This document shows positions 1 through 64,000 of a stretch of DNA of 64,000 nt, piece by piece. The stretch is from a virus. Lineage: Duplodnaviria > Caudoviricetes. The notes beneath the pieces were generated by a model. That model was not told the DNA's origin, searched no databases, and saw only the letters and a list, made by a program, of their open reading frames with translations. The stretch covers positions 205-64,204 of the IMG/VR virus record IMGVR_UViG_3300044628_000433. One strand, 5' to 3'. The translations under genes were made by a program, and so were the position numbers. Numbering within the stretch: position 1 is the first letter of the stretch; every line of letters starts with the position of its first letter.

Positions 1-115
1 ATCTATGCCCCCATGATTGTTCCACCAGTACGTCACACAATCAACGAGTGTGGTGGTACACATTCACCACATCTCCGCAAGGGTATTGTGTCATCGTCGT
101 ATCTCTTCTTTCAAG
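1..115. repeat. Terminal overlap of circular assembly (identical to 63886-64000)
   Basis: atctatgcccccatg...ttctttcaag occurs at both ends; unit length is 63,885 bp. Confidence 0.97.
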
Positions 116-1701
116 ACGATACGTACAAGACTAAGTATGTGGGATCAGAGCCTTCGTCCAAGTGTGTCGAGGCTGCTAATCGTTTGATGTCTACCGAATG
201 GTGTGTCAACGAACGTGTGTTCGAGGTGATGAAGAATCTATTCGAGAACAACACTAGGGTTGGCAACCTTCCATCATATGAACCTGATCCTAAATTGTTT
301 TCTGATTCTGGAAACGAAGAAAGTATTCGAGTCAATCTATGGAAGGATTGGTTCAGACGATTGAATGACACCGTTCGTATGCACCTTCGATTGAAGATTG
401 CAAACGACATGATTGGACACGGATACTTCTATCATGGTTGGACGTTCGACTTTCGTGGTCGAGCCTATGCCTTGTCTGATTTGTTGTCCCCACAATCAGG
501 GGATCACGACAAGTCATTGCTGTTGTTTGCCAATCCCATGAAGCAAACACCTGACGGATTGTATTGGTTGAAGGTACAGGTTGCGAATCTGTTTGACCAA
601 GACAAGTTACCATTCGCTGATCGTGTGGCATGGGTGGATAAGAATATGGATATGCTACGCTGTATCCATAACGATCCATACAGTACGGTTCGTTTGTGGG
701 CAGACGATAAGCCAAAGAAGAATCAATCCTTCCAACGTCTTGCTGCTGTGTTCGAGTTGTTTCGTACTGATGGTATGACACAACTTCCGATTGGTATGGA
801 TGGTTCATGCAACGGTATCCAACATTGGGCTGCTATTGCAAGAGATCCAGTCATCGGTGCTATGGTTAATCTGTTACCATCAGATAAGCCAGGAGATGCT
901 TACTCAGTTGTTGCCAAGTCTGTGACTGCTAGTGTTGCAGCGTGTGTTGGCAAGGATGATTGGGCAACGATCTTTATGGAGTACTGGAAGGGATCTGTTG
1001 GTCGAGGTGTTGTGAAGCGAGCTGTTATGACAGATCCTTATGGTGTCACTAGGCGTGGCATTGTGGACGGTCTAGTGAATGATGGCAACCTGTTGTTCAT
1101 CGACATCAAGGAACGACACAAGGCTGCTAACTATCTAGCCGACCACATCATCAAGGCTATGGATCATCTGTTGAAGATTCCAAACCAAGGTAAGTTGTGG
1201 CTTAAGGAAGTCACGAAGATTGCTGCTGAAATGAACAAGCACCTTGCTTGGGTAACACCTACTGGGTTCCTTGTTCGTCACCGATACTACCCGATGATAA
1301 ACAGATCGGTTGATATCTATACGTTGGTCAAGCGTCGGCAAGTTTTGTTCGCTGAGTTTGATCGCTATGCTGTTCACCCACGACGTGCAAAGAATGGTAT
1401 CTCACCAAACGTCATCCACTCCTTCGATGCTGCACATATGGTCAACACCATCTGTGAGATGGCAGATGAGGGTATCGAAGACTTCTCGTTTATCCACGAC
1501 TCGTATGGTTGCCATGCTCCACTGGTAAACAAGATGCGTGAGATTACCAAGCGCAAGTTTGTTGAACTCCATAGTGAGAATCTGCTAGCAAATCTTAAGG
1601 AGCAATTAGAAAAGTATCTTGGTGTTGAGTTGCCACCTGTTCCTGAAACGGGTACACTTGACATCAACAAGGTATTAGAAAGTGAGTACTTCTTCCATTG
1701 A
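1..1701 (+). CDS. T7-like single-subunit DNA-directed RNA polymerase, C-terminal part (gene starts at 63190 and wraps; ~798 aa)
   Basis: Motifs DFRGRAY, DGSCNGIQH, R-x3-KRAVMTDPYG, PNVIHSFDAAH, IHDSYG, C-terminal YFFH; in frame with 63190-63885. Confidence 0.97.
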   Translation: MYAPMIVPPVRHTINECGGTHSPHLRKGIVSSSYLFFQDDTYKTKYVGSEPSSKCVEAANRLMSTEWCVNERVFEVMKNLFENNTRVGNLPSYEPDPKLFSDSGNEESIRVNLWKDWFRRLNDTVRMHLRLKIANDMIGHGYFYHGWTFDFRGRAYALSDLLSPQSGDHDKSLLLFANPMKQTPDGLYWLKVQVANLFDQDKLPFADRVAWVDKNMDMLRCIHNDPYSTVRLWADDKPKKNQSFQRLAAVFELFRTDGMTQLPIGMDGSCNGIQHWAAIARDPVIGAMVNLLPSDKPGDAYSVVAKSVTASVAACVGKDDWATIFMEYWKGSVGRGVVKRAVMTDPYGVTRRGIVDGLVNDGNLLFIDIKERHKAANYLADHIIKAMDHLLKIPNQGKLWLKEVTKIAAEMNKHLAWVTPTGFLVRHRYYPMINRSVDIYTLVKRRQVLFAEFDRYAVHPRRAKNGISPNVIHSFDAAHMVNTICEMADEGIEDFSFIHDSYGCHAPLVNKMREITKRKFVELHSENLLANLKEQLEKYLGVELPPVPETGTLDINKVLESEYFFH

Positions 1702-1925
1702 AAGTACACATCGTAGATAATGAAGGGGCAATCGAAGAAGCAGTCAAGTCTATTCACAAGGCTATGATTGACAAGAAGAAGACAGAAGTAACATTGAGTT
1801 TCATGTGTCCTAGTGACTTCATGCACACTCAGTTCCTATCCTACTTAGCCAAGTACCTTGGCGCAAAGAAAGCAAAGAAGGCTACGCATGTCAAAGTTGA
1901 CATCTACATCGAAGAACAAAGTTGA
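1698..1925 (+). CDS. Hypothetical protein
   Basis: 75-aa ORF overlapping the RNAP stop codon (TTGA). Confidence 0.65.
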   Translation: MKVHIVDNEGAIEEAVKSIHKAMIDKKKTEVTLSFMCPSDFMHTQFLSYLAKYLGAKKAKKATHVKVDIYIEEQS

Positions 1926-1926
1926 A

Positions 1927-2106
1927 TTGAATGGACGAAGCTATCGTACTGGAGATCTCTACGATAGTTGGAACGTGCATCAACAAGCACACTTCGATGG
2001 CACTGGCATTAATGTTTACGCACCTATCCCACAAAAGGATGGGCCTCCACTTCCATCCCTCGCTGAACAATGGCGAGAGGAATATAAGAACAGGAAGAAT
2101 AAATGA
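1927..2106 (+). CDS. Hypothetical protein
   Basis: Fills the gap; TTG start inferred; stop overlaps the next ATG. Confidence 0.5.
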   Translation: MNGRSYRTGDLYDSWNVHQQAHFDGTGINVYAPIPQKDGPPLPSLAEQWREEYKNRKNK

Positions 2107-2762
2107 GTCGAGTTCTAGTTATCGGTGACTTGCATTGTCCTGCTGTACATCCACAGTACTTGGACTTTGTGAAGGATGTCAAGAAGAAGTATCGTACTGA
2201 TACAACGGTGTTCATCGGAGACGTGGTGGATCACGCATCCATCTCCTTTCACAAGAAGAATCCCGAACATCCCGCAGCAATGGATGAATACCATCAGACT
2301 GCTGAGTCTTTGCAGAAGTGGATCAAAGCTTTTCCTAAGGCTGTTGTGACGATTGGTAATCACGACGAACGTGTTGCACGTCTTGCTGCCGATGCGGGTA
2401 TTCCCTCGCACTATCTTCGAGAGTATGATGCTATCTACAAGACCAAGGGTTGGTCGTGGGTTAACTCACACGAAGAAGATAACGTCTATTACTATCACGG
2501 TGTTGGTGCTGGCGGTATGTACCCCGCAATCAACGCTGCTAAGATGCGACTTCAATCTGTAGTGATGGGTCACTATCACAGTGTGGCTGGTATCAACTGG
2601 ATTGTTGGGCCAACCTCACGTATCTTCGGAATGAATGTTGGGTCTGGTGTTGATCGCTTCCATCCCGCAATGCAATATGGTTCGGCATATCTTAAGAAGC
2701 CAATCGTTTCGTGTGCTGTTGTTATCAATGGTCATCCATATCTTGAACTGATGAATCTTTAA
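2103..2762 (+). CDS. Calcineurin-like metallophosphoesterase
   Basis: GDLH, GDVVD, GNHD, YYHG and GHYH motifs in order. Confidence 0.92.
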   Translation: MSRVLVIGDLHCPAVHPQYLDFVKDVKKKYRTDTTVFIGDVVDHASISFHKKNPEHPAAMDEYHQTAESLQKWIKAFPKAVVTIGNHDERVARLAADAGIPSHYLREYDAIYKTKGWSWVNSHEEDNVYYYHGVGAGGMYPAINAAKMRLQSVVMGHYHSVAGINWIVGPTSRIFGMNVGSGVDRFHPAMQYGSAYLKKPIVSCAVVINGHPYLELMNL

Positions 2763-2771
2763 GGAGAACTC

Positions 2772-3158
2772 ATGGGCTTGGATACATACGCTTACTATGG
2801 TGGGCTTAGCCCACAAGCCACGGCAGAGGGAGACAACATGATGCCAGATCATCTGTTCCCACCTAATCGTTTGTGTGGTGGCTTGTTCTCTGGCGGCGGT
2901 GCTTCCTTTCGTGGTAAGGTATACAACGAATGGATTGAGTGGTGTACAAACGGTAAGTACACCCTTTACACGGAAGAGTTGAGCGAGAATCAAGTTCGTG
3001 ATATCTATGATGCTTTGTACCGCAAGCAAGAAGATACATACTACAAACAGTTTGTTCGTGAAACAGGTAGTGACATCACCTACGGACAGACTATTGACCT
3101 TCTCAAATGGTTTGAGATTGTGGTGGATAACAAAGGTGTCGTTGTAGGCTGGTGGTAA
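2772..3158 (+). CDS. Hypothetical protein (MGLD family; paralog of 12781-13137)
   Basis: AAGGAG SD; shares RG-x-x-Y, YTLY and KWF motifs with the paralog. Confidence 0.8.
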   Translation: MGLDTYAYYGGLSPQATAEGDNMMPDHLFPPNRLCGGLFSGGGASFRGKVYNEWIEWCTNGKYTLYTEELSENQVRDIYDALYRKQEDTYYKQFVRETGSDITYGQTIDLLKWFEIVVDNKGVVVGWW

Positions 3159-3159
3159 T

Positions 3160-3606
3160 GTGAATCTAACCTTACTCAGAAAGCGAGCCAAGTATTGGCA
3201 AAACCAACTTGGCCTCAAGCATTGGACAATTAAAGTTGTGTGGGCCAAGGCTGGAGAATTAGACGATGAAGATAACCTTCGGGTCTATGGTTTGAACACC
3301 TATGATCCCAATCACATGACATCTCTAATTCAAGTCTTGAACCCCAAGGATGCAGACGAAACGTATAACGTAGAGGAAACGCTTATACACGAACTGCTGC
3401 ACCTTTTTATGTTCCCGCTGGAATCGGCGGCGGGTTTCTCAATCAAGTCTCCTACCGATCAATGGGAGACGGCTATGGAACAGACGATCAATCGTCTATC
3501 GGAGTTATTGAATAATGGAAGAACAAGTTCAGAATCAAGTGGTAGCCGTCAGCGATCTTCGGACTTACCTGACAGCAATGCAGACGGACATCAATCGAAT
3601 CCGTGA
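3160..3606 (+). CDS. Small zincin-like (HEXXH) metallopeptidase-fold protein
   Basis: ETLIHELLHL with a downstream Glu (MEQ). Confidence 0.65.
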   Translation: MNLTLLRKRAKYWQNQLGLKHWTIKVVWAKAGELDDEDNLRVYGLNTYDPNHMTSLIQVLNPKDADETYNVEETLIHELLHLFMFPLESAAGFSIKSPTDQWETAMEQTINRLSELLNNGRTSSESSGSRQRSSDLPDSNADGHQSNP

Positions 3607-3691
3607 TTTTGCCAACGAACTTAGTAATCAGGTTGGTGTAGTAATCATCAACATCGACACCCTTTCTACGGAGACACCAAGCAATGGCTGA
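3515..3691 (+). CDS. 58-aa helical protein (not in ORF track)
   Basis: GGAG SD at 3501, ATG 3515, MEEQVQNQVVAVSDLRTYLTAMQTDINRIRDFANELSNQ...; overlaps the low-complexity tail of the previous ORF. Confidence 0.6.
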   Translation: MEEQVQNQVVAVSDLRTYLTAMQTDINRIRDFANELSNQVGVVIINIDTLSTETPSNG

Positions 3692-4232
3692 TCGTATCAA
3701 GAACTTTATCACCACCAATCTTACTGTTAAGTGGAGCAATCTTCTTAAGCCTGATACCATGTTCGGAGATGCGTCTGCCAACCACAACATCACCGTGGTA
3801 TTGACTCCAGAGTTTGAGCAATCACTTATGCAGATTGCTAAGGACAATGGTGTGAAGAAGGTAAACGGTACCTACGAAAAGGATGGTGTTAAGACCATCA
3901 AGTTCAAGAGCAAGTCTCACGTTGACAAGGGTGCATATCCTTGCCAAGATGCAACTGGTAACTTTACCGATGTTGTTCCATTCGGTGAAGACGTTGTTCG
4001 TCTTAAGCTTGCCCCTGTTGTTATCACCAAGGGTGCAAGTAAGTCTATGTCGTTCTATCTCAACGGTGTTCAGATCGTTCAGAAGAATGCTACGATGGAG
4101 AAGAAGACCAATGGTTTCGCACCTGTTGAGGGAGGGTTTGTTGGGACGCACGTCGATGCACCAACAACAAGCAAGCCGACTGAGGCTTCCCCAACTCCTG
4201 CTGGAATTACGGATGACGAGATTCCATTCTAA
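3684..4232 (+). CDS. Single-stranded DNA-binding protein (T7 gp2.5-like)
   Basis: WSNLLKPDTMF, KFKSK and LNGVQIV motifs; acidic DDEIPF tail; genomic position. Confidence 0.85.
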   Translation: MADRIKNFITTNLTVKWSNLLKPDTMFGDASANHNITVVLTPEFEQSLMQIAKDNGVKKVNGTYEKDGVKTIKFKSKSHVDKGAYPCQDATGNFTDVVPFGEDVVRLKLAPVVITKGASKSMSFYLNGVQIVQKNATMEKKTNGFAPVEGGFVGTHVDAPTTSKPTEASPTPAGITDDEIPF

Positions 4233-4597
4233 TGAAGTGGAAGTTCCCAATCTCACCTGTGGCTGCATCACGGCCACGGGTGAGTAAGTGGGGCAGTTAC
4301 TATACTGGAACTTATAAAGAGTTTCGAGAACAGGCCGTGCCTGTAATTGAAAAAGTATTAGAGGGATACGAACCAACAGATAAGAATCTACGTGTGTACG
4401 TTCAACTCTATGTCGATAAGCCCAAGTCCAGTAAACTGGATTATCCCCGACCTGATATCGACAACTACCTTAAGTCTGTGTTTGATCTAATGAACGGTCG
4501 CCTGTGGACAGATGACCGTCAGATCATATTCGTAGAAGCAACTAAAGAGTGGGCCAAGTCCACTGGCTACTTTACTGTGGAGATTCAAGATGTCTGA
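4232..4597 (+). CDS. rusA: RusA-family Holliday junction resolvase
   Basis: RPR, PDIDNYLKSVFD and WTDDRQI motifs. Confidence 0.9.
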   Translation: MKWKFPISPVAASRPRVSKWGSYYTGTYKEFREQAVPVIEKVLEGYEPTDKNLRVYVQLYVDKPKSSKLDYPRPDIDNYLKSVFDLMNGRLWTDDRQIIFVEATKEWAKSTGYFTVEIQDV

Positions 4598-4793
4598 TTG
4601 GAAGCTTACTGGAACAATGTATAGCAGCGAAGACAATAGCAAGGCTGCTGTTGTCATCGAACGGTGTGAAGAAGATAGCATGAAGGTTACTGTTTCTGTT
4701 ATGGAATATGGAACCACATGCACATGCAAGGTTTACCTTGACGATCTTGAACAGATCATCCGTGCGTTGAACACCAACGACCCAATCTTCTAA
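4590..4793 (+). CDS. Hypothetical protein
   Basis: 67-aa ORF with GGAG SD, translationally coupled. Confidence 0.65.
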   Translation: MSDWKLTGTMYSSEDNSKAAVVIERCEEDSMKVTVSVMEYGTTCTCKVYLDDLEQIIRALNTNDPIF

Positions 4794-4830
4794 TGTAACA
4801 GAGGGGTGCGGCTCTCCAACGCACGTTCAT

Positions 4831-4908
4831 GGAAGGGTGCCTGATAGATTTGGTAAAAGGTCGTGACTTATAATCGCGCTCATGTGGGTTCGACTCCCAC
4901 CCCTTCTA
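4831..4908 (+). tRNA. tRNA-Ile, anticodon UAU
   Basis: Acceptor GGAAGGG/CCCTTCT; anticodon arm CGTGA-CTTATAA-TCGCG; T arm GTGGG-TTCGACT-CCCAC; enlarged D loop; no encoded CCA. Confidence 0.85.
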
Positions 4909-4914
4909 CTATAA

Positions 4915-4987
4915 GCCACAGTAGACCAATGGCAGAGTCAATAGACTTAAAATCTGTGTAGTGTGGGTTCGAGTCCCACCTGTGGTA
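4915..4987 (+). tRNA. tRNA-Leu, anticodon UAA (short variable loop)
   Basis: Acceptor GCCACAG/CTGTGGT; anticodon arm ATAGA-CTTAAAA-TCTGT; T arm GTGGG-TTCGAGT-CCCAC. Confidence 0.88.
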
Positions 4988-5001
4988 TTAAAGGAGATCA
5001 T

Positions 5002-5220
5002 ATGCAACGAATGTACAGCGTGACAATTGAGTTAGTTAGGAACGTTTCGGAAACATGGTCATTCCCCATTTCTAAAGACACTGATGTTGCTCAACTTGAA
5101 GAAGACTTGAAGCGCAACCCAGATATCTTGTGGACAAAGTATGACGCAGATCTTGTGATGTCTGATGACTTTGCTGAAAAGGTAACACAAATTGTGGAGG
5201 GCTTCGAATGGCAGACGTGA
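5002..5220 (+). CDS. Hypothetical protein (tandem paralog 1)
   Basis: AAGGAG SD; SVTIEL...ETWSF motif. Confidence 0.75.
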   Translation: MQRMYSVTIELVRNVSETWSFPISKDTDVAQLEEDLKRNPDILWTKYDADLVMSDDFAEKVTQIVEGFEWQT

Positions 5221-5438
5221 TGAGTGTAACAGTTGAGATCGTCTATCGTCGCTATGAAACGTGGTCGTTCGACATAGACGATGATGATAAGCCGACAAAG
5301 ATCTTCAAACAAATTCAAGAAGATCCGTCTCTGTTGTTTAAACAATCCCGTGTTGAATGCGTCAAGGCATCAGATATTTCTGAAACAATTCTTGAAGTAA
5401 TTGATTTCGATACTGATACCTTAAACATCATCGAATAA
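5208..5438 (+). CDS. Hypothetical protein (tandem paralog 2)
   Basis: GGAGG SD; SVTVEI...ETWSF motif. Confidence 0.75.
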   Translation: MADVMSVTVEIVYRRYETWSFDIDDDDKPTKIFKQIQEDPSLLFKQSRVECVKASDISETILEVIDFDTDTLNIIE

Positions 5439-5445
5439 ATAAATT

Positions 5446-5519
5446 ATCCCTGTAGCTCAGTTGGATAGAGCATTCGCCTTCTAAGCGAATGGTCAGTGGT
5501 TCGAGTCCACTCAGGGATG
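5446..5519 (+). tRNA. tRNA-Arg, anticodon UCU
   Basis: Acceptor ATCCCTG/CAGGGAT; D arm GCTC-AGTTGGATA-GAGC; anticodon arm TTCGC-CTTCTAA-GCGAA; T loop TTCGAGT. Confidence 0.95.
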
Positions 5520-5534
5520 CTAGAAAGGAAACCT

Positions 5535-5834
5535 ATGGATACTATTATTTTTATTGGTGGCGCGGTGTTGGTTATTGGTAGCGTAGTTATACAGTGGAAG
5601 ATGCAAGATAACGAGATTGCAAAGCTTCGAAAAGAGGTTGAAGAAAACTATGAACTGATGTACGAACTCAAGGCAACAACAGAACAGGGTCTTAACAACC
5701 GAATCAGTGCAGTTGTTCGTGAGGTATCAGCATGGCAACACTCGCTTGCCGATATCAAGAAGGCGGAAGACGAGAAGCGTCGTGTCGCTGAAACGAAGTC
5801 TGTTATCAAGAAGCTTCGAGACTCTATTAAGTAA
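5535..5834 (+). CDS. Membrane-anchored coiled-coil protein
   Basis: AAAGGA SD; N-terminal hydrophobic helix IIFIGGAVLVIGSVVIQW followed by a coiled coil. Confidence 0.75.
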   Translation: MDTIIFIGGAVLVIGSVVIQWKMQDNEIAKLRKEVEENYELMYELKATTEQGLNNRISAVVREVSAWQHSLADIKKAEDEKRRVAETKSVIKKLRDSIK

Positions 5835-5911
5835 GAGGATGGCGATGCCTAAGACAGTACACTTTCCACCAGATGAACCAAACGACTTGGGCTTCAAGGA
5901 GAAAAAGACCA

Positions 5912-6106
5912 ATGGATTACCATGATATTGAAGATCCTGAAATTAAACTAGAGATTCTTCAGCAACGTATTTACAATGCCTCTATCCTCTTGGCTGATTG
6001 GGATGGTTACTATAATCCCAAGACTAGGAAAGGCAACGCAGAGGAGCTTGCCAAGTTAATTGAAGAGGTGTACATCGTATTGCAGGGAAAGAGTTGGCGT
6101 AATTAA
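5912..6106 (+). CDS. Hypothetical protein
   Basis: AAGGAG SD; MDYHDIEDPEIK... Confidence 0.65.
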   Translation: MDYHDIEDPEIKLEILQQRIYNASILLADWDGYYNPKTRKGNAEELAKLIEEVYIVLQGKSWRN

Positions 6107-6166
6107 TTCTAAGGGAATGTGTAGTTCGTTCCCTAAAACTTTTAGGGATATGTAGGAGATTTTAGA

Positions 6167-6826
6167 ATGAAGAATGTGATCGGTTTGCTTAGTTTGGTTG
6201 TGGCTGGTTCAGCATCAGCAGAGTTCGTTGTTGTTAATAACCCAGTAGTAGAGACTATTGGGTTCTACTCAGATGCCTTCTCGTCTGATGGTGCATACAC
6301 CTATGCACAGAGTGGCGCACAGCTTTTTGATTTAGAGGATTCGTATACAACCTCATCCCTCAAGTGGTGGGGTTCATCCAACGGATTCAATGACCAAGGC
6401 GTATCAAACTTTACCTCATTCGAGATTAATGTTTGGGATGCTGACTTTAACGGTATTGTCTATACGACAACCGTTGATATATCAAATGTAGAGATCAATA
6501 AGACAGGTGATGCAAACTTCTTTGGTCAACCCGTCTATGAGTTTTACGTTCCTTTTGTTGCTCAACTTGCCTCTGGTAGTTATGCAATGAACATTGGTGT
6601 TAATCTTGAGGACGCAAACGGAGATCAGTTTGTGTGGTCTCAAGGTGCGGACTCAAACAACTTCTGGCAAACATCTCCGTTTGGTCCGGGTGGTTGGGGA
6701 TCGTGGCGTCCATTGCCACCATCTATTGGTAATACCGCTGGTGGTGCATTCGTTCTTTCAGCACCATCACCCGCAGCGATTGCGCTGCTTGGTTTAGCAG
6801 GACTTGTTGCTAAGCGTCGCCGCTAA
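6167..6826 (+). CDS. Exported protein with PEP-CTERM-like (APSP-TM-RRR) sorting signal
   Basis: Signal peptide MKNVIGLLSLVVAGSASA; beta-rich body; C-terminus SAPSPAAIALLGLAGLVAKRRR. Confidence 0.85.
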   Translation: MKNVIGLLSLVVAGSASAEFVVVNNPVVETIGFYSDAFSSDGAYTYAQSGAQLFDLEDSYTTSSLKWWGSSNGFNDQGVSNFTSFEINVWDADFNGIVYTTTVDISNVEINKTGDANFFGQPVYEFYVPFVAQLASGSYAMNIGVNLEDANGDQFVWSQGADSNNFWQTSPFGPGGWGSWRPLPPSIGNTAGGAFVLSAPSPAAIALLGLAGLVAKRRR

Positions 6827-6838
6827 GCAAACTAACAA

Positions 6839-6869
6839 AACCCCACAGGTCGCTTGGGCCTGTGGGGTT
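6839..6869. terminator. GC-rich hairpin (terminator or processing site)
   Basis: AACCCCACAGGTC-GCTTG-GGCCTGTGGGGTT; weak U tract on the + strand. Confidence 0.55.
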
Positions 6870-6878
6870 GGAGGATAA

Positions 6879-7526
6879 ATGTTAACTTACGTAGATCATA
6901 TGGGTTGTGATGAGTCTGTGTGTGATGCTGCTCGCGTGAGCATGAACAAGACAGCTGATCTGTTTACTGTTACGCAGAACGAGAGACTGATTAATTACTT
7001 GGCAAGACACAATCACTGGAGTCCCTTCTCGCATTGTGTCCTAAAGGTTCGCGTAACAGCACCAATCTTTATCGCACGTCAACTGGCAAAGCATCAGGTT
7101 GGTTTCTCTTGGAATGAAGTATCACGTCGATACGTCTCAAGCGACCCAGAGTTTTGGACTCCAGACGAGTTTAGAGATAAGGCAGACAACGTAAAGCAGG
7201 GGTCATCCAACACAGTCAATTATTACTCTCAACTCTATAAGACACAACTTGATACTTTGTGTAAGCAAGCGGCTAGTATCTATAGTGATATGTTAAAGGA
7301 TAACATCTGCCCAGAACAAGCACGTGCAATTCTTCCACAAGCCATGATGACTGAATGGATCTGGACTGGATCATTGTATGCGTGGTCTCGTATGTATAAT
7401 CTTCGAGCAGATTCACACTCTCAAGTTGAGGTTCGAAGTTATGCTACCGCAATCGGTTCAATATGTGACAAGTACTTTCCACTTTCATGGAGAGCATTGA
7501 CGAACTATGGCGTTCAATCTGAATGA
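6879..7526 (+). CDS. thyX: Flavin-dependent thymidylate synthase
   Basis: AARVS, HWSPF, APIFIARQLAKHQVGFSWNEVSRRY, PEQARAILP, LRADSHSQVE. Confidence 0.95.
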   Translation: MLTYVDHMGCDESVCDAARVSMNKTADLFTVTQNERLINYLARHNHWSPFSHCVLKVRVTAPIFIARQLAKHQVGFSWNEVSRRYVSSDPEFWTPDEFRDKADNVKQGSSNTVNYYSQLYKTQLDTLCKQAASIYSDMLKDNICPEQARAILPQAMMTEWIWTGSLYAWSRMYNLRADSHSQVEVRSYATAIGSICDKYFPLSWRALTNYGVQSE

Positions 7527-7869
7527 TCTACTGAAACTCGCACGGTTGTTTCCACCAAAGGAACGAACACACTATTCTGTTGTGTTGCATGGTAATAAGA
7601 TCATGGCCTGTGGCGAGGAGAATAGAAAGAAGACACACCCCAAGGCAAAGAAGCTTGGCTATAAATATCCAACAATTCACTCTGAACTTGCTGCCTTCAT
7701 GGCAATCGACAAGTCAATCGCAAAGGAGTGTACGTTGATAAACATGCGGATCACGCCAACGGGTTCTGTTGGTATGTCTAAGCCCTGCCCATATTGTCTT
7801 GGGTGGGTGTCGGAGGTTTTTAAAGATGTCTGGTATACAAATCAGGATGGAGTTTTTGTGAGGCTATGA
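7507..7869 (+). CDS. Zinc-dependent cytidine/dCMP deaminase-fold protein
   Basis: HSE and SKPCPYC motifs. Confidence 0.85.
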   Translation: MAFNLNDLLKLARLFPPKERTHYSVVLHGNKIMACGEENRKKTHPKAKKLGYKYPTIHSELAAFMAIDKSIAKECTLINMRITPTGSVGMSKPCPYCLGWVSEVFKDVWYTNQDGVFVRL

Positions 7870-8051
7870 AACGCGCAAACATTAATGTAACTCTTCTAAA
7901 GGAACAGATCGAACTAATTGAGAGTGGTCTGCCATACAGTTTGCTTACCGACGAGGAAGCAAGGATTGATGGCCTGTTAGATTTTCTACACGATATTGCA
8001 ACAGGCGAGATCGTGTGCTATAAGAAAGAACTAAATGGAAACCTTGAATGA
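7866..8051 (+). CDS. Hypothetical protein
   Basis: 61-aa ORF coupled by ATGA overlap. Confidence 0.65.
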   Translation: MKRANINVTLLKEQIELIESGLPYSLLTDEEARIDGLLDFLHDIATGEIVCYKKELNGNLE

Positions 8052-9768
8052 GTCTACTGTAGTTTCGAGAGATCGTTGTCCCAAGTGTGCCGCAATGGGC
8101 GGTGACAACAGCGGAGATAATCTTGCCGTCTATAGTGACGGTCACGTACACTGCTATTGCTGCGGATATCACAAAGGAAACAAAATGTCAGCCGAACCTA
8201 GTACTTCTAACTTTAACAAACTGAATGGTACCTTCTCCGACCTCAGTCATCGACGCATTGAGGAGAAGACGTGTCGGCAATTTGGTTATCAAGTTGCACA
8301 CGTAAACAACAACGATGTCGAGATTGCCAACTACTTCTCCACAGAAGGTGAGTTGGTTGCTCAACATATCCGTGGACCCAACAAGCAATTCGCTTGGAAG
8401 GGTTCACCCAAGAGTGTTCAACTCTTCGGTCAACACCTGTGGAAGATGTCAGGTAAGCGGTTGGTTATCACCGAAGGTGAGATCGACTGCATGACTGTGT
8501 GTCAATTGCTTGGTGGTACTTGGCCTGTTGTGTCTGTTCCTAACGGAGCGCAATCAGCACTCAAGGCTATCAAGGATAACCTTGAGTTCGTCTCTTCTTA
8601 CCAAGAGGTTGTCCTCTGCTTTGATATGGATGACGCGGGTCAAGATGCGGCCAAGGCTATCAGTGAGATTCTTCCACCTGGCAAGTGTAAGATTGCCAAG
8701 CTTCCACTCAAGGATGCAAACGAATGCTTGGTCACAAACCAAGGCAAGGCTGTTGTGTCTGCGATCTGGGAAGCACAGGTCTATAGCCCCGATGAGATTC
8801 TTCACATCTCTAAGATTGTAGAGTCTACCGATAGTCTTCAGGCTAGGGTTTACCCCTTCCCGTTTGACAAGTTGTCTGAGTTCCTCATCGGACAACGATC
8901 AGGCGAGATTACATTGTGGGCATCAGGTACGGGTTCTGGTAAGTCAACCATCCTTCGTGAGTTGATGTATCACCACCTTGAAGAAGGTCGATCTGTTGGT
9001 GCTATCATGCTTGAGGAATCCCCTCAAGAAACTATGGATGACATGATCTCGCTTATGATTAACAAGCCAGTTCGTGCTATCAATGCAGCGAAGATGATGA
9101 ATGATCTTCGTGTCCGTATGGGTAAGCCGCCAATCGACATTGAGTTGTTGACCAACGACTTCTCTACTGACGAATACTTAGAGGCTAAGAAGAAGCTGTC
9201 TGCCACCAACATGTACATCTACGATCACCTTGGCAACAACGCTATGGCTAACTTGCTTGCTCGCATGGAGTACATGGCTGTGTCTCTGAAGGTAGACGTG
9301 ATTGTCCTCGACCACATCACAGCAGCAGCGGCTGGGTTAATGGGAACATCCGACAAGGACATTGAGGGTGGTGGTTCGGAGCGTATCATTATCGACACGC
9401 TTATGAAGGAACTACGATCTCTCGCTGTTCGTACTGGTGTTCACGTCGATATCGTTTCGCAACTCAAGAAGACGGATAAGGCTTATGAAGAAGGCGATAG
9501 AATTACGCTTCAGGATCTTCGTGGTTCTGGTGCTTTGGCATCTGTACCTAATACGGTCATCGCTCTTGAACGCGATAGACAGAATCAAGACCAGACCCTA
9601 GCCAACACAACCATCATTCGTGTTCTTAAGAATCGCTTGACTGGTCGTGCTGGCATCGCTAGTGCTTTGTTCTACGACAGAACAACTGGTCGTTTGCAAG
9701 AAGTTGATTGGGCAACCAACGACGAAGGAGAGGTTGTCTTCCAACCTATTCAAAATGGAACAGCATGA
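8035..9768 (+). CDS. Primase-helicase (T7 gp4-like)
   Basis: Zn finger CPKC...HCYCC; TOPRIM ITEGEID and FDMDDAG; Walker [10 protein letters not shown]; LDHIT; DLRGSG; LKNR. Confidence 0.97.
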
Positions 9769-9982
9769 AGTCATGCGAATGATGGCTTGGGATATGTATG
9801 CCGCGTCGATCTTGGGTATGTCTTTACATCCCGGCACAACACGGGATGCAGCTAAACCTAAAACCATAAAAGAGATTTGTAACCTTGCCGACGAGATGTT
9901 GGCAGAAAGAGATACTAGATTTAATGCGCTTGGTTATCGACATCGAATCGAATGCCTTGATGGAGTTGACCCTCGACAATAA
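9755..9982 (+). CDS. Small conserved-type phage protein (WDMYAA...ADEMLAER)
   Basis: Resembles the widespread RDYFAA..AM...ADAML phage pattern; bridges helicase and polymerase genes. Confidence 0.6.
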
Positions 9983-11630
9983 GGGTAGACCTGTCAAGGA
10001 GTGTACAAAAGTTCACGTTGTTGTTACAAAGGATATTGATAGCGGAGAGGTTCGAACATGGACTGTGTTTGATGAGACCTTCGATGCGTATCTCAACAAG
10101 GCAACGCAACTCATTGGACACAATCTCTATGGTTTCGATCTTGAATGTCTTAAGCGTATGCTTGGGTACAAGGGTACCGCTAAGATCTACGACTCACTGG
10201 TTGTTAGTAAACTGATGTATCCAGATCTTACAAATCACCCGCTTGGTGGTAACTCGCTTGAGTGTTGGGGTAAGCACCTTGGTAATGAGAAGATTAATTA
10301 TCAAGGTACATGGGAGGAGTTGACGGATGACATGATTACGTACTGCATTCAGGACGTACACGTTGCACATCACATCTACAACCACCAACAGAAGTGGATT
10401 GCTGATAACAAGTATGAGAAGATTGTTCAGCTTGAGTTTCTTGCTAGTGCTGTTGTTGCACAGCAGCAAGCCAATGGTTTCAACTTCGACATCAAGGCTG
10501 CTGAGAAACTACAACATGATCTGTTGATGTTCAAGGCATCTGTTGAAGATGAAATGCGTACCATCTTCCCAGACAAGGTTACTGAGCGTTACTCAGAGAA
10601 GACGGGAAAGCGTCTCAAGGATTCCGTTGAGGCTTTTAATCCCGGCTCTCGCAAGCAGATTGCTGAGCGGTTGTATGAGAAGTATGGTTGGTCAGCACCA
10701 AAGACAGAGAATGGTAATCCCAACGTGGATGCCACAATCCTCAGTCAACTTGATTATCCAGAAGCCAAGAAGCTTGTCGAGTACTTCGATGTTCAGAAGC
10801 TTATGGGTCAGGTAGACGATTGGGTTAGTCGCTCCTCGTACAGTCGAGACGGTCGTATCCACGGCTTTGTAAACGTACAGGGTGCTGCTACTGGTCGCTG
10901 CACACACTCGCAACCAAACGTTGCACAGGTGTCTGGCGATCACCGTGCCAGAGAGTTATGGATTCCACACGATGGCGAGGTGTTACTTGGGTCAGACCTT
11001 AGTGGCCTTGAGTTGCGTATGCTTGCCCACTACATGGCACCATACGACAAGGGTGCGTATGCCGACGTTATTCTTAACGGAGACATTCACACCCACAACC
11101 AACAGAAGGCTGGTCTACCTACTCGTAACAATGCCAAGACTTTTATCTACGGCTTCTTGTATGGGGCTGGCGATGCAAAGATTGGTAAGATCATCGAAGG
11201 TTCATCTAAGCAGGGTGCAGCACTCAAGGAGAAGTTTCTTCGAGAGTTGCCAGCACTTGCTAAGGTCAAGCAAGATGTTGAGTTTCAAGTAGCCAAGCGT
11301 AGTGCGGTTAAGTTAGTTGACGGTCGCTATGCACCAGTACGTAGCGCACACGCCGCACTCAATACCTTATTGCAAGGTAGTGGTGCTGTGGTATCTAAGT
11401 ACTGGATGATCCTTGCTAACACCAGACTGAGGGAACGATTTGGTGCTAACGTTGTCAAGCAACTAGCGTATGTGCATGACGAACTTCAGTTCTCCTGCCC
11501 ATCAGCGATTGCTGAAGAGGCTGGCAAGATAGTTACTAATGCGGCAATCGAAGCGGGTACTAGACTTGCTATCGGTATGCCAATCAACGCGGAGTATAAA
11601 ATTGGAAACAACTGGTCACAAACTCACTAA
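9924..11630 (+). CDS. Family A DNA polymerase (T7 gp5-like)
   Basis: Exonuclease motifs [18 protein letters not shown]; polymerase motifs [26 protein letters not shown]. Confidence 0.97.
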
Positions 11631-12120
11631 CGCATCTGTCGGATTCTACGACTTCAGTAAGATTCAGGGTAGGTATTTGGGATTGTTGGCTAAGATTCTT
11701 AATGGTAGCCATGTAACACACGCTGGCCTCATCCTTGAGGCTGGCGGCAAGGAGTACCACTTTGTAATCTGTAGTGCAAAACAAGAATGGGATGGTCGTA
11801 TAGTACCAGTCAGTAAACTATACAATCTAGAAACCTTACAAGGTTTGGGTGCTGTCCTCATCGGTCGAACAGAAATGTGGATCACTGAGGATATGTCACT
11901 TGAGGATGCTATAACGGGGGCATCATCATATACCGACAGTAATGCTTGGGATATGATTTTCCATTACTTTGTTGGGCGATTCCTTAGTCTAACAAGACCA
12001 CGGAATTGCACAACACACGTTTGTTCTTTCTTTAATATCGAAGACTGCTTTACACCAGCAGAGTTGTATAGGAGATTCAATGATAACCATCTTATTGTCC
12101 GGCCAAGCGAGAGTCGGTAA
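11602..12120 (+). CDS. Permuted papain-like (NlpC/P60 YiiX/YaeF-type) enzyme
   Basis: His before Cys: SHVTHAGL ... RNCTTHV ... TPAEL; TTG start after GGAG. Confidence 0.65.
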   Translation: METTGHKLTNASVGFYDFSKIQGRYLGLLAKILNGSHVTHAGLILEAGGKEYHFVICSAKQEWDGRIVPVSKLYNLETLQGLGAVLIGRTEMWITEDMSLEDAITGASSYTDSNAWDMIFHYFVGRFLSLTRPRNCTTHVCSFFNIEDCFTPAELYRRFNDNHLIVRPSESR

Positions 12121-12784
12121 GACTACAGCTGCTGAATTTATTGCAGCATTTGCAAAGAAGTGTGACTTCAAACCAATCATCCTCCCCTTCGCTAAGGCTA
12201 TTAAGGATGAGGCATTAGCTGCCGGGTTTGACAAGGCAACTAAGCCACTAGAGTATCGTGCCTATTGTCAAGACGTTGGTGAATCCAAGCGCAAGGAAGA
12301 TCCAGATTACTGGTTGAACTTATTTAAGAATGCTTGGAAAGAAGCAGCGATCAAGGATGCAAAGGCAGCACAAGACGAAGACAAGCTTTGGAAAGAAACT
12401 GTAATCATCGTTGACGATTGTCGGTACCTTAACGAACTTAACTTCGGTCGGACGAATGGAGCCGTTACCGTCTTCATCAGCCGTGGTTCAAGAGACCTAG
12501 AAGATCAGAATGCTGATTGGCGTAAGCATGAATCAGAAGAGATGGCAAACCGATTCGAGGATGGAGATAAGGACTACGTTCAGATGTTTGACTGGGTTAT
12601 CAAGAACGAAGGCGACACTAAGCTTCTTCATTCCAAGTTAAGCGCACGTCTCCCTACTTGGTTGGGTCTTGACCCCCATGCCTATATGTCTTGTGATTGC
12701 CTTGGCTGTGTAAAGACAAAGAAGGATGAGCCAATGAATCTAGATGAGTTCTTTGAAGAGCTGTTTGGAGACGATGAAGAATGA
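12080..12784 (+). CDS. Deoxynucleoside monophosphate kinase
   Basis: LSGQARVGKTT, FAKAIK, DYW, DDCRYLNE, HESE. Confidence 0.9.
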   Translation: MITILLSGQARVGKTTAAEFIAAFAKKCDFKPIILPFAKAIKDEALAAGFDKATKPLEYRAYCQDVGESKRKEDPDYWLNLFKNAWKEAAIKDAKAAQDEDKLWKETVIIVDDCRYLNELNFGRTNGAVTVFISRGSRDLEDQNADWRKHESEEMANRFEDGDKDYVQMFDWVIKNEGDTKLLHSKLSARLPTWLGLDPHAYMSCDCLGCVKTKKDEPMNLDEFFEELFGDDEE

Positions 12785-13137
12785 GTCTTGATACCATTGC
12801 AATGATTGGTTACGAACAAGGAGAGTTTAGAGAGGCACCAGAGGATTGGTTCTCTGGTACTGATCTCCTTGTCCGTGGAACAAAGGGAACAGATAACTGG
12901 ATTCGTGGTCGATACTACGATGAAGTTATTAAGCAGACCACTGGTTATACATTGTATCACCAACTTAAGAATGGTACTGTTCAAGATATCTCACGTCTCT
13001 TGAATGAGTATACCTTTGCCCACATCTCTAGCGTAGCGAATAGACGTGTACAAATATCTAACGAAGAGCTGCAACAATTAAACAAATGGTTTAAGATAGC
13101 AGCAGAGAAAGGTTGTTTCCTTGAAGCTTGGTATTGA
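12781..13137 (+). CDS. Hypothetical protein (paralog of 2772-3158)
   Basis: MSLDT...IRGRYY...YTLY...KWF...AWY. Confidence 0.75.
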   Translation: MSLDTIAMIGYEQGEFREAPEDWFSGTDLLVRGTKGTDNWIRGRYYDEVIKQTTGYTLYHQLKNGTVQDISRLLNEYTFAHISSVANRRVQISNEELQQLNKWFKIAAEKGCFLEAWY

Positions 13138-13846
13138 TCGTGCAATCTTAGATGGAGACATCATTGCGTATCGTGCTGCCTTCTGGGCAGACCAAGAGGG
13201 AGCTGAGTGGTTAGATAGACGATTGATTGATGACGTTAAACGGTGGACACCTCCGGGAATTACCGATATCACAATCGCTATATCTTGTTCACGTAAGGAT
13301 AACATCCGCAAGGATTACCTTCCCAGTTACAAAGAACACAGAGAAGGTAGACCATCACCTGATTGTCTATCCGACGCTATTGCTTTCTTACGAGATAACT
13401 ATAAGACAACCAGTGAACCACGACTTGAGGCCGATGACCTGATGGGTATTGCTAAGTCTGGGTTCAAAGCAATTTGTGTAACTATCGACAAGGATTTACA
13501 ACAAGTTCCCGGCTATTCGTGGAAGCCACGGCTGAACTTGGATGACCCAGAGACTGAGATAGAATATACCTCAGTTTCTGACGCAGACTTTTGGTTCCAT
13601 CGGCAATGGATCACAGGAGATTCGACCGATAATATCGGGGGTATTTGGAAGCTTGGCCCCAAGAAGGCTGAGAAGCTTCTGAATTCCACCCACCCCAAGA
13701 ACCATACCGCCCTCGTCCTGAGCCTCTACGAGACCCGTAGCGACAAGGACGGCAAGCCGTATACCCTTGAGGATGCTGTAGCAATGGGACGCTGTGTCCG
13801 CATTCTACGGGATGGGGAGAATACCCCATGGCACCCATACGAGTAG
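13121..13846 (+). CDS. 5'-3' exonuclease (T7 gp6-like)
   Basis: DGDIIAY, YKEHR, EADDLMGI, DKDL, GDSTDNIGG. Confidence 0.93.
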   Translation: MKLGIDRAILDGDIIAYRAAFWADQEGAEWLDRRLIDDVKRWTPPGITDITIAISCSRKDNIRKDYLPSYKEHREGRPSPDCLSDAIAFLRDNYKTTSEPRLEADDLMGIAKSGFKAICVTIDKDLQQVPGYSWKPRLNLDDPETEIEYTSVSDADFWFHRQWITGDSTDNIGGIWKLGPKKAEKLLNSTHPKNHTALVLSLYETRSDKDGKPYTLEDAVAMGRCVRILRDGENTPWHPYE

Positions 13847-13871
13847 TCCCTGAGTTAGAGCTAGGAAACAA
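13839..13871 (+). promoter_or_regulatory. Candidate phage RNAP promoter, copy 1
   Basis: ACGAGTAGTCCCTGAGTTAGAGCTAGGAAACAA; 28/33 identical to the copy at 57341. Confidence 0.65.
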
Positions 13872-13875
13872 GAAG

Positions 13876-14388
13876 ATGACCGAATATAATACTAATACAA
13901 CAACCTTTGACAACCCTAATAACTATACATCAACAAGTTCCGTCTTTGTGAAAGACACAGACGTGTACATTAAAACAGGAAGACATGGCTATCCCTCTAG
14001 GGGAACCCAAGCAGCAGCTGGGTTTGACCTACGGGCAGACATCTATGAACCAATAAAGATCAAGCCTAATGAAACGGTTATGGTTTCTACTGGTGTTCAG
14101 TTAGCTCTTCCAGAAAACGTTTGCGCTTTGGTCTTACCAAGGTCTGGCCTTGCGGCCAAGCATGGTATTACCGTAGCAAACACACCAGGTCTTATTGACC
14201 CAGACTATCGTGGCGAGATTAAAGTTCTACTTCGTAATGAAGGAACCAATACATTTGTCGTTGAGGATGGCGACCGTATTGCACAACTTTTATTCACTCC
14301 CTTCTTTGCACCGTCCTTTGTAACCGTTGAGGAACTTAGCCAGACACTCAGAAATGACGGTGGCTTTGGCTCAACTAACGTAAAGTAA
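13876..14388 (+). CDS. dut: Trimeric dUTPase
   Basis: AAGFDL, PRSGLA, GLIDPDYRGE, RIAQL, RNDGGFGST. Confidence 0.96.
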   Translation: MTEYNTNTTTFDNPNNYTSTSSVFVKDTDVYIKTGRHGYPSRGTQAAAGFDLRADIYEPIKIKPNETVMVSTGVQLALPENVCALVLPRSGLAAKHGITVANTPGLIDPDYRGEIKVLLRNEGTNTFVVEDGDRIAQLLFTPFFAPSFVTVEELSQTLRNDGGFGSTNVK

Positions 14389-14390
14389 TT

Positions 14391-16271
14391 ATGAATACAT
14401 TTGAGAATTTTATTGCTCTTAGTCGATACGCCCGATGGATTGAATCTGAACAACGTCGAGAGACTTGGGAAGAAACTGTTGATCGTTGGTGGAATTATTT
14501 CACAAACAAGGAACCAGTTCTTAAGGAAAGACCAGACATCAAGCAAGCCGTGTTGGATCGGGAAGTATTCCCATCCATGCGAGCGTTGATGACCGCTGGC
14601 CCCGCCTTGGATCGTGACCACACCGCTCTTTATAATTGCTCTTATCTAGAGATTGACTCTGTTGAGTCATTTGCCGAACTTCAATATATCTTGATGTGTG
14701 GTACTGGTGTTGGCTACAGCGTTGAACGACGTTGTATCGGTAAGCTTCCACAGGTACCATCAACAATCGAACGTAAGCCAGATACCGTCATCACGGTAGA
14801 AGACTCAAGAGAAGGTTGGTGCGATGCACTTAAGGATCTCTTGATCTGTCTTTATCATGGCGTCCATCCAACGTGGGATACTACACTGGTACGTCCCGCT
14901 GGCGCACGTCTCAAGACATTCGGTGGCAGAGCATCTGGCCCCGGACCACTTGAGGCCGTGTTCAAGTTCATCGTTAACTCTTTCTATAAGGCTAAGGGTA
15001 GACGCTTAACAAGTCTTGAATGCCACGATATCTGCTGCGTCATTGCTCAGTCAGTTATTGTTGGTGGTGTTCGTCGCTCTGCGATGATCTCCCTCAGCGA
15101 TCTTGAGGACAAAGAGATGGCAGATTGCAAGAGTGGTAACTGGTGGCAAAGCCACTCGTACCGCGCCCTTGCAAACAACTCCGCAGTTTATGCGGAGAAA
15201 CCAAGCCTTGGTAAGTTCATGCAAGAGTGGTCTTCATTGTATAATTCATTTAGTGGAGAACGCGGCATCCTTAACCGTGAAGCTCTTCAGACAGTTTGCT
15301 CACGTGTTGGTCGTGGAGTACCAGAGGGTGTCTATCTTGGAACCAACCCATGTTCTGAGATCATCCTAAGACCAATGGAGTTCTGCAATCTATCGACTAT
15401 TGTCGTAAGACCAAACGATAGCAAGAAGGCTATTCGACGCAAGATTGAACAGGCCACCATCATCGGTACCGTTCAATCGAAGTTCACCTACTTCCCATAC
15501 CTACGGGAAGAGTGGAAGAAGAACTGTGAAGAAGAACGCTTGCTTGGTGTCAGCATGACTGGCATCTTTGATAACATGTTTACTGCGGGACAGACAAGCC
15601 CAATGGATCTCATTGGCTTCTTGCAGGACATCAGAGATGCAGCACAAGACATCAACGTTGAGTGGGCTAACAAGCTAGACACGGAACCAAGCAAGGCTAT
15701 TACTTGCGTCAAGCCAGAAGGTACAACTTCATGCTTGGCTGGTTGCTCGTCTGGTATTCACCCACCATACGCACCATACTACATTCGACGTGTTCGCTTG
15801 GATAAGAAAGATCCGATGTATCACTTGATGAAGGATCAGGGCGTACCAGTAGAGGATTGTGTAAACAACCCAGACTCAACCGCTGTCTTCTCCTTTGCAA
15901 TGAAGTCAGCACCCGGATGCAAGACAACCCAAGACCTCGATGCACAGACGCACTTGATCTTGTGGAGAATCTACGCAGACTATTACTGCGAACACAAACC
16001 ATCCGTAACAATTAACTATACCGATGACGAGTTCTTGCGACTTGGTGCATCGGTCTATGAGCAGTTTGATTATATTTCCGGTGTGTCATTCTTGCCTAAG
16101 GCTGAACACACCTATGAGCAAGCACCATTTGAACCAATCACAGAAGAAGAATACAATAACTTCCCAAAGGTCGTGGTCGATTTCTCTCTCTTAAAGCAGT
16201 ATGAAAAAGAAGATGAAACAAAGGCAGCACACGAACCAGCGTGTACTGCAGGAGGTTGCACAATCGTATGA
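14391..16271 (+). CDS. nrdJ: Class II (adenosylcobalamin-dependent) ribonucleotide reductase
   Basis: PSMR, YNC, GGVRRSA, TNPCSEI, VKPEGT, EHKPS, C-terminal CxxxxC; no beta-subunit gene present. Confidence 0.93.
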   Translation: MNTFENFIALSRYARWIESEQRRETWEETVDRWWNYFTNKEPVLKERPDIKQAVLDREVFPSMRALMTAGPALDRDHTALYNCSYLEIDSVESFAELQYILMCGTGVGYSVERRCIGKLPQVPSTIERKPDTVITVEDSREGWCDALKDLLICLYHGVHPTWDTTLVRPAGARLKTFGGRASGPGPLEAVFKFIVNSFYKAKGRRLTSLECHDICCVIAQSVIVGGVRRSAMISLSDLEDKEMADCKSGNWWQSHSYRALANNSAVYAEKPSLGKFMQEWSSLYNSFSGERGILNREALQTVCSRVGRGVPEGVYLGTNPCSEIILRPMEFCNLSTIVVRPNDSKKAIRRKIEQATIIGTVQSKFTYFPYLREEWKKNCEEERLLGVSMTGIFDNMFTAGQTSPMDLIGFLQDIRDAAQDINVEWANKLDTEPSKAITCVKPEGTTSCLAGCSSGIHPPYAPYYIRRVRLDKKDPMYHLMKDQGVPVEDCVNNPDSTAVFSFAMKSAPGCKTTQDLDAQTHLILWRIYADYYCEHKPSVTINYTDDEFLRLGASVYEQFDYISGVSFLPKAEHTYEQAPFEPITEEEYNNFPKVVVDFSLLKQYEKEDETKAAHEPACTAGGCTIV

Positions 16272-16483
16272 TCGAAGAAACACTAAAGGTAAAACTTGAG
16301 CGTGGTCTTCCAATGACCGAAGCTGAGTTTAGTCGGCTTGCTCGCCAACTTTATAATATGATGACCGCTCTAGAGAAGGAACTAAATGAAATCAAAGTAT
16401 CCCTACCTAGACCCCGAATGGATTCCTTTGCTGAGGGAAATGATTTCCCCGACAAATCAGTACGATCCAAACCAAACAAGTGA
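16268..16483 (+). CDS. Hypothetical protein
   Basis: GGAGG SD; ATGA overlap with nrdJ. Confidence 0.55.
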   Translation: MIEETLKVKLERGLPMTEAEFSRLARQLYNMMTALEKELNEIKVSLPRPRMDSFAEGNDFPDKSVRSKPNK

Positions 16484-16586
16484 ATATCTAGCTCGTAGCC
16501 TTGCTTACCAAGCTGGCAAGCTAGATCTATTATCAAAATTAGAAGCTGTTGTTAGAAAGCAACAGGAGGATATGACAAATGGCTGA
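16386..16586 (+). CDS. Small conserved-type T7-like protein
   Basis: LAYQAGKLDLL resembles the YxAG motif of small genes preceding T7-like structural modules. Confidence 0.6.
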   Translation: MKSKYPYLDPEWIPLLREMISPTNQYDPNQTSEYLARSLAYQAGKLDLLSKLEAVVRKQQEDMTNG

Positions 16587-17328
16587 TCCTTTTGTAAACT
16601 ATAACGCAGCACTACAGGCGTTTATGCAGGGAGGCAGGACAGATACTGCCTCTCTGTATGAGGCCACGAATAGACTGCGACAAACTTCTTTTGTGGGAGA
16701 AGAAAGCACACCACTAAGTCGTTTCTATAACGACGTTGCACAACGTTATCTAGAAAAGACTGAAGCTGCCAAGATCGAAGAAGAATCTATGCGTGAGAAG
16801 TATAACGCAAAGTATAAGGCTGCTGAAGATCAGTGGCTTGGTATTGCTAAAGAACAACTTCTTGAAAACATGACAGCTACTAGAGGTCGTGATCTATTAA
16901 GCCGCAGTGAAAAACAAAAACAACTAGATGAAATTTCTGCGATAACTTCTGTAGAAGATTTTAGAAAGAGATTTCCATCGTTTAAGATGCAGACTGAAGG
17001 TGGTAGTTTTAAATCTTCGGCCCGAAGAAGTCAGAATAGTATGTTCAAAATTCTAACAGAAACGGGAGAACGCCGTCCGGCATCTGAAATCTACCGTAGC
17101 ACGGCACTTCCGGACTGGGGTAACTACGCAAAGGCTATGACTGATGTGGAAGTCTTTGGTTCCCAATCAGCATCCGCAAAGAAATCTGCTCAACAAGAGT
17201 TAGATAAACTTGTTAAAGAAAACGAACGAAGACAACGTGAGTTTAACGAATCTAAACAACAACTTTTAGAAAGTGCCGAAGCAATCGGGAGTACCAAACG
17301 TCCCGGATATGTTGAGCGGCCCTTATAA
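16579..17328 (+). CDS. Hypothetical helical protein, possibly virion-associated
   Basis: GGAGG SD; 249 aa; no Cys. Confidence 0.75.
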   Translation: MADPFVNYNAALQAFMQGGRTDTASLYEATNRLRQTSFVGEESTPLSRFYNDVAQRYLEKTEAAKIEEESMREKYNAKYKAAEDQWLGIAKEQLLENMTATRGRDLLSRSEKQKQLDEISAITSVEDFRKRFPSFKMQTEGGSFKSSARRSQNSMFKILTETGERRPASEIYRSTALPDWGNYAKAMTDVEVFGSQSASAKKSAQQELDKLVKENERRQREFNESKQQLLESAEAIGSTKRPGYVERPL

Positions 17329-17337
17329 GGAGCTAAT

Positions 17338-17661
17338 ATGGGCGCACCAAAAATCTCTGGCGGTATGACCGCCGCAGAACAGAAGGAGCTGCTCGCTGAA
17401 GAGCGGGAGTTTCAAAAAGAACAAGAAGAACGCCGCCGTCTCATGGCGGAAGAAGAAGAGAATAGACGCTTGGCTAGAGAAGATGCCGAAAAGCAACGAC
17501 TCGCTGCCCAAGAAGCGGAGAAGATAGCCTCAGCAGATCGTGCCGAACAGTCATTGATCGAAGAAGCTGAGGGCATGGATGAAAAGAAGGAGAAGGGTGT
17601 TATGGCCCTCACATTCTTTGAAGCCTTGAATAAGGGTGTAACGACCCAGAGGCCACAATGA
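17338..17661 (+). CDS. Virion assembly protein (gp7.3-like by position)
   Basis: MGAPK start; charged coiled coil; immediately upstream of the portal gene. Confidence 0.6.
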   Translation: MGAPKISGGMTAAEQKELLAEEREFQKEQEERRRLMAEEEENRRLAREDAEKQRLAAQEAEKIASADRAEQSLIEEAEGMDEKKEKGVMALTFFEALNKGVTTQRPQ

Positions 17662-19199
17662 ATACACTAGCCGAACGCTTTCAGAGAATGCACGGCAATC
17701 GGCAAACTAAATTAAACAGAGCAAGGTATTGCTCAGCTGTTACCGTACCCACACTGCTTCCGCCAGAAGGATGGAGTGAAGGTACGTCATTACCCCAACC
17801 ATACTCTTCGGTTGGTAGTCGTGGTGTAACGGGATTAGCAAGCCGAATCCTTAGTGCATTAATGCCTTTGAATGATACACCATTCTTTAAATTTCAACTA
17901 AGAGATGGTAGTCAGGCACCGCCAGAAATTCAACAATACCTAGATACCTTATCGTTTCAAGTATACAATAAGTTATCCTCTACAAACCTTAGAGAAACTG
18001 TATATCAAGCCCTTCAACATCTCATCGTTACTGGTGACGTGCTGATTGAAATGGATTCAGATTACTTCTTTACCATCTATCGCCTTGACCAATACTCCGT
18101 ACAAAGAGATATCATGGGTGAGGTGCTTGAGGTTATTCACCTTGAGTATGAGGTAGATGATCCAGAGTTTATTGATTACTCATCGTACTCTGACATCGAA
18201 CACAGAGTTGGTTACAAGACCTACTACTGCCAGTATCTTCGTCAAGATGATGGTACATGGGCATACTCGAAAGAGAATGCTGAGGGTGAAGTTATAGAGT
18301 CTGGTATCTATCTCGTTGTTCCTATGGCCGTCCTTCGATGGTACGCCATCGCTGGCGAGAACTACGGCAGATCGCATTGCGAAGATATCCTTGGAGATCT
18401 CAATACACTTGAGGCTTATACGAAAGCGCAGATCGAAGGCATGGCAGCTGCCAGTGCTTTCTGGATCGCAGTTGATCCTCAGGGTATTACAGAGGTCGAT
18501 GATCTAGCTGGTGTTAGAAACGGATCATTCGTTGCTGCAAAGGCTTCGGATATCTCTGTCATCTCACCAGCGGGAACCATTCAACCACAGGTAGCAGCAG
18601 CTGCTCAAGCTGTCGAGAACATGAGACGTGAGGTTGGTCAGGCATTCCTAATGACTGGTCAAGCAATTCCATCAGGTGATCGTGTTACCGCTACAGCAGT
18701 ACGTATGATCGGACAAGAACTTGAAACGGTTCTTGGTGGTGCATTCTCTTCGATTGCACGTACACTTATGGAACCAATCGTCAAGCGTTGCATTGTACAA
18801 ATGTTGGAAGATAAACTTCTAGATGAACGCCTAACAGAACAGTTCTTTGACAACGACGGTACCTTAACCGTCAATATTGTAACAGGTCTTCAAGCACTTA
18901 GCCGTGACTCCGATCTTCAGAAGCTTATGCAAATGGGTGAGATGGTTCGTAACCTTCCACCAGATGCGTTGGCTACCTTTAAATGGGACTCATACTCCAG
19001 TGCGCTTATTACAGCCCTTGGGTTTGACGCAAGAAACTGGGTTAAGTCTCAGGATGAAATTGCACAGGAAAGAATGGCAGCTCAATCTATGCAAGTACAA
19101 GCAGATACTGCTTCTGCTGTTGGTACTGGTATTGCTTCATCCGCTCAGGATTTAGCAAGTGCCGCTGTTCCCGCACTCATGGAGCAACAATTACAATGA
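17658..19199 (+). CDS. Portal (head-tail connector, gp8-like)
   Basis: SVGSRGVTGLASR, PFFK, GENYGRS, RVTATAVR, ELETVLGG, TGLQALSR. Confidence 0.96.
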   Translation: MNTLAERFQRMHGNRQTKLNRARYCSAVTVPTLLPPEGWSEGTSLPQPYSSVGSRGVTGLASRILSALMPLNDTPFFKFQLRDGSQAPPEIQQYLDTLSFQVYNKLSSTNLRETVYQALQHLIVTGDVLIEMDSDYFFTIYRLDQYSVQRDIMGEVLEVIHLEYEVDDPEFIDYSSYSDIEHRVGYKTYYCQYLRQDDGTWAYSKENAEGEVIESGIYLVVPMAVLRWYAIAGENYGRSHCEDILGDLNTLEAYTKAQIEGMAAASAFWIAVDPQGITEVDDLAGVRNGSFVAAKASDISVISPAGTIQPQVAAAAQAVENMRREVGQAFLMTGQAIPSGDRVTATAVRMIGQELETVLGGAFSSIARTLMEPIVKRCIVQMLEDKLLDERLTEQFFDNDGTLTVNIVTGLQALSRDSDLQKLMQMGEMVRNLPPDALATFKWDSYSSALITALGFDARNWVKSQDEIAQERMAAQSMQVQADTASAVGTGIASSAQDLASAAVPALMEQQLQ

Positions 19200-19852
19200 A
19201 CCCAATGAGAATTATTGGTGCAAGTAATAACGACATCAAGTCCGTAAATCGAGTAACGTATGTTATCGACACGGATGAAGTTGTTGCTTACGTAAATAAA
19301 TCAACCCTACTTGGACGTTATCCAAATCTTTACTATGCGTATGAAGCTGTTCGTGGTGCGATGATGCGTTGTGGCTGCAAAGACATGATTGATGTCATCA
19401 CAAAACCAGTAGATGTGATTACAACACAAAACACCACAACGACGGGTAACACATTTTTTTCAACACCACTAAATGAAGTTGCATCATCTGGCGGGTCGTT
19501 TAATTATGCAACTGCTCAACTTCGGTTTGAAGGAATTCAGACAATACCGTGGGTCTTTTTTCTATTGTTTGATGTACCACCACAGGTTAGAATAGCATAT
19601 AAAATAGATCCAGCATCAATTACGGCACCAGCAACACCAACAGCCGCGTTGGCTGCTGGATTCCAATATATAAACTCTGGTGATCCTATTCTATTTCCTA
19701 CCGGAAATGGAACCAATAACAGATGGTTTATTCGAATCGCCCCCATGTGGGATGAAACTACGACGTTTACCGTACCATCCTTTACCGTAAGTCTACGGGC
19801 AGCAATACGACCAGCAGTTGTGTTTAGCTCAACAACCATAAATTTTAGCTAG
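19196..19852 (+). CDS. Hypothetical protein inserted after the portal gene
   Basis: ATGA overlap; beta-rich, Thr/Pro-rich C-terminal half. Confidence 0.75.
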   Translation: MNPMRIIGASNNDIKSVNRVTYVIDTDEVVAYVNKSTLLGRYPNLYYAYEAVRGAMMRCGCKDMIDVITKPVDVITTQNTTTTGNTFFSTPLNEVASSGGSFNYATAQLRFEGIQTIPWVFFLLFDVPPQVRIAYKIDPASITAPATPTAALAAGFQYINSGDPILFPTGNGTNNRWFIRIAPMWDETTTFTVPSFTVSLRAAIRPAVVFSSTTINFS

Positions 19853-19860
19853 GATTCCAT

Positions 19861-21597
19861 ATGCCTTTTATTACATATAACCCAACAAGTTTTACTACTC
19901 CGGCGTATGAGGATGCAAGATCTTTTGCTATCTGGGGTGTGTCGTGGTTTACAGAAACAGACCTAAGTCGCTTAGGTCCAGCAGCACCAGCCGTTGTTTG
20001 GATGGCTCCTCAGACTTTTAATGGTGGAGTACGTCGATCTGACCACACCGGAACAACGAACTTACCAACAGCTGTAACATCTTATATTGATAAGGTTAAA
20101 CAATTCCCTAAGGGAAGACGTGTTATCATGCCACAGTATTGGTTGGATGACACTCTTGGTGGTAATGATCGCGCAAACAGTAACTACTATAAAACACTTG
20201 GACAGCAAATGGCAGCACACGGTGCTGCTGGTACTTTCATAAATTCCCCGTTCCAACGTTTACACCAATCCGTTGACTTTAAAACCACGTGGACCAAGTG
20301 GGTAGAGTTGTGCGAAACAAACGACGCAACGTTTGATTATATCATAGATGATCAAGAACAGTGGCGTTTGTGGGCGCTAAACAGCAATCAAATTATAGCC
20401 GATGCTGGTTGGACTGCACCAGCTTGGATGACAGATAAGGATGCTAGAGTACCATTCTCTATGATAAACGACGCACGTTTTGAGAATCCACTGTATGGCG
20501 ATCCGGTTACAAATCAAAGCATGAGAGAGTTGTTAGTCTATTACACAAACATTGCGAGACCATCCTCTCCAATAGCTAATACACTATCGGCTGTTCAGAC
20601 TGCATACGCTGATTGGAACATTACAGTAGAAAATCCGGGAATTTCTCCATACACTACCAGTAGAAATCCTCTCTGGTATGCGTGGCGAAGAATGATTGGC
20701 CGCGTTCATATTCGACAACGTGTAGAGTTAGTTCTAAAAGAGACCATTCAAAAGCCGTGGTTTACTGGATTCTATTCTGACTACGGCGTTATTGGTGGAG
20801 AGCCGTGGGAAACTCCTTGGCTCATTCGCGCACAACACTATGCAGAAAACTATTTAGCACACCCTCTTTGTCGAGGAGCGCCGGAGCTATACGGATACGC
20901 TAGCAACATGCCAACAGTCTTTGGATATCACCCAACACCAACGACTGATATTCAAAGATATGGTTTTGTTCGACCAGCTGATGGCGGCGTTTTAACCAAT
21001 GCTTTAGCCGGAGATGCTGGCCGCGTCATGTACTCCTTCATGGGAGATCTTGCTGAGGCTGTTGAAACATCTAGAGTAAACTATAGACGGGATTGGGCCG
21101 CATGGGTAGGCACACCACACTGGCAGTATAATCCATCATTCTATCGGTTTGATGATCGTTATGCCATTGAGTTGTATTACCACCTTGCTTTATTGGGTTG
21201 CAACCCTTTCTGCATTTTCCCCGGAGAGGGTGAGATCCCAGAAGGAGAAAACCCATACGTATTGCCATCTGATATTCTTGTTGAGATTAAACGAATTACA
21301 GATAACGGTGGCTTACGACCATGTGACTCTACTGGTAATCAGTACGCCCCACCAGATAGATATGTATTAGCTGATTGTTTAACCGACAAGGGTATTGTTA
21401 CGGGTGGAACAATTCAGCACGGACCAAAGAAGGGCCTAAATGTTTGGAGAATTACAGTACCTCCTCATATTATAGATGGTAGTGGCAATTCTTTCATTAA
21501 CCTACCCGATGGAACAAAGTATCAAGTAGGACCAACTACAAGAGGTGCTTGGTACTTTGGTCAAACTAAACCAACTGTAACTATTACGACAAGTTAA
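19861..21597 (+). CDS. Aromatic-rich protein, possible glycan-active enzyme
   Basis: 578 aa; Trp/Tyr-rich; FDYIIDDQE and GAPELYG segments resemble TIM-barrel glycoside hydrolase strands (function uncertain). Confidence 0.5.
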   Translation: MPFITYNPTSFTTPAYEDARSFAIWGVSWFTETDLSRLGPAAPAVVWMAPQTFNGGVRRSDHTGTTNLPTAVTSYIDKVKQFPKGRRVIMPQYWLDDTLGGNDRANSNYYKTLGQQMAAHGAAGTFINSPFQRLHQSVDFKTTWTKWVELCETNDATFDYIIDDQEQWRLWALNSNQIIADAGWTAPAWMTDKDARVPFSMINDARFENPLYGDPVTNQSMRELLVYYTNIARPSSPIANTLSAVQTAYADWNITVENPGISPYTTSRNPLWYAWRRMIGRVHIRQRVELVLKETIQKPWFTGFYSDYGVIGGEPWETPWLIRAQHYAENYLAHPLCRGAPELYGYASNMPTVFGYHPTPTTDIQRYGFVRPADGGVLTNALAGDAGRVMYSFMGDLAEAVETSRVNYRRDWAAWVGTPHWQYNPSFYRFDDRYAIELYYHLALLGCNPFCIFPGEGEIPEGENPYVLPSDILVEIKRITDNGGLRPCDSTGNQYAPPDRYVLADCLTDKGIVTGGTIQHGPKKGLNVWRITVPPHIIDGSGNSFINLPDGTKYQVGPTTRGAWYFGQTKPTVTITTS

Positions 21598-21599
21598 TT

Positions 21600-22478
21600 A
21601 TGGAAAACACAGAACCAACGACTCCACAAGCAGTGGAACAATCAGCGGTTTCAACACCTGTTGACCGCGAGGCTAAGGCGTTTGAAACACACGTTATTCA
21701 AAACCAAATCCAAGTACCAGACAACTTCAAGTCTGTCGGGGATTGGTTTAACGCCCTTAAGTCTGCTCAAAAAGAGTATACCAAGGCTCGACAGGAAATC
21801 TCTGACCTTAAGAAGCAGATTCCAGTAGCAACACCCGAAGCTCCAGAGCAACCAAAGGAAGCCCCAGCTCCTGTGATTCCGGAGGAACTTCGCATTCCAG
21901 ATAAGCTACCGGAGCAACCTCCTTCACCACAGCAGACAGAAATTCTCACTAAGGATGAATGGAACAAGTATTCAACTGAAGTTGCTGTCAACGGCACTCT
22001 ATCTAATGAGTCACGTGAAGCAATCAAGACGAAGACAAAGTTACCAGACTACGTTATTGATGACTTCTTAGCGGGACAGAAGGCCCGTCTGCAACAGGCA
22101 TACGGCAGCGCAGCAGAGGTTGTAGGAGGAAAGGATCAACTCGCCCGTGTATTCGATTGGGCAAGTAAGAACCTTTCATCCGAAGACCAGAAGTCTGTGA
22201 ATGCCGCATTGTCTTCACCTTCTTGGGAGGTAGCTTTGCTTGGATTGAACGCTAAGTATCAATCCGCAGCAGCAAAGAAACCAACCGCAAATGAGCCAGT
22301 TAAGGCACCATCATCCCAAAAGGTTGGTGCTACGACGGCTACCCCAACGCTTGGAGCGTATGCTTCCAAAGCGGAATTTTATAAGGATCGTAGAGACCCC
22401 CGATTCGCGGGTGATCCACGATTCCGCCAAGCGGTAGAAACCCGAATGGCAAAAACAGATTTCAATTCATTAAGATAA
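21600..22478 (+). CDS. Capsid scaffolding protein (gp9-like)
   Basis: VGGKDQ...WASKNLS; C-terminal DPRF..DPRFRQAVE; precedes the major capsid gene. Confidence 0.9.
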   Translation: MENTEPTTPQAVEQSAVSTPVDREAKAFETHVIQNQIQVPDNFKSVGDWFNALKSAQKEYTKARQEISDLKKQIPVATPEAPEQPKEAPAPVIPEELRIPDKLPEQPPSPQQTEILTKDEWNKYSTEVAVNGTLSNESREAIKTKTKLPDYVIDDFLAGQKARLQQAYGSAAEVVGGKDQLARVFDWASKNLSSEDQKSVNAALSSPSWEVALLGLNAKYQSAAAKKPTANEPVKAPSSQKVGATTATPTLGAYASKAEFYKDRRDPRFAGDPRFRQAVETRMAKTDFNSLR

Positions 22479-22492
22479 TAAGGATATAAAAC

Positions 22493-23887
22493 ATGCCAGG
22501 TACAGGACACGATGTAGGAGCAGGAGATCTTCCATATAGATCAGACGTAGCAGCAGGAATCACAGGTCCAATCGCTGGTCAGAATAAACTCTGGCTTTCG
22601 ATTTGGTCTGGTGAAACCATTCACGCTTACGATGAATACAACATGTTTGAGTCACTCGTTGATTCAAAGACCATCAGCAACGGCGTTGCTATGGAATTCC
22701 CAATCACTGGTACCGTAGCTCTCAATGCTGCATGGGCCGCTGGTAAGGAACTTATTGGTTCAACAACCGACAGCACCTCTGCGACCATCGCTATCAAGCT
22801 TGATAAGCGTCCAATCGCAGCACACTTCGAAATCGACAACGTAGACCTCATGCAAACTCAGTGGGAATTCCGCTCTGAACTTGCACGTCAAGCTGGTCTC
22901 ACCCTCGCTAATGCACGTGATAAGCAAATTGCTGCTTACGTTGCAAGAGCTGGTGCCGAAGACCTTAACTTTAACACAGCATGGGATGGCGACGGAACAC
23001 CATCTGTCGTTGGCACTGATGACCCACGCTCAGTTCCAGCTGGACCAGTCTTCCTAAATGGTAAGTTCTTCGACCTCGGTCGTTCAGCTTCTGCTTCAGC
23101 AGACCGCGCAAACGCAGCTCTCGCAGCTCTTCAAGCTTGCGAAGACTTCGTTGTATACCTCCAGACGATCAACGCACCAACCGATGGCGTTTACCTCGCC
23201 GTCGAACCACGCGCATTCCAAGACATCCGTGCGCTTGGCGTTGCACGTGCATCAACCGAAACTGTCAACATGCAACCAATGTTCGGTGGCGTTGCTCAGG
23301 CTGGCGGTCTTGGTGCTGCTCTCACACAGGGTATGAACGGTCTCATGGACTCGCTTGAGTACATGGGTGTTCGTATCATCAAGAGCAACCACCTCCCAAC
23401 CTCCAACTTCTCCGGCATCGGTGAAGATCGTTACAACCTCGCCTTCGGTGATGCTGGTGTATGCGGTCTTCTCTTCCAACGTAGCGCGGTTGCAGCTCTC
23501 AAGTTGCAAGGTCTCAAGGTTGATACCCTTGACGATATCCGTCGCAACACCACCTTCACTGTCGCAAGCATGATGGCTGGTACTGGCGTTCTCCGTCCAG
23601 AATGCGCCGCAGTTCTTGTCAAGCCAACCGCAAGCAACTGGGTCGTTACTACTGAAACAACTGAAGCGGCCTTTGCTGCTGCAACCACCACAACGAATAA
23701 GGCAAATGCAAACTTCTTCACTGGTGCAAACCTCAACGGCACGGCTACCGTAGCAACCTACCTCCAAGCAGCTGGCTCCGGTGGCGAAGCTGCAGCTAAG
23801 GCACGTCACGGCCTTCGTTGCAACTTCGGCGCAAACTTCAGCCGTGAAGTTGTAAACACTGCAAGTGGTGCCTTCCCCTACGCATAA
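22493..23887 (+). CDS. Major capsid protein (gp10-like) with C-terminal extension
   Basis: LSIWSGE, FPITG, RSELARQAGLTLA..D, SNHLP, GTGVLRPECA; strongly biased codon usage. Confidence 0.95.
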   Translation: MPGTGHDVGAGDLPYRSDVAAGITGPIAGQNKLWLSIWSGETIHAYDEYNMFESLVDSKTISNGVAMEFPITGTVALNAAWAAGKELIGSTTDSTSATIAIKLDKRPIAAHFEIDNVDLMQTQWEFRSELARQAGLTLANARDKQIAAYVARAGAEDLNFNTAWDGDGTPSVVGTDDPRSVPAGPVFLNGKFFDLGRSASASADRANAALAALQACEDFVVYLQTINAPTDGVYLAVEPRAFQDIRALGVARASTETVNMQPMFGGVAQAGGLGAALTQGMNGLMDSLEYMGVRIIKSNHLPTSNFSGIGEDRYNLAFGDAGVCGLLFQRSAVAALKLQGLKVDTLDDIRRNTTFTVASMMAGTGVLRPECAAVLVKPTASNWVVTTETTEAAFAAATTTTNKANANFFTGANLNGTATVATYLQAAGSGGEAAAKARHGLRCNFGANFSREVVNTASGAFPYA

Positions 23888-23940
23888 TTAGTGTAGGATA
23901 CTTCTATTACTTTTGTAATGGAACGGTGATCATATATCTA

Positions 23941-23978
23941 GCCAAGAGTCCTCGAAAGGGGACTCTTGGTTTTTTTTT
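23941..23978 (+). terminator. Rho-independent terminator (T-phi equivalent)
   Basis: GCCAAGAGTCCT-CGAAAG-GGGACTCTTGGT followed by a T run, just after the capsid gene. Confidence 0.92.
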
Positions 23979-24000
23979 CTTTCTTAGAAAGGTAAACAAC

Positions 24001-24660
24001 ATGGGATACTTAACTAAACTAGATGCAGTAAATCAAATGCTGCTTGCTGCTGGAGAATCGCTTGTTGCGGATCTTAACGAAGCAAGTGGTATTGATACAG
24101 GAATTTCAGAATTTCTCTTAGACCAAGCCTCACTTGAATATCAATTAAGAGGCTTAGCTAATAACAAGATCATTAAGACAGTACAGCCAGATGCTCAAGG
24201 ATACATTCTTTTGGGTTATCCAAATACAGACTTTGGTGGCGTACTCGATGCTAAGTTACTATCGTTACACCAAACAGAAGATGGTTCGGCCATCGTTGCC
24301 AGAGTACAAGAGGGAAATCCCCCAAAGCTTTGGAACATGACAGAAGACACAGATGTTTGGGTAGATGGTGATTATCGTATTGAGCAGATTAACTTCTTAC
24401 AATACGACCAACTAGATACAAACTCTCAGCGTACAATTCTTTCAGCTGCTACCAGAAAGTATCAGCTATATACTCAAGCAGATCCAGCCGTAGACAACTA
24501 CTTGGCACAACGAGAAATGCTTGATCGTATGCGGTCACGTGCAAACGATATCTCAGCAAAGCAAAGAACCATTTGGGCAAACGATGTCTCTTATGCAGCT
24601 GGCAAACGACCGCCATACTTTGGTACAGATCCTGCCGCAATTAGACGAGGACTAATATGA
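24001..24660 (+). CDS. Tail tubular protein A (gp11-like)
   Basis: TKLDAVNQMLLAAGE N-terminus; AAAGG SD; position. Confidence 0.9.
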   Translation: MGYLTKLDAVNQMLLAAGESLVADLNEASGIDTGISEFLLDQASLEYQLRGLANNKIIKTVQPDAQGYILLGYPNTDFGGVLDAKLLSLHQTEDGSAIVARVQEGNPPKLWNMTEDTDVWVDGDYRIEQINFLQYDQLDTNSQRTILSAATRKYQLYTQADPAVDNYLAQREMLDRMRSRANDISAKQRTIWANDVSYAAGKRPPYFGTDPAAIRRGLI

Positions 24661-27308
24661 AAATAACAATTCCTGTTTACTCATTAAGCGGGGGTGTAAG
24701 CCGACAGCCAGACTCAAAGCGTACTCCCTTTGAGGCACAGGAGATTGATAACTGCTTCGTCACAGTAGAGAAATCTATTGAGAAGAGGGCTGGCTTTAAA
24801 GTTCTTGATAGCAATACCGGAAACTATGATCTATCTTTTCTTCCGTTAACTGTAGACCCAGCATTCGTTTGGTATACTATTAATGACGAAAACAGATATC
24901 TCTTAATCATTGATCGTAACGCATCTGGTGCAACAACTAATATCTTGTATATTGTTAAGCTTACAAGCGATGGTTGGGTAAACGAAACACCGAACTTTCA
25001 ATGGGATTCAGAAGATCCATCTCTAGAGTGGGATGGCTCTACCGCAATTCTAGACGGAGATGTTAGGTATCCAATCCATCAACTAGCATTACAAGAAGGT
25101 GGATTAGATACACTTCTTGTTAGATATAACACCGTAAAATCGCGTGGTATTATTTCACGATACTCAAGAGCCTACCTTACACACGAAACCGGAAACGCAC
25201 AAGAAATCATAAAGTCATTACAGTTTGGTACTTCAATCTTAATGTTGAATACCAAGGTATATGCTGGCTTTACTTCGGGGACCAACGGAAAGACAGTAAA
25301 TCTCAACGGGCAAGAAACAACCGAAGACGATTTAGTTGGTCGAGCTGTTACGTACTATACGTCAGCTCGCATTCGTAAGACAACCAATGGTCGTTTGTAT
25401 CCAGAAGGTACAACCCTAAACGATGGTGAGGCATGGGATACTGGCTTCATTGCTAAGCAGATTCCAGTTGAAGATTACATCTACGGGGATTTTGATAAGC
25501 CTTGGTTGGGTCAATCAATGGCTAACTTCTCTGAGATTCGCTTTCCACCGGATAAGAATGACTGGAAAGCCATCAACAAGAACTTAGATACAACGCCTGT
25601 CGATGCTAAAGCAAAGACAATGTTGGATCTTTTATACGATCCAGACGCACCGCTAGGTTCTCTACAAGAAGGCGATGGAAAGGTCTACTTTACCGCAGCT
25701 CCATACCTTTCGGTTGATGCGGGGTATTACCGTATCGTTTCGTTCCCAGAAACAGAAGCTTATGGTGGTTCTGTTATTGGTCCGGGAAAGCCATATACGC
25801 AACGTGTACGAACTCCCGATCACTGCAGCGTTCTTGATAAAGCAAGAATGCCACAGAGGATTACCTTTAACAACGGTAAGTTCACGATGGCACCTATTGA
25901 TTGGGCTGCTAGAACTATTGGAGATCGGGAAACAAATCCCGGACCTTCGCCATTTCTCACATCAACGAGACAAGCAAGACACATTCAATTAACAGCTCTT
26001 GCTAACTTTAGAGATAGATTGTTTATTGCCGCTGGTGATATTATCTTCTCATCTCAACTTGGTGTATTAGAAGATCTATGGATTAAAGACCCATCAAACG
26101 TTACCACAGCTGACCCAATTGATATTCGCGCAGCGAGTAACTCATACGCTGAAGTTACAGCGATGATTCCATTCAATGCCTATCTCTTTATCAATACAAA
26201 GTCAAATGTTCAGTTCGAACTCAAAGGCGACAGTAATCTAATCTCTCCACTCACAGCAGAAATCTCTGCGACAACATTCTATTCTACAGCTGAACTTGTT
26301 GATCCAATTAGCCTTGGCAGTAACATCTACTTCTGGGATAGCCAGAGATTGTACATTTACTTGAATCAAGACAGTAGAGAATTCAATACCGCCTTTGATT
26401 TATCACAGGGTATTCGAGGCTACTTGCCGTCCACCTTTAAGTCAATCGCCGTAGCCACAGCTAACAACCAACTCATTGCTGTAGACGGTGCAAGCACACA
26501 CCACCTTTACTTCTATGGCTCACGTTTCATGGGTGATGAGATTCGTCAATCAGCATTCTGGCGATATACGCTATCGGATGTTGAAGACATTCAAAGCATC
26601 AATACCTATAAAACAATTCTGTATGCTATTACCAAGAGACAGACAACTAATGCAACTGCTTGGTATTTGCTTGCACATGATTTAGAAGACCACGAAAATC
26701 CAAGACTAGATAACTTCTCAGACATTGTTCTAACAGAAAGCAATTGCACAAGTGTTGGTATGACATCGACACTTATCGTTCCTTACGTCTTAGATACCAC
26801 ACAAGATGTCTATGTTGTATTGGAAGAAGATTGGGAAGGTCTAGCCGGATCGGTCTTCAAGGCAGCTGCTAGCTCCGTTGTTGGTTTTAATACCGAACTT
26901 ACTATTGCTGGTATCTCTTTACCAGACCATGTAGGAAAGACAGTCTTTGTTGGTTCTAGTTTTAGAATGAACGTCGAGTTGTCAAAGCAATACTACAGAC
27001 AGAATGATGGAAACATTATTGAGGGTGTTGCAAACCTTAAGACCTTACACATCAGGCACAACGACACAGGTACATACCGTGTTGAAGTAACCAGACGTGG
27101 AAGACCAACACCACTTATCAGTGAATTCTCTGCAACCAATACCGAAACCACAGAATACAGAGAAGGTAACGGAACGTTTGTTGCTAAGGTATTTGGGTTT
27201 TCTGATGAGACAACGGTTCGTTTAATCTCTGATGGTGTTACTCCATGTAACATAACCCAACTAGAATTTAGAGGAACCTTTAATAAGAAATCAAAATCAT
27301 TGAGATAA
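24657..27308 (+). CDS. Tail tubular protein B (gp12-like)
   Basis: GGVSRQPD, KRAG, FRDRL, DPID, QSAFWRY. Confidence 0.92.
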   Translation: MKITIPVYSLSGGVSRQPDSKRTPFEAQEIDNCFVTVEKSIEKRAGFKVLDSNTGNYDLSFLPLTVDPAFVWYTINDENRYLLIIDRNASGATTNILYIVKLTSDGWVNETPNFQWDSEDPSLEWDGSTAILDGDVRYPIHQLALQEGGLDTLLVRYNTVKSRGIISRYSRAYLTHETGNAQEIIKSLQFGTSILMLNTKVYAGFTSGTNGKTVNLNGQETTEDDLVGRAVTYYTSARIRKTTNGRLYPEGTTLNDGEAWDTGFIAKQIPVEDYIYGDFDKPWLGQSMANFSEIRFPPDKNDWKAINKNLDTTPVDAKAKTMLDLLYDPDAPLGSLQEGDGKVYFTAAPYLSVDAGYYRIVSFPETEAYGGSVIGPGKPYTQRVRTPDHCSVLDKARMPQRITFNNGKFTMAPIDWAARTIGDRETNPGPSPFLTSTRQARHIQLTALANFRDRLFIAAGDIIFSSQLGVLEDLWIKDPSNVTTADPIDIRAASNSYAEVTAMIPFNAYLFINTKSNVQFELKGDSNLISPLTAEISATTFYSTAELVDPISLGSNIYFWDSQRLYIYLNQDSREFNTAFDLSQGIRGYLPSTFKSIAVATANNQLIAVDGASTHHLYFYGSRFMGDEIRQSAFWRYTLSDVEDIQSINTYKTILYAITKRQTTNATAWYLLAHDLEDHENPRLDNFSDIVLTESNCTSVGMTSTLIVPYVLDTTQDVYVVLEEDWEGLAGSVFKAAASSVVGFNTELTIAGISLPDHVGKTVFVGSSFRMNVELSKQYYRQNDGNIIEGVANLKTLHIRHNDTGTYRVEVTRRGRPTPLISEFSATNTETTEYREGNGTFVAKVFGFSDETTVRLISDGVTPCNITQLEFRGTFNKKSKSLR

Positions 27309-27311
27309 TCT

Positions 27312-28217
27312 ATGCCTACAAATCAGACTTCAGTAACAACAACAGTACAAACAACGTATGTGTTACCGATCTCCTTCTCAGCCTTAACGATGGCAGACGG
27401 AATCGGAATGCAAGAACAGTTGTTAGTATTTAGACCAAACATTGACTCTATCTATGGGTCATCACTAACCATTGAGGACTATCGCGGTCTTGGTCAAATC
27501 GCTTCCTCTTGGCTCACAATCAACACCACAACAAGACAGATTACAGGAATCTCTATTCCACCGTCAGCAACCTATACCCTCAGTACAGGTGCTACAGTGG
27601 CATATCCAGCTCTTGTTGCGGCAGAGCCTCTTATTGTTTTACGCTCTGTAGTTTCATCAGAGCCTTATGTTGATTGGGTAACTGGATCAAGAATCACAGC
27701 TGACCAGCTTAATCTTAATACGTCACAGCTCTTGGCTGTATCGCAAGAACTTAAGAATTCCTTAAGTGATAAGATTGGTCGTGATGACTTTGATGCTATC
27801 GTTAATCCTCTCACAGAAGACTTGAATTGCAATACTAAGAAATTAACAAACCTTGCAACACCAACTTCAGCATCGGATGCGGCAACTAAGGCATACGTAG
27901 ATGACGCTATTAACACAGCCGTCACAATCAAACTTGGTCAAGCCAACGGTATTGCAACTCTTGATTCAAGCAGTTTGCTAACCACATCACAGCGTCCTTC
28001 CTCAACGTCCGTACTACCCGGATCATTCTTCTCTAAGGCTACCGCACCTGTTAGAACAACAGGTGGCGATGGTCTGTACAAGCATGGTTCAATCTGGTTC
28101 AATACATCAACTGGTCGGTTGTTTGTATACATTCCAGATGATCGGTATACTGGATTATTAGACACACATAACGGAGACATTGGCTATTGGGTCGATGTTT
28201 CCTCACCCGCATTGTGA
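27312..28217 (+). CDS. Tail fibre adaptor (gp17 N-terminal anchor-like)
   Basis: VDWVTGSRITADQLNLNTSQLLAVSQE; DAATKAYVD; GSIWFNTSTGRLFVY. Confidence 0.85.
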   Translation: MPTNQTSVTTTVQTTYVLPISFSALTMADGIGMQEQLLVFRPNIDSIYGSSLTIEDYRGLGQIASSWLTINTTTRQITGISIPPSATYTLSTGATVAYPALVAAEPLIVLRSVVSSEPYVDWVTGSRITADQLNLNTSQLLAVSQELKNSLSDKIGRDDFDAIVNPLTEDLNCNTKKLTNLATPTSASDAATKAYVDDAINTAVTIKLGQANGIATLDSSSLLTTSQRPSSTSVLPGSFFSKATAPVRTTGGDGLYKHGSIWFNTSTGRLFVYIPDDRYTGLLDTHNGDIGYWVDVSSPAL

Positions 28218-28224
28218 GGCATTC

Positions 28225-29655
28225 TTGGCTATTAACTTTCCAAACGCTCCCGCAGATGGAGCAACATACACTGAGGGTAGTGTTCAATGGCAGTACTCCA
28301 GTTCTAATAATGCTTGGACAATGATCACCACGGGAACCGTTGGCATTGACAACGGGGTGAATCACGATCAAGAAGTTGTCTTCTTAGACCGTAACGTCAC
28401 AAATCAAAACATTCCTACAGCTGGTGTTGGTCTTACCTATAATCCAACAACCAGAAAGCTTGGCATCAAGGCCAACGTATCTCAAGCAAACAACCTATTC
28501 GAACTTACGAATAGTTCAGACGTAGTTCTTTCTGCGTTCAATGCTAGAGGTATTCTCAACAAGGCTGGTCAGATCTATTACCAAGGCACTTCGCCAACGG
28601 TTGATGCTGCTGATACAGGTCAACTTTGGTATAACACGGCGTCCAGTACACTTAATATTTGGACTGGTTCCGTATGGTCATCTGCTGGCGGTGGCGTAGA
28701 CATTGCCTCTAATCAGGTTATTACTGGTGCCAAGTCATTCTCAACTAACGTTACCTTGGGCAGCAGCGCATCTTTAGTTGGTGAGTCATCGTTGGTGTTT
28801 AAGCCAACGAACACCACAGCATTAACGCTTACAACCACAGCAGCAACCTTTGCTGTGCCTGTAAACTTCTCAGCTGTTGGAGTAGACGTTAAGAACGCTG
28901 TTGTAACCAAGGCAGATAACATGACGGTTGATGGGGTTAAGACCTTTAGCGGAACAATTAATGCCGCTGCTGGTATTCTTATGAACTCAGGTTCTGGAAC
29001 AAGCAGAATCTTTTCATCAGCTGCCACATCAAGTGGTGCAATAACAAATAATCTAGTTATTCAACCAAGCCAAAGTTCAACTGGTCGATACATTCAGCTC
29101 AATTCTAACTCAGATACTCTTGCATCGCAAGGTATTACAATTAGACCTAAGAATGAAAATAATCAAGGCGACTTAAACGTAATTGGTAATACAAAGATTA
29201 CTGGTAATCTAGAAATTACTGGATCGTTTACCGTACCAACTACTGTTGCAACTATTGGTGCGACATCTATTGGCTCCTTTAAATCACAGAGTGGCACAGG
29301 CGATGGCAATATTAATACCGTTCCTGTAGACATTGGACCACTCAGCTTTAGTCACACCCTTGATACCTCGACTTGGCTTCCTACGACAACCGTATCAAAT
29401 AACTCATCTGCTCCTGTATCCTTTTATTACAAGCGAGAGCAAATAAAGAATACTGGTATTTCAACCCACGGTATTAACAAGTTTAAGTTATTTGGTAATA
29501 AGTCAGTAGTTATTCCAATTACAAATTTAAGTGGAATGACCGCAGACCCAGCGGCTTACGAACGCACTGTAGTTGTCGCACACAACGTAGCTGTTCAGCT
29601 AGCTGGTCAAACAGACGCACCCGTTATTACGAGTTTTACAATATGTCCGGGTTAA
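28225..29655 (+). CDS. Tail fibre protein
   Basis: TTG start after GAGG; (M)AINFP...WQY...W; GQLWYNT; QVITGAKSF and TVDGVKTF repeats. Confidence 0.8.
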   Translation: MAINFPNAPADGATYTEGSVQWQYSSSNNAWTMITTGTVGIDNGVNHDQEVVFLDRNVTNQNIPTAGVGLTYNPTTRKLGIKANVSQANNLFELTNSSDVVLSAFNARGILNKAGQIYYQGTSPTVDAADTGQLWYNTASSTLNIWTGSVWSSAGGGVDIASNQVITGAKSFSTNVTLGSSASLVGESSLVFKPTNTTALTLTTTAATFAVPVNFSAVGVDVKNAVVTKADNMTVDGVKTFSGTINAAAGILMNSGSGTSRIFSSAATSSGAITNNLVIQPSQSSTGRYIQLNSNSDTLASQGITIRPKNENNQGDLNVIGNTKITGNLEITGSFTVPTTVATIGATSIGSFKSQSGTGDGNINTVPVDIGPLSFSHTLDTSTWLPTTTVSNNSSAPVSFYYKREQIKNTGISTHGINKFKLFGNKSVVIPITNLSGMTADPAAYERTVVVAHNVAVQLAGQTDAPVITSFTICPG

Positions 29656-29924
29656 CAGTCGAGCAGTTATTAGCCGTCATTACGGCAGTTGTTATTCCTA
29701 TTTCGGTTTCGACCTATTGGATCGCAAACCGTCTATCATCTCTAGAGACTGCGCTTAAAATGCAAAAAGAAGTGACAGACCTAGAGCAAAGACAAGTTCT
29801 CTACCGTGTTGATAAACTAGAAAAACACGTCCATGAAATTAGAAACGTCTTACAAGCACTCACTTTTAAGTTAATGAGGGGAGATACATTGGATGACGAT
29901 TTTAAGACTCCTACTGGTTTGTAG
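29643..29924 (+). CDS. Single-TM coiled-coil protein (holin- or i-spanin-like)
   Basis: N-terminal TM LLAVITAVVIPISVSTYWIA followed by a coiled coil; adjacent to a lipoprotein gene. Confidence 0.55.
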   Translation: MSGLTVEQLLAVITAVVIPISVSTYWIANRLSSLETALKMQKEVTDLEQRQVLYRVDKLEKHVHEIRNVLQALTFKLMRGDTLDDDFKTPTGL

Positions 29925-30510
29925 CTTTCTTTTTGGTTGTTCTTCGGTAAAGAAGATCCAAGCGGGTTCGAATACTATTAACACAGCATCAACGACAACA
30001 ACCAAGGCTTTGGAAGAAATTAAAGAAGCTGCTATTGTTGCCGATCATAGTTTAGAGGTTATCTATGAGAACGTCAAAGAAATCCCAGCGGCAGAAGAAA
30101 TCAAACAACACGTCGCAATCGCCTCAGAAGCCCAGCAAACGATCATCGAAAGATCCGATCAAGGGCTTTTGGAACAGGCCACGATCTCTTCGACAGTTAA
30201 AGAAATCATCGAGGCAACCTCGTCGGTGAAAGATGCAGAACCGTGGTGGGCTGTACTATTGCAGTACGCCTCAGTTGCGGTTATTAGCTTGGCTGTTGTA
30301 ATTATCTTATGGCAGACAGGCGTTGGTTTAGTTATTCGACGGCTTATTGGATTTATTCCCACAGCCAAGAAGGAAGAAGCAAAGATACTAGATGAGGCTT
30401 TGTCCTCAGAGTCCGAAACAACTATCCGCGAAGCTGTTGCAATGCTTAGGGCTAAAGACCCAGAGCTAAACGAAGCTTTTAAACGGAGAAAGAAACGTGC
30501 CAAACTATAA
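29893..30510 (+). CDS. Lipoprotein with C-proximal TM helix (u-spanin-like)
   Basis: Lipobox LFGC; helical body; TM WWAVLLQYASVAVISLAVVIILW; basic tail. Confidence 0.6.
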   Translation: MTILRLLLVCSFLFGCSSVKKIQAGSNTINTASTTTTKALEEIKEAAIVADHSLEVIYENVKEIPAAEEIKQHVAIASEAQQTIIERSDQGLLEQATISSTVKEIIEATSSVKDAEPWWAVLLQYASVAVISLAVVIILWQTGVGLVIRRLIGFIPTAKKEEAKILDEALSSESETTIREAVAMLRAKDPELNEAFKRRKKRAKL

Positions 30511-30781
30511 ACGTACTGGAATTAAACCACCAGATCTTGATTTGCGTGGTAGAATTTCACGTATTTATACCAACAGCAACGGAGATCTGGTATTTGAATT
30601 TGCTACAGGAAACATAACTGTAGTTCAAGGCGGTGGTACTTCACCCGTCTCTTCTATTCTGGACGGTGGCAACGCATTAGCCGTCAACACAAATGATATT
30701 GATGGCGGCAACGCTCTTGCAAATAACGTAAATGATTATGATGGCGGCGATACAGACGCTAATGTCATCTTCCCACCATAA
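30497..30781 (+). CDS. Small DGG-repeat fibre-associated protein
   Basis: ILDGGNA, IDGGNA and YDGGD repeats directly upstream of the large fibre gene. Confidence 0.65.
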   Translation: MPNYKRTGIKPPDLDLRGRISRIYTNSNGDLVFEFATGNITVVQGGGTSPVSSILDGGNALAVNTNDIDGGNALANNVNDYDGGDTDANVIFPP

Positions 30782-30790
30782 GGATAATAC

Positions 30791-33700
30791 ATGAATGACT
30801 TAATTCGAATACGGCGTGATACATATACAAACTGGGAATCAGCAAATCCAGTTCTTCCGTTAGGTGAAATTACATACGACAGAACCAACGCTGAAATTCG
30901 CGTTGGTGATGGTACGTCTAATTGGCTTTCTCTTCCCACGATTGGCTCAGCAAGCCTTGCTGATGGAGACAAGGGTGATATTGTTGTCTCGGCAGGTGGA
31001 ACTACTTGGTCATTGTCTTCAGCCGTTGCTGCGGATATTGCGGCAAAGCTAGAGGCATCCGATCTCAACCTTGGTACCTCGACCACCCCCGCTACTACAC
31101 CCCTTCAGATTAGACGCGGTGCCACATCTAGCTGGACAGGAATTATCCTAGCAGCTGGTGAAATTGGCTTTGACTCATTACTAAACGAAATTCGTATTGG
31201 TGATGGTACTACTGATTGGGATAACTTAGATCCAGTTGGTCTTAACAAGTTACAGAATCTCTCACTTGAGCAGATCGGTGACGTTAACATTACCAACCTA
31301 GAGATCGGAGATTTTCTTTCTCACGATGGAATGGATTGGGTTAATACTCCAATTACCTTCCCAGCGGTTGACCTTGACGATCTAACCTCAGTTACCCTTA
31401 CGTCTCCAACTCTAGGTCAAATCCTACAGTTTAACGGATCGGCTTGGGTAAATGCTGCAGCACCTACTGGCGGTCCCGGTGTAACTCTTGGTGCTAAGAA
31501 TGACATCACTGTTGTTGGGGAAAACGATTGGCAAATCACAACCAATAGTATTGAAACAGCGATGATTAAGAACGCCAACGTCACGGTTTCAAAGCTTGGC
31601 GGTACTGGCATTACAGTCGCTGGTAAAGAGCTTTTAAATATCGCGGTTGCAGCTAACGATCAAATTCTAGTCTATAATGAAGGTGAAGTTCGTTGGGATC
31701 CAACCGATCTTACTACCGCCGTTGGTGGTCCAGCCTTAAACGCTGTTGCTCAAATTACCAACGTTCCTAACGGAGTTCTTGGTATCTCTAACGAATCTAT
31801 TGTTGATCCAAGCTTCCTTGGTTATGGTCACTTAACCACAGAACGTCAGGTACTCAGTAATACTTCTTGGATTCCAGAAGATCTCTATAAGAATCCAAAT
31901 ACAGAGACCGTAGCATATACGGATGGAAAGACCGCTGGTAACTGGACAACACTAACTACAACTGGTGCAGTTCAATTTAACTCACCGGGTCAAACAGCTA
32001 TTATTTCCGCTAAAGCCACAACAGTTAATTCAACTGGACAACTTAGGCTTTTAGAACCAAATAAGTTAATTGATACTTCAATCAAATTAACTTCTCGGGT
32101 TCGTGTACGCGGTACTGCTGTAAGCCCAAATACTAATTATGTTGTTGGTTTTTATACAACCACCACAAGCACAAAGAGATTTGCTGCTGTTGGTATTAGA
32201 CCAGGACAAACAACATGGCATGTTATAGAAAAACCAGTAAGCTCAGAACCGGGATCCGTCTACGATAGTGGAATCAGCGCGTTAGAGTGGGTTAACATTG
32301 ACATTAGTGTTAAAGACGGCTTGATTACGTGTCTAGTAAACGAAAGCGTGGTTGCGGTCTTAACAGCATCTAACTTTGGAACTACACAATATAATATTGG
32401 TTGTTCTGTGTTTTGCGAAGCTTCAACAACACCACAGCCAGAACTTGAAGTTGATTACTTGCGTTGTTATATTCAAGAACAACCAACCGTATCTACAAGA
32501 TTGCTTGAACAGTCCAACGCTGCTACTGGTGAGGTTTTAAACTGGAATGGTACTAATTGGGAACCAACAGATGTATCTCAGATTGTTATTCCAGCTGCTC
32601 TTGATGCCGTTTTTGAAACAAAAGATATTGCTAATGGCTTGCTTGGTATTTCAAATAATAGCCTTGTTGATCCAACCTTCTTAGGAAAATCCTATTTAAC
32701 AAATACCCAACAAGTATTAACGAATACCGGGTGGATACCATCGTCGCTATACACTAACACTAATACACAAACAGTGGCTTATAGCGACGGAACGGATGTT
32801 GGTAGTTGGTCTATACCTACCCTTACTAGCGGTAGTGTGACTTTTAATCCAACTGGAATAATTGCGGCATACGCGGCAACGGCGGATTCAACGGCCAGCG
32901 TAAAACTACCAACAATACAACGGATTACAGATACTGCGATAGATTTTACAGCAAGAGTTCGTGTTCGTGGTGCCGCAATCACACCAAACACAAGCTATGT
33001 AATCGGTTTCTTTAGTTTAACACCTAGCACTAAGCTATATGCTGCGGTAGTTGCCAAAGATACATCAACATGGAAAGTTATCTCTAAACCCGGCGCAACA
33101 GCAACAGAAACAAACACGACAGTTTCCGTACTAAACTGGACCGATGTTAGAATCACGACCAATAACAATCAAATTAAATTTTATATTAACGGCACACTAA
33201 TAACCACCGTTAATGCGTCTGATTTTATTGGTGTTAGTTTAAATCTTGGTTGCGCTGTTTATTGCGAATCAGCAGTATCTCCACAACCAGAGCTTGAATT
33301 TTCTAGTTTACAAACCAATGTTATGGTTTTGCCTAATATTTCTCCACGAATTATTGAGCAAGATGGGGCAACCTCTAATCAAGTCCTTTCTTGGAACGGA
33401 ACAAAGTGGACCCCAGCAACTGTAACAACAGGTCCAAGTGGAGCCACAACTTTAAGTGATCTTACAGATGTTACCATAACCACCCCAACACAGGGTCACT
33501 TCTTGTGGTACGATACTGGCGAGTGGAAGAATAATTTTCTAACTCTAGATAAGGCATTCGATGTTGATGTGTTTACTGGGTTGGCGAATGAACAAGTTCT
33601 TGCCTATGATGGAAGTGCCGGTTTGTGGCAAAATAAGAATAAGATAACGCTAGATAGACTTTCCTTTAATTTCACACCTTCAGCCTTTTCTGTTCTTGAG

Positions 33701-36373
33701 GGTCAGATTTTCTACGGGCAAACAGAACAAGCTCTAGTAGCCTCCCTTAATGGAAACGTTAAGGCTAAGATCGGCTTAGATCAATACGTTAAGGTATGGA
33801 ATAACACCGGAGACGATATTCTATCTGGTCGCGTTGTTCGTGTTACTGGCGGACACGCATCAACAATGTTAACAGTAACCTTAGCAGATGCAACGTCTGA
33901 AGCTAACTCTTCAGCTACAATAGGTGTTGCCGCAGAACTTCTCCCCAATGGTGGACCTGGATATGTAATTACCAGCGGATTACTTCGCGGTATTAATACA
34001 AATCTTCTTGTAAACGGAATAAACCCACAAGAAGGTAACGCTATCTGGCTTGATACCATAACTGGTGAGATGACAGTTGACAGACCAACCGCACCAAACC
34101 ACGGTGTCTTTATGGGTTGGCTTATTAAGAAATCGTCTGGAGCGGCTGGTGAAATCTATGTTAAGGTTATCAACGGCCATGAACTAGATGAAATTCACGA
34201 CGTTAGTATTACAACACCAACCAATGGACAAGTACTAAAGTATAATGGTACGCTTTGGGTAAACTCTGATTTACCAACGCACACTCATGTCATCTCAGAC
34301 GTTACTAACTTACAGACAACGTTAGATGGTAAAGCTGCGTCGAGCCACACTCACAGCGGTTCAGATATTACTACAGGCACGGTACCCGCAGCTAGACTTG
34401 GCAGTGGTACAGCTAATAACACCACATTCTTGCGTGGTGATAATACTTGGCAAACCGTATCAGGAGGAGCCTCTAACCTAGATGGCCTTACTGATGTTAC
34501 CATTACATCTGCCGCACAAGGTAACTATTTATGGTATGATTCTGGTACTTGGAAGAACGATTTCTTCTATTTAAGTCGAGCAGCTGATGTTGGAAACTTA
34601 ACATCCACTGAAGGAGATATTTTAACATTTACTAGTGGCGAGTGGATAAACGTAAATTTTAATGATTTCCTTACCGACAACCAAGTAACCGTTACCCAGC
34701 TTGCTCCTTCCGCTACTCCTGGAAGATTATACATGTCTTCTGGATTAACTACATCCGGAACTGAATTAGTGTCTGTTGTTAATGGTAGTTTTATTGCTAC
34801 AAACACAATTGATGCAGTATTTGAAGATCGCTCAATCGGTACGCCATCAAACATAGCCAAGTGGAAGTTCGATGTAAAAGATTCATCAATCACAACAACA
34901 AAGCTTGGTGGAGATATTACATCAGCTGGTAAGGCATTGTTAGATGACGCTGACGCAGCAGCTCAAAGAGCCACCCTTGAATTGGGAACAGCAGCAACAG
35001 CCAACACAAGTGCTTTTGCTGCTGCCTCACACACTCATGCCATCTCTGACGTTACGGGTTTACAGACAGCTTTAGACGGTAAGGCTTCTACAACCCACAC
35101 TCACGCAGCTGGTGACATTACTTCGGGAACAATAGCTACAGCTAGACTTGGTTCTGGAACCGCAGATAACACAACCTTCCTACGTGGAGACAACACTTGG
35201 CAAACGGTATCTGGTGGCTCTACAAACCTAGATGGACTTACAGACGTTACCATAACGTCGGTTGCTTCAAATAATCTATTAAGTTACAACGGATCTGCTT
35301 GGATTAATAGAGCAGTAGCAGATGCGATACCAGATGGATCGGTTGGTGTTGGAAAGCTTTCACAAGGCACAGCAACCAGCGGTCAAGTATTGGCTTGGAA
35401 TAACATAAGTGGTTGGACCGCTGCTGATCCTAGCGGCGGCAGCACAACCCCACAAGGTAGTGATGGCTCTATTCAATACAACAGCGCAGGAGGATTTGAA
35501 GGTGCAACATACGCCTCTATTTCCCCAGCTGGAAACATTCAACTCGCTAATTCCACAGAATCAAACGGCGTAGCTAGCACGGCTATTCTAACATCGCAAG
35601 ATTTAGCTGGTAGACCAATGCTTTCCATGATTAGTGGAGACAACTGTCCTATTACAAATCTGCAAACATGTATTGCAAGAAACCGTATTAGTTGGATTAT
35701 AGCTAACGGTGGTACTGGTTTTCATTCAATGGGACTTGCTTCTTCGGTCGTTGGAACGGGTGTGGCAGGAACAATCGCTGATAGTAGCAATTTAGCAAGA
35801 GTTGTAAGAGTTATACAACCATCGTCAGCTGCACTAAACTCATTTGGTAATTTTAGAATAACAACACTTGCAGCTATGCGAGGAACGGTTTCTGGATCTG
35901 GTGGTGGTCACATCATTTATAAATTCGGTAGATCGGATGCCCTTAGTAACTGTTCGGAATATCACGGACTTACAACAACGACATCAGCACCAGCAGCAGC
36001 ACAAGTCGATCCGTCCGCAGCAAGTTCATTTTCACATAAATTTGGTATAGGTTTACGAACTACTGATACAAACTATCAGTTAATGCACTGCACAAACACT
36101 GCTGCAGCTACTGTTGTTGATACAGGAATAGCTGCAGCTCAAAACGTTGCATATACGCTGGAGTTATTCTGGCCTCCAAACCCATCCACAACAATGTATT
36201 GGAAACTTACGAGAGATGATACCGGAGCATCGGCTACTGGTAGCGCAACATCTAACTTACCGTCAGCCGGTACCGCGCTTGGTTTTTCAAGCGCAAGGTG
36301 TACTGCAGCAAATACAACAGCAGTATCACTTAATGTTATTTCTTACTATCACGAAAGAATAGGAAACAAATAA
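30791..36373 (+). CDS. Large modular tail fibre / receptor-binding protein (1860 aa)
   Basis: Two IRR..W...L..GEIG....IRIGDG (Mtd_N-like) modules; multiple LxDLTDV...GQxLxYNGxxW repeats; HTH..I repeats; duplicated beta-sandwich domain. Confidence 0.88.
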   Translation: MNDLIRIRRDTYTNWESANPVLPLGEITYDRTNAEIRVGDGTSNWLSLPTIGSASLADGDKGDIVVSAGGTTWSLSSAVAADIAAKLEASDLNLGTSTTPATTPLQIRRGATSSWTGIILAAGEIGFDSLLNEIRIGDGTTDWDNLDPVGLNKLQNLSLEQIGDVNITNLEIGDFLSHDGMDWVNTPITFPAVDLDDLTSVTLTSPTLGQILQFNGSAWVNAAAPTGGPGVTLGAKNDITVVGENDWQITTNSIETAMIKNANVTVSKLGGTGITVAGKELLNIAVAANDQILVYNEGEVRWDPTDLTTAVGGPALNAVAQITNVPNGVLGISNESIVDPSFLGYGHLTTERQVLSNTSWIPEDLYKNPNTETVAYTDGKTAGNWTTLTTTGAVQFNSPGQTAIISAKATTVNSTGQLRLLEPNKLIDTSIKLTSRVRVRGTAVSPNTNYVVGFYTTTTSTKRFAAVGIRPGQTTWHVIEKPVSSEPGSVYDSGISALEWVNIDISVKDGLITCLVNESVVAVLTASNFGTTQYNIGCSVFCEASTTPQPELEVDYLRCYIQEQPTVSTRLLEQSNAATGEVLNWNGTNWEPTDVSQIVIPAALDAVFETKDIANGLLGISNNSLVDPTFLGKSYLTNTQQVLTNTGWIPSSLYTNTNTQTVAYSDGTDVGSWSIPTLTSGSVTFNPTGIIAAYAATADSTASVKLPTIQRITDTAIDFTARVRVRGAAITPNTSYVIGFFSLTPSTKLYAAVVAKDTSTWKVISKPGATATETNTTVSVLNWTDVRITTNNNQIKFYINGTLITTVNASDFIGVSLNLGCAVYCESAVSPQPELEFSSLQTNVMVLPNISPRIIEQDGATSNQVLSWNGTKWTPATVTTGPSGATTLSDLTDVTITTPTQGHFLWYDTGEWKNNFLTLDKAFDVDVFTGLANEQVLAYDGSAGLWQNKNKITLDRLSFNFTPSAFSVLEGQIFYGQTEQALVASLNGNVKAKIGLDQYVKVWNNTGDDILSGRVVRVTGGHASTMLTVTLADATSEANSSATIGVAAELLPNGGPGYVITSGLLRGINTNLLVNGINPQEGNAIWLDTITGEMTVDRPTAPNHGVFMGWLIKKSSGAAGEIYVKVINGHELDEIHDVSITTPTNGQVLKYNGTLWVNSDLPTHTHVISDVTNLQTTLDGKAASSHTHSGSDITTGTVPAARLGSGTANNTTFLRGDNTWQTVSGGASNLDGLTDVTITSAAQGNYLWYDSGTWKNDFFYLSRAADVGNLTSTEGDILTFTSGEWINVNFNDFLTDNQVTVTQLAPSATPGRLYMSSGLTTSGTELVSVVNGSFIATNTIDAVFEDRSIGTPSNIAKWKFDVKDSSITTTKLGGDITSAGKALLDDADAAAQRATLELGTAATANTSAFAAASHTHAISDVTGLQTALDGKASTTHTHAAGDITSGTIATARLGSGTADNTTFLRGDNTWQTVSGGSTNLDGLTDVTITSVASNNLLSYNGSAWINRAVADAIPDGSVGVGKLSQGTATSGQVLAWNNISGWTAADPSGGSTTPQGSDGSIQYNSAGGFEGATYASISPAGNIQLANSTESNGVASTAILTSQDLAGRPMLSMISGDNCPITNLQTCIARNRISWIIANGGTGFHSMGLASSVVGTGVAGTIADSSNLARVVRVIQPSSAALNSFGNFRITTLAAMRGTVSGSGGGHIIYKFGRSDALSNCSEYHGLTTTTSAPAAAQVDPSAASSFSHKFGIGLRTTDTNYQLMHCTNTAAATVVDTGIAAAQNVAYTLELFWPPNPSTTMYWKLTRDDTGASATGSATSNLPSAGTALGFSSARCTAANTTAVSLNVISYYHERIGNK

Positions 36374-36374
36374 A

Positions 36375-36506
36375 ATGATTTTAGCTTCATTCGAATCGTT
36401 ACTTGGCAGCATCTGGTTTGCTGGCCTCACTTTAGTTGTCGGCTACATTGCCGGACAGGTATTTCCAATCTCAAGTCTTACAGACCTCTTTAAGAAAGGT
36501 AAGTAA
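36375..36506 (+). CDS. 43-aa membrane peptide (holin candidate; not in ORF track)
   Basis: MILASFESLLGSIWFAGLTLVVGYIAGQVFPISSLTDLFKKGK; AGGA SD. Confidence 0.6.
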   Translation: MILASFESLLGSIWFAGLTLVVGYIAGQVFPISSLTDLFKKGK

Positions 36507-36507
36507 T

Positions 36508-36618
36508 ATGCCAAAGGTAGGAAAGAAAGAATTCCCATATACTGCTAAGGGTATGGCAATGGCTAAGGCCGCTGCTAAGAAGAAGCCTATGAAGAAGGCA
36601 CCAAAGAAGAAGAAGTAA
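36508..36618 (+). CDS. 36-aa lysine-rich peptide
   Basis: MPKVGKKEFPYTAKGMAMAKAAAKKKPMKKAPKKKK; AAAGG SD. Confidence 0.7.
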   Translation: MPKVGKKEFPYTAKGMAMAKAAAKKKPMKKAPKKKK

Positions 36619-36953
36619 TGCCAAAGAAACCATCAGTCTCCATGACCAAGAAGGATAAGAATCCAAAGGGTGGTCTTACCCAATCTGGTCGAAACAAATA
36701 TAACAGAGCAACTGGATCAAACCTAAAGGCACCTGTTGGCCGTGCGCCAAAGACACCAGAGGAAATGCGTAGACAGGGTTCATTCTTAGTTAGAATGGGT
36801 TCTGCAGCTGGACCACTAAAGGATGAGAAGGGACGTAAGACCCGACTCAAGCTAAGCCTAGAGGCATGGAATCACTATGGTGATAAAGCTTCTGCGGTTT
36901 CAAAGGGTCGCCGCCTTCTTGACCGATACCAGAACAAAAAGAAAAAGAAGTGA
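36618..36953 (+). CDS. Basic phage protein (KNPKGGL type)
   Basis: KNPKGGLT..GR...GSNLKAPV...SFLVRM...RLKLSL..W. Confidence 0.8.
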   Translation: MPKKPSVSMTKKDKNPKGGLTQSGRNKYNRATGSNLKAPVGRAPKTPEEMRRQGSFLVRMGSAAGPLKDEKGRKTRLKLSLEAWNHYGDKASAVSKGRRLLDRYQNKKKKK

Positions 36954-36956
36954 CAC

Positions 36957-37157
36957 ATGGACAAGGGAATCAATACACTAAAGGATCTTCTCATTGATTG
37001 TCTGATTGAAGATCTTAGCGATCCCGATAAGCGATCACCTGGACTATATCAAGTAGTCGCACGGGTAGTTGCAGATAATAAATCAGACACAATTCCAGCC
37101 GTCAGGGCTGAAACCTTAGAGGGACTATCTCCCTTTAAGCTCAAGAAACAAGCCTAG
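36957..37157 (+). CDS. Probable terminase small subunit (gp18-like)
   Basis: 66-aa helical protein ending ..VADN..LSPF; last ORF before the large subunit. Confidence 0.6.
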   Translation: MDKGINTLKDLLIDCLIEDLSDPDKRSPGLYQVVARVVADNKSDTIPAVRAETLEGLSPFKLKKQA

Positions 37158-37313
37158 TCCGCATAGACAGCGCAAGCTGGGACTAGTCTATATTGGCCGC
37201 ACCCGCTATGATAGGCTGGTGTATTATGGCCGCTCTACCGGGCAATCAATTGCGCCGGGAATTTCGCTACGGGAGGGTAGATCGGTAGGTCTACCCTCCT
37301 ATTTGAAAGGAGG
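37154..37313 (+). ncRNA. Structured intergenic RNA candidate / terminase large subunit leader
   Basis: Several hairpins, including CAGC-GCAA-GCTG and GGAGGGTAGATC-GGTA-GGTCTACCCTCC. Confidence 0.45.
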
Positions 37314-37318
37314 TACTC

Positions 37319-38989
37319 ATGCAAGTACCAGATGAAGTCTTAGAAGACTTTCGAAATCATTGCTTCTTTTGTATGAAGTACCTAGGACTTGGTGAGCCAA
37401 GCCCACTTCAGTATGCAATCGCTGAGTGTGTACAGAATGGCCCCAAGGATATGCAGCTCCAAGCTGGTCGTGGTGCTGGCAAGTCAACCATCGTTGCTAT
37501 GTATGCTTCGTGGTTATTGTTAAATAATCCAAACACAACAATCATGGTCTTGTCTGCAACACAGGACAAGGCCATTAAGTTTATTTCTCAGGTTCGTCAG
37601 ATCCTGAGTTTAGTCCCCTATATGCAACACCTACTTCCAAAGGAACATGATAAAGACTCAGCCTTTGGTTTTAATGTTGGTATTCGGGATAAGGTTGGTC
37701 AGGACTTGTCTTGTTATGCCAAGGGTATCACAGGACAGATTACAGGTAGCCACGCAGATTATGTGTTGGCTGACGATATTGAGATTGAGAAGAACTCCGA
37801 TAGTCCTCAAGCTCGACAGAAGTTGTTAGACAAGTTAACAGAACTAGAACAGATTAGAAACCCAGTTCCATACGGTAGGATTGTATTCTTGGGTACGTAT
37901 CAAAGTACGGATTCAATCTATCTACGTCTACCCTATGAGATTGTAAAGTTTCCTGCTGTCATCCCAGATCCAGAAATTGAGTCTCAGTGGTTACACTGTC
38001 ACGAATACATCTCTGATCTTGAGGGACAACCCGGAGATACTGTAGATCCCATGCGCTTTCCTCAGCACATTCTAGAGGAACGCCTAGCTAAGATTGGACC
38101 ACGGCAGTTTGCTTTGCACTACTTGCTTGACCCATCTCTTAGCGATGCCAGCAAGCATCCTCTAAAGCTTGAGGATCTTGTTGTCATGGATGTATCTCCA
38201 GAGGTATTCCCAGAGAAGGTTGTGTGGGCAAGAAACAAGCCACTAGACATTCCTAGCTATGGCTTGAATGGAGATCTATTGTATGGCCCTATGTGGGCAT
38301 CTGCTACGATGACCAAGTATGTTGATACCAGATTGTGTATCGACCCCTCTGGTCGTGGTGCAGACGAAACAGCTTACTGTGTGGCATCCTTCGTGAATGG
38401 ATACATTGTCATCCACGAACTAGATGGTCTACCAGGTGGCTATGATGATATTACCTTGGGTCGAATTGCAAAGATTGCAAATCAATATCAAGTATCAACC
38501 ATCATGGTCGAAGCAAACTACGGAGACGGTATGTTTACGTCATTGCTTAGACCTATCGTATATGGAATCTGTGGTCGTGTTGCGATTGAAGAGTTCAAGG
38601 TATCGGGAGCTAAAGAGAAAAGAATCTTAGATACACTAGAACCTGTAATGTCTCAACACCGATTGATCTTTGATACCGAAGCTATTCGATCAAAGGAAAC
38701 ACAAATCCAAATCTCAAGAATGCAAAATAAGCGGGGAGCGTTAAAGCACGATGACCGTGTTGACGTTCTCGCCAGTATTGTAAAACTCTGGGTAGACAAT
38801 CTGGTCATCACACCAGATGAGATTATCCAAAGAAACGTAGACAGAGAACACCGTGATACCGTCAAGGAATGGCTCAGCAATAAGCGTATTGTTGGTCTAC
38901 TTGGTGAGAAGTATCGAGGTATCGTTGAAGCACAAGAGCGTGTCAATAAACGCCACGGCTCTATAATTGATAATTTCTACAGGAGATAA
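37319..38989 (+). CDS. Terminase large subunit (gp19-like)
   Basis: QAGRGAGKS, GITGQITGSHAD..ADDIE, LGT, IDPSGRGADET, EANYGDGMF, HDDRVD. Confidence 0.97.
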   Translation: MQVPDEVLEDFRNHCFFCMKYLGLGEPSPLQYAIAECVQNGPKDMQLQAGRGAGKSTIVAMYASWLLLNNPNTTIMVLSATQDKAIKFISQVRQILSLVPYMQHLLPKEHDKDSAFGFNVGIRDKVGQDLSCYAKGITGQITGSHADYVLADDIEIEKNSDSPQARQKLLDKLTELEQIRNPVPYGRIVFLGTYQSTDSIYLRLPYEIVKFPAVIPDPEIESQWLHCHEYISDLEGQPGDTVDPMRFPQHILEERLAKIGPRQFALHYLLDPSLSDASKHPLKLEDLVVMDVSPEVFPEKVVWARNKPLDIPSYGLNGDLLYGPMWASATMTKYVDTRLCIDPSGRGADETAYCVASFVNGYIVIHELDGLPGGYDDITLGRIAKIANQYQVSTIMVEANYGDGMFTSLLRPIVYGICGRVAIEEFKVSGAKEKRILDTLEPVMSQHRLIFDTEAIRSKETQIQISRMQNKRGALKHDDRVDVLASIVKLWVDNLVITPDEIIQRNVDREHRDTVKEWLSNKRIVGLLGEKYRGIVEAQERVNKRHGSIIDNFYRR

Positions 38990-38990
38990 T

Positions 38991-39629
38991 ATGCCTCCAT
39001 TTACGGCAGCAATCGTCGGTGGTCTAGCCGCTGGATCTGGAATCTTAAGCGGAATGAGCGGAGCTTCTCAAGCAAACGCTCAGGCTATGGCCCAGCAGAT
39101 GCAACAAGACCAACAGAACTTTCAGAATCGTTGGGCTAATGAAACACAAAACAGAAACATTCTCAGACAGTGGCAAGCTCAGTACCACACGAATAGAGCA
39201 TTAGAACGCTCGTCATTGCAACAAGCTGTGGCAGCTCAGTACTATGGCACCAAGTCATATCAGAATGCCACGTCAGAACTTAGCAAGCAAACTCGTCAAG
39301 TTACAGATCAGGCATTAGCTTCTGCATCCTCTAGTGGTATTTCGTTGAACTCTGCTTCTGTTCGGGCAACCCTCAGACAAGCGGCAACGGAAGCTCAAAA
39401 GATGTCCAAGAATATGCGAGTTAATTATATGAACACAATGCAAGATATTTCTACACAACGAGAGAACATCTTGGGCCAAAGAAACCTAGCTGCTCCAGAG
39501 CAGATGGCTTTCTTAAACACAACGGGCGGTATTGTTAATTCGTCCTCAAACATTATGGCAACTGGCTTGGCTACTGGACTCATGTCTGGTCTATCTGCTG
39601 GTATCGGCGCATATAGGGCGGGATCATAA
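38991..39629 (+). CDS. Internal virion protein (gp14-like)
   Basis: Gly/Ala hydrophobic N- and C-termini; Gln-rich coil; SGISLNS; no Cys. Confidence 0.75.
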   Translation: MPPFTAAIVGGLAAGSGILSGMSGASQANAQAMAQQMQQDQQNFQNRWANETQNRNILRQWQAQYHTNRALERSSLQQAVAAQYYGTKSYQNATSELSKQTRQVTDQALASASSSGISLNSASVRATLRQAATEAQKMSKNMRVNYMNTMQDISTQRENILGQRNLAAPEQMAFLNTTGGIVNSSSNIMATGLATGLMSGLSAGIGAYRAGS

Positions 39630-40597
39630 TGCTTAATCAAAACAAACTACAGAAGCTGTTTGAAATTGCTACTGGTCAACAACCAGAAACGCAACGTCTA
39701 ACAGCTGCAAAGAAGAAGACCAACACATTAGATCGTGTAAAGAAGCGTAAGGATATCTTTAAGTCTATCTATAACGATCCGTTTGATGCCTTCGAAAAGT
39801 GGTACCAAGACTCTCTTAAGGATGTCTCTTCAGACAACGCTGATGAGTTTTGGTCTGAAGCTGAGCAGGAGTTTCCCGGCAGTCCCGATCAAGCTAAGGA
39901 TTGGTTACGGTCTCAAGTTAAGAAGCCAACCGATCCAGCTGCACGGGAATCGTCTTTACGAAACACAATGACCAAGGCACCGTCGTGGTTAAACCAAGAG
40001 CTATCCCCAGAGTTAGCAAACACAGAACAAGAAGTAACGTCACAAAATCTCAGCAAGTCACAGCTTGCATATCGCAAGGTTCTTGAAAATAAGATTCAAG
40101 CTTTTAAGTTTGATCAATTAGATCCAGACGTTCCAGCTGAAATTCACGTAGATGACATGATTAAGTTAGAGCTTATGGGCCTACTTGATGGTGCATCAAT
40201 CATTGAGGGACGCTTTGCAACAACAAATAGAGATGGCTCTATTCAACCAGCATTTGCTTTAAGCAATTCTACTGAAGCTAATGGTGTTGGTCTTGGTCCA
40301 GAAACTGAACTCATTACAAAGATGGCTAAGCCATTGTTTGAACGAGCCGTGGTTGATGGACTAGATACGGGTATCGCAACACAGGAAATGAACAACAGAG
40401 CGGTAACAGGTGCTGGCCTACAGATGCTACCAAACATGGATGTATCTGAGTGGTCAACAATCTTAGGCGCAATGCCAAAGCAAGATATTCCAGCTGCTGT
40501 TCAACAGGGCTTTAACAGACGGGCTGAGATAGATCCCTTTGCCTCTGGTGAAGAGATGCTAGCTGATTCCCTATCTATAGAGGACTTACTTAGATGA
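39629..40597 (+). CDS. Probable internal virion protein
   Basis: 322 aa; helical; no Cys; lies between the gp14-like and gp15-like genes. Confidence 0.6.
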   Translation: MLNQNKLQKLFEIATGQQPETQRLTAAKKKTNTLDRVKKRKDIFKSIYNDPFDAFEKWYQDSLKDVSSDNADEFWSEAEQEFPGSPDQAKDWLRSQVKKPTDPAARESSLRNTMTKAPSWLNQELSPELANTEQEVTSQNLSKSQLAYRKVLENKIQAFKFDQLDPDVPAEIHVDDMIKLELMGLLDGASIIEGRFATTNRDGSIQPAFALSNSTEANGVGLGPETELITKMAKPLFERAVVDGLDTGIATQEMNNRAVTGAGLQMLPNMDVSEWSTILGAMPKQDIPAAVQQGFNRRAEIDPFASGEEMLADSLSIEDLLR

Positions 40598-43500
40598 TTG
40601 AAATGCAAGGACCGGGGGTATTTCTAAATCCCCCTAATCAACCAATATATCAAGAAACACAAGTTAAGCTTCCAGAGAATGTCGTTGGCGTTGGTCAAGG
40701 AATTGACTGGGGTGCCATTGGTGAATCTGTTGCCAAGTTTGGAACAGAACTCGTATCTTATGATATTGAAGATAAGCGTAAGAAAAAGCAACGCCTACTT
40801 GAAGATCTAGAAGCAAAAACACAAATGAGCATTGACAATGCGTCTGCTTATAATGATTTTGATTCTGTAGATGCTCAAATTACAGAGTATAAAAACCAAG
40901 TCAAAGAAATCGTTGGTTACGATATTGACTCGGATGGTGGCGGTGAAACAAGCTCAGCTCTGTTGGAGCAAGCTAGAAAGACTGCTTATAATTTCGATCT
41001 CTACGGTCAAAGGGCTAGACGAGAAACAGCAGATGATGTTATGTTATCTGCGTTTAACGATGACAGTCTTGCGTTTCAGGAATACCTATTAACATCCGAC
41101 AATCCAACTTTTGATATTGAAGGTAGACTTGTCCAGCTTGAGCAAATGCAAAAAGACGTTCAAGATAAACCTCAAAAGACAATGGGTGATAGAGCCTATC
41201 TTGCTGCTGTTCGTAAAGAAAAGATTGACTTACTAGAAACACAGGGAAAGATGACAGCAGCTTCTGCTAAAAGTTTTAACGAGGCTAGAGAAGCTGATAA
41301 GAAACAACTGGAAGGTCGCATTGCAAACCACAACAAGGAACTAAGAAGTATTTGGGAGCGGACAGAACAGCTTGCAAAAGAAACTTCAGCATTACGCGCT
41401 AAACCGGATAAGACAGAAGCTGAAGTTGCTGAACTTAGATCCCTTGAAATTAGAATGAATTCAGAAGCTTATCAGGTTCAAAGACTAGAAGCTATAGCAT
41501 ATAAACTTCAAGACTCTTATGCACAGGAGTTTTATGGTAGATCTTGGGATGAAAATATTGCCAAGAGCATGCCAGAAGATACGTATTCAAATATCTTAAA
41601 TGCTAAAAACAGTAGAACAAATGCCCTTAACACGGCATCCTTTCTACCGTACAAGAGAGCTGAAGAAGCTCAGAGAATGCAGATCGCTAGCGTAACGGAT
41701 AGAGTTAACTCAGCAATTAGACAAGCTGAAGCTGATATTAATCTTATAGATTCGGTTATTAAATCTGCACCGGAAGCTGATAGACAAGGATTTATTAACG
41801 CAAGACACGCTAGAATCACAAAACTTGAAAAAGCTCTATTAGAAATTAATAGTGGTGGTGTTCCGCTTATTGTTCAAGATCTAACTAAAACAGTAGACGG
41901 CTTAAAATTCTTCGGTCAATCACTTAAGTTTGATTCGTCACCAACTGCATTAACGGAGTTTACAGCTAACGCAGTAGAGTCCTATAGTCAACCGCACGAA
42001 ACAATTTATAAGACATTTAGAAATACCGTCGATAAGTTCAATCAGTTCTTGTCAACTCGTCAGGATATTCCTGGGTCATCAATTACCGGAGATTCCAGAG
42101 AAAAGCGAACAAAGAAAAATTTAGCTAGCTATAGTAAATTATATCAGCGAATACCAAATTTAAATTTAAACCCGTCTGAGATCAACGAAGTATTTCTTGA
42201 CGTAATACAAAAAAATGGTGTTGATCCTTATCAAGCGGATGGCATCAACATCAAGCCGTGGAGTGAACTTTCAAAAGAAATACAGGCAGCTGGTATTCAA
42301 CTAACACCAAATGGATTCTTACACACAGAAATTGGCGTAAATGCTATTACTGAATTGTTAAGATCTAATGCTCCACTAGATCAATGGCAAAATATGTTGG
42401 CGTTTGGTTCTGCGGGAAATGAGTGGTTTGCCGTGCTGAACGCTTCTCACAGCGAATCTCCAATGAATGGTGGTGTTGCGGATATGCTTGCTGGGGCGTT
42501 AATGAACCCAGACACACGCCAAGCAGCGACAGCTGCGTTTATTATGTTTACACCAAAGGATCATATTGCTAGCAATTTAGATAGAATTCGTAACACGGGA
42601 ATTGGACAGCAAAACCCAGCTGGTTTTACCAATGCTTTCGAAACACTACAGGCTCTAGCTAAAGAGCATGGTGGTAATGGAGATCCTTTAAAGTTTATTC
42701 AAGGCCAGCTTATTGATGTTGAGTTACTAAAGGAAAAGCAGAGACTTCAGAAACTTAGCCGCAGCTCAGACGTTCTACAACCGCTGGTTGGAGCCTATAG
42801 TACACGTGAGAATCTCTCTGAAGAAACACAAGACAAAGTTAAATTGAATGCTATTATGGTGGAATTACGAGATAATGTATTTCCACAAATAGAAGCTAGG
42901 GTTGGCCCTAATGTAAATCTACAGAGTTTATTAACTGGAAATGCTGTAAATCCAGCACTTAGGGAGATTTCAGAAATTGCAATAGGTCACTACTATGATG
43001 CAAAATACGATCCACGAACTAAATACTCAGATGAAGATTTGTGGGAAATAGCCGCAGATCGAACAAACAAAAGTCTACAGAATTTTGTTGTTAAGTCCTC
43101 TGGATTACAGCTAGAGAAACCAGACACTCCGGAACCACCAGTGGGAATAGCCGACCGATTCATTGCTGGATCTGATATTCAATATGGATTACAGGACGGT
43201 GGTAAACAAAATCTTAATGTTCTATTAGATGCAGACTTTGATGTGAATGGCCTTGACAAAAGTACATTCAATCAATACGGTACATTTACCGCCCCACCAA
43301 CAGATATGGAAAACCCAGCCGCAGTGGCTCTGGCTGTGTCAGCTGTACGTGGCATGGACGTATCAGGAATTCCTGGCAATGCCTCCAGTAATATAATGGC
43401 AATAGCTACAGAAGTTATTGGTGGTCACAAGGATAATAGAACAATGCTTGTGGCTCAAGCCGCCCTAAAAGACTTAGGAAATCCCAAAACACTTACAGAA

Positions 43501-45153
43501 GCCATTGCAACCGCTAAAAGAAATATGCAACGCATACAAGCTGGTATTGACAGTGGCGAGTTCAAGTTTGTTGTCGGTACGGACATTAGTAACCTAAACA
43601 AAAAGCAAACAGCAACAACTGTTGAACTTCGAAATAAGGATAATGTTCTAGCTACATTCCAACCATCTCCAATCAAGAAATCAATGCTTGGTTCTAATGC
43701 TCACCGCTCAGCATTAAAGAGAATGTCCAAAGAACAATTCTCCAGATTTGCAGTAGGTAAGATTAATGCTGGTGAGGTAAACCACGCAATGGTTGTGGAT
43801 TACCTAACCGCTAATGGTATCTCTAATCAATCCCTTAGAGAAACTACACAGTGGGGTAATATTATTCCATGGGCTTCACCGATGTCTGGTCTTCCTATTC
43901 CAATGAGTATTCCAAACGAAGATTATCGTTACGAGTATGTTGACCACATGGGTAAACCACAATGGTTTGTTACTAAGGATGGTGAGCCGAGACAGCCAGT
44001 AAACGGATTCTTATCTACTGATGGTTTAAAACCTTATCGAACAATATTAAAACCACAACCAAAAGCACCTCAACAACCCAAAACATCACAACAACCAAAA
44101 GAAACATACGGCAAATATGTTTACACTGGGGCAGAATCAAGATTATCTCGTCGTACTGGTGTAACTGGTATTGCTGGTAAGCCCCTGCTCATGTATGAGT
44201 GGAAGGGAATGGGTACGCCTTGGCAGTTAGATACAGCTCGTTATGGTGATGATACGTCACCTACAAAGGTAACGTTAGAGCCACAGGAAATGGAGTTTGA
44301 AACAACTCTTCGAAACACACTACAGGCACCGATGCCCTTTATGAAGACGTGGAGTGAATTTATTGCTCCACACATGAGGCCAAAACGGGAACAAGTAACA
44401 AGCACAAAAGACGCTTCACCTGCAATACAGACTTTTAGGGAGTGGGAAAAAGATCAAAAACTTTTGGGTGTTACATCCGAAACAACGGAAGAACCGGAAT
44501 CACGTCTTGGTGTACGTAGCGATGGTCTGATTGACCATAAGACCGTACTTACAACCGTTGCTGGTAAACCTGTTGTAATCTCCTACTCTAAGCCGACCCT
44601 CAGTAATAACTGGGTCATGGAGGTTGTTGAACCGGAGGTCGAAGAAAGCGAAAGCACAAACGGCTTCATGGACTTTAAGCGAGTATCCAGCGTTGTTAAG
44701 GGGGTTGCGGCTTCATTCATTTATGCCAAGCCAACTTCCAGTAAGAACTGGAATCTAATTCAGGGACCGATGGTAACTGATCTTGGTGGTGAAGTGATTC
44801 AATCACTGCAACAAGGATATGTAGATGGTCAGTTGTTTGGTCTTCGTCTTCCAACTAAAAATCAAGTAGTCAAGGCAGCAATGGAAGTAAACAATGCTGT
44901 TGAGAAATACTCGATGATTGCTGGTGAGGTTTGGAGACAAGCTCAACTTGCAAACTATATACACCCAACCAACAAGCATGTAAGACGGCAATACGTCGAA
45001 GCTCACGAAGCTTATATGAGATCATTAACTTTGATTGCAGAACGCAATCGAATCAGAAACCAACCACGCGAGACTGTAAAAATCTTCGATGACTTTGTGT
45101 CAAGAGAAGCTGATAATCTCGTTGAAATTTCTGATAATTATGTCGAACGATAA
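40594..45153 (+). CDS. Internal virion protein (gp15-like, enlarged; 1519 aa)
   Basis: Helical; no Cys seen; position in the ejection-protein cluster. Confidence 0.65.
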   Translation: MIEMQGPGVFLNPPNQPIYQETQVKLPENVVGVGQGIDWGAIGESVAKFGTELVSYDIEDKRKKKQRLLEDLEAKTQMSIDNASAYNDFDSVDAQITEYKNQVKEIVGYDIDSDGGGETSSALLEQARKTAYNFDLYGQRARRETADDVMLSAFNDDSLAFQEYLLTSDNPTFDIEGRLVQLEQMQKDVQDKPQKTMGDRAYLAAVRKEKIDLLETQGKMTAASAKSFNEAREADKKQLEGRIANHNKELRSIWERTEQLAKETSALRAKPDKTEAEVAELRSLEIRMNSEAYQVQRLEAIAYKLQDSYAQEFYGRSWDENIAKSMPEDTYSNILNAKNSRTNALNTASFLPYKRAEEAQRMQIASVTDRVNSAIRQAEADINLIDSVIKSAPEADRQGFINARHARITKLEKALLEINSGGVPLIVQDLTKTVDGLKFFGQSLKFDSSPTALTEFTANAVESYSQPHETIYKTFRNTVDKFNQFLSTRQDIPGSSITGDSREKRTKKNLASYSKLYQRIPNLNLNPSEINEVFLDVIQKNGVDPYQADGINIKPWSELSKEIQAAGIQLTPNGFLHTEIGVNAITELLRSNAPLDQWQNMLAFGSAGNEWFAVLNASHSESPMNGGVADMLAGALMNPDTRQAATAAFIMFTPKDHIASNLDRIRNTGIGQQNPAGFTNAFETLQALAKEHGGNGDPLKFIQGQLIDVELLKEKQRLQKLSRSSDVLQPLVGAYSTRENLSEETQDKVKLNAIMVELRDNVFPQIEARVGPNVNLQSLLTGNAVNPALREISEIAIGHYYDAKYDPRTKYSDEDLWEIAADRTNKSLQNFVVKSSGLQLEKPDTPEPPVGIADRFIAGSDIQYGLQDGGKQNLNVLLDADFDVNGLDKSTFNQYGTFTAPPTDMENPAAVALAVSAVRGMDVSGIPGNASSNIMAIATEVIGGHKDNRTMLVAQAALKDLGNPKTLTEAIATAKRNMQRIQAGIDSGEFKFVVGTDISNLNKKQTATTVELRNKDNVLATFQPSPIKKSMLGSNAHRSALKRMSKEQFSRFAVGKINAGEVNHAMVVDYLTANGISNQSLRETTQWGNIIPWASPMSGLPIPMSIPNEDYRYEYVDHMGKPQWFVTKDGEPRQPVNGFLSTDGLKPYRTILKPQPKAPQQPKTSQQPKETYGKYVYTGAESRLSRRTGVTGIAGKPLLMYEWKGMGTPWQLDTARYGDDTSPTKVTLEPQEMEFETTLRNTLQAPMPFMKTWSEFIAPHMRPKREQVTSTKDASPAIQTFREWEKDQKLLGVTSETTEEPESRLGVRSDGLIDHKTVLTTVAGKPVVISYSKPTLSNNWVMEVVEPEVEESESTNGFMDFKRVSSVVKGVAASFIYAKPTSSKNWNLIQGPMVTDLGGEVIQSLQQGYVDGQLFGLRLPTKNQVVKAAMEVNNAVEKYSMIAGEVWRQAQLANYIHPTNKHVRRQYVEAHEAYMRSLTLIAERNRIRNQPRETVKIFDDFVSREADNLVEISDNYVER

Positions 45154-45157
45154 CAAT

Positions 45158-45188
45158 GGTGGGGGTCTAACAGCCCCCACCTATTTTT
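45158..45188 (+). terminator. Rho-independent terminator or attenuator upstream of the giant gene
   Basis: GGTGGGGG-TCTAACAG-CCCCCACC-TATTTTT. Confidence 0.7.
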
Positions 45189-45198
45189 AAGGACTTAA

Positions 45199-48100
45199 AT
45201 GAATAACGATTTAGATCGACTTTTCGAAGAGAACAGCAAACCTCTTCCTTCAAAGTCACCTACCGTAAACTTCACAAATCCAACGTCTATGTATTCTGGT
45301 CAAACACCAGACATGGGCGAACAACAAATCAAGAATGAAAAGATTTCTCTTGGTCTTCTTAGCCCATCCTTTCTAAATGGAAGGTGGAATCTAACTGAAT
45401 CTGGGTTGACCAAAGAAGAAGTAGGCGATACAGCCCTTTCCTTTACTATTGGTGAGGGTTCTAAGGGATGGGGTGAACGCTCCATTCAAAAAGCATACCG
45501 TATGGTGGATCAGTTTGAGAACAAGGGCGATGCCATGTTCACAACGGATAACCGTGAAACTCACCACTGGGAACAGTTTGTAGAAGGTATTAACTTCTTC
45601 AATATTTTTGGAGAGAACGAAACGTTCCGTAGGGCCGATGAAGTTAAGAAGATTCTTAGCACTGTTGACCCAGAGTGGACTTATGAAAAGCAACTATCAG
45701 CCCTTACGGAGTGGCAAGAATCAAACCCAGAAGTAAATGACTTTGTGGCTCAGGCAGGAATTAATATCCAAGATTATGTACTAGAGACACGAAACCAACA
45801 AGCATTTATCTTTAACATTAACGAAGCCGTACAGCAAGCCAGATTAAACATCGGCATGCAACGGTTTGAAAAGGACAATGGAACGTTGTCCAAGCTTGGC
45901 AACTCCTTAATTGAGGGTATAAAAGACCCATTGATCCTCCGGGATATGGCACTCACCAGCGTAGCTACCCTTGGTTTGGGTACCGTGGCTGGCCTTGCTG
46001 GGGTCTCTGCCAGAGCCTTGTCTGGGTCGGTTGCTGCTGGTGTTAATTCCTCCCGCGCCCTTAGGGGTTTAAACCTCGTTAGACAGGCCGCTAACACCGC
46101 CGCGCTAGCGACAGGCCCAATGACTGGTCTCATCGAAGGACCAGCCTACGCGGCTATTAGGGCCGTTGTACCGTCAGCTGGTAGATCAGCTGTCAGTACC
46201 CTGTCAGCCCGTGGATTGGCATTAGCCCTTGAGGGTGGCGTTGCTGGGGCAGTATCGTCCTTGGCAGACCAGAAGGCCGATAACGAATGGCGTTCCTTGG
46301 TCTTTGCAGATACCGAAAAGGCGCTTAAGTATAACCTTGGCGAAACCGCCCTAGCTGCTCTAACTGGCTCCCTTGGTGCCGTTGGTGTTGCAAGCGCAGT
46401 ACGCTTTGGTCTGGGGTCCATCGGTGACTATAAGTATTATAAGACCGGAGACTGGGACGGTTTCCGTAGACAGATTGCAAACTCAATGGATACGTGGGCA
46501 ACCACCAAGGATGGCGATATCGTCTGGGGTAATACCCTTAGCGATGGTCGTGGTATCTTCTTTGGTGATACAGTCGATAAGTTTATGAAGAGCTATGACG
46601 GCAGAGACTTTACAAACGTCATGCTCAATGGCTCACGTCTCTTTGGTAAGTTCAATCCCCGTATTGCGGGTAAGATGAACCTTGACGTTAAGCGCGTCAT
46701 GCCAGTTATCGAAGAGTTTGAGAAGGCAACAGGTGTGGCTGGTGAAGCTGCTATGCTTAGCGTAGATGGCGTAGATCCAGAAACCCGTGGTATCTTTAAT
46801 CAACTTGTTAACGAGTCAAACCTTGCAGATGCAGACCTAACCATTGATGATGTTAAGGCTGTATTGGTTGATTACAATACCAAGCAACAACCACAACCAC
46901 CTACGGCAACTGGTCGGTTACTTACCGAAGCACCAGTAGCCACCCAACAAGTTGAGGTTGCAAGACAACTTAAGAGATTGGTTGCTGCCAAGAGTGTTGA
47001 TAGACGCTTGGAACAAATCGGATTATCATCCGCTACGGTTCTAAACAACGCAGAAGCAACACTTGGTCGCAGTATCAATCTATCGTCAGATGCAGATTTC
47101 CAGAACTTTATTACCGCCGCACGATACGAAGCGGCATCGGTAGATGAATCTCAGGTTGTAAATACCTTTAAGAGAATCGTCACTGGTGACTTTGGTGGCG
47201 GTCGTGTCATTCCAAAGGAAGTTGTTGATAGCATCTTTGTTGCAGCTTTTGGCGATAAGCCAATCGTTGTTACCGCAACGGGTTCAAATAAGAACTTTGC
47301 CGTTGTCGTTGATCCAAAGAATAAGGATGTCTTTGCCACCAAGCGAACCTTGGAGAAGGGCGATGATGGACAACTCAGCATTAAGCTTCGAGCCGATGAT
47401 CCTAAGTCCCCATTCTTCTCAAAGGATGTCCTTACGGTTGATACGGATACCTTGCAAGCAAAGCTTGTTGAGGTAAACGAAAAGCTTAACAAGGCTTGGA
47501 ATGACGTAAAGACGGCTAAGATTAAGGAAACAATTGAAAAGGTAAAGAAGACAAAGGTCAAGGAAGAACTTGTTAAGACCTTTGCTGAAGGTACCTCTGT
47601 AACCGTAGACAGCATTAAGAAGATCTTCGATCTTACTAAGGAAGAGGCTACGGTTGCTAAGATCATCATGGACTCATTAGGTTATGATGGTGATTCTAAT
47701 CTACTTAGAATCGCTTCCCTAGTGGCTGATGATAGAAACGCAGAGATCTTCTTCGAGGGTAACACCGCTCTTATTCGAGCAACCAAGTCTTCAGACGTTG
47801 GTACCGTTACCCACGAAATGTCTCACTACTTACAGGTAATGATTCTTGATGAACTTACTCCAGACGCTCGACATGCCATTGGTATTACAGACGAGATCTG
47901 GGAAAAGTTTAAGGACTGGGTTGGTTATACGGGAACTGAGTGGACCGAAAAGGCAGCAGAGAAGTTCGCTAATGGTATGTCACAATACGTTAGACGAGTT
48001 ATGTCTGGTGATGGTCGCGCTCCTAAGACCCAAGTTCAACGTCTATTCCACAGAATTGGCGACCACCTTGGAGATCTTGGTCAACGCTTCAAGAGCCAAG

Positions 48101-51100
48101 AGGCACTAGAAGCTGGCATGATAATGAGCAAGGAAGCCGAAGATGTATTCGAAGCTTTGTTCAATCGTTCCAACTCTAAGATCGGTGAGTTGTTTGACTC
48201 AGCCTATCAGGGCTTGTTTAAGCGATTGCCAAAGGAACAACGCCTTGCCATTGGTAAGGAAATCCTTGGAGAGATGGCCTTTAACGACTATCTTGCTAAG
48301 AAAGAAATTGAATTCGAAAAGGCTAAGCCAGTTGTAGATAAGCTTGCTGAAGCTGCGGCAACTAAGCCAGTTACTGTAACAAGTGTTGTGAATGAGATCT
48401 ATGAAAAGGTCAACAACGCAACACGTAAGGTCATTAAGGAAGCTATTGCTTCTGGTATGAGCAGAGAATCTGTTCTCACCTTCCTAAAGGACGAAGAAGC
48501 AAAGATTGGTACGGTTACATCTATTGATGCCCGTCCAGCTAATAAGCTTACAAAGCCAACAAAGCTTACAGACGAAGAGCTTGCAAAGTTTGCTGCAATT
48601 GAATCCCCATTCATCAGCGTTGTAGACGATGTAAAGGTTAAGTTTATTGATGCCGCTTTCAAGACTGAAGAGAGTAAGTTATTCTTCAGTAAGGAAGATC
48701 TACAGGATGAGATTAAGAGACGCGCTGCGTCAAAGGTCAGTAAGACTGAAACTGATATCGGTATTTCATCTGAGCTTAAGGCAGACCTTGAAGAACTTCT
48801 TGGTCCAGGAACCTTTGTCGATTCTGCTGGCATGAAGGTAGAACTAACCCCAACTGAAACTGTTGTTGCTACTAAGGTTGCAACCGTAGTTGAAACGGCT
48901 AAGGTAGACAAGGAACACGCTACGGCTGTCATTGCTGCTTTGGAAGAAGGTAGAACACTAGATGCTGTAGAAGCAAAACGTGCGCCTATCGTTACTCCAG
49001 AGGTTATCAATGTTGAAGAAACTCCAGTAAGCGTTGAGACTGAGCTTGTTGCTTTGGCTGCCATCAGTACTGAAGCTTCGGCTACAGCTGACAGCCTAAG
49101 TATTCCTGCAGCAAAGAAGGCCGAAGTTAAGACTGTTGTTGCTGCAGCTGTTGCAAATCCAAGTAGAGCCAAGTCTTTGCTTGAGAAGTATACTACTACA
49201 AAGCTTGAGGATGTTGCTGGTGTTTCTGCTAAAGCGGAAGCTACAACCACAAGACAGCTTCCAAGCGATCTAGTTAAGCAATTCTTTGAAGCTGAATTAC
49301 GCGCTCAAATCTCTAGACACACCATCGAAGGAATTATGGGTCTAGACGATAAGAACTTTAGTCGTTTCCTAGAATTAGAAAAACTAGCTGAAAAGTTTGA
49401 AGGTCCGCTTGATGCTTTAGTTAGAGAACCAACCCCAGAAAATCTACAAGCAACAGCTAATACCATTAACTGGTCAATGGAAGACTTGAAGGTTTACGTC
49501 AGCGGTGCATTGCACAAGCGTAACGGTTCTTTGATTGCAGAGTTTGTTGGAGCTAAGAAATTTGTAGAGCGGAACATTGATACAATTAAAGAAACTAGAA
49601 AATATATTGAGGATAAGAAGTCGGCTTATGATGCAGCTAGAGCTGTACCTGAGGCAAATAGATCTAAGGCTCAAGAAGACTTAATTAAGAAGTATGATAA
49701 AGCCAAGGGAACAGTCAGTCAATTTAATAACTCCATAGAGAGACTAAAGATTGGTGTACTTGGTAACACCGTACTCGAAGTAGTGCCACAGAAAATTAGT
49801 AAAGCTAAGGCTTATCTAGATAAGGGTGAGTCTATTCAAACAAAGTGGTTGCAACTACAGAGCCTTGGCGCAACGGTTCAAGACTTATTATTTAAAAATA
49901 TGATTGAAGCCGATCCAATTACTATTCTCAAAGCAATTGAGAAAAACATTGATCGTCTTGCTGAATTGGTTGAAACAGACGGAGAAGAAGTAGGTTTTCC
50001 GGACTGGAGAGAACTACCTAAGATTGAACTGTGGGCTAATGGATACATGAAATCAAAGGCTGCTTCCTCCTTTGTAAAGAAGATTATTCGTAATCTTGAA
50101 TTAAATGCAAAGCGAAGATTGGAAGGAACCAAGAAGAAGGTTGGAAGTGAAGAGGTAGTGGGTGCTAGTGGTGATGCGGTAAACGTATTAGAGGGATCGC
50201 AAAAGGTTGAAGGGGTGTACACAGACGATGAGAAAAAGGACTTCTACGTAAAGCAACAAGCTGAAAGCGAAGCTCTTAGAAATCTAGCTACACTGTTTCA
50301 TGCTCACCTAGTTGATATTGGTAAGACCGAACTCGCTGCTGTCTTTATGGCAAGACGTGAGGGTATATTACAAAAGGCTTCTGATATTGATAACACAGCA
50401 CGACTTCTAGAGAATTACGGAATTCAACTAACCGTAAATTCTGTTGAGAATCGTATCTCAGATCTTCGTAATGAACTTACAACATTTGTTGATGGTCTAG
50501 CAGAGGACGAAGCTAAGGCAATTCGAAAGCTTCTTGATCTTGAGTTTAAGCCTAAGAAACAAAAAACTCTTGCTCAACGCATCTCTACAGAAGACATGGA
50601 AGATCTATCAGAACGCTTAATGTCAGCTGGACCACTTGATGTCATTCGCGCTCCTGATTATTTAATCAGAGCTGCTCAAGAATCTTCCAGTGATCTCTAT
50701 AGAAGGATTCTTTCAGGTGAACTAGAAAATGGTGTTCAAGTTCTTGAAGAACTAGCGAACAATCCGCAATCAAAGTATAAGACACTTGCTGGTCAAATCC
50801 TAAACGAACATAGAGACTATTTAGAAACGGTCGGTGTTTGGGTAGCAAAGCTTGACGATAATACTGAGGGTCTATACACCTATGACAACATCTTCCTAAA
50901 TGTTAAGGAAGGTACGGTCAATGTACCAGCCCTCATTCACGAAGTCATTCACGCCATAACAACGAAGGAAATAGACGAAGCTGGCTTTACTCAAATAGAA
51001 GGACGTGGACACGTTGCCTATCTAGAAGCACTTCGCAATAGTGTTCAATCCGGTGTTGATCTAAACGGTAAAAAACTAAAGGCAAGTGTCAAGTCAATCG

Positions 51101-54100
51101 CTGCTAGTTATCTAGCAACAGTTGATTGGATTGATCGTACTCCTGAAGCTTTACAGTTATTGGGTTCAGACTATAAAGAAAAGTTTGTTGGTCGAGCTGA
51201 TGCTGTAGAGTTTCCCACAACAACCCACTATGCTTTGATCAATCTTCACGAATTCATTGCAAACACATTGACTGATTCTGATGTTCTCGCTTTCTTTGCT
51301 GGGGCTAAGGCTGCTAGTGGAGCAGCTAAAACAAGACCAGTTAAGGAAATGCTTAATGGTATTTCTAGGTCTATCTTTCCTAGAGCAACCGAAGAACAGA
51401 TAAAGAACGTTGATAAAACACTACAAGAAACTATTGTTTCAAATCTTGTAACTGGTGTGGTCAAGAGTAAGGTAGAACCAGTTGATCAAATGGGCATGGT
51501 ATTAATGCCTGAGCCTACTTATGTTCCCTTTAGATTAGTCGGTACTGAGATTCAAATTCCTGAGGTTGTTAGACTTGGAGATGAAGCTGAACTTCGTTCT
51601 GCTCTCAAATCTGCTAAGGGTAGGGTCTATGCTCAACTTAACAAGATTACGGAAGAAGAAGCTAAGGGTGGGGATTGGACTTTAGATGGTTCTATTCTAG
51701 AAAACGAATATGGTGAAGAATTCGAAGCTTTTGGTTTCGAGGACGGCACAATTGGTGCATTGCTTGCACACAACGAACTTGCGTATAAGGGCGCTACTAA
51801 GTATTTTGAAACACCTGATAAAGTCTTTATTAAGATAAAAACAAACGAAAAACCGTATTCTGACTCAGTAACACAAGCTTTACAACTTATTCTAGACGGT
51901 AGCTTATACGATCTTTTTCCAAAAATGGATTTACAGCAATTGTCGTATGAAAAGTATTCTAATAGTGACTTTGCAAAGCTACCCATTAATGAGCAATTAA
52001 AAACGGCTCAGTACGCATATACAAAAATTACAACTATTCAAAACTTACTACCATACAAACATAAGGTTTTTGAGACACAGAGCAATAATGCAAAAACATT
52101 ATTAGAAGCAGTTACTCAATTAAAATCAGCGTTAGACTTGGCTTTTCCACCCGAACCTACAATATCAAAGGTAGGTGATAGTAAGTATTTTAAGAAGCTT
52201 ACTGAGTTACCTACTATCTTCGATGAGTGGACGGTTGGAATAACCCATAAAGACTTATCAACAAGTGATGGTTATTACTTTAAGGTTAAAGATTATCAGA
52301 AAGATAATGCATTTATATTAAGTGCGCTTCTTACTCAAAAGCCACTAGAGTGGGCTGAAGACAATGGTGAGTTTATGCTTAAGTATACACCAACAATTAG
52401 CGAACTTTCAACAGCTCAACAAACATTGCTGTACTTTTTACTTGGGGAAGTACCAAGTTCTGATAAAGTTCCAATATGGGAACCAACAGTTTCTATACTC
52501 TACGATGTTCACTTAGAAAATTATTTTAAGGAATTTGGTGTGGATGGTATAAAAGCTGTACTTAAGTCTGAAATAGCACTTGACCTTATTCCAGTAGATA
52601 TTGATTCTCAAGTACTAATAGATATTAAAACAAATCTAAAGAAGTTAAGCAACTATTGGTATGATGAATTAGACAAAAAGGGTGTTAATGTAGAAGACGA
52701 TCTTTCTGCTGTTCCTACAGATGATGTACAATTTCTTTTAGATAACTATACCGTAGCAAAACTTGAAGTTGATTCGGTGTTTCCAGAAAACGCCACGATT
52801 ATTGGTCCACAACTTGGATCTAATCCAGGACATCAAGTTGAAATTAATGGTAGCAAGTATTATCTAAAGGCAGCAAAGAGCAAGCGGCATGCTAATATGG
52901 AAAGAGCAGCTCAGTTGCTCTATCGTATGCTTGGTCACGAATCCTTGGTATCTGAATTTACAGATGCTTCAAATCTTGGTTCCGAGTTTAAAACATCCAT
53001 TTTGACTCCCTGGGTAACAACAACCAAGTTTGATTTTGATAATAAGGACCACGCTGCAAAAGCAAAGTTGCTATACATTCCATCAGCTTGGCTTGCAAAT
53101 TGGGATGTCTTTGGTCAAACCTATGACAATGTTTCTGCCGAAGGTGTGATTCTTGATGCCGGAGGATCGCTTGTTTATAGAGCTAGGGGTGGAGAGAAGG
53201 ACTTTTCAAATACCTCTGTTAAGGAATTAGACTCGCTACGAGACCTAAGTAAAAACTTCACAGCAGCTAATATCTTTATGGAGCTAACACCAGAGGAAAT
53301 TAAAAGTCAGATTGCTAATTTAGAAGCAACGGCATCAAATGAACAAATTAGAGATGTTGTATTCAGTGTGTTTGATCTTTCAGATCCCTCTGAAAAAGCA
53401 GACGCTGACAATCTAGTTAAAACATTGATTGCTAGAAAAAACATTATTGTTGCATCTTTAAAGGAATTAGGTTCTATTGAGAGCAGAATGCCAACAGAGC
53501 TTCGTCGTTTTATCAAAATGCCAACTACGGCAGCCGAAGAAGATATCTTTTACATAAGAGAAGCAGCCAAAACCTTTGAAAACGCATCGCTAGAGGATAA
53601 GCAAAAAGCATTGGAATTTATGCACACCGTTCTAGCCAATGCTGACATGAGTGGAGAACTTCTTCGTTCTAATTTCTATAATGCTTATACAGAGTTTCGC
53701 TTAAAGTTATTGGGTGGTACTCAACTTAATAGAAGAGAACTTATTTCTAAATTCTTTACCAATGATAGTGGTAGAGATATTGCTATTAGAGATGAACTTG
53801 GAATGCCAATTACGTTTTATCGTGGAACTAATAGGCCAGATGTTGATGCTCAAAACGGCGATGAAGTAAGTAAAGGTTCTTGGTGGGGAACCGATCTAAA
53901 CGTTGCTAGAGATTATGGCGGCGGAAGATCTATTATGAGTGCTTATGCTGCCGTTCCACCAGAACGTATTAAGGTTGTTAAGCTTCGTGAAATGACACAT
54001 TGGTCACACGTAAAGAAATCAGATATCCTTGATCCAGAAGTTGTAAAGTATTTAGAAGATCGAAACTTTAACTTTGGTGGTAAAGTAGATGACATTGCAT

Positions 54101-57100
54101 TTGCTTACTTAGATCTTGTTGAAGATAAATATGATGCTGTACGATTGCTCGATGTTAAGGATTATGCAAAGCTTGGTTCAAAGAAAATTCCACACGATCA
54201 GTGGGTATTCAGACCAGATAAGCAACTCTTAAAGAATCGCAATGCTCTTGAGTTTAAGAAGACAGGATCACAAAATCTTCTATCGCAAAAGCGAGCTGTG
54301 CAAATCACAAGAGATATCATTGATGTCGCTAAGTCGGTTGGTGCAGACACGAAGGAACTAGAAGCAAAGCTTGCTGAGCTTGTTGACTCCGCTGAGGTTC
54401 GTAGACGTAATCTACTAGCTGCTGGCTTACATGAAGAAATGGAACCAGAAGATCTAGAGATTATCAATAGTATGATCAAGGGAACGAAGGCGTTTAGTCA
54501 GCCAGCCGTTGATCACCTCACACGAAGAACCAAGCCATCAGCTACCGTGGCTGCGGCTTCTAGAATTAAGTTCTCAGGTAAGAACTACAGAGACTTGACA
54601 GATGACGAAAGACGATCTTTCGTTAGTGACGTATTGCTTCCAACAGTAGAAGAAAAGCTTGGCAATAGAAACCGCAGTGCTGGTATCTATTCATTGATTA
54701 CCGACTCCAAGGTTGGTAAGGGCTTTAACTCTCTCGTTGGTGGTGGTGCCGCTTACGGCGATACTGCCGATGCTCAGTCAATGATGCTACAGTTCTTCTC
54801 AAAGATTTACGATCCTCTTATGGATCTTAGAGATGGTGAGCTATCAGGTACATTCGATCTCTTCTCCGTTGACATGGTTAACGCAGAAACAAATAACATG
54901 TACAGTGCAGCTGGTCTCTTGGATATCCAGAGAAAGATTACAGCTCAGGTCACAAAGACCGCAGAGTTGGAACAGCTATACGAAACAGCTTGGCTATACC
55001 TTGCTGATCTAGAGAGCTTACCAAGTAATGCCGTCCACAGAGAATTGATTGTGGAACTCATTAAGGGTGTCCACAAGTACAATACCTTGGTATCTGGCTT
55101 ACTTGAGAAGTATGGTACGTTGGTTACGCCAATGAAGCCAACAGAGTACGGTACAATCCACAAGGTCAACATGTTAGCCTTCGAGCAACAAGACCAGTTC
55201 GTTGATGCCCTTGTTAAGCATGCCTTGGCAAAGGAACGAGAAAGCAAGGATCTATCCATCATTACGTTGGATGCCTTGGGCTGGGTAAAGCTTACAAGAG
55301 ATTCGGTTTCTGACGATATCGTATCTGTTGAGGTTAAGGAAGGTTCACCTCTTGGTTATGAACCAGCTGTCTACAAGTATTCTGAATTCAAGAATATGGC
55401 TAAGAAAGCCTCACTTGGTAAGGATGCGTTGACTATCTATGAGGATGCCTTAGTGTCTTCTAGAAACTACGTCAACTGGGATATCTATCGGTCACGTGGT
55501 GATAACTATACGGCTCTTAGACATACGATGACCGTAGCTAAGAACCGATACCTCAACATCGACTCTCCAGAATCCCGTGGCGGTAAGCCACGTACTGAAG
55601 GTGTTGGTGGTGGACGTGAAATGGATATTACCAGAATCTTGTCCCACAACGATATCGCAAAGAATCCAGAACTTGCCAAGTACTTTGATAAGGATATCTA
55701 CGGATTGATCTATCAACAGTTACGAAGCAGTGTAACCGATGCCATTATGACCAAGTATATCACAGATATGTTTGGTGTTAAGATGTCATTCTTGGATCTC
55801 GTTGAGGTTTCTAGAAAGCACGGTGAGGCAAGCAGAGGTCAACTCGCTAAGACTGAACAGGATTCAGTAAACCGTGGTTATGACAGAATTAAGGATATCT
55901 GGGAATCAAATACCGGAAAGTTAATGGCAAGTAGAGACGGTCTAGATCGTCACTATAGGTCATTGCTTGAATCTGGCTCTAGACCCCTTGTCCTTTCAGC
56001 AAGTGGTCTCAGAGCGGCTTTAACCTCAACTGGTGAAACCGCAAGAGCTATCCTCGCTAGTAACCATAACCGTGGTATGCTACGTCAAGTAATTCCTAAC
56101 TTCATCCAGACCCTAAAGCTATTTAGTCGGGATAAGAGACAGACCATCCAGCAAGTAGCATCCGCTACTCACTGGCTCCGTGGTCTATCTTCTGACCACC
56201 TATTGTTAAGAGCTGAGATGAACCCAAACAATCCATTCGGTGGAACAATCATGGGTTCTAAGCAGGGTGGCTGGTTTAAGAGTTGGGCTGCATCTTGGGC
56301 AGGAGCTAAGGAACGAAACAAGTTAGAAGACTCTATTGTTGGTAAGGCAGCTAACTATCTGTCTATCCCAGCAAGTAGACTAGGCGCTCCTCTTGCTTTC
56401 GTAAACGATGTAACGACTACATTGCATGTCCAGAATATGCAATACAACCTTACAACAAACTCTTCAAAGTTCATGGCTCTTGCTAAAGCATTGAAGACAT
56501 CTAACCCAGAATCATTGTCTGACTTTGCATCTCTAGCTAAAAAGTGTGGTCTATCCCCCAAGGAAGCTATAGATCTATCTGCTCTGGGTTTATTAGACCC
56601 AGCTAGAATCCAAGTTATGATTGATGCAGCTAAGGACCAACGTAACTATTCCGAAGGTCTATTGGATATCCAACGTCTATTCCTATGGGCTGATGGAGAT
56701 CCCATCAGGATAGATACCATTAACCGTATGGGTGCCTTGGTAAACGCTACTACAAGACACACCAATACTGATCCTACCTTATTGGATCTACGGATTAATC
56801 AATCCCCCTATGCTAGATCTATGGGTGTATTCATGCAGTTCTTGCTTAGTCACTCTACCCAAGAAATAGGTAGACGTAGACGTTATACAACTACTGCATA
56901 CTCTAAGCACCTCGCTGGTCTAGTTATGATGGAATCTATTGCCTATAGCTTGGCTAGACCCAAGGATGACGATGATGATAGCTGGATCTGGGAAGACGCT
57001 AAGGAGAAACCAATCCAAACGGTAATTAAGGTAGGTACCTCTCTCCCTCTCTTGGGAAGCTATCAGTACCTATCTGCTCTTATCCGTATGGGTCTACTAG

Positions 57101-57222
57101 AAACCCACTCTCAGATTACTGGAGAGAAGTCAGATGAACGATATAGAATTCCTGATCTTTACTCTGGTCCTTCAGAGAACGTACCAAAGAAAGCTTTGGA
57201 TATGATCAAGGATCTATTGTAA
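45199..57222 (+). CDS. Giant multidomain internal virion protein (gp16-like polyvalent protein; 4007 aa)
   Basis: Gly/Ala-rich membrane-inserting N-region; two HEXXH motifs; sigma-like, kinase-like and ART-like segments; gp16-like C-terminus (MQF...LPLLG). Confidence 0.85.
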   Translation: MNNDLDRLFEENSKPLPSKSPTVNFTNPTSMYSGQTPDMGEQQIKNEKISLGLLSPSFLNGRWNLTESGLTKEEVGDTALSFTIGEGSKGWGERSIQKAYRMVDQFENKGDAMFTTDNRETHHWEQFVEGINFFNIFGENETFRRADEVKKILSTVDPEWTYEKQLSALTEWQESNPEVNDFVAQAGINIQDYVLETRNQQAFIFNINEAVQQARLNIGMQRFEKDNGTLSKLGNSLIEGIKDPLILRDMALTSVATLGLGTVAGLAGVSARALSGSVAAGVNSSRALRGLNLVRQAANTAALATGPMTGLIEGPAYAAIRAVVPSAGRSAVSTLSARGLALALEGGVAGAVSSLADQKADNEWRSLVFADTEKALKYNLGETALAALTGSLGAVGVASAVRFGLGSIGDYKYYKTGDWDGFRRQIANSMDTWATTKDGDIVWGNTLSDGRGIFFGDTVDKFMKSYDGRDFTNVMLNGSRLFGKFNPRIAGKMNLDVKRVMPVIEEFEKATGVAGEAAMLSVDGVDPETRGIFNQLVNESNLADADLTIDDVKAVLVDYNTKQQPQPPTATGRLLTEAPVATQQVEVARQLKRLVAAKSVDRRLEQIGLSSATVLNNAEATLGRSINLSSDADFQNFITAARYEAASVDESQVVNTFKRIVTGDFGGGRVIPKEVVDSIFVAAFGDKPIVVTATGSNKNFAVVVDPKNKDVFATKRTLEKGDDGQLSIKLRADDPKSPFFSKDVLTVDTDTLQAKLVEVNEKLNKAWNDVKTAKIKETIEKVKKTKVKEELVKTFAEGTSVTVDSIKKIFDLTKEEATVAKIIMDSLGYDGDSNLLRIASLVADDRNAEIFFEGNTALIRATKSSDVGTVTHEMSHYLQVMILDELTPDARHAIGITDEIWEKFKDWVGYTGTEWTEKAAEKFANGMSQYVRRVMSGDGRAPKTQVQRLFHRIGDHLGDLGQRFKSQEALEAGMIMSKEAEDVFEALFNRSNSKIGELFDSAYQGLFKRLPKEQRLAIGKEILGEMAFNDYLAKKEIEFEKAKPVVDKLAEAAATKPVTVTSVVNEIYEKVNNATRKVIKEAIASGMSRESVLTFLKDEEAKIGTVTSIDARPANKLTKPTKLTDEELAKFAAIESPFISVVDDVKVKFIDAAFKTEESKLFFSKEDLQDEIKRRAASKVSKTETDIGISSELKADLEELLGPGTFVDSAGMKVELTPTETVVATKVATVVETAKVDKEHATAVIAALEEGRTLDAVEAKRAPIVTPEVINVEETPVSVETELVALAAISTEASATADSLSIPAAKKAEVKTVVAAAVANPSRAKSLLEKYTTTKLEDVAGVSAKAEATTTRQLPSDLVKQFFEAELRAQISRHTIEGIMGLDDKNFSRFLELEKLAEKFEGPLDALVREPTPENLQATANTINWSMEDLKVYVSGALHKRNGSLIAEFVGAKKFVERNIDTIKETRKYIEDKKSAYDAARAVPEANRSKAQEDLIKKYDKAKGTVSQFNNSIERLKIGVLGNTVLEVVPQKISKAKAYLDKGESIQTKWLQLQSLGATVQDLLFKNMIEADPITILKAIEKNIDRLAELVETDGEEVGFPDWRELPKIELWANGYMKSKAASSFVKKIIRNLELNAKRRLEGTKKKVGSEEVVGASGDAVNVLEGSQKVEGVYTDDEKKDFYVKQQAESEALRNLATLFHAHLVDIGKTELAAVFMARREGILQKASDIDNTARLLENYGIQLTVNSVENRISDLRNELTTFVDGLAEDEAKAIRKLLDLEFKPKKQKTLAQRISTEDMEDLSERLMSAGPLDVIRAPDYLIRAAQESSSDLYRRILSGELENGVQVLEELANNPQSKYKTLAGQILNEHRDYLETVGVWVAKLDDNTEGLYTYDNIFLNVKEGTVNVPALIHEVIHAITTKEIDEAGFTQIEGRGHVAYLEALRNSVQSGVDLNGKKLKASVKSIAASYLATVDWIDRTPEALQLLGSDYKEKFVGRADAVEFPTTTHYALINLHEFIANTLTDSDVLAFFAGAKAASGAAKTRPVKEMLNGISRSIFPRATEEQIKNVDKTLQETIVSNLVTGVVKSKVEPVDQMGMVLMPEPTYVPFRLVGTEIQIPEVVRLGDEAELRSALKSAKGRVYAQLNKITEEEAKGGDWTLDGSILENEYGEEFEAFGFEDGTIGALLAHNELAYKGATKYFETPDKVFIKIKTNEKPYSDSVTQALQLILDGSLYDLFPKMDLQQLSYEKYSNSDFAKLPINEQLKTAQYAYTKITTIQNLLPYKHKVFETQSNNAKTLLEAVTQLKSALDLAFPPEPTISKVGDSKYFKKLTELPTIFDEWTVGITHKDLSTSDGYYFKVKDYQKDNAFILSALLTQKPLEWAEDNGEFMLKYTPTISELSTAQQTLLYFLLGEVPSSDKVPIWEPTVSILYDVHLENYFKEFGVDGIKAVLKSEIALDLIPVDIDSQVLIDIKTNLKKLSNYWYDELDKKGVNVEDDLSAVPTDDVQFLLDNYTVAKLEVDSVFPENATIIGPQLGSNPGHQVEINGSKYYLKAAKSKRHANMERAAQLLYRMLGHESLVSEFTDASNLGSEFKTSILTPWVTTTKFDFDNKDHAAKAKLLYIPSAWLANWDVFGQTYDNVSAEGVILDAGGSLVYRARGGEKDFSNTSVKELDSLRDLSKNFTAANIFMELTPEEIKSQIANLEATASNEQIRDVVFSVFDLSDPSEKADADNLVKTLIARKNIIVASLKELGSIESRMPTELRRFIKMPTTAAEEDIFYIREAAKTFENASLEDKQKALEFMHTVLANADMSGELLRSNFYNAYTEFRLKLLGGTQLNRRELISKFFTNDSGRDIAIRDELGMPITFYRGTNRPDVDAQNGDEVSKGSWWGTDLNVARDYGGGRSIMSAYAAVPPERIKVVKLREMTHWSHVKKSDILDPEVVKYLEDRNFNFGGKVDDIAFAYLDLVEDKYDAVRLLDVKDYAKLGSKKIPHDQWVFRPDKQLLKNRNALEFKKTGSQNLLSQKRAVQITRDIIDVAKSVGADTKELEAKLAELVDSAEVRRRNLLAAGLHEEMEPEDLEIINSMIKGTKAFSQPAVDHLTRRTKPSATVAAASRIKFSGKNYRDLTDDERRSFVSDVLLPTVEEKLGNRNRSAGIYSLITDSKVGKGFNSLVGGGAAYGDTADAQSMMLQFFSKIYDPLMDLRDGELSGTFDLFSVDMVNAETNNMYSAAGLLDIQRKITAQVTKTAELEQLYETAWLYLADLESLPSNAVHRELIVELIKGVHKYNTLVSGLLEKYGTLVTPMKPTEYGTIHKVNMLAFEQQDQFVDALVKHALAKERESKDLSIITLDALGWVKLTRDSVSDDIVSVEVKEGSPLGYEPAVYKYSEFKNMAKKASLGKDALTIYEDALVSSRNYVNWDIYRSRGDNYTALRHTMTVAKNRYLNIDSPESRGGKPRTEGVGGGREMDITRILSHNDIAKNPELAKYFDKDIYGLIYQQLRSSVTDAIMTKYITDMFGVKMSFLDLVEVSRKHGEASRGQLAKTEQDSVNRGYDRIKDIWESNTGKLMASRDGLDRHYRSLLESGSRPLVLSASGLRAALTSTGETARAILASNHNRGMLRQVIPNFIQTLKLFSRDKRQTIQQVASATHWLRGLSSDHLLLRAEMNPNNPFGGTIMGSKQGGWFKSWAASWAGAKERNKLEDSIVGKAANYLSIPASRLGAPLAFVNDVTTTLHVQNMQYNLTTNSSKFMALAKALKTSNPESLSDFASLAKKCGLSPKEAIDLSALGLLDPARIQVMIDAAKDQRNYSEGLLDIQRLFLWADGDPIRIDTINRMGALVNATTRHTNTDPTLLDLRINQSPYARSMGVFMQFLLSHSTQEIGRRRRYTTTAYSKHLAGLVMMESIAYSLARPKDDDDDSWIWEDAKEKPIQTVIKVGTSLPLLGSYQYLSALIRMGLLETHSQITGEKSDERYRIPDLYSGPSENVPKKALDMIKDLL

Positions 57223-57237
57223 TCTAGCTAGAATGCC

Positions 57238-57300
57238 ATTAGAGACGTTCCTGCAGTTAAGACCCCCATCCATAGGGGTAGACTCAGGAACGTCTCTAAT
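57238..57300. repeat. Long inverted repeat after the last gene
   Basis: ATTAGAGACGTTCCTG / CAGGAACGTCTCTAAT, perfect 16 bp. Confidence 0.9.
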
Positions 57301-57340
57301 AGGCTTATAGGAGGTTTATTGGGGTGGGGTATTTACCTAG

Positions 57341-57373
57341 ACGAGCAGTCCCTGATTTGGTGCTAGGGAACAA
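57341..57373 (+). promoter_or_regulatory. Candidate phage RNAP promoter, copy 2 (phi-OR-like position)
   Basis: ACGAGCAGTCCCTGATTTGGTGCTAGGGAACAA. Confidence 0.65.
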
Positions 57374-57459
57374 CCTAGCTGTGATGGAACACAATAAAAC
57401 AAGAGCGGACTCTCCACTAGGGGAGAGTCTAGGAAAGATAGTAAGGGGAGTATCTAGGG

Positions 57460-57570
57460 ATAACGTAAGGAAGTAACGTAGGATTGTCTTAGAATAATAA
57501 CGTTACATAAACCCATAACATAAAACACATAGGGAAGTCCTAAGGATATACCCCATACATAACCATTTCA
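57460..57570. repeat. Short AT-rich iterated repeats (TAACGTA / CATAA)
   Basis: TAACGTA twice, TAACGTT, TAACATA and several CATAA; comparable to short-repeat arrays near T7-like termini. Confidence 0.55.
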
Positions 57571-57656
57571 CTTTGGAGTTGATCGTTTGGGGACAACGCC
57601 CGATAGCTCCAAAGCCGCCTCAGGTACATTCCCCCGTCTGTATCCTGAGTCTATCT

Positions 57657-57692
57657 ATCCCGCTTCCCCTTAACGGGGGAGGTGGGGTTTTC
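57657..57692 (+). terminator. Rho-independent terminator near the genome end
   Basis: ATCCCGCTTCCCCT-TAAC-GGGGGAGGTGGGGT followed by TTTC; G-U pairs favour + strand RNA. Confidence 0.65.
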
Positions 57693-57837
57693 TAAGAAAA
57701 CGTTTTAGGTATCGAAAATTTTAGGAGGGTACCCCCTTCCCCCACCGGGTATTGGCGTCCCCCTCTACCCCCCCGGCCCTGCGGGAAATTTACCCGGCCT
57801 GCGGCTGCTTACCCCCCCTCGGGACAGTCTAGTATCA

Positions 57838-58225
57838 GCGATCTTCCGCAGAGAGTGACCCTTGGGGTGTTACTGCGGAGGGGATCGCAAGGATAGCCGC
57901 GCCTACTTTGTAGGTTTTATGTTACGGGCTACCTTCCCAAACCTTCGGTTTGAAAGTTACTGAAGCCTAACATGTCGTGACGAGCGGCGATAGGGTATGA
58001 TCCTGCGATACGTTCGCAGGGGTGAATCATCCCGCGTCAAGTCTCAAGTGCGATCTCGGAGACGAGTGAGGCTAGGTAACGAATAAGATCGAAGGCAGTC
58101 TACCGCGTAGGGTGTCATCCTACGTTGAAATTCCCGCAACAAAGTCTTTGTTTCAAACATTGACGCGGGAACGTTGGAAACGACGTTCCTGCGATTCGTT
58201 TCAAGGGATGTTCCCTTGAAACTTT
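57838..58225 (+). ncRNA. Large structured RNA / early leader candidate
   Basis: Dense helices, including TCCCGCGTCAA(58030)/TTGACGCGGGA(58160); no credible ORF. Confidence 0.55.
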
Positions 58226-58251
58226 CCGAAACTTTCACGGAGTTATCTACC

Positions 58252-58641
58252 ATGTCTACCTTCAACATGCCGAATGTCGAATCTTTCCGCCGTGTGTTTC
58301 TCCCTACGTTTGTTTCATACCTTCAGGAGAACGGCAAGTTCTCTGTTAGTGGTGACTTGAAGTTGTCGTGTGTGAATTCGTTGGGTGATGTTCCCGTCTT
58401 TGTTTCGGGAACTAAATTGACCTTCCGCAGTGTGGTCGCAGGGAAGAATGGCGTCGAATGTGCGTCGCAAGTCAATTGGCGCGAAGTCGATACTGCGGGA
58501 ACGTTGGCGCAAGTCGCACGGGACTATCTCGTGTCCGAATTGGAGCGTGAAGTTCCCGAATGGTTCAATAACGAGCGCAAGGTCTATAAGTCTGGCCGTG
58601 GTGCTGTTAGTGTGGACGTGCTTGAATCGCTCGGCCTCTAA
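58252..58641 (+). CDS. First early protein (hypothetical)
   Basis: GGAG SD; ATG at 58252. Confidence 0.75.
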   Translation: MSTFNMPNVESFRRVFLPTFVSYLQENGKFSVSGDLKLSCVNSLGDVPVFVSGTKLTFRSVVAGKNGVECASQVNWREVDTAGTLAQVARDYLVSELEREVPEWFNNERKVYKSGRGAVSVDVLESLGL

Positions 58642-58662
58642 TCGCCAGCGTGTGTTCTCTTC

Positions 58663-58697
58663 AGGGTGTCGGGGGTGAAATTATCCCCCGATACTCT
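58663..58697 (+). repeat. Early-region UGAAA-loop hairpin, copy A
   Basis: AGGGTGTCGGGGG-TGAAATTAT-CCCCCGATACTCT. Confidence 0.85.
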
Positions 58698-58736
58698 TTC
58701 CGTCTAAATTGTTCGCCCCTAACGTTGGGAGTCAAT

Positions 58737-58940
58737 ATGTCCAAAGTCAATCCAAAGGTACGGGATGTCATGGCACCGATTGTGCAAGCGCAAGTAAAGG
58801 CGGCGTGTGAACTTCGCACGGAACGTGCCTTGCGTGAAGCATTGGATAGTGTTGTCAAGTGGTCTGGACAATCGCGGACAAAGTGTTTCGCGGCATTGTG
58901 TGTCAAGTATCCGCAATTCAAACAATTAGGGAGTCTCTAA
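58737..58940 (+). CDS. Early hypothetical protein
   Basis: GGGAG SD; MSKVNPK... Confidence 0.7.
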   Translation: MSKVNPKVRDVMAPIVQAQVKAACELRTERALREALDSVVKWSGQSRTKCFAALCVKYPQFKQLGSL

Positions 58941-59260
58941 TGGTCAAGCCAATTCACTACCTTCGAACGTGTGTAGGGAATGTGTCTCGGATTGTTCCTG
59001 CGGAGTATGTCCACAATCGGGAACAATGCGAAACGTGCGGGGATTATATCTCCGTCAAGTGTGTGGTGGCATTGGTTTGGGCCGATGTCGATAGGCCAAT
59101 TGAGTGGGGACGTGTGAATCCCGCAGGTGTCGGGATTAGTTGGGAGGATATTGAGTTGGCCGACTTTGTTCACACAAAGTGTCCTGCTCCCGTGTGGATT
59201 GTTCCACACGGATTCAACGTCGAAGATATCGACGCACACTGGGGCGTAGATTGTGACTAA
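58940..59260 (+). CDS. Early hypothetical protein with CxxC...HxxC (possible Zn binding)
   Basis: GGGAG SD; TAATG overlap; CETCG and HTKC. Confidence 0.7.
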   Translation: MVKPIHYLRTCVGNVSRIVPAEYVHNREQCETCGDYISVKCVVALVWADVDRPIEWGRVNPAGVGISWEDIELADFVHTKCPAPVWIVPHGFNVEDIDAHWGVDCD

Positions 59261-59262
59261 TC

Positions 59263-59297
59263 AGGAATGTTCGGGTGAAAGTATCCCGAACGTTTCT
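59263..59297 (+). repeat. Early-region UGAAA-loop hairpin, copy B
   Basis: AGGAATGTTCGGG-TGAAAGTAT-CCCGAACGTTTCT. Confidence 0.85.
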
Positions 59298-59334
59298 TTC
59301 ATCGTGTGTCTTCTCGCAACTTTGGAGTCAAACA

Positions 59335-59433
59335 ATGTACGTGACTGAATTGTTCTTCTACTGTGCCGTGGCAATGTTTGTGACGGGATGTATCTACGTG
59401 GCTGGCAACATGATCTCTAACCTTGAGGATTGA
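59335..59433 (+). CDS. 32-aa single-TM peptide (not in ORF track)
   Basis: GGAG SD; MYVTELFFYCAVAMFVTGCIYVAGNMISNLED. Confidence 0.6.
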   Translation: MYVTELFFYCAVAMFVTGCIYVAGNMISNLED

Positions 59434-59435
59434 TA

Positions 59436-59762
59436 ATGCGTCAAATTGAACGTGCAATGTGCATCGCAATTCGTTCGAACAAATCTTTCAAGCGTGGAAA
59501 TACGGAAGTGTTGGTGACAAACAACGGTGCGGAGGTGTTCCTGCACGGGAATAGTATCGCACGATATCACCGTCCGTCACACACTATGTTTGTGACGTTG
59601 TGTGGGTGGAATACTAGCACAACAAAGTCACGAATCAATGCCCTGCTTGATTCGTTCGGGACTGGTGTACGAGTGTACACTAAGAAGTTTGAGCCACACT
59701 ATATGGTGTGTGGTCAATCGTTTGAATTTGAGAGCGAAGGACATATCTTCCTCTGTAACTAA
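59436..59762 (+). CDS. Early protein of a widespread phage type (LHGN..IA...GW...TTKSRINAL)
   Basis: GAGG SD; motif pattern. Confidence 0.75.
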   Translation: MRQIERAMCIAIRSNKSFKRGNTEVLVTNNGAEVFLHGNSIARYHRPSHTMFVTLCGWNTSTTKSRINALLDSFGTGVRVYTKKFEPHYMVCGQSFEFESEGHIFLCN

Positions 59763-59766
59763 TCTC

Positions 59767-59798
59767 GGAATGTGTGGGTGAAATACCCCACACCTTCC
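59767..59798 (+). repeat. Early-region UGAAA-loop hairpin, copy C
   Basis: GGAATGTGTGGG-TGAAATAC-CCCACACCTTCC. Confidence 0.85.
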
Positions 59799-59816
59799 TT
59801 TACTCTGTCTGTAGAC

Positions 59817-59896
59817 ACATAGTTAGGTCACAGATTATCAAGGGAAGATAATCTAGTGGCAACTCATACGTCTTCCCAACGTATGTGGTATTATGT
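59817..59896 (+). ncRNA. Three-way-junction RNA with kissing loops
   Basis: P1 ACATAGT/ATTATGT; P2 GTCAC-AGATTATC/GATAATCT-A-GTGGC; P3 CATACGT/ACGTATG; loop sequences GGGAAG and CTTCCC are complementary. Confidence 0.6.
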
Positions 59897-59926
59897 CGGG
59901 GGTTAGATTCCCCTGCGAGATTTCCC

Positions 59927-59958
59927 GAAATGTATGGGTGAAATATCCGATACGTTTC
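59927..59958 (+). repeat. Early-region UGAAA-loop hairpin, copy D
   Basis: GAAATGTATGGG-TGAAATA-TCCGATACGTTTC. Confidence 0.85.
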
Positions 59959-59987
59959 ATCGTGTGTTTCTTTACAAGGAGTAAGAA

Positions 59988-60326
59988 ATGTCCAAGACCG
60001 AACAAGAACTTCGTGAGTGGTGTGAAGGTGTTGAGGCAGATAACGATACTCTTCGTCGTGAGGTTGCACGTCTCAGCAAGGAGCGGGATGAACTCAAGCA
60101 ACTTGTGACGGATTCAATGCGCCTTACGGAACGTTGTGCCTTGAAGTGTGAGGAACTCAACAGGGAGGCAAAGGAACTTCAACGTATGTACTGCCACGCG
60201 GCAGCGTTAATTGGCCGATGTACCCCAAATCAGATTGCGAAGCAACAAGGTTGGGACTGCTTCTACAATGATTTAGTTGACGCAAACGCAAACAACCAAG
60301 ACTTCCGTACTACGGATATGGGCTAA
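59988..60326 (+). CDS. Early coiled-coil protein
   Basis: AAGGAG SD; heptad repeats; C-terminal AKQQGWDCF. Confidence 0.8.
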   Translation: MSKTEQELREWCEGVEADNDTLRREVARLSKERDELKQLVTDSMRLTERCALKCEELNREAKELQRMYCHAAALIGRCTPNQIAKQQGWDCFYNDLVDANANNQDFRTTDMG

Positions 60327-60338
60327 GGAGATAAACCA

Positions 60339-60812
60339 ATGGGCTACTACGTTTCGACAGAACGTTCAGACATCTCAATCTGTGACGAAACTTTGTTCGT
60401 TGAATGTGTCAAGCGTCTGTTCTCTCCTGAGAATATCGCCAAGTATGGTGAGACGTATTCGTGGGGAGATGATGGTAGTGTTGTGAAGTCTCTCAAGTTC
60501 ATTGACCCCGACGATGTGCGTATGGCGTTCATCAGAGATTCTCTCGCCAGAATCTTTGATCTCTTTGGGTATGTCGTTAATGAGTGTGGAGATGGTTCGA
60601 TTCAGATTAGTAAGGACGGCAAGTGGGGAGATGATGAATTGTTCTTCTCAACTATTGCCCCTGCTATTGGTGACGGTAGTTATGTTGATATCGTGGGTGA
60701 GTGTGGCGAACGTTGGCGATACGAATACCATGACGGTGTTTGTTATCTCCGTGAATGCAACGAAGTTCGGTGGATATTCGATCCCGCAATCAAACTGAAA
60801 GGACTGCAATGA
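60339..60812 (+). CDS. Early hypothetical protein (MGY...GExGERW type)
   Basis: AAGGAG SD; KW..DE.FF..IAP.I.DGSY...GE.GERW. Confidence 0.8.
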   Translation: MGYYVSTERSDISICDETLFVECVKRLFSPENIAKYGETYSWGDDGSVVKSLKFIDPDDVRMAFIRDSLARIFDLFGYVVNECGDGSIQISKDGKWGDDELFFSTIAPAIGDGSYVDIVGECGERWRYEYHDGVCYLRECNEVRWIFDPAIKLKGLQ

Positions 60813-61114
60813 ACAAGTACACGATCTACATTCCGTTCTACATTGCCGACGAAACTGGCAACCCCAGTGTGTGTGCCAAACAGATTGGCCTGTCGATTGT
60901 CGAGGAGATTGTCAACGAAACTGGAGGTGCAACTGTCACCGAAGGTAAGGGGTACTGGAGTAACGGGAAGCACATCGTCAATGAAAGTGTGTTCATTGTC
61001 GAAACATGTGCTGAAACTCTCAACACACAACGTATTGCAGCAAGTATCAAGTTGCAACTGAACCAACAAAGTGTTCTCATTCTTCGCCAAGAAGTGGAGT
61101 CTTTCTTCCTATGA
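60809..61114 (+). CDS. SAM-lyase/DUF3574-like early protein
   Basis: GGATVTEGKGYW...E.V...IAASIKLQLNQQSVL pattern. Confidence 0.55.
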   Translation: MNKYTIYIPFYIADETGNPSVCAKQIGLSIVEEIVNETGGATVTEGKGYWSNGKHIVNESVFIVETCAETLNTQRIAASIKLQLNQQSVLILRQEVESFFL

Positions 61115-61284
61115 ATACAACGACATACATTTCGGACAACCTTGTTCAGTCAGCAATGTTCGGGATTCGTAACGAGCAGGAGTATAACTGGTGGCAGTTT
61201 GTCCAGTCTAACTTCTGGTTGAACGATACCGAATCTTCCATTCTCGCAGATCTCATTGAGGAGTACAACAATGAAAGCGTATAA
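61111..61284 (+). CDS. 57-aa early protein (not in ORF track)
   Basis: GGAG SD; ATGA overlap; MNTTTYISDNLVQSAMF... Confidence 0.6.
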   Translation: MNTTTYISDNLVQSAMFGIRNEQEYNWWQFVQSNFWLNDTESSILADLIEEYNNESV

Positions 61285-61555
61285 TATCTACACCAGTAAT
61301 CGTGAATCAATCGCTGTGGATTTGTCTGTGATGTCTGATGATGGTCGAGACTATCAAGGTCTATTGACTGTATATCTTTCACGGTGCTACCGTAAGAGCG
61401 GTATGACGTGGGACGTATCTTTCGTCCGCTATAAGGATGGAACTGAACATCGACATGAACCAACTCTGAAGATTGAATTCTTCGAGCAACTGTGGGTAGC
61501 CGCAATGTTTGAACCCGAACGTCTTCTTCAATACTACACGGAGGTCACTAAGTGA
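61271..61555 (+). CDS. Early hypothetical protein
   Basis: GAGGAG SD; MKAYNIY... Confidence 0.7.
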   Translation: MKAYNIYTSNRESIAVDLSVMSDDGRDYQGLLTVYLSRCYRKSGMTWDVSFVRYKDGTEHRHEPTLKIEFFEQLWVAAMFEPERLLQYYTEVTK

Positions 61556-61797
61556 ATCACTATATCGGTCTGCTCTATGTCGAATCTAGTTTGCAGGATT
61601 TGAAGCATGCTTGTGAGGATCTCGGTATTATCCCACAGAATGTGGAGATTGAAGAGGGTGTGTGTTTCTTCGATGTCCACCTTCTCACTTCGGATAACTA
61701 CGAAGATCCTGAGATGTACTTCGATACCTTGGCACGTGACTTGTCCGAATACATGAACCGCGAAGTTGTCCTCGAAGATATCGAGGAGGAGAACTAA
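61552..61797 (+). CDS. Acidic early protein
   Basis: GGAGG SD; GTG start; Asp/Glu-rich. Confidence 0.7.
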   Translation: MNHYIGLLYVESSLQDLKHACEDLGIIPQNVEIEEGVCFFDVHLLTSDNYEDPEMYFDTLARDLSEYMNREVVLEDIEEEN

Positions 61798-61941
61798 ATG
61801 ACCAACGAGAAGATTGATATTACATTGTTGCTCAAGCGTCTTGAAACTGATTACCCTCTCAACTACAATGTGAATGTGTTGCGAGAAGCGGCACGGGTTA
61901 TTCGAGAACTCCAACTGGAGAAGAAGAATGGACAACAATAA
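61798..61941 (+). CDS. 47-aa early protein (not in ORF track)
   Basis: GAGGAG SD; MTNEKIDITLLLKRLE...LREAARVIRELQ. Confidence 0.6.
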   Translation: MTNEKIDITLLLKRLETDYPLNYNVNVLREAARVIRELQLEKKNGQQ

Positions 61942-62062
61942 CTATGTATCGTTCGATGGTAAGTGGTGGAATGTCTTTGTTGCAGGGGAGTGTGTTGACG
62001 GGTTTCGAGAAGAGGATGATGCTCGTCTCTTTCTTAGCCATGTGTTGAGGTACGGTCAATGA
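61928..62062 (+). CDS. Small early protein
   Basis: GGAG SD; MDNNNYVSFDGKWWNVF... Confidence 0.6.
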   Translation: MDNNNYVSFDGKWWNVFVAGECVDGFREEDDARLFLSHVLRYGQ

Positions 62063-62151
62063 ACGATCCTATTCCGTGGGGACAAATCGTGTTGATCTTT
62101 GTGATTGTTGCTATCGGTATCTACTTCAGCAAGGATGATAACAATGGATAA
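62059..62151 (+). CDS. 30-aa single-TM peptide (not in ORF track)
   Basis: GAGG SD; MNDPIPWGQIVLIFVIVAIGIYFSKDDNNG. Confidence 0.55.
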   Translation: MNDPIPWGQIVLIFVIVAIGIYFSKDDNNG

Positions 62152-62503
62152 AGATGTCAAGAAGCTTTGGATTGATGCACTTCGTTCGGGCAAGTATCAG
62201 CAGGGAAAGTTTGCTCTGAACTGTCAGGGTCGCTTCTGCTGTCTCGGTGTGTTGTGTGATCTGTACGATCAGCAACGATGTGGTGATACAATGTGGTACC
62301 AACACGACAACGGAGTGAAGGGTATTGGTGGAAGTCTTCACCATCTTCCCGTTCCAGTTCGTGAGTGGGCTGATATTGAATCGTATGATCCTCCCGTTAT
62401 TTATGACGGTCGGACTATGGTTATCAGCGATCTGAATGACCATGAGAGACTTTCGTTTGAAGATCTTGCAAACATCATTGAACAACAAGGAGATCATTTC
62501 TAA
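62144..62503 (+). CDS. Early protein of the ALRSG.Y.QG...CCLGVLC type
   Basis: WIDALRSGKYQQG, FCCLGVLC, LND..SFEDLA. Confidence 0.8.
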   Translation: MDKDVKKLWIDALRSGKYQQGKFALNCQGRFCCLGVLCDLYDQQRCGDTMWYQHDNGVKGIGGSLHHLPVPVREWADIESYDPPVIYDGRTMVISDLNDHERLSFEDLANIIEQQGDHF

Positions 62504-62931
62504 TGTCTAAGTATGTTGATTCGTTCTTTACCGTTCTGAAACTCGACTATAATGGTGGCTGGGAATTGGTTGACTCTATCAAGGGTCTTATCAGCGATGA
62601 GGTCAATGATCTCTCCATGAGTGTTGACGATATCAAGAAGGAACTTGAGGACTCTGTTAGTCAGGCTGTGTCTAGTGAGGTTAGTAGCACGATTGATGAC
62701 GCGATTTATGACTTGCGTGGCGACCTTGAGAACACAATGACGCAGATGGTGAATGATTGTGTTGACTCAGTTGTGTGCCAGTCTGATACGCTTGAGCGGG
62801 CTGCGGAAAGTGCGGTCGATGAGTACCTTGACAACAACCTTGACTTCTTTGTGCGACGTTACTTGGAGTCTGAGCGTGGTAAGCAATGGCTCAAGGATGT
62901 TCTCAAGGAAGGAGATGCTAATGTTCAATGA
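62503..62931 (+). CDS. Acidic helical early protein
   Basis: AAGGAG SD; repetitive D/E-rich helices. Confidence 0.75.
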   Translation: MSKYVDSFFTVLKLDYNGGWELVDSIKGLISDEVNDLSMSVDDIKKELEDSVSQAVSSEVSSTIDDAIYDLRGDLENTMTQMVNDCVDSVVCQSDTLERAAESAVDEYLDNNLDFFVRRYLESERGKQWLKDVLKEGDANVQ

Positions 62932-63106
62932 CGAAGAGTTTATGAACGACGATACTGGTCGAGACGAATGGGATGGAGGAGTGTGGGATATGTTTATTGA
63001 CGAATATCATTGCACGGATTACTGGGTAGATACTGATGCACTGATGGACGAAGGTGCATTCGAAGATGACATTGAGGTGGAGGAAGAAGACGGTGATTGT
63101 GGATAA
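62921..63106 (+). CDS. Extremely acidic 61-aa protein (DNA-mimic candidate)
   Basis: AAGGAG SD; 25 of 61 residues are D/E; one Arg, no Lys. Confidence 0.7.
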   Translation: MFNDEEFMNDDTGRDEWDGGVWDMFIDEYHCTDYWVDTDALMDEGAFEDDIEVEEEDGDCG

Positions 63107-63113
63107 CTTGTGA

Positions 63114-63142
63114 ACCACCAGTCCCTGATTCCGTGCTAGGAA
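63114..63142 (+). promoter_or_regulatory. Candidate phage RNAP promoter, copy 3 (upstream of the RNAP gene)
   Basis: ACCACCAGTCCCTGATTCCGTGCTAGGAA. Confidence 0.6.
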
Positions 63143-63189
63143 TCCAATGGTTGGACTCCAATAACTAAACCAAAACAGAAAGAACATAA

Positions 63190-64000
63190 ATGAACAATCT
63201 CTGTTATGGTAAGAAGTGGATAGCAGAAAAGAATAAGGAACATAAACTTAATCTTAATGCTGTCATAGAAGAAGCAATGGCTGATAAGTCTATCATGGAT
63301 TACTGTAAGGAACGTAATAGAATCCTTGGAGTACCTGAAACAGATTTATGTTATGCTCTGGTAGACAAGACTGAACAAGCCATTGAGGAATATCTTAGCG
63401 AGTTATCTAAGAGAAACCTTTCTTGGATTACCCCGATCTACAAACTTGGATCTAGGACTGTCTCTGCTATCATTGTCTCTACGTATTTGGATTTTGTGTT
63501 TGTTGATGGCTCTCTTCCTAAGTTACAGTCAGTCATCAAACATATGCGTGTCAACCTTGAACTCGCAAGTACATTCCATCAGACACGTTCAGACAACTCA
63601 GGTGCATGGGTTCTTGCTTCACGTTCTCTTGGTACAAAGTGGACGAAGCGTCAGATGCAACAGTTTATGAAGACACACAGTGCATCTGTTGATTGCAGAA
63701 TCCCAAAGAAGGATGGAGATACCTTGTGTCTTCATCTTATCGAGGTGTTAATCAAGGTAGGGTTGTGTGTTGAACGTCACTCTTACGACAGTAAGGGAAA
63801 CAGGACAACGTGGTTGATGCCATCTAATTCTGTCACGGACAACTTGAATGCCGTGCATGAAGAACTTATGGCAATGGCAAAGATTATCTATGCCCCCATG
63901 ATTGTTCCACCAGTACGTCACACAATCAACGAGTGTGGTGGTACACATTCACCACATCTCCGCAAGGGTATTGTGTCATCGTCGTATCTCTTCTTTCAAG
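63190..64000 (+). CDS. T7-like RNA polymerase, N-terminal part (continues across the overlap to 1701)
   Basis: Open from ATG 63190 (MNNLCYGKKW...) to ...KIIYAPMIVPP, matching the T7 P-x-x-VPP segment. Confidence 0.9.
   Translation, partial: MNNLCYGKKWIAEKNKEHKLNLNAVIEEAMADKSIMDYCKERNRILGVPETDLCYALVDKTEQAIEEYLSELSKRNLSWITPIYKLGSRTVSAIIVSTYLDFVFVDGSLPKLQSVIKHMRVNLELASTFHQTRSDNSGAWVLASRSLGTKWTKRQMQQFMKTHSASVDCRIPKKDGDTLCLHLIEVLIKVGLCVERHSYDSKGNRTTWLMPSNSVTDNLNAVHEELMAMAKIIYAPMIVPPVRHTINECGGTHSPHLRKGIVSSSYLFFQ
63886..64000. repeat. Terminal overlap of circular assembly (identical to 1-115)
   Basis: Exact sequence match. Confidence 0.97.

Follow-up and report, generated by a model that had tools for sequence, protein, structure and literature searches.

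Residues 2530–2756 of a 4007-aa protein encoded in the window, that is, the whole 64,000-nucleotide stretch of phage DNA analyzed here, apparently form a compact kinase with a full set of catalytic residues, belonging to the HipA/CtkA/CotH/PI4K branch of the protein-kinase-like (PKL) superfamily, as judged from a structural model. This domain is one exchangeable cargo module inside a giant polyvalent protein and, on the evidence of sequence searches, belongs to a large unnamed family without a Pfam, NCBIfam or PHROG model. With a probability of about 0.6, it is an active phosphotransferase that phosphorylates host proteins and travels as cargo in a polyvalent protein, which is probably ejected.

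Conserved residues of the kinase domain

The preliminary description had recognized an atypical kinase at 52795..53450 from a set of motif strings. Translation of this interval in frame 1 yielded these strings, in frame with the 4007-aa ORF, and the location proved right, with the family HMM envelope reaching slightly wider, over aa 2530–2756 (52786..53466; + strand, as for all features below). Besides this envelope, the annotation as a HipA/CtkA-like atypical kinase domain was based on 2971 relatives, an AF2 model and listed structural matches that were all kinases, and the family HMM found a single copy of the domain in the six-frame translation of the window.

The Gly-rich loop GPQLGSNPGH (aa 2536–2545, 52804..52833; core GPQLGSNPG, 2536–2544) joins strands 1 and 2 of the model. 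The strand-3 lysine K2557 (52867..52869) closes the motif YYLK (2554–2557) on model strand E38–44, and the helix-C glutamate E2568 (52900..52902; HANME, motif ANMERAA at 2565–2571) lies on model helix H48–63. The catalytic loop N2634-W-D2636-VFGQTY-D2643-N2644 (53098..53130), which overlaps the motif WLANWD (2631–2636) and ends in DN (2643–2644), was placed after helix H112–117 and before strand E131–132 of the model. It is followed by D2653-A-G-G (53155..53166; motif ILDAGGSL, 2651–2658) at the position of the DFG metal-binding aspartate, and by YRA.G (2660–2664). The PKL superfamily residue set, consisting of the strand-3 Lys, helix-C Glu, catalytic Asp plus Asn and DFG-type Asp, is present, with the roles of the catalytic residues assigned by analogy and their placement taken from the secondary structure of the model. 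Judged by sequence, the motif set is far beyond chance.

Across 176 aligned domain copies, G2540, S2541 and G2544 of the Gly-rich loop were kept in 172, 163 and 170, and both K2557 and E2568 in 173. Conservation was similarly high in the catalytic loop (N2634, 176; D2636, 172; G2639, 173; D2643, 160; N2644, 175), the metal motif (D2653, 172; G2655, 170; G2656, 174) and YRA.G (R2661, 167; G2664, 174), and the window protein retains every one of these near-invariant residues; alignment A1 contained 16 invariant columns. Basic residues following DxGG are a family-specific trait, namely R2661, K2667 (174/176) and R2681 (157/176). The Gly-rich loop has an uncommon pattern, GxQxGSNPGG, and the catalytic loop is longer than usual and includes one more conserved Asp. 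Because the Asp-to-Asn distance is 3 residues longer than in HipA and a second conserved Asp, D2643, lies in the loop, the assignment of the catalytic base is uncertain.

Fold of the domain and profile comparisons

The AF2 model computed from a 40-sequence alignment reached a pLDDT of 91.5 and a pTM of 0.88, and that from the single sequence was unusable (pLDDT 42.7). The model displayed the bilobal PKL fold, with an N-lobe of β-sheet and helix C and a helical C-lobe, in which helices follow DxGG at model residues 162–165, 173–179, 184–197, 200–208 and 216–249. When it was compared by VIA-align with 48,161 representative chains, the best 50 matches listed were all kinase-fold proteins, led by CtkA (3akj; Z 15.0, 206 aligned residues, rmsd 3.5) and with CotH (5jda) at Z 14.3 over 220 residues; a further search gave Z 15.6 for CtkA 3akk. 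Lower VIA-align Z values were obtained for MavQ (12.3), HipA (12.0–12.2; 4pu3, 12.0), PI4KII-alpha (12.0), Fam20 (11.3) and HipT (9.8). The Foldseek search that the preliminary description had proposed as a check also found a kinase fold, with 14 PDB matches at E ≤ 1e-3, kinases throughout among those listed, and CtkA at the top (E 4.5e-5).

These results also refine the label "HopBF1/PI3-4-kinase-like" that the domain had been given. The atypical kinase fold stands, with the catalytic residues where the fold expects them, but HopBF1 had no entry among the matches listed from Foldseek, VIA-align or the further structure search. The PI3/4-kinase part holds in a broad sense, but PI3K/Vps34 (Z about 8–9; Vps34, 8.3–8.8) is more distant than CtkA, CotH and HipA. 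The likeness is at the fold level only; the PI3/PI4-kinase model PF00454 had no HMM match to the domain or to 40 homologues.

At the sequence level, the domain matched no kinase HMM in Pfam (E ≤ 10), PHROGs (E ≤ 0.01) or NCBIfam (E ≤ 0.01). NCBIfam models, when run on the domain and 7 homologues, matched only the ART, NUDIX and MuF parts of the homologues, and phmmer with aa 2468–2834 against PDB sequences returned chance matches only. Run against the PDB, the profile of alignment A1 mostly picked up matches to the ART parts that the homologues carry (VIP2, CdtA, iota and C3) and is therefore uninformative about the kinase, and the profile of the stand-alone family members (A2) found no kinase among PDB sequences, its only match being FliG at E 0.14. 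Weak pointers to HipA were obtained: 6 of 40 family members matched HipA_C, at best with E 0.0052, and the nearest named Atlas clusters were HipA_2 and PI3_PI4_kinase. The sole homologue to pass the cut-offs of such Pfam kinase models, the five-copy protein P0003, did so by a score summed over its five copies (HipA_C, 67.5 bits, cut-off 30.5; APH, 64.7 bits, cut-off 23.2; HipA_2, 45.7 bits, cut-off 27). However, hhalign found no significant similarity to E. coli HipA, whether run with A2 (E 0.065) or with the 176-copy alignment (E 0.059), so the collinear motif parallels to HipA, such as the pairing of E2568 with "DNE" of HipA in this alignment, are only suggestive.

Family size, hosts and domain partners

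Using aa 2515–2775 as the query, phmmer against 1.84e9 representative proteins (clusters at 50% identity) gave 2971 matches at E ≤ 1e-3, 1313 at ≤ 1e-10 and 10 at ≤ 1e-30; a word-index homologue search for the domain had returned 7 proteins only. The family occurs in phages of Pseudomonas, enterobacteria, Aeromonas and Gordonia, as well as in marine-type podoviruses. BFVD matches were annotated as HK97 portal, head-morphogenesis and ADP-ribosyltransferase proteins. In the literature searched, no description of the kinase domain family or of a NUDIX-kinase-ART architecture was found, with the proviso that the supplementary tables of Iyer et al. (2017) might name the domain otherwise.

Among the 150 best homologues, an in-house HMM detected a VIP2/C3-type ADP-ribosyltransferase (ART) in 89, downstream of the kinase in 85 of these and C-terminal in 76. 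NUDIX domains were found in 31, in 27 cases upstream of the kinase, and MuF in 15; portal fusions were also seen. In Gordonia phage Forza, the homologue gp78 adjoins portal and MuF genes, whereas the homologue of Pseudomonas phage Dolphis, gp117, is surrounded by small genes of non-structural type. Escherichia phage ECML-606-1 also carries the domain, in its gene 47.

This company of domains bears on what the kinase would phosphorylate. An active kinase might act on a non-protein substrate (a small molecule, nucleotide, NAD/ADP-ribose derivative, ADP-ribosylated product or lipid) and contribute a single step to a pathway that it shares with the ART and NUDIX domains, a reading that we consider unlikely. 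The frequent ART and NUDIX partners in a mostly fixed order fit such a pathway, as do the kinase and ART genes of Forza, which lie two genes apart, the ART-PolyVal-like stretch that begins 24 residues after the kinase domain of the window protein, the invariant basic residues R2661, K2667 and R2681 after DxGG, and the lipid and small-molecule kinases MavQ, PI4KII, LepB, APH and WaaP among the structural matches. A protein substrate is indeed not assured, given the lipid kinases (MavQ, PI4KII, LepB) among the best structural matches. However, the two best structural matches listed, CtkA and CotH, are annotated protein kinases. The spacing between kinase and ART ranges from 6 to 1857 residues, the in-house HMM detected no VIP2-type ART in 61 of the 150 best homologues, and stand-alone family members of 263 aa exist. 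Furthermore, the co-occurrence may merely reflect the co-delivery of independent effectors, as passages of PMC5512222 suggest for polyvalent proteins.

A bolder proposal along the same line appears doubtful to us: that the window domain is the founding example of a capsid-carried HipA/CtkA-like clade of about 3000 clusters at 50% identity, has an obligate ART partner in the order NUDIX-kinase-ART, and acts on the ADP-ribose/NAD side, for example by phosphorylating an ADP-ribosyl mark or an NAD-derived immune signal. It would then carry out an as yet undescribed two-step chemistry of host modification or anti-defence at DNA entry, and be a pre-made substitute for the early kinase in T7-like phages lacking gp0.7. 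The phosphorylation of host proteins remains our preferred reading of the kinase.

The giant protein and its exchangeable cargo section

The source genome is that of a distant T7-like phage with a T7-type RNAP gene, as found by the PHROGs scan. The giant ORF, P0002 (4007 aa, 45199..57222), closes the late block, in which TerL and ORFs of 220, 322 and 1519 aa lie upstream of it. It has orthologues over its full length in P0007 (4237 aa), P0013 (4417 aa), P0096 (4538 aa) and the giant ORFs of the close relatives L002–L004. A pseudogene or chance ORF was rejected because the frame is open over 12 kb and orthologues exist, and an N4-type virion RNA polymerase because the giant ORF has no RNAP PHROG and a T7-type RNAP gene is present.

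BLASTP comparison with the relatives divided the protein into two conserved blocks and a variable central section. The N block (aa 1 to about 2155, 45199..51663) is 51–52% identical to L002–L004 and 31–32% to P0007/P0013, has no Pfam or PHROG assignment, and contains hydrophobic Gly/Ala-rich segments (aa 250–270 and 383–403) and two zincin-type motifs, HEMSH (aa 872–876, 47812..47826), to which no family HMM matched, and HEVIH (aa 1914–1918, 50938..50952). In both, HExxH is kept in all six orthologues. The C block (aa 3020–4007, 54256..57219) is better conserved, with identities of 75–78% to L002–L004 and 44–50% to P0007/P0013/P0096.

Between the two blocks lies the cargo section (aa ~2156–3019, 51664..54255), whose content varies from relative to relative. 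In L003 and L004 the N block is joined straight to the C block without cargo, and in L002 the locus is filled by a different insert of 321 aa, an ART-PolyVal domain (Pfam, 69.3 bits). The more distant orthologues P0007, P0013 and P0096 retain the kinase at 34–42% identity and carry other inserts in addition. In the window protein, the kinase is preceded by an unassigned cargo segment (aa 2156–2528, 51664..52782), which has no Pfam match and was absent from all relatives in the BLASTP comparison. It is followed by a possible ART-PolyVal-like domain (aa 2780–3020, 53536..54258), a region common to the giant ORF and P0007/P0013. Evidence for the latter is weak: Pfam ART-PolyVal matched aa 2865–2920 at 12.6 bits (E 0.25), below the cut-off of 31.2, and in the Atlas ART-PolyVal made up 27 of 30 named neighbours (score 0.90, low recognition). 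The in-house ART, NUDIX and MuF HMMs found nothing in the window giant protein, even when filters were disabled and matches up to E ≤ 10 were accepted. As none of 573 candidates was a relative of similar length and BLASTP against the L002 ART-PolyVal was not significant (E 1.2), the ART-like stretch is kept as a possible domain only. Several unrelated enzymatic features, as expected of a polyvalent protein, were found in one polypeptide, namely the kinase, two conserved HExxH motifs and the weak ART-PolyVal-like stretch, together with the bona fide ART-PolyVal of L002. The sister phages with empty or differently filled cargo sites provide a natural comparison set.

From the position at the end of the late block after TerL, the variable-cargo architecture and the fusion of homologues to MuF, portal and head-morphogenesis domains, we infer that the giant ORF encodes a putative virion protein. 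The kinase could instead be real and undelivered, either in a late intracellular protein acting in assembly, lysis timing or superinfection, or in a protein that is packed without its cargo reaching the cytoplasm of the next host; this we regard as improbable. It would fit the absence of homology to known internal virion or ejection proteins, a position after TerL that departs from the T7 order, and the Dolphis homologue outside a structural module. In line with the first of these points, the N block, the C block and the 1519-aa neighbour had zero tblastn matches among 50,697 phage records and no informative PHROG, none for internal virion proteins among them, and blastn of 37319–45153 gave a 63-nt terminase stretch as its sole match. 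However, ejection proteins of podoviruses are usually recognized by size and synteny rather than by sequence, as stated in a section of PMC8954989. A variable effector section between conserved blocks, with ART-PolyVal in a sister phage, also fits the pattern of injected polyvalent proteins described in parts of PMC5512222, and the MuF, portal and head-morphogenesis fusions of homologues likewise point to the virion. Delivery with the virion remains the preferred reading.

Proposed activity and delivery

We infer the following scheme for the activity and substrate class of the kinase and for how the protein is packaged, ejected and processed. Capsids would contain the giant protein and release it before or together with the DNA, in the manner of T7 gp16 and of the polyvalent proteins in Iyer et al. 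(2017). The cargo would perhaps be cut free by the two conserved HExxH motifs of the N block. The delivered kinase, along with the ART-like module next to it, would in this way reach host ATP and host targets before any phage gene expression. In the active site, the ATP phosphates would be positioned by K2557 and E2568, with D2636 as the catalytic base and N2644 and D2653 as metal ligands. The likeliest job of the kinase would be phosphorylating host proteins, for take-over or anti-defence.

A last alternative, that the kinase fold serves another chemistry (AMPylation or nucleotidyl transfer) or that the domain has no catalytic role and serves the neighbouring ART in binding or regulation, is very unlikely: the unusual Gly-rich loop, the lengthened catalytic loop with its extra conserved Asp, the failure of all canonical-kinase sequence HMMs to match the domain and the precedent of SelO and SidJ, kinase-fold enzymes that perform other reactions, speak for it, but there is no specific pointer to a flipped nucleotide or a different reaction, and the near-invariance of the canonical phosphotransfer residues, retained in 160–176 of the 176 copies, argues against a non-catalytic role.

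If the predicted phosphotransferases of this family are active and delivered ready-made, host phosphorylation before phage gene expression would be a common, so far unnoticed infection strategy, and the strict order of kinase before ART would suggest a combined modification system. Cultivable phages of Gordonia, Pseudomonas and E. coli carry the domain and make the idea directly testable.

Comparison with known systems

CtkA of Helicobacter pylori and the HipA/HipT toxin kinases are the best structural matches listed. By eye, HipA and the window domain have in common a G-x-Q Gly-loop, an (H/Y)xxK strand, an "NE...L...LG" helix C and a "WL....D" start of the catalytic loop. However, the HipA_C (PF07804) and HipA_2 (PF20613) models did not match the window domain at E ≤ 10, and the distance from Asp to Asn is 8 residues, compared with 5 in HipA, and spans one more conserved Asp. 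The window domain further differs from HipA in its metal motif DxGG and the invariant YRAxGxxK segment that follows it. Neither the HipA N-terminal domain nor a HipB/HipS partner is present, the neighbours of the giant ORF being phage late genes, and the family occurs in phage multidomain proteins, whereas HipA belongs to a toxin-antitoxin operon. CotH, PI4KII-alpha, MavQ/LepB and Fam20 are alike at the fold level (Z 10.6–14.3 over 198–226 aligned residues), at only 11–14% identity and without HMM matches. Because they act on different substrates (spore-coat proteins, phosphoinositides, secreted proteins), they give no basis for assigning a function.

Kinase-PolyVal (PF18762) is a kinase fold in phage and plasmid polyvalent proteins that have been proposed to be injected with the DNA, and injected polyvalent proteins can include kinases, according to the parts of PMC5512222 drawn on here. 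Kinase-PolyVal and the window domain have in common the kinase fold and a place within a polyvalent protein of a phage or plasmid. However, PF18762 had no match in the genome of the window (E ≤ 10) and matched 0 of 40 and 0 of 43 homologues. According to the same parts, the entire C-terminal subdomain has been lost from Kinase-PolyVal (Iyer et al., 2017; PMC5512222), whereas the window model keeps a helical C-lobe (model residues 162–249). Also the ranges differ, that of Kinase-PolyVal being given there as mainly Verrucomicrobia-Chlamydia and Bacteroidetes (PMC5512222), and that of the window family covering Pseudomonas, enterobacteria, Aeromonas, Gordonia and marine-type podoviruses.

The T7 gp0.7 kinase (T7K) has a broad range of host proteins as phosphorylation targets and disables several defence systems. 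Its homologues are few (190 viral and 32 bacterial proteins) and almost confined to T7-like phages, as reported in sections of PMC13645617. T7K and the window kinase both come from a T7-type virus and would both be expected to be active from the onset of infection. T7K, however, is a separately transcribed early gene, whereas the window kinase is part of a late-gene giant protein. They are unrelated in sequence, and the 2971 representative clusters of the window kinase exceed the T7K family more than 10-fold. No PHROG kinase family matched the domain or the giant ORF at E ≤ 0.01, and the earlier remark that no gp0.7-like gene was recognised held up, no kinase family being found among 59 window ORFs by PHROGs or 31 by Pfam; the largest ORF among those listed for the early region (57.2–63.2 kb) is 157 aa.

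The giant protein also differs from T7 gp16, to which it has no sequence similarity, and no lytic transglycosylase domain was found in it by the Pfam scan. The T7 ejection genes follow tail tubular protein B, in a gp16-type pattern of three or four successive late genes that increase in size, whereas here consecutive ORFs of 220, 322, 1519 and 4007 aa follow TerL. Its possible likeness to gp16-type proteins, N4 vRNAP-ART fusions and P1 DarB would lie in being the largest protein in a late-region run of rising size, in a podovirus, in which conserved scaffold blocks are combined with exchangeable enzymatic cargo.

A conserved kinase-like domain within the giant protein

The kinase motif strings that the preliminary description had listed for 52795–53450 were given exactly by the frame 1 translation, and this region corresponds to residues 2533–2750 of one 4007-codon open frame (45199–57222, + strand). 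When 1.84 billion representative proteins were searched by phmmer with aa 2515–2775, 2971 matched at E ≤ 1e-3, 1313 of them at E ≤ 1e-10. The region in common formed a discrete unit, roughly 225 residues long, and its location varied widely among proteins that ranged from 263 to 7004 aa. Two to five copies, in tandem or dispersed, were present in 28 of the 150 best homologues, and the 3416-aa homologue P0003 carried five copies plus an ADP-ribosyltransferase (ART). The family HMM found a single copy in the window, at aa 2530–2756.

Conservation was judged on an alignment of 176 excised domain copies. The near-invariant residues were G2540, S2541 and G2544 of the glycine loop, followed by K2557, E2568, N2634, D2636, G2639, D2643, N2644, D2653, G2655, G2656, R2661 and G2664, with K2667, E2676, R2681, N2686, F2693 and R2746 as further, family-specific positions. 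The giant protein of the window retains every one of them, its sole notable departure being H2545, which is glycine in 142 of the 176 copies. Judged from these sequences, the motif set exceeds chance.

Pfam gave no match on the window domain even at E ≤ 10. Among 43 full-length homologues it covered the domain in P0003 alone, where scores summed over the five copies exceeded the cut-offs of HipA_C, APH and HipA_2. HipA_C was touched weakly by 6 of 40 family members, and NCBIfam and PHROGs contained no family covering the domain. In a protein-language-model atlas, HipA_2 and PI3_PI4_kinase were the nearest among the named clusters.

Predicted fold of the domain

A single-sequence AlphaFold2 run reached a pLDDT of only 42.7, and with a 40-sequence alignment built from database identifiers the values were pLDDT 91.5 and pTM 0.88. 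The model began with three strands, after which came a long helix, a further two strands and a pair of short helices; a loop then led to a small hairpin and on to a helical bundle, a predicted secondary structure that is the kinase plan. K2557 lay on the third strand and E2568 on the helix that follows; the N-W-D...D-N segment came after the short helices and before the hairpin, with D2653-x-G-G following closely.

Foldseek found 14 PDB matches at E ≤ 1e-3, and those listed were all kinases, with CtkA of Helicobacter pylori at the top (E 4.5e-5, TM 0.57), followed by Vps34, BRAF, actin-fragmin kinase, LepB, CotH and WaaP. A VIA-align search of 48,161 representative chains, for which the tool's note gives typical chance maxima of Z 7–8, returned CtkA (Z 15.0, 206 aligned residues, rmsd 3.5), CotH (14.3, 220, 3.5), MavQ (12.3, 226, 4.0), HipA (12.0, 193, 3.5), PI4KII-alpha (12.0, 216, 4.4), Fam20 (11.3, 214, 3.8), actin-fragmin kinase (10.4, 215, 4.5) and HipT (9.8, 199, 4.4). 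CtkA reached Z 15.6 after realignment of Foldseek's top 1000. Since all of the best 50 VIA-align rows were kinase-fold proteins, against such chance maxima, the kinase fold predicted by the model is well supported. As modelled, the nearest kinase branch is of the HipA/CtkA, CotH and PI4K type, so the earlier proposal of an atypical, PI3/4-kinase-like domain fits in a broad sense; HopBF1, also named there, was absent among the structure matches listed by Foldseek and VIA-align.

Genome context and architecture of the giant protein

The window covers nearly all of the 64,204-nt IMG/VR record, of which the estimated completeness is 95%. According to PHROGs, a T7-type single-subunit RNA polymerase lies at 63190–63999 (N-terminal part) and 13–1701 (C-terminal part); the gene is split over both ends, indicating that the "linear" record is a circularly permuted assembly. 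Further PHROGs matches comprised primase-helicase, family-A DNA polymerase and ribonucleotide reductase, and, for virion and packaging, portal, scaffold, major capsid protein, tail tubular proteins A and B, long fibre and large terminase (TerL). A fibre-like protein of 1860 aa (30791–36373) carried two matches to Mtd_N (major tropism determinant N-terminal) and phage tail repeat (PTR) units. TerL was about 39% identical to TerL of T7-like cyanophages and other T7-like phages. The accessory genes encoded a Kyanoviridae Gp96-family protein (59430–59762), ThyX (6879–7526), RusA resolvase (4232–4597) and dUTPase (13828–14388); together with the nearest TerL matches, to cyanopodoviruses, they hint at an aquatic host.

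Downstream of TerL lie four ORFs of 220, 322, 1519 and 4007 aa. The 1519-aa ORF (40594–45153), immediately upstream of the giant gene, had no Pfam, PHROG or phage-collection match, and its position makes it a candidate for a gp15-like ejection protein. The giant gene is separated from the first of the small early ORFs by some 950 nt that are poor in ORFs (57223–58173), where the genome end or early promoters may lie.

The giant protein was compared with three distant orthologues of similar size (P0007, P0013 and P0096) and three close IMG/VR relatives (L002, L003 and L004). BLASTP split it into an N block (aa 1 to about 2155; 51–52% identity to L002–L004, 31–32% to P0007/P0013), a variable middle, and a C block (aa 3020–4007; 75–78% to the close relatives, 44–50% to the distant orthologues). 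The middle is a variable cargo site (51664–54255), which is empty in L003 and L004 (3176 aa), the C block directly following the N block, and in L002 (3531 aa) holds a 321-aa insert (L002:9041–10003) that is a clear ART-PolyVal (69.3 bits, cut-off 31.2). The family HMM found no kinase in L002, L003 or L004. In P0007, P0013 and P0096 the kinase stands straight after the N block (42, 37 and 34% identity to the window kinase, respectively), followed by further sequence without assignment and then a stretch common with window aa 2780–3020.

The window cargo comprises about 370 aa without assignment, the kinase, and a stretch (53536–54258) weakly like ART-PolyVal (Pfam 12.6 bits), for which 27 of 30 named Atlas neighbours were ART-PolyVal (score 0.90, low recognition). 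It has FYRG at the position of MYHG in the L002 ART-PolyVal, and the NAD-site histidine thus appears, from the sequence, to be replaced by arginine. The N block carries HEMSH (aa 872; 47812–47826) and HEVIH (aa 1914; 50938–50952), both kept in 6/6 orthologues compared and matched by no family model. They might be zincin peptidase sites processing the giant protein, and agree with what has been discussed on autoprocessing metallopeptidases in polyvalent proteins. These results demonstrate that a conserved kinase-fold module with its full set of catalytic residues occupies a cargo site of exchangeable content within a giant protein of the late region; its activity is predicted from sequence and model.

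Domain partners and proposed function

Partner HMMs built from Pfam-defined ART, NUDIX and MuF segments were run on the 150 best homologues; the counts hinge on these HMMs, by which divergent ARTs such as ART-PolyVal are missed. A VIP2/C3-type ART was found in 89 of the 150; 85 of these had it downstream of every kinase copy, and 76 had it no more than 60 residues from the C-terminus. The window protein is one of the 61 in which the VIP2-type HMM found none. Thirty-one homologues carried NUDIX, 27 of them ahead of the kinase, and 15 carried MuF. Among the BFVD structural neighbours were proteins whose annotations read HK97 portal, head morphogenesis and ADP-ribosyltransferase. In Gordonia phage Forza (L006 3844–12200), the kinase-domain gp78 is encoded immediately downstream of the portal gene gp77, with a MuF-like gp75 two genes upstream and a separate 1017-aa ADP-ribosyltransferase, gp80, two genes downstream; the homologue of Pseudomonas phage Dolphis is a 1222-aa "ADP-ribosyltransferase" amid small non-structural genes.

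The two nearest structures, CtkA and CotH, are protein kinases, but lipid kinases too ranked high among the structural matches. A kinase substrate linked to ADP-ribose or NAD would likewise agree with the strict placing of kinase before ART and with the basic residues that are invariant past DxGG. For the domain itself, an active phosphotransferase is predicted with a probability of roughly 0.75. By analogy with podovirus ejection proteins and polyvalent proteins, the giant protein would be packed in the capsid and exit at infection; according to a review, podovirus ejection proteins are matched by size and synteny, not sequence (PMC8954989). The cargo, which may first be cleaved, would then enter the cytoplasm, where the kinase would spend host ATP on host targets. 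Delivery of the kinase in the virion is probable, and host proteins as its targets are a tentative proposal.

Comparison with known kinases

By eye, five segments were collinear between the E. coli HipA translation and the domain: the Gly loop (VAGAQEK in HipA vs. IGPQLGS in the domain), the strand-3 lysine (HIIK vs. YYLK), helix C (DNEYYCLLLAKELG vs. ANMERAAQLLYRMLG), the catalytic loop (QWLIGATDGHAKN vs. AWLANWDVFGQTYDN) and the metal-binding Asp (FYD vs. ILD). With hhalign, the domain family vs. HipA was not significant (E about 0.06). The by-eye mapping equates K2557 with K181, D2636 with D309, N2644 with N314 and D2653 with D332, with roles assigned by analogy to those of the HipA residues in the literature; the PDB titles HipA(D309Q) and HipA(S150A) show only that such mutants were studied. 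Because the catalytic loop is three residues longer than in HipA and contains a second conserved Asp (D2643), D2636 or D2643 could each be the catalytic base.

The absence of a gp0.7-type kinase gene from the window, remarked on in the preliminary description, held at the HMM level, with none in 59 ORFs (PHROGs) or 31 ORFs (Pfam), and the sole other kinase found was a P-loop dNMP kinase (12080–12784). Recent work showed that the gp0.7 early kinase of phage T7 (T7K) has broad anti-defence activity and that its homologues are few (PMC13645617).

Kinases within injected polyvalent proteins are an idea already in print. Among the papers retrieved in a literature search, none described this domain family, including its size and HipA/CtkA-like fold with a full C-lobe, its occurrence as cargo of a T7-like giant protein, or the NUDIX-kinase-ART order; online supplements to Iyer et al. 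(2017) may name the domain under a different label. That paper describes a monophyletic polyvalent-protein kinase that occurs mainly in elements of Verrucomicrobia-Chlamydia and Bacteroidetes and whose entire C-terminal subdomain has been lost (PMC5512222). This kinase is Pfam PF18762, Kinase-PolyVal, which had no match in the window's genome at E ≤ 10 and none in the homologues scanned. Since PF18762 gave no match and the domain model keeps a helical C-lobe, in contrast to Kinase-PolyVal as described there, the domain constitutes a separate family, which differs from Kinase-PolyVal and occupies the same niche.

Follow-up and report, generated by a model that had tools for sequence, protein, structure and literature searches.

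Several described systems share features with the non-coding DNA considered here, namely, the left-end leader of phage T7, the hairpin promoters of N4-like phages, Rho-independent terminators and attenuators, and RNA anti-CRISPRs. In T7, 925 non-coding nucleotides with the promoters A1-A3 precede gene 0.3; this leader follows the terminal-repeat region and extends up to the first early gene, and it carries long irregular hairpins on the transcribed strand, e.g., the RNase III site R0.3. The hairpin promoters of N4-like phages are read by a virion RNA polymerase, and the stems of N4 promoter hairpins are 5-7 bp long. Rho-independent terminators and attenuators combine a G+C-rich hairpin with a U-containing tail, with alternative pairings over the hairpin in the case of attenuators. 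RNA anti-CRISPRs are solitary repeat units, and many CRISPR repeats begin with GTTTC and end with GAAAC.

The window, i.e., the whole stretch of 64,000 nucleotides that was analysed, comprises bases 205-64204 of one 64,204-bp contig, the source of which is an uncultured freshwater T7-like podophage. The sequencing runs that contain the stretch under study (57838-58225) are labelled lake or fresh water. Positions 1-115 of the window are identical to 63886-64000, an overlap inside the RNA polymerase (RNAP) gene; since the first 115 bases repeat the last 115, the assembly is circularly closed, with the junction within this gene. All long ORFs lie on the + strand, and the gene order is RNAP, primase-helicase, PolA, portal, capsid, nozzle, and terminase. 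On the replication side, Pfam recognised a T7-type single-subunit RNAP, a T7-type primase-helicase, a family A DNA polymerase, and a ribonucleotide reductase, and on the virion side a portal, a major capsid protein, a nozzle, a tail fibre with an Mtd N-terminal domain, and a T7-type large terminase. The 1519-aa and 4007-aa ORFs that follow the terminase matched no family in Pfam or PHROGs, and a protein-anchored search with the C-terminus of the giant 4007-aa ORF returned no viral locus. Cultured phages are distant (terminase ~40% identity at best, RNAP at most 34%). Uncultured relatives are many, with RNAP identities of 98%, 80-83%, ~60%, and 42-50%, and many of their contigs are 60-69 kb long.

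The sole ~1-kb gap between ORFs in the window spans 57223-58251, and the stretch 57838-58225 forms its last ~390 bases. On its 5' side the gap adjoins the stop codon of the 4007-aa last late ORF, and on its 3' side small orphan ORFs extend up to the RNAP gene at 63190. The protein encoded by the first of these (Table 1) has no Pfam or PHROG family, and relatives of it were found only at identities of at least 88%; the first ORF of one more distant phage, L030, is its homologue (both proteins start MST..PNVESFR). The preliminary description had placed the stretch at the start of the early region, and this placement holds: it is non-coding, co-oriented with the genes, and situated directly 5' of the first ORF of the RNAP-proximal early block, with the genome-end repeats on its other side, as befits an early-operon leader. 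The genome-end repeats are C-rich (Table 1); repeats of the same kind follow a conserved motif in distant relatives, and six of the 18 contigs examined start inside them. These repeats are probably close to the physical genome end or a terminal repeat.

In its layout the locus resembles the T7 left-end leader. The gap at 57223-58251 is the counterpart of the T7 non-coding interval and would be among the first DNA to reach the cell, and long irregular hairpins are found on the transcribed strand, with more of them at early-gene boundaries. It differs from the T7 leader in that there is no sequence similarity, in that sigma-70-type promoters are not recognisable, and in that a cassette is swapped among near-identical relatives, a behaviour that, to our knowledge, has not been described for T7. 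The resemblance to N4-like phages is of another kind, and consists of short triloop hairpins where the early region begins (57901-15, 57938-52, and 58198-58222) and of the giant 4007-aa protein encoded just upstream. Unlike N4-like phages, however, this phage encodes an ordinary T7-type RNAP, the only one recognised by Pfam, in a gene that follows the early genes, and the giant ORF has no match to an RNAP or any other family in Pfam or PHROGs, searches that a very distant RNAP domain may escape. Moreover, stems here reach 13 bp, and two of the three triloop hairpins fall in the non-conserved part.

We propose that 57838-58251 is a modular untranslated 5' leader of the early operon at the probable leading (left) end of the genome, and not a single ncRNA, and we give this reading about an even chance of being correct. 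It is based on the T7-like layout, the mosaicism of the stretch, the hairpins that are kept, the hints of + strand RNA, and the recurrence of structured leaders in relatives. Of the two possibilities raised in the preliminary description, a large new ncRNA or a switchable leader, the leader is reasonable, but neither one large ncRNA nor a conserved switch is supported. The leader would be an array of stem-loops, each folding on its own, and would be made up of parts of three kinds: I) a conserved 3' module (~58125-58251) with the 13-bp GAAA hairpin, the 11-bp hairpin, and the ribosome-binding site; II) a motif hairpin, of which the 18-nt apical part is conserved and the stem is free to change; and III) ~200-250 nt of allele-specific filler, which would be swapped by recombination between close relatives. 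The features on which this division is based, together with those found further upstream in the gap, are listed in Table 1.

Table 1. Features of the intergenic region and the first early ORF, in window coordinates
Feature	Position	Strand	Observations
~30-bp hairpin with covarying pairs	57228-57310		right after the stop codon
Invariant block CTCTAATAGGCTTATAGGAGG	57294-57314		single-copy in the window
27-nt motif	57341-57367	+	three copies in the window (13845, 57347, 63120), all on the + strand; 0.02 expected
Invariant run CCCCCGTCTGT	57633-43		
14-bp hairpin followed by UUUU	57657-57691		
C-rich direct repeats, TACCCCC-type	57730-57835	.	repeat families D1, D12, D19; end at the left boundary of the cassette
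Left recombination breakpoint	57831-57840	.	identity of L024 ends at 57839; X18 variant diverges after 57831
Domain 1 hairpin, 14-bp interrupted, carrying the motif loop (copy A)	57838-57888	+	-25.7 kcal/mol, z -3.9, 0/200 shuffles as good
18-nt apical motif GTGACCCTTGGGGTGTTA with inner ACCC/GGGU stem	57855-57872	+	18/18 identical in L001 and L024
Allele-specific filler (domain 2, hairpin 58002-58020, 5' arm of the long-range helix)	57889-58096	+	without a match in 82 related loci and 50,697 phage records
Degenerate second copy of the motif hairpin, now CGTAGG/CCTACG	58097-58126	+	folded alone z -2.5
Small hairpin UUGAAAU/GUUUCAA enclosing AACAAAG/CUUUGUU	58125-58156	+	conserved in L001 and L024
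13-bp GAAA-tetraloop hairpin, then AUUCGUUUC; terminator-like	58164-58193	+	-23.4 kcal/mol, z -7.5; identical in L001 and L024
Perfect 11-bp hairpin GTTTCAAGGGA/TCCCTTGAAAC with UGU loop	58198-58208 with 58212-58222	+	I14; z -5.5; 30 nt before the start codon
First early ORF, 129 aa, orphan	58252-58641	+	GGAG ribosome-binding site 58239-42; ATG 58252

Evidence against a single ~390-nt ncRNA of defined architecture, as had been suggested earlier, comes from the two nearest relatives, L001 and L024. In both of these, the segment from 57840 to ~58100, which makes up about two thirds of the stretch, is swapped for ~100 unrelated nucleotides, and the flanks are 95-97% identical. L024 is 97% identical to the window over 55652-57839, and similarity resumes at ~58094-58110 (88-89% from there onward), with ~100 unrelated bases in place of ~255-270 window bases. 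The allele of L001, the contig of which stops at the equivalent of ~57797, is the same as that of L024. In the DNA run X18, one contig agrees with the window as far as 57831, beyond which it has a third sequence; a window-type piece (57959-58121) is present in this run too. The allele of L001 and L024 and the sequence from X18 indicate that there are at least three alleles, with sharp breakpoints at 57831-57840 and ~58100; upstream of the left breakpoint the DNA is 95-97% conserved, and downstream of it the alleles differ. The segment 57840-58093 found a match in none of 82 related loci, many of which stop short of the region, and blastn of 57200-58700 against 50,697 phage records gave no match. 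In lake populations, near-identical phages hence trade one non-coding cassette for another, with sharp breakpoints, at the leading end of their genomes, and the small set of hairpins that they keep provides defined elements that can be tested for control of early expression.

Beside this hypervariable segment, the 3' module from ~58125 to the ATG is ~96% conserved in L001 and L024. Its 13-bp hairpin contains the pairs G58167.U58190 and U58175.G58182, and its GAAA loop is a GNRA-type tetraloop. A terminator consensus scan lists this hairpin, with a tail, AUUCGUUUC, that has a poor U-tract, i.e., no run of at least four U beside the stem. In the 11-bp hairpin the sole substitution is at A58203, which is G in both L001 and L024 and changes an A-U pair into G.U. 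Changes around the hairpins are of two kinds: L024 has a 5-nt change that adjoins the 13-bp hairpin and destroys the 3' arm of a long-range helix (see below), and L001 has a 4-nt deletion after the 11-bp hairpin. A further 7-bp pairing, TTCCCGC (58131-37) with GCGGGAA, overlaps the 5' arm of the 13-bp hairpin; when 58125-58195 is folded, the 13-bp hairpin is chosen, with an ensemble frequency of 0.46. GTTTCAA/TTGAAAC half-sites occur five times between 58125 and 58232.

The second kept element, the 18-mer GTGACCCTTGGGGTGTTA, occurs once in the window, where 0.01 copies are expected by chance. It is held by a stem of different sequence in different alleles, namely, TTCCGCAG/CTGCGGAG in the window vs CTTCGGA/TCCGAAG in L001 and L024; in a comparison by hand, numbered from the loop outward, all seven pairs differ on both sides and all are Watson-Crick pairs. 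The place of the hairpin differs as well, since it stands at the 5' edge of the stretch in the window and directly upstream of the 3' module in L001 and L024. In the window, this latter place is taken by the degenerate second copy, which aligns without gaps to the L001/L024 motif hairpin with ~20 of 30 positions identical (hand count). The covariation is drawn from two or three lineages, and the different stems around the 18-mer could reflect recombination instead of compensatory substitution. An exact scan of viral contigs for the 18-mer and for the 13-bp hairpin returned the L001 contig only. The 18-mer also resembles T7 positions 109-137 (TGACCCTTGGG, 11 nt, GTGTTAC), and a relationship to the T7 terminal repeat was considered and rejected as a family trait: a gapped-pattern scan of viral contigs for the T7-like motif gave 19 stretches, of which two are T7 itself, and the other 17 have no comparable non-coding context and, judged from their flanks, lie mostly in coding sequence of unrelated phages.

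The stretch had been described as highly structured, which is true of the whole but not in the sense of one architecture. The + strand of the full 388 nt folds at -159.7 kcal/mol vs -122.5 +/- 5.9 kcal/mol for dinucleotide shuffles (z -6.35, 0 of 100 as good), and what stands out locally is a few strong hairpins. The - strand gives z -7.34, again with none of 100 shuffles as good; as this excess equals that of the + strand, the full-length signal reflects palindrome content and is not strand-specific at such a scale. In minimum free energy the + strand lies 18 kcal/mol below the - strand. Sliding 150-nt segments of the + strand have z values of -1.3 to -2.3 across 57825-58124, and the segment 58125-58274 reaches -5.1 on the + strand and -3.8 on the - strand.

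All helices named in the preliminary description are present at their positions, except that the GAAA hairpin has 13 bp and not 12. Domain 1 is formed by GCGATC/GATCGC (57838-43 with 57883-88) and TTCCGCAG/CTGCGGAG (57844-51 with 57873-80), with one wobble pair, U57844.G57880. Domain 2 (GCCGC/GCGGC, ATGTTA/TAACAT, GGCT/AGCC, and CAAACC/GGTTTG) has a nesting that folding alone reproduces, with an energy not beyond chance (z -1.8, 10 of 200 shuffles as good). It is followed by CCTGCGA/TCGCAGG (58002-08 with 58014-20), and the region 58000-58022 folds at z -5.1. The two loops described as complementary, CGATCT at 58051 and AGATCG at 58086, do exist, but at 6 nt they are too short for assessment, and the segment in which they lie is not conserved. 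A perfect repeat of 11 bp, 58030-40 with 58160-70 (inverted repeat I13), forms a long-range helix if 58028-58172 is folded by itself (z -3.4, with 1 of 200 shuffles as good); it is absent from the minimum-energy fold of the whole region, in which the competing 13-bp hairpin forms instead. The helix and its proposed competition with the GAAA hairpin are not conserved and have no covariation support in the two nearest relatives: neither of them has the 5' arm, and the 3' arm is kept in L001 but altered in L024.

Strand-specific evidence comes from the conserved hairpins. Their G.U pairs fit + strand RNA only, so that 'leader' is a fair description; the same positions are A.C mismatches on the other strand, or are mismatched in a DNA cruciform. 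On a small number of events, this favours the view that the conserved parts form structure in + strand RNA. Non-homologous leaders of relatives are moderately structured as well, with z values of -3.8 on the + strand and -2.8 on the - strand for L024, of -2.7 and -3.4 for L030, and of -2.7 and -2.0 for L038; the window allele is the most structured among the leaders examined (window, L024, L030, and L038). In L030, a perfect hairpin of 9 bp lies just ahead of the ribosome-binding site, ~35 nt from the ATG. Within the window, + strand-biased structure is also seen at later early-gene boundaries (58575-58724, z -4.1 on the + strand and -1.0 on the - strand; 59025-59174, z -4.1 and -0.7). When contigs from the RNA runs X19, X20, and X22 were compared with 56800-59800, none fell on 57838-58225, a lack of cover that is no evidence against transcription.

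On the + strand early transcript, the hairpins of such a leader may act as processing or stabilising elements. By analogy, the long irregular duplexes would resemble RNase III sites such as T7 R0.3, and the stable hairpins upstream of the ribosome-binding site may protect the 5' end of the mRNA; alternatively, they may weakly terminate or insulate transcription that arrives from the genome-end region. RNase III sites of the T7 R type are irregular duplexes of ~20 bp with an internal loop on the mRNA strand, and domain 1, with 14 + 4 bp and internal loops, is by this likeness a candidate processing site. Its counterpart in L024 is a duplex of 7 + 4 bp. Several observations weigh against the leader reading: no transcription start and no sigma-70-like promoter were found on the + strand, the full-length fold excess is shared by both strands, the covariation comes from two or three lineages, and the U-tract behind the 13-bp hairpin is poor.

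The palindromes could instead work as DNA, as an early promoter/operator array, as origin or end-processing signals, or as protein-binding inverted repeats or cruciforms. The fold excess on the - strand is as strong as that on the + strand, the GTTTCAA/TTGAAAC half-sites recur, the region abuts the C-rich repeats in which contigs start, the equivalent stretch of T7 contains the promoters A1-A3, and a -35-like motif, TCTTTGACA, was seen by eye in the equivalent region of six distant relatives and in the X18 allele. This motif is, however, absent from the window and L024 alleles, and a consensus scan of the + strand over 57200-58260 found no sigma-70-like promoter, although the consensus may not be that of the host; a relaxed scan gave a best match of 8/12 at 57972/57996. 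Together with the G.U pairs and the G.U-creating substitution, which are mismatches in DNA or on the other strand, and with a GAAA-loop hairpin that is typical of RNA, this leaves action at the DNA level unlikely. Still less probable is a switchable attenuator or antiterminator, in which the 13-bp hairpin and its U-rich tail would form a terminator that is opened when its 5' half pairs with 58030-40 or 58131-37, so as to gate the entry of RNA polymerase into the early genes. Like Rho-independent terminators and attenuators, the window allele has a G+C-rich GAAA hairpin with a U-containing tail, which the terminator scan lists, and both the 11-bp long-range helix and the 7-bp TTCCCGC/GCGGGAA pairing overlap the 5' arm of this hairpin, the former taking shape in 58028-58172 folded alone. 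Unlike in such systems, the U-tract of AUUCGUUUC is weak, the alternative pairing is unconserved (neither L001 nor L024 has the 5' arm at 58030-40, and in L024 the 3' arm differs as well), and no leader peptide and no riboswitch, ligand-binding, or leader family was found; moreover, the folds of the full length and of 58125-58195 both choose the 13-bp hairpin.

Two further readings take the exchange of the cassette as their starting point. The segment from 57840 to ~58100 might encode an allele-specific, free-standing structured early RNA, e.g., a decoy against host defence, which would be a narrower form of the large new ncRNA of the preliminary description. Swapping of this kind, with at least three alleles and sharp breakpoints between conserved flanks in near-identical phages, is a common pattern where phage genomes carry, at their leading end, fast-evolving loci for interaction with the host; in addition, the cassette holds no conserved ORF (a minus-strand 74-aa ORF at 58044-58268 is frameshifted in L001 by a 4-nt deletion), and the window allele has the most structure among the leaders examined. 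The cassette-specific part itself folds near chance, however, as the sliding segments and domain 2 show, the searches gave neither a homologue of it nor an Rfam match at E<=10, and no promoter or terminator brackets it; we regard a free-standing RNA as improbable. The chance-like central part, its free replacement in relatives, and the presence of a degenerate duplicate of the motif hairpin would also be expected if the hairpins, i.e., everything other than the ribosome-binding site, were neutral palindromic remnants left at the genome end by repeated recombination. To this we likewise assign a low probability, as the 3' module is ~96% conserved right beside the hypervariable segment, the 18-mer is retained with re-paired stems, and single hairpins score z values of -5 to -7.5. 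A bolder reading of the cassette, to which we attach a slightly smaller probability again, is that it is a hot-spot for RNA-based counter-defence: each allele would be a different structured early RNA, made from the first-entering DNA, that decoys or blocks host defence, with the 18-nt motif hairpin as a shared processing or recognition handle. Compared with these, the modular early leader is an already known kind of element, and it is to such an element that the evidence reduces what had been put forward as a large new phage ncRNA.

Searches for known families agree with the earlier failure to match the stretch to tmRNA, RNase P, SRP, or introns. Across the whole window, Rfam at the gathering threshold found only two tRNAs, and ARAGORN found no tmRNA. 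At E<=10, Rfam gave five weak matches for 57150-58300, all far below gathering and none inside 57838-58225, and no riboswitch, leader, or CRISPR-DR family for the stretch. Nothing was found in support of the suggested ribozyme, decoy, or antiterminator functions. In its small hairpin units within a non-coding early region, and in an 11-bp hairpin that starts with GTTTC and ends with GAAAC, the locus is reminiscent of RNA anti-CRISPRs, from which it differs in the absence of any CRISPR-DR match in Rfam or exact genome match and in stems that are longer than those of typical repeats. Mimicry of CRISPR repeats or host elements was rejected, as neither conserved hairpin has an exact match in a set with one genome each of 185,579 species. 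In the literature searched, no structured leader or ncRNA was found described in such phages, which is not proof that none is in print.

The better candidate for an RNA gene lies upstream in the same gap, at 57230-57690. The DNA from 57223 to ~57775 is far better conserved than 57838-58225: in a sensitive search, L024 is 95% identical to it, and a MAFFT alignment of 57200-57845 has a mean column identity of 97%, without any difference across 57256-57527. The upstream element is 71% identical in L030 (RNAP 81%) and 62% identical in L031 (RNAP 51%). RNAalifold on four sequences predicted 107 pairs; 92.1% of the cells of this consensus structure are paired, and 15 pairs changed on both sides, vs 6.3 +/- 1.8 in shuffled controls (0 of 500 as many) and at most 4 in slid controls, a count that comes from four sequences of three lineages and from a structure derived from the same sequences. 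On its own, 57280-57700 folds at z -6.0 on the + strand and -2.3 on the - strand. The RNA-library contigs mentioned above, all of 100% identity, fall only on 57288-57614 of the 3 kb compared (X20, 57288-57589; X22, 57308-57484; X19, 57332-57614), and the flanks are bare in all three runs; strand and exact ends cannot be read from such contigs, and carry-over of DNA is not fully excluded. As a conserved, structured element that is present in RNA libraries and comes from a large family of uncultured T7-like phages of 60-69 kb, it is the better target for work on ncRNA.

Several motifs mark this upstream element (Table 1). The 27-nt motif is also present at equivalent sites of L030, L028, L026, and L027, and it is a candidate promoter of the phage RNAP. 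In T7, ATCTGTT is the class II signal of the RNAP at the concatemer junction, and, according to 10.1101/2021.01.11.426313, any base change abolishes the signal. The invariant run CCCCCGTCTGT loosely recalls it, and given this sensitivity to base changes, the likeness is only a lead. CTCTAATAGGCTTATAGGAGG and a second shared motif, TTAGGTATCGAAAATTT in its window form, were ruled out as repeated phage promoters, since each is single-copy in the window. An exact-block scan for homologues of the upstream element added only one locus, L106, which is the same as L030 in the stretch compared. TTAGGTATCGAAAATTT is common to 15 of the 82 loci, in three at full length and in 12 in part, and in the window the C-rich repeats follow it; a tRNA-Asn gene occupies the same slot in five of the 12 relatives scanned, directly before this motif.

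Downstream of the last late gene lies a structured, conserved non-coding element, a candidate for a new ncRNA of this phage or else for an abundant transcript that runs from a promoter to a pause at the concatemer junction. Its nucleotide identity is 62-71% in phages whose RNAP identity is just 51-81%, and its predicted folding is stronger on the + strand (z -6.0 vs -2.3). Both-side changes were counted at 15 pairs vs 6.3 in shuffles, for four sequences from three lineages and on a structure derived by RNAalifold from those same sequences. Within 56800-59800, contigs of three RNA libraries cover only 57288-57614. The L038 counterpart is interrupted by an additional 214-aa ORF, with the CATTTCACT-like block on one side and the terminator-like hairpin on the other.

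Five of the 12 scanned relatives carry a tRNA-Asn(GTT) gene at exactly the place that the element's 3' hairpin takes in the window, immediately 5' of the family-shared motif (TTAGGTATCGAAAATTT in the window); this site, where the late region ends, therefore looks like an RNA-gene slot. The motif is single-copy and is followed by C-rich TACCCCCC-type repeats, an arrangement that is family-wide, down to ~39% RNAP identity. Six of the 18 contigs examined start inside these repeats, which probably indicate the genome's physical end or packaging signals, or else are an assembly-breaking tract.

A ~27-nt motif (core AGTCCCTGAkTnnGkGCTAGG) occurs three times in the window, all on the + strand, with 0.02 copies expected, and one copy falls within the conserved element. 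It is kept at equivalent sites in relatives with at least 81% RNAP identity, and is not conserved at the equivalent site of a relative with 51% RNAP identity; it is probably the promoter for the phage's own RNAP. In several distant relatives, a different, -35-like motif, TCTTTGACA, is found 150-200 nt 3' of the C-rich repeats; it also occurs in X18, a DNA run with a third allele of the early leader, 18 nt past the point (window 57831) after which this allele diverges. A TATAAT-like -10 is absent at 16-18 nt after TCTTTGACA, which may be an early promoter element of this phage family; the window allele does not have the motif.

Features of the window and of related loci from uncultured phages (L numbers, each in its own coordinates)
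Feature	Sequence	Position	Strand	Remark
Conserved non-coding element	window	57223-57700		between last late gene and putative genome-end repeats
214-aa ORF	L038	187-831		
tRNA-Asn(GTT)	L079	270-344		
tRNA-Asn(GTT)	L071	1242-1316		
tRNA-Asn(GTT)	L102	81-155		
tRNA-Asn(GTT)	L067	893-967		
tRNA-Asn(GTT)	L048	1210-1283		
Motif and C-rich repeats	window	57705-57835		motif TTAGGTATCGAAAATTT
Motif and C-rich repeats	L038, L079, L071, L102, L077, L069, L078, L052, L067, L048			motif CTTAGGGGTCAAAAATT-like
~27-nt motif	window	13845-13865	+	5' of gene block starting near 13881
~27-nt motif	window	57347-57367	+	within conserved element
~27-nt motif	window	63120-63140	+	50 nt upstream of RNAP gene
TCTTTGACA motif	L038	1134		
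TCTTTGACA motif	L048	1459		
TCTTTGACA motif	L071	1518		
TCTTTGACA motif	L078	1983		
TCTTTGACA motif	L075	233		
TCTTTGACA motif	L086	2132		
1519-aa ORF	window	40594-45153		downstream of terminase genes
4007-aa ORF	window	45199-57222		downstream of terminase genes

The contig is circularly closed, as follows from the identity of window positions 1-115 with 63886-64000 (115 nt), and the junction falls inside the RNAP gene. This overlap does not involve the 204 contig bases 5' of the window. The 4007-aa and 1519-aa ORFs, for which Pfam and PHROG gave no family matches, occupy the position of the T7 internal virion proteins.

Other repeats were also seen. The 13-mer GCGGGAACGTTGG (58165-58177), taken from the 5' arm of the 13-bp GAAA-tetraloop hairpin in the early leader, has an exact second copy at 58495-58507, within the first early ORF. 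Another 13-mer, TTCAGAAGCTTAT, is present in three copies (10792, 18916 and 41460), and its 11-nt core in four (adding 25753), all in coding regions on the + strand.

What the first reader, a model, noticed from the sequence alone, without database searches (positions are those of the whole stretch)
58663..59958. Covarying UGAAA-loop hairpin repeat dividing the early region into cassettes
Seen: four intergenic copies (58663, 59263, 59767, 59927), each an 11-13-bp stem ending GGG-UGAAA(U/G)... with a pyrimidine tract after it. Three are followed by a GGAG SD, and B and D share TTTCATCGTGTGT. Stem sequences differ but keep pairing, with G-U pairs, which points to selection on + strand RNA. Weaker GGGT..ATCC echoes occur at ~57992, 58019 and 58110. 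Established: T7 early mRNA is cut at RNase III hairpins; UGAAA plus bulged bases is a T-loop signature, and a ~12-bp T-loop-capped helix resembles the tRNA acceptor-T arm. Inference: processing or stabilising signals (RNase III, or RNase P/Z by tRNA mimicry), protein-binding sites, or recombination joints for shuffling anti-defence cassettes.
Basis: partly seen in the sequence, partly recalled or inferred. Interest (0 to 1): 0.75.

Follow-up and report, generated by a model that had tools for sequence, protein, structure and literature searches.

The report
Conserved-loop hairpins between phage early genes
Four related RNA hairpins with an almost unchanging loop sit in the gaps between the first small genes of an uncultured lake-water T7-like phage; they most likely mark boundaries in the early messenger RNA and are also places where related strains gain and lose small genes.

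Summary
A covariance model built from the copies finds exactly four in the 64-kb circular phage genome (53-60 bits; next best 13.7). All four are on the + strand, within 1.3 kb, in the gaps after early genes e1, e3 and e5 and before e6. Stems of 12-13 bp covary: 8 of 13 pairs change on both sides and about 91% of cells pair. G-U pairs make three of the four fold much better on the sense strand. GGGUGAAA is invariant in the window.

The family is confined to this phage lineage. Strain comparison shows:
- compensatory changes in the stems;
- one chimeric hairpin where the window has C + 126 nt + D;
- clean loss of the core of B or D in some strains;
- gene insertions next to D.

The three "echoes" upstream are not family members.

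Best reading (0.5): individually dispensable sense-strand mRNA boundary elements for processing or 3' protection, read through the conserved loop. As repeats they also serve as recombination joints. This works like T7 RNase III sites and T4-type PeSLs, but the elements fail defining features of both (too short; no promoter). Leaky terminators remain a serious rival. The T-loop/tRNA-minihelix idea fits partly and is untested. No RNA-end data exist. The scan has noted similar intergenic early-gene hairpins on other phage DNA.

The parts
58663..58697 (+). Hairpin A. 13-bp stem, loop UGAAAUUAU. Starts 21 nt after the stop of e1 and ends 39 nt before the ATG of e2.
   Evidence: Fold dG -23.6, z -5.4. 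R1 59.2 bits. In L001/L002, G-C becomes A-U and G-U becomes G-C, keeping the helix.
59263..59297 (+). Hairpin B. 13-bp stem, loop UGAAAGUAU. Starts 2 nt after the stop of e3 and ends 37 nt before the ATG of e4.
   Evidence: Fold dG -18.4. R1 60.5 bits. Its core is deleted in L109 and reduced to CGGTGAAATATCCCG in L110.
59767..59798 (+). Hairpin C. 12 stem positions with a U.C mismatch, loop UGAAAUAC. Starts 4 nt after the stop of e5.
   Evidence: Fold dG -17.5. R1 53.4 bits. The mismatch position varies among strains: G.A in L110, G-C plus a neighbouring G.A in L109, and U.G in one low-depth X17 contig.
59799..59926 (+). Non-coding spacer between C and D, strongly structured. A 7-bp closing stem holds two hairpins, followed by a T-arm-like hairpin GGGGG-UUAGAUU-CCCCU. 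Candidate small RNA. Absent from L001/L002.
   Evidence: Fold z -5.7. 96% column identity with L109 and L110, whose e5 proteins are 87% and 71% identical to the window's. Consensus fold. Not called by ARAGORN or Rfam.
59927..59958 (+). Hairpin D. 12 stem positions with a G.G mismatch, loop UGAAAUAU. Ends 29 nt before the ATG of e6.
   Evidence: Fold dG -13.9. R1 55.9 bits. A 25-nt core is deleted in L110. Its 3' arm is fused to the 5' arm of C in L001/L002.
59297..59309 (+). TTTCATCGTGTGT tail after B. The same 13-mer follows D at 59955-59967.
   Evidence: Read directly. Direct repeats D7/D10.
58252..60326 (+). The six small early genes that the hairpins separate: e1 58252-58641, e2 58737-58940, e3 58940-59260, e4 59335-59433, e5 59436-59762, e6 59988-60326.
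   Evidence: ORFs. Only e5 has a family (PF23790 Kyano_Gp96, phrog_554). The T7-type RNA polymerase gene starts at 63190.
58165..58222 (+). Two other leader hairpins upstream of e1: a 12-13-bp stem with a GAAA tetraloop, then UUUCAAGGGA-UGU-UCCCUUGAAA. They are not family members but share the CGTTTCA-type tail. In L110 the second one precedes a different gene.
   Evidence: Fold. Terminator-like scan hit 58164-58193. L110 positions 1205-1230.

Best explanation
The four hairpins are paralogous copies of a roughly 45-nt intercistronic element. They lie in the operon of small genes upstream of the RNA polymerase gene of a 64-kb T7-like podophage from lake water. By analogy with T7, that operon is presumed to be transcribed by the host polymerase. 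The element acts in the sense-strand mRNA. It is a 12-13-bp helix carrying a nearly invariant 8-9-nt loop, GGG-UGAAA(K)(U)AY-CCC, placed 2-21 nt after a stop codon and 29-39 nt before the next start.

I read it as mRNA punctuation. A host or phage factor recognises the loop and helix. The transcript is then cut at or beside the hairpin, or the hairpin blocks 3' exonucleases. Either way the early message is divided into segments with their own stabilities, and the structured 126-nt spacer between C and D could be released as a small RNA.

Each copy is dispensable. Because the copies are repeats, they also serve as crossover points where small genes and the spacer are gained or lost.

Shown: the family, the sense-strand structure, the loop constraint, dispensability and the recombination joints.

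Inferred: transcription by the host polymerase, any cleavage or protection, and the identity of the factor.
For: Genome context.
- The genome is T7-like and all on one strand: RNA polymerase PF00940, T7-type primase-helicase, family A DNA polymerase, nozzle protein and terminase.
- The hairpins fill every gap longer than 20 nt among the first six early genes.

Structure under selection on the + strand.
- 90.8% of 130 cells pair and 8 of 13 pairs change on both sides; slid controls give 41-56%.
- A G-C to A-U swap occurs between strains about 90% identical.
- The reverse strand folds much worse for 3 of 4 copies.

The loop is more constrained than the stem.
- GGG, T, AAA, TA and CC columns are invariant in 7 copies, while stem columns vary.
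- L110 keeps CGGTGAAATATCCCG although both arms of B are gone.

The hairpins differ from this phage's evident terminators. Those have tetraloops and uninterrupted U runs: 23940-23971 is followed by T8, and the hairpin at about 57660-57693 by TTTT.

Dispensability fits a modulatory RNA signal. The core of B is deleted in L109, and the cores of B and D in L110. From memory, not from a call: T7 grows without RNase III processing.

Recombination.
- L001, L002 and L111 have one hairpin made of the 5' arm of C and the 3' arm of D, where the window, L109 and L110 have C-spacer-D.
- Different genes follow the D leader in L109 (gene y) and in L110 and run X17 (gene x).
Against: - There is no RNA-end evidence. 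The two metatranscriptome runs laid have contigs only on 57300-57614, none on the early genes, and contigs cannot show ends anyway.
- No factor is identified. 17 of 18 early proteins have no Pfam match reaching its curated cut-off, and none looks like a nuclease or RNA-binding protein.
- For host RNase III the helix is short. Passages of PMC1540722 say E. coli substrates typically have two helical turns, that 11 bp from loop to cut is the minimum, and that the loop sequence does not matter. No conserved lower stem appears in larger folds.
- The tails are pyrimidine- and U-rich, so attenuation of transcription is not excluded. The simple scan calls C terminator-like.
- The family exists in one lineage only, so the comparative power is small: 10 distinct copies, all related by descent.
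Confidence: 0.5

Rival explanations
1. Leaky intrinsic terminators or attenuators. The upper, G+C-rich 7-10 bp of each hairpin plus the U/C-rich tail stops part of the transcription coming from upstream. This grades expression along the early operon, as the stem-loops of T4-type PeSLs do.
For: - The tails are U-rich: B has UUUCUUUCAU after CCCGAACG, and A has UCUUUCC.
- The scan lists C as terminator-like.
- The A/G-rich 5' base pairs with the U-rich tail. From memory, this is seen in many terminators.
- PeSL stem-loops were shown to terminate (passages of PMC2839356).
- Being dispensable fits an attenuator.
Against: - No copy has a run of four or more U.
- The loops are 8-9 nt and sequence-conserved, which termination does not require.
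- The G+C-rich part is at the top of the stem, not next to the tail.
- This phage's clear terminators have tetraloops and U4-U8.
- Only 1 of the 4 copies passes the scan.
- Four terminators would sit in series upstream of the polymerase gene. This is a weak argument: two promoter-like hits lie downstream at 61256 and 61841, but at chance frequency.
Confidence: 0.25
2. tRNA acceptor/T-arm minihelix mimics. The 12-bp helix capped by a T-loop-like UGAAA loop is taken for half a tRNA and cut by RNase P (5' side) and/or RNase Z. The early message would then be punctuated by pseudo-tRNA signals.
For: - From the invariant G-C at the base to the invariant G-C under the loop there are exactly 12 stem positions. 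That equals 7 acceptor plus 5 T-stem pairs (tRNA geometry recalled).
- The loop starts UGAAA, followed by UU in A. The consensus for T-loop terminal loops in FMN/cobalamin riboswitches is (YGNRA)NY, best (UGHAA)UU (passages).
- The top of C, GUGGG/CCCAC, equals the T-stem of the phage's own tRNA-Leu (repeat D19).
- The spacer ends in a regular T-arm-like hairpin with a 7-nt loop UUAGAUU, whose base pair is G-U, A-U or G-C in three strains.
Against: - The loops are 8-9 nt, not 7. C and D can be redrawn with 7-nt loops only by adding a bulge.
- No 3' CCA follows any copy.
- ARAGORN and the Rfam tRNA model find nothing at the hairpins or in the spacer.
- A five-letter consensus is easily met by chance.
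- There is no cleavage evidence.
Confidence: 0.1
3. PeSL-like composite element. The hairpin terminates upstream transcription, and the conserved loop is conserved at DNA level because it holds a -10-like promoter box for the next cassette (TGAAATTAT, or TAAAAT in L001).
For: - In PeSLs the stem-loop lies between the -35 and -10 boxes or over the -10 box, and PeSLs mediate the same kind of cassette indel, with a crossover in the loop (passages of PMC2839356).
- TG-A-AATTAT in A resembles an extended -10 box (by eye).
- L110 keeps the loop motif without the stem, 17 nt before a start codon.
Against: - The sigma-70-type scan finds no + strand promoter at any of the 4 copies.
- There is no -35 box.
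- The one-base-shorter loops of C and D lose the final T of the hexamer.
- TGAAAT has G where the key -11 A should be (consensus recalled).
- The host, and so its promoter type, is unknown.
Confidence: 0.1
4. A repeat with no function of its own: a palindromic sequence spread by duplication and recombination and kept only as a by-product.
For: Single copies can be lost. The family is lineage-specific. Flanks are mosaic among copies: B shares ACTAATC with C and the 13-mer tail with D.
Against: - Compensatory changes keep the helix while stem sequences diverge at 8 of 13 pairs.
- The loop is nearly invariant.
- All copies sit in one orientation, precisely in intergenic gaps.
Confidence: 0.07

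Closest known systems
RNase III processing sites of the phage T7 early region (R0.3, R0.5, R1, R1.1, R1.3; names and biology recalled, not from a call)
   Same: - Sense-strand hairpins in the gaps between small genes upstream of, and including, the RNA polymerase gene of a T7-type phage.
- Paralogous copies.
- Individually non-essential.
- The hairpin lies next to the upstream stop codon, so it would end up on the 3' end of the upstream message.
   Different: - 12-13 bp instead of about two turns with an internal loop, and no conserved lower stem.
- A conserved 8-9-nt loop. E. coli RNase III has no loop requirement (PMC1540722 passages).
- Cleavage is not shown and the host is unknown.
PeSLs (promoter-early stem-loops) of T4-type phages (Arbiol et al. 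2010, PMC2839356; Comeau et al. 2014, PMC4122927)
   Same: - Repeated intergenic stem-loops with G runs and C runs between small non-essential early genes.
- A cassette flanked by two copies in one phage is replaced by a single chimeric copy in a close relative.
- The crossover can lie in the loop (passages; here).
   Different: - No sigma-70-type promoter nested with the stem-loop.
- A podophage with its own RNA polymerase.
- Only 3-4 copies, confined to 1.3 kb.
- Terminator activity is untested.
T-loop-capped hairpins (tRNA T-arm; FMN/cobalamin riboswitch T-loops)
   Same: The loop starts with UGAAA, followed by UU in A, which is the dominant T-loop sequence reported for FMN riboswitches. 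The closing pair is G-C. The helix length equals acceptor plus T-stem.
   Different: 8-9-nt loops instead of 7. No partner loop or receptor is identified. There is no CCA tail. The setting is an mRNA spacer, not a folded non-coding RNA.

Membership tests
T7-type RNase III processing site | Sense-strand hairpin in an intercistronic gap of the early operon of a T7-like phage | tested here: met
   all four lie on the + strand between small ORFs upstream of the PF00940 RNA polymerase gene.
T7-type RNase III processing site | About two helical turns of (quasi-)continuous helix, usually an upper and a lower stem around an internal loop | tested here: not met
   12-13 bp only. Folds of 116-136 nt around the copies show no shared lower stem. 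PMC1540722 passages: two turns are typical; the minimum is 11 bp from loop to cut in a 34-nt substrate, so the size is borderline.
T7-type RNase III processing site | Cleavage by host RNase III | not testable with these tools
   Host unknown. The RNA runs laid are contigs and do not cover the early genes.
PeSL (promoter-early stem-loop) | Stable stem-loop repeated between small non-essential early genes | tested here: met
   Copies are lost in L109 and L110.
PeSL (promoter-early stem-loop) | Host sigma-70-type early promoter (-35, -10, AT-rich upstream) nested with the stem-loop | tested here: not met
   the three + strand promoter-like hits in 57000-64000 are at 57120, 61256 and 61841, none at a hairpin. 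Caveat: an E. coli-type consensus was used and the host is unknown.
PeSL (promoter-early stem-loop) | Recombination between copies makes cassette indels, leaving a chimeric element | tested here: met
   L001/L002 have the 5' arm of C joined to the 3' arm of D and lack 59797-59922.
Intrinsic (Rho-independent) terminator | G+C-rich stem with a short loop, followed at once by a U run | tested here: inconclusive
   1 of 4 copies (C) passes the scan. The longest U run is 3. The phage's clear terminators have U4-U8.
T-loop / tRNA acceptor-T-arm minihelix | Loop begins with the T-loop pentamer (YGNRA or UUCRA) | tested here: met
   UGAAA in 9 of 10 distinct copies and UAAAA in one. Consensus taken.
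T-loop / tRNA acceptor-T-arm minihelix | Seven-nucleotide terminal loop (pentamer plus two bulged bases) closed by a Watson-Crick pair | tested here: not met
   The loops are 9 nt (A, B) or 8 nt (C, D) in the minimum-energy folds. A 7-nt reading of C and D needs an extra bulge (by eye).
T-loop / tRNA acceptor-T-arm minihelix | 12-bp helix with a G-C pair at its base, then discriminator and CCA; recognised by tRNA models | tested here: inconclusive
   12 stem positions and an invariant basal G-C are met. There is no CCA. No ARAGORN or Rfam tRNA hit.

The most novel reading that the evidence does not exclude
The hairpins are loop-specified processing signals of a kind not described for phage mRNAs: tRNA half-molecule mimics. 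Each is a 12-bp helix with a G-C base pair and a UGAAA T-loop-type cap. The host's tRNA-processing machinery (RNase P/Z), or a dedicated hairpin-specific factor, would cut at them. The early message would then be punctuated as mitochondrial transcripts are by tRNAs, and the conserved 126-nt structured spacer between C and D would be released as a small RNA.
Probability: 0.12. Interest if true: 0.75.

Novelty: new variant of a known kind. Interest (0 to 1): 0.42.

Why it matters
Early regions of phages are where host take-over and anti-defence genes turn over fastest. This case shows, in an uncultured freshwater relative of T7, a small RNA element that both organises the early message and marks the points where strains exchange small genes. 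The same double role is proposed for T7 RNase III sites and T4 PeSLs, but here the architecture differs: a short helix with a strictly conserved loop. If the loop is read by a specific factor, or mimics a tRNA arm, that would be a new way of punctuating a phage message. It would also give a simple sequence signature for finding cassette boundaries in metagenomic phage genomes. If the hairpins are only weak terminators, the finding is ordinary.

Tried and rejected
- RNA evidence. 24 runs were listed and 2 are RNA. I laid both RNA runs and 2 DNA runs. The RNA contigs cover only 57300-57614, so nothing can be said about transcript ends at the hairpins.
- Wider family, IMG/VR pattern scans. ATGTNNGGGTRAAAN{1,2}AYCC gave 94 stretches, of which the 80 returned as loci (L015-L094) were searched with R1 together with L001-L014 (94 sources in all). 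GGGTGAAATTATCCC gave 62 stretches, of which 60 new loci were searched with R1. Outside the phage's own lineage the best scores were 18.8 and 24.9 bits, against 45 or more for members. These are chance matches.
- Distant relatives. 0 of 11 loci whose RNA polymerase is 42-44% identical (L004-L014) have a copy. The early genes of L014 are tightly packed, and one search lists no inverted repeat within its gene block at about 5700-8600.
- Cultured phages: blastn of 57200-61200 against the phage collection gave no match.
- Injected-polymerase hairpin promoters, as in N4 (features recalled). The 4007-aa virion ORF has no Pfam hit, only one weak PHROG match of unknown function (phrog_15770, E 0.0086) and one chance-level PDB match (5xog_M, E 0.8), and no polymerase signal. 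Rejected for lack of support.
- Promoter for the phage's own polymerase. A different conserved 22-mer occurs three times, at 13844, 57346 and 63119, and is unlike the hairpins.
- Lambda-type nut/boxB site (consensus recalled). Only A has a boxA-like UUCUCUUCA upstream, and the loop size differs. Rejected.
- tRNA or known RNA family at the hairpins or in the spacer: none.
- Spacer elsewhere: a 23-nt core gave 0 hits in IMG/VR.
- Literature search for the loop motif as a string returned only unrelated papers. A six-term search for T7-like early RNase III hairpins returned 0 papers.
- The Python box was lost. A planned breakpoint statistic and a hairpin census of the pattern hits were replaced by covariance-model searches.
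- Supplements of the PeSL papers, which hold the terminator assays, could not be seen.
Full report
**What the window is.** The window is all but 204 bases of a 64,204-base contig whose ends overlap by about 319 bases, so it is a circular or terminally redundant assembly. All large genes are on the + strand. They are those of a T7-type podophage:
- a single-subunit RNA polymerase (PF00940), whose gene starts at 63190 and wraps to 1..1701;
- a T7-type primase-helicase and a family A DNA polymerase;
- a class II ribonucleotide reductase;
- a head-tail adaptor (connector) protein, major capsid protein, nozzle protein and large terminase.

The nearest named phages share only about 34% identity in the polymerase, and blastn of 57200-61200 finds nothing among cultured phages. 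The region occurs in 24 listed runs, 22 of them labelled lake-water and 2 freshwater metagenomes. A 4007-aa ORF ends at 57222. Then come about 1 kb of non-coding DNA and, from 58252, a string of small + strand ORFs up to the polymerase gene. By analogy with T7 this is the early operon read by the host polymerase. That is inference.

**The observation.**
- A (58663-58697) and B (59263-59297) have 13 perfect pairs.
- C (59767-59798) and D (59927-59958) have 11 pairs and one mismatch each.
- Energies are -23.6, -18.4, -17.5 and -13.9 kcal/mol, and 0, 1, 0 and 3 of 200 shuffles fold as well.
- GGGTGAAA occurs four times in the window, only here. The count alone is not unusual (15 of 100 shuffles reach it), but the context is.

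A covariance model built from the four copies plus three from a relative was run without filters over both strands of the window. It gives four hits of 53-60 bits, and then nothing above 13.7 bits.

The copies fill every gap longer than 20 nt among the first six early genes. They start 21, 2 and 4 nt after the stops of e1, e3 and e5. They end 39, 37 and 29 nt before the starts of e2, e4 and e6. GGAG-type ribosome sites follow A, B and D. The remaining 3 kb of early genes are tightly packed and carry no copy.

**Structure and strand.**
- On seven copies, 93.4% of 91 cells pair and 7 of 13 pairs change on both sides. On ten distinct copies the figures are 90.8% of 130 cells and 8 of 13 pairs.
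- With the 3' partner slid by 1-3 columns only 41-57% pair, and 0 of 500 shuffles reach the observed pairing.
- These counts lean towards the structure, because it was derived from the same, related, sequences.
- Independent support comes from strains about 90% identical. In hairpin A of L001/L002 a G-C pair has become A-U, a G-U has become G-C and a U-A has become U-G.
- G-U pairs are common, and the reverse strand folds at -15.4, -11.0 and -6.8 for A, B and D. The fold is therefore selected on the sense strand.
- The loop and its closing GGG/CCC are far more constant than the stem (invariant columns). Something reads the loop sequence.

**Distribution.** The family is confined to this phage's lineage.
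- Two pattern scans of IMG/VR (94 and 62 stretches) and model searches of 94 and 60 loci found members only in contigs nearly identical to the window.
- The 82%-complete relative G001 has exactly three copies, all within its first 1.4 kb.
- None of 11 loci with 42-44% identical polymerases has a copy.
- A metagenome scan with protein e5 added two more strains, L109 and L110.

**Strain comparison.**
- L001/L002/L111: e1-A-e2-e3-B-e4-e5, then one chimeric hairpin (5' arm of C, 3' arm of D, loop UAAAA), then e6. The 126-nt spacer is missing.
- L109: A is identical to the window. B has lost its upper 23 nt (ATCAGGAAC|GTTTCTTTC). C, the spacer and D are present. After the D leader and the first three codons a different gene (y) follows.
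- L110: a different first gene, and no A or e2. B is reduced to CGGTGAAATATCCCG, overlapping the stop codon of e3. C and the spacer are present. D has lost a 25-nt core. An extra gene (x) precedes e6.
- One low-depth contig of run X17 has C-spacer-D followed by gene x. It turns the U.C mismatch of C into U.G. It is a single contig at depth 3.4, so treat this with caution.

Single copies are therefore dispensable, and most rearrangements abut a copy. One crossover lies inside the hairpin itself.

**Mechanism.** I favour (0.5) a sense-strand mRNA punctuation element, a processing and/or 3'-protecting hairpin read through its loop. As a repeat it also serves as a recombination joint.
- Against a plain terminator: no run of four U, a long conserved loop, G+C at the top of the stem rather than next to the tail, and the contrast with the phage's obvious terminators. 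The hairpin after the capsid gene (23940-23971) has a GAAA loop and T8, and the one at about 57660-57693 has TTTT.
- But the tails are U/C-rich, the scan flags C, and PeSL stem-loops do terminate. Attenuation therefore stays at 0.25.
- Against classical RNase III sites: the helix is 12-13 bp without a shared lower stem. E. coli substrates typically span two turns, need at least 11 bp from loop to cut, and do not depend on loop sequence (passages of PMC1540722). The size is just above the minimum, so RNase III is not excluded.
- A nested promoter, as in PeSLs, finds no support from the sigma-70-type scan. The loops of C and D spoil the -10-like reading.

**The T-loop idea.** For T-loop terminal loops of FMN and cobalamin riboswitches the reported consensus is (YGNRA)NY. 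The functionally best form is (UGHAA)UU, and UGAAA is dominant (passages of bioRxiv 10.1101/2022.12.26.521914). Hairpin A reads UGAAAUU-AU. The helix has 12 positions between an invariant basal G-C and an invariant G-C under the loop, which is the length of acceptor plus T-stem. Yet the loops are 8-9 nt rather than 7, no CCA follows, and tRNA models are silent. I keep this as the boldest reading (0.1-0.12).

**The spacer.** The 126 nt between C and D fold far better than shuffles (z -5.7). They are 96% identical in L109 and L110 although the neighbouring e5 proteins are only 87% and 71% identical. The consensus fold is a 7-bp stem holding two hairpins, followed by a T-arm-like hairpin whose base pair is G-U, A-U or G-C in the three strains. 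By eye, the two inner 7-nt loops (AAGGGAA and CUUCCCA) are complementary. It may be a small RNA released or bounded by C and D.

**Comparison with known systems.** The element works like T7's early RNase III sites (recalled) and like T4-type PeSLs (abstracts and passages of PMC2839356 and PMC4122927). It fails a defining feature of each: helix length and internal loop for the first, the nested promoter for the second. It is a new variant of a known kind.

Earlier notes of this scan describe comparable hairpins between early genes of other phages. None is on this genome or shares its sequence.

**What is missing.** There is no RNA-end evidence, and the host and the reading factor are unknown. 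Of 18 early proteins only e5 has a Pfam match reaching its curated cut-off (PF23790, unknown function).

Noticed in passing
window 59799-59926: The 126-nt non-coding spacer between hairpins C and D is highly structured (z -5.7). It is 96% identical in strains whose flanking e5 protein is only 71-87% identical. It ends in a T-arm-like hairpin (GGGGG-UUAGAUU-CCCCU), and the two inner 7-nt loops (AAGGGAA, CUUCCCA) are mutually complementary. No tRNA or Rfam call. It is absent from L001/L002. Candidate small RNA.
   Followed up: partly
window 57300-57614: Contigs from two lake metatranscriptome runs (X23, X24) cover only this non-coding stretch of the 4 kb laid. It lies downstream of the 4007-aa gene and upstream of a canonical terminator at about 57660-57693. 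It could be an abundant stable RNA or carried-over DNA; contigs cannot tell.
   Followed up: no
window 13844-13865, 57346-57367, 63119-63140: A conserved 22-mer, CAGTCCCTGA-T----GCTAGG, occurs three times on the + strand (0 of 100 shuffles give 3). One copy lies about 50 nt before the RNA polymerase gene. It is likely the phage polymerase's own promoter.
   Followed up: partly
window 45199-57222: A 4007-aa ORF sits at the position of T7's internal virion proteins. It has no Pfam hit, one weak PHROG match of unknown function (phrog_15770, E 0.0086) and one chance-level PDB match (E 0.8). By eye, the translation contains two HExxH motifs.
   Followed up: partly
window 57845-57883 and L109 2268-2305: Another hairpin with a conserved inner part (GUGACCCUUGGGGUGUUA). 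Its outer stem differs compensatorily between strains: CUUCCGCAG/CUGCGGAGG against CUUCGGA/UCCGAAG. Read by eye.
   Followed up: no
window 58165-58222; L110 600-720 and 1164-1230: Other leader hairpins (one with 12-13 bp and a GAAA tetraloop, then UUUCAAGGGA-UGU-UCCCUUGAAA) carry CGTTTCA-type tails like B and D. In L110 the second type precedes the e3 homologue instead of e1, so a second kind of mobile leader element may exist.
   Followed up: partly
window 4865-4901: A 37-nt stretch 78% identical to the anticodon-to-T-arm part of the adjacent tRNA-Leu (4915-4987), with T-arm GTGGGTTCGACTCCCAC. ARAGORN and Rfam do not call it. It may be a degenerate third tRNA.
   Followed up: no
L110 1128-1165: A (CAAC)n microsatellite of about nine units directly after the first early gene of this strain.
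   Followed up: no
window 30791-36373: The 1860-aa tail-fibre-like ORF starts with a Major tropism determinant N-terminal domain (PF18454) and has internal 750-nt repeats.
   Followed up: no
L009 2065-2108 and L014 4527-4570: Distant relatives (RNA polymerase 42-43% identical) share a single 20-bp, two-turn hairpin in their leader region.
   Followed up: no
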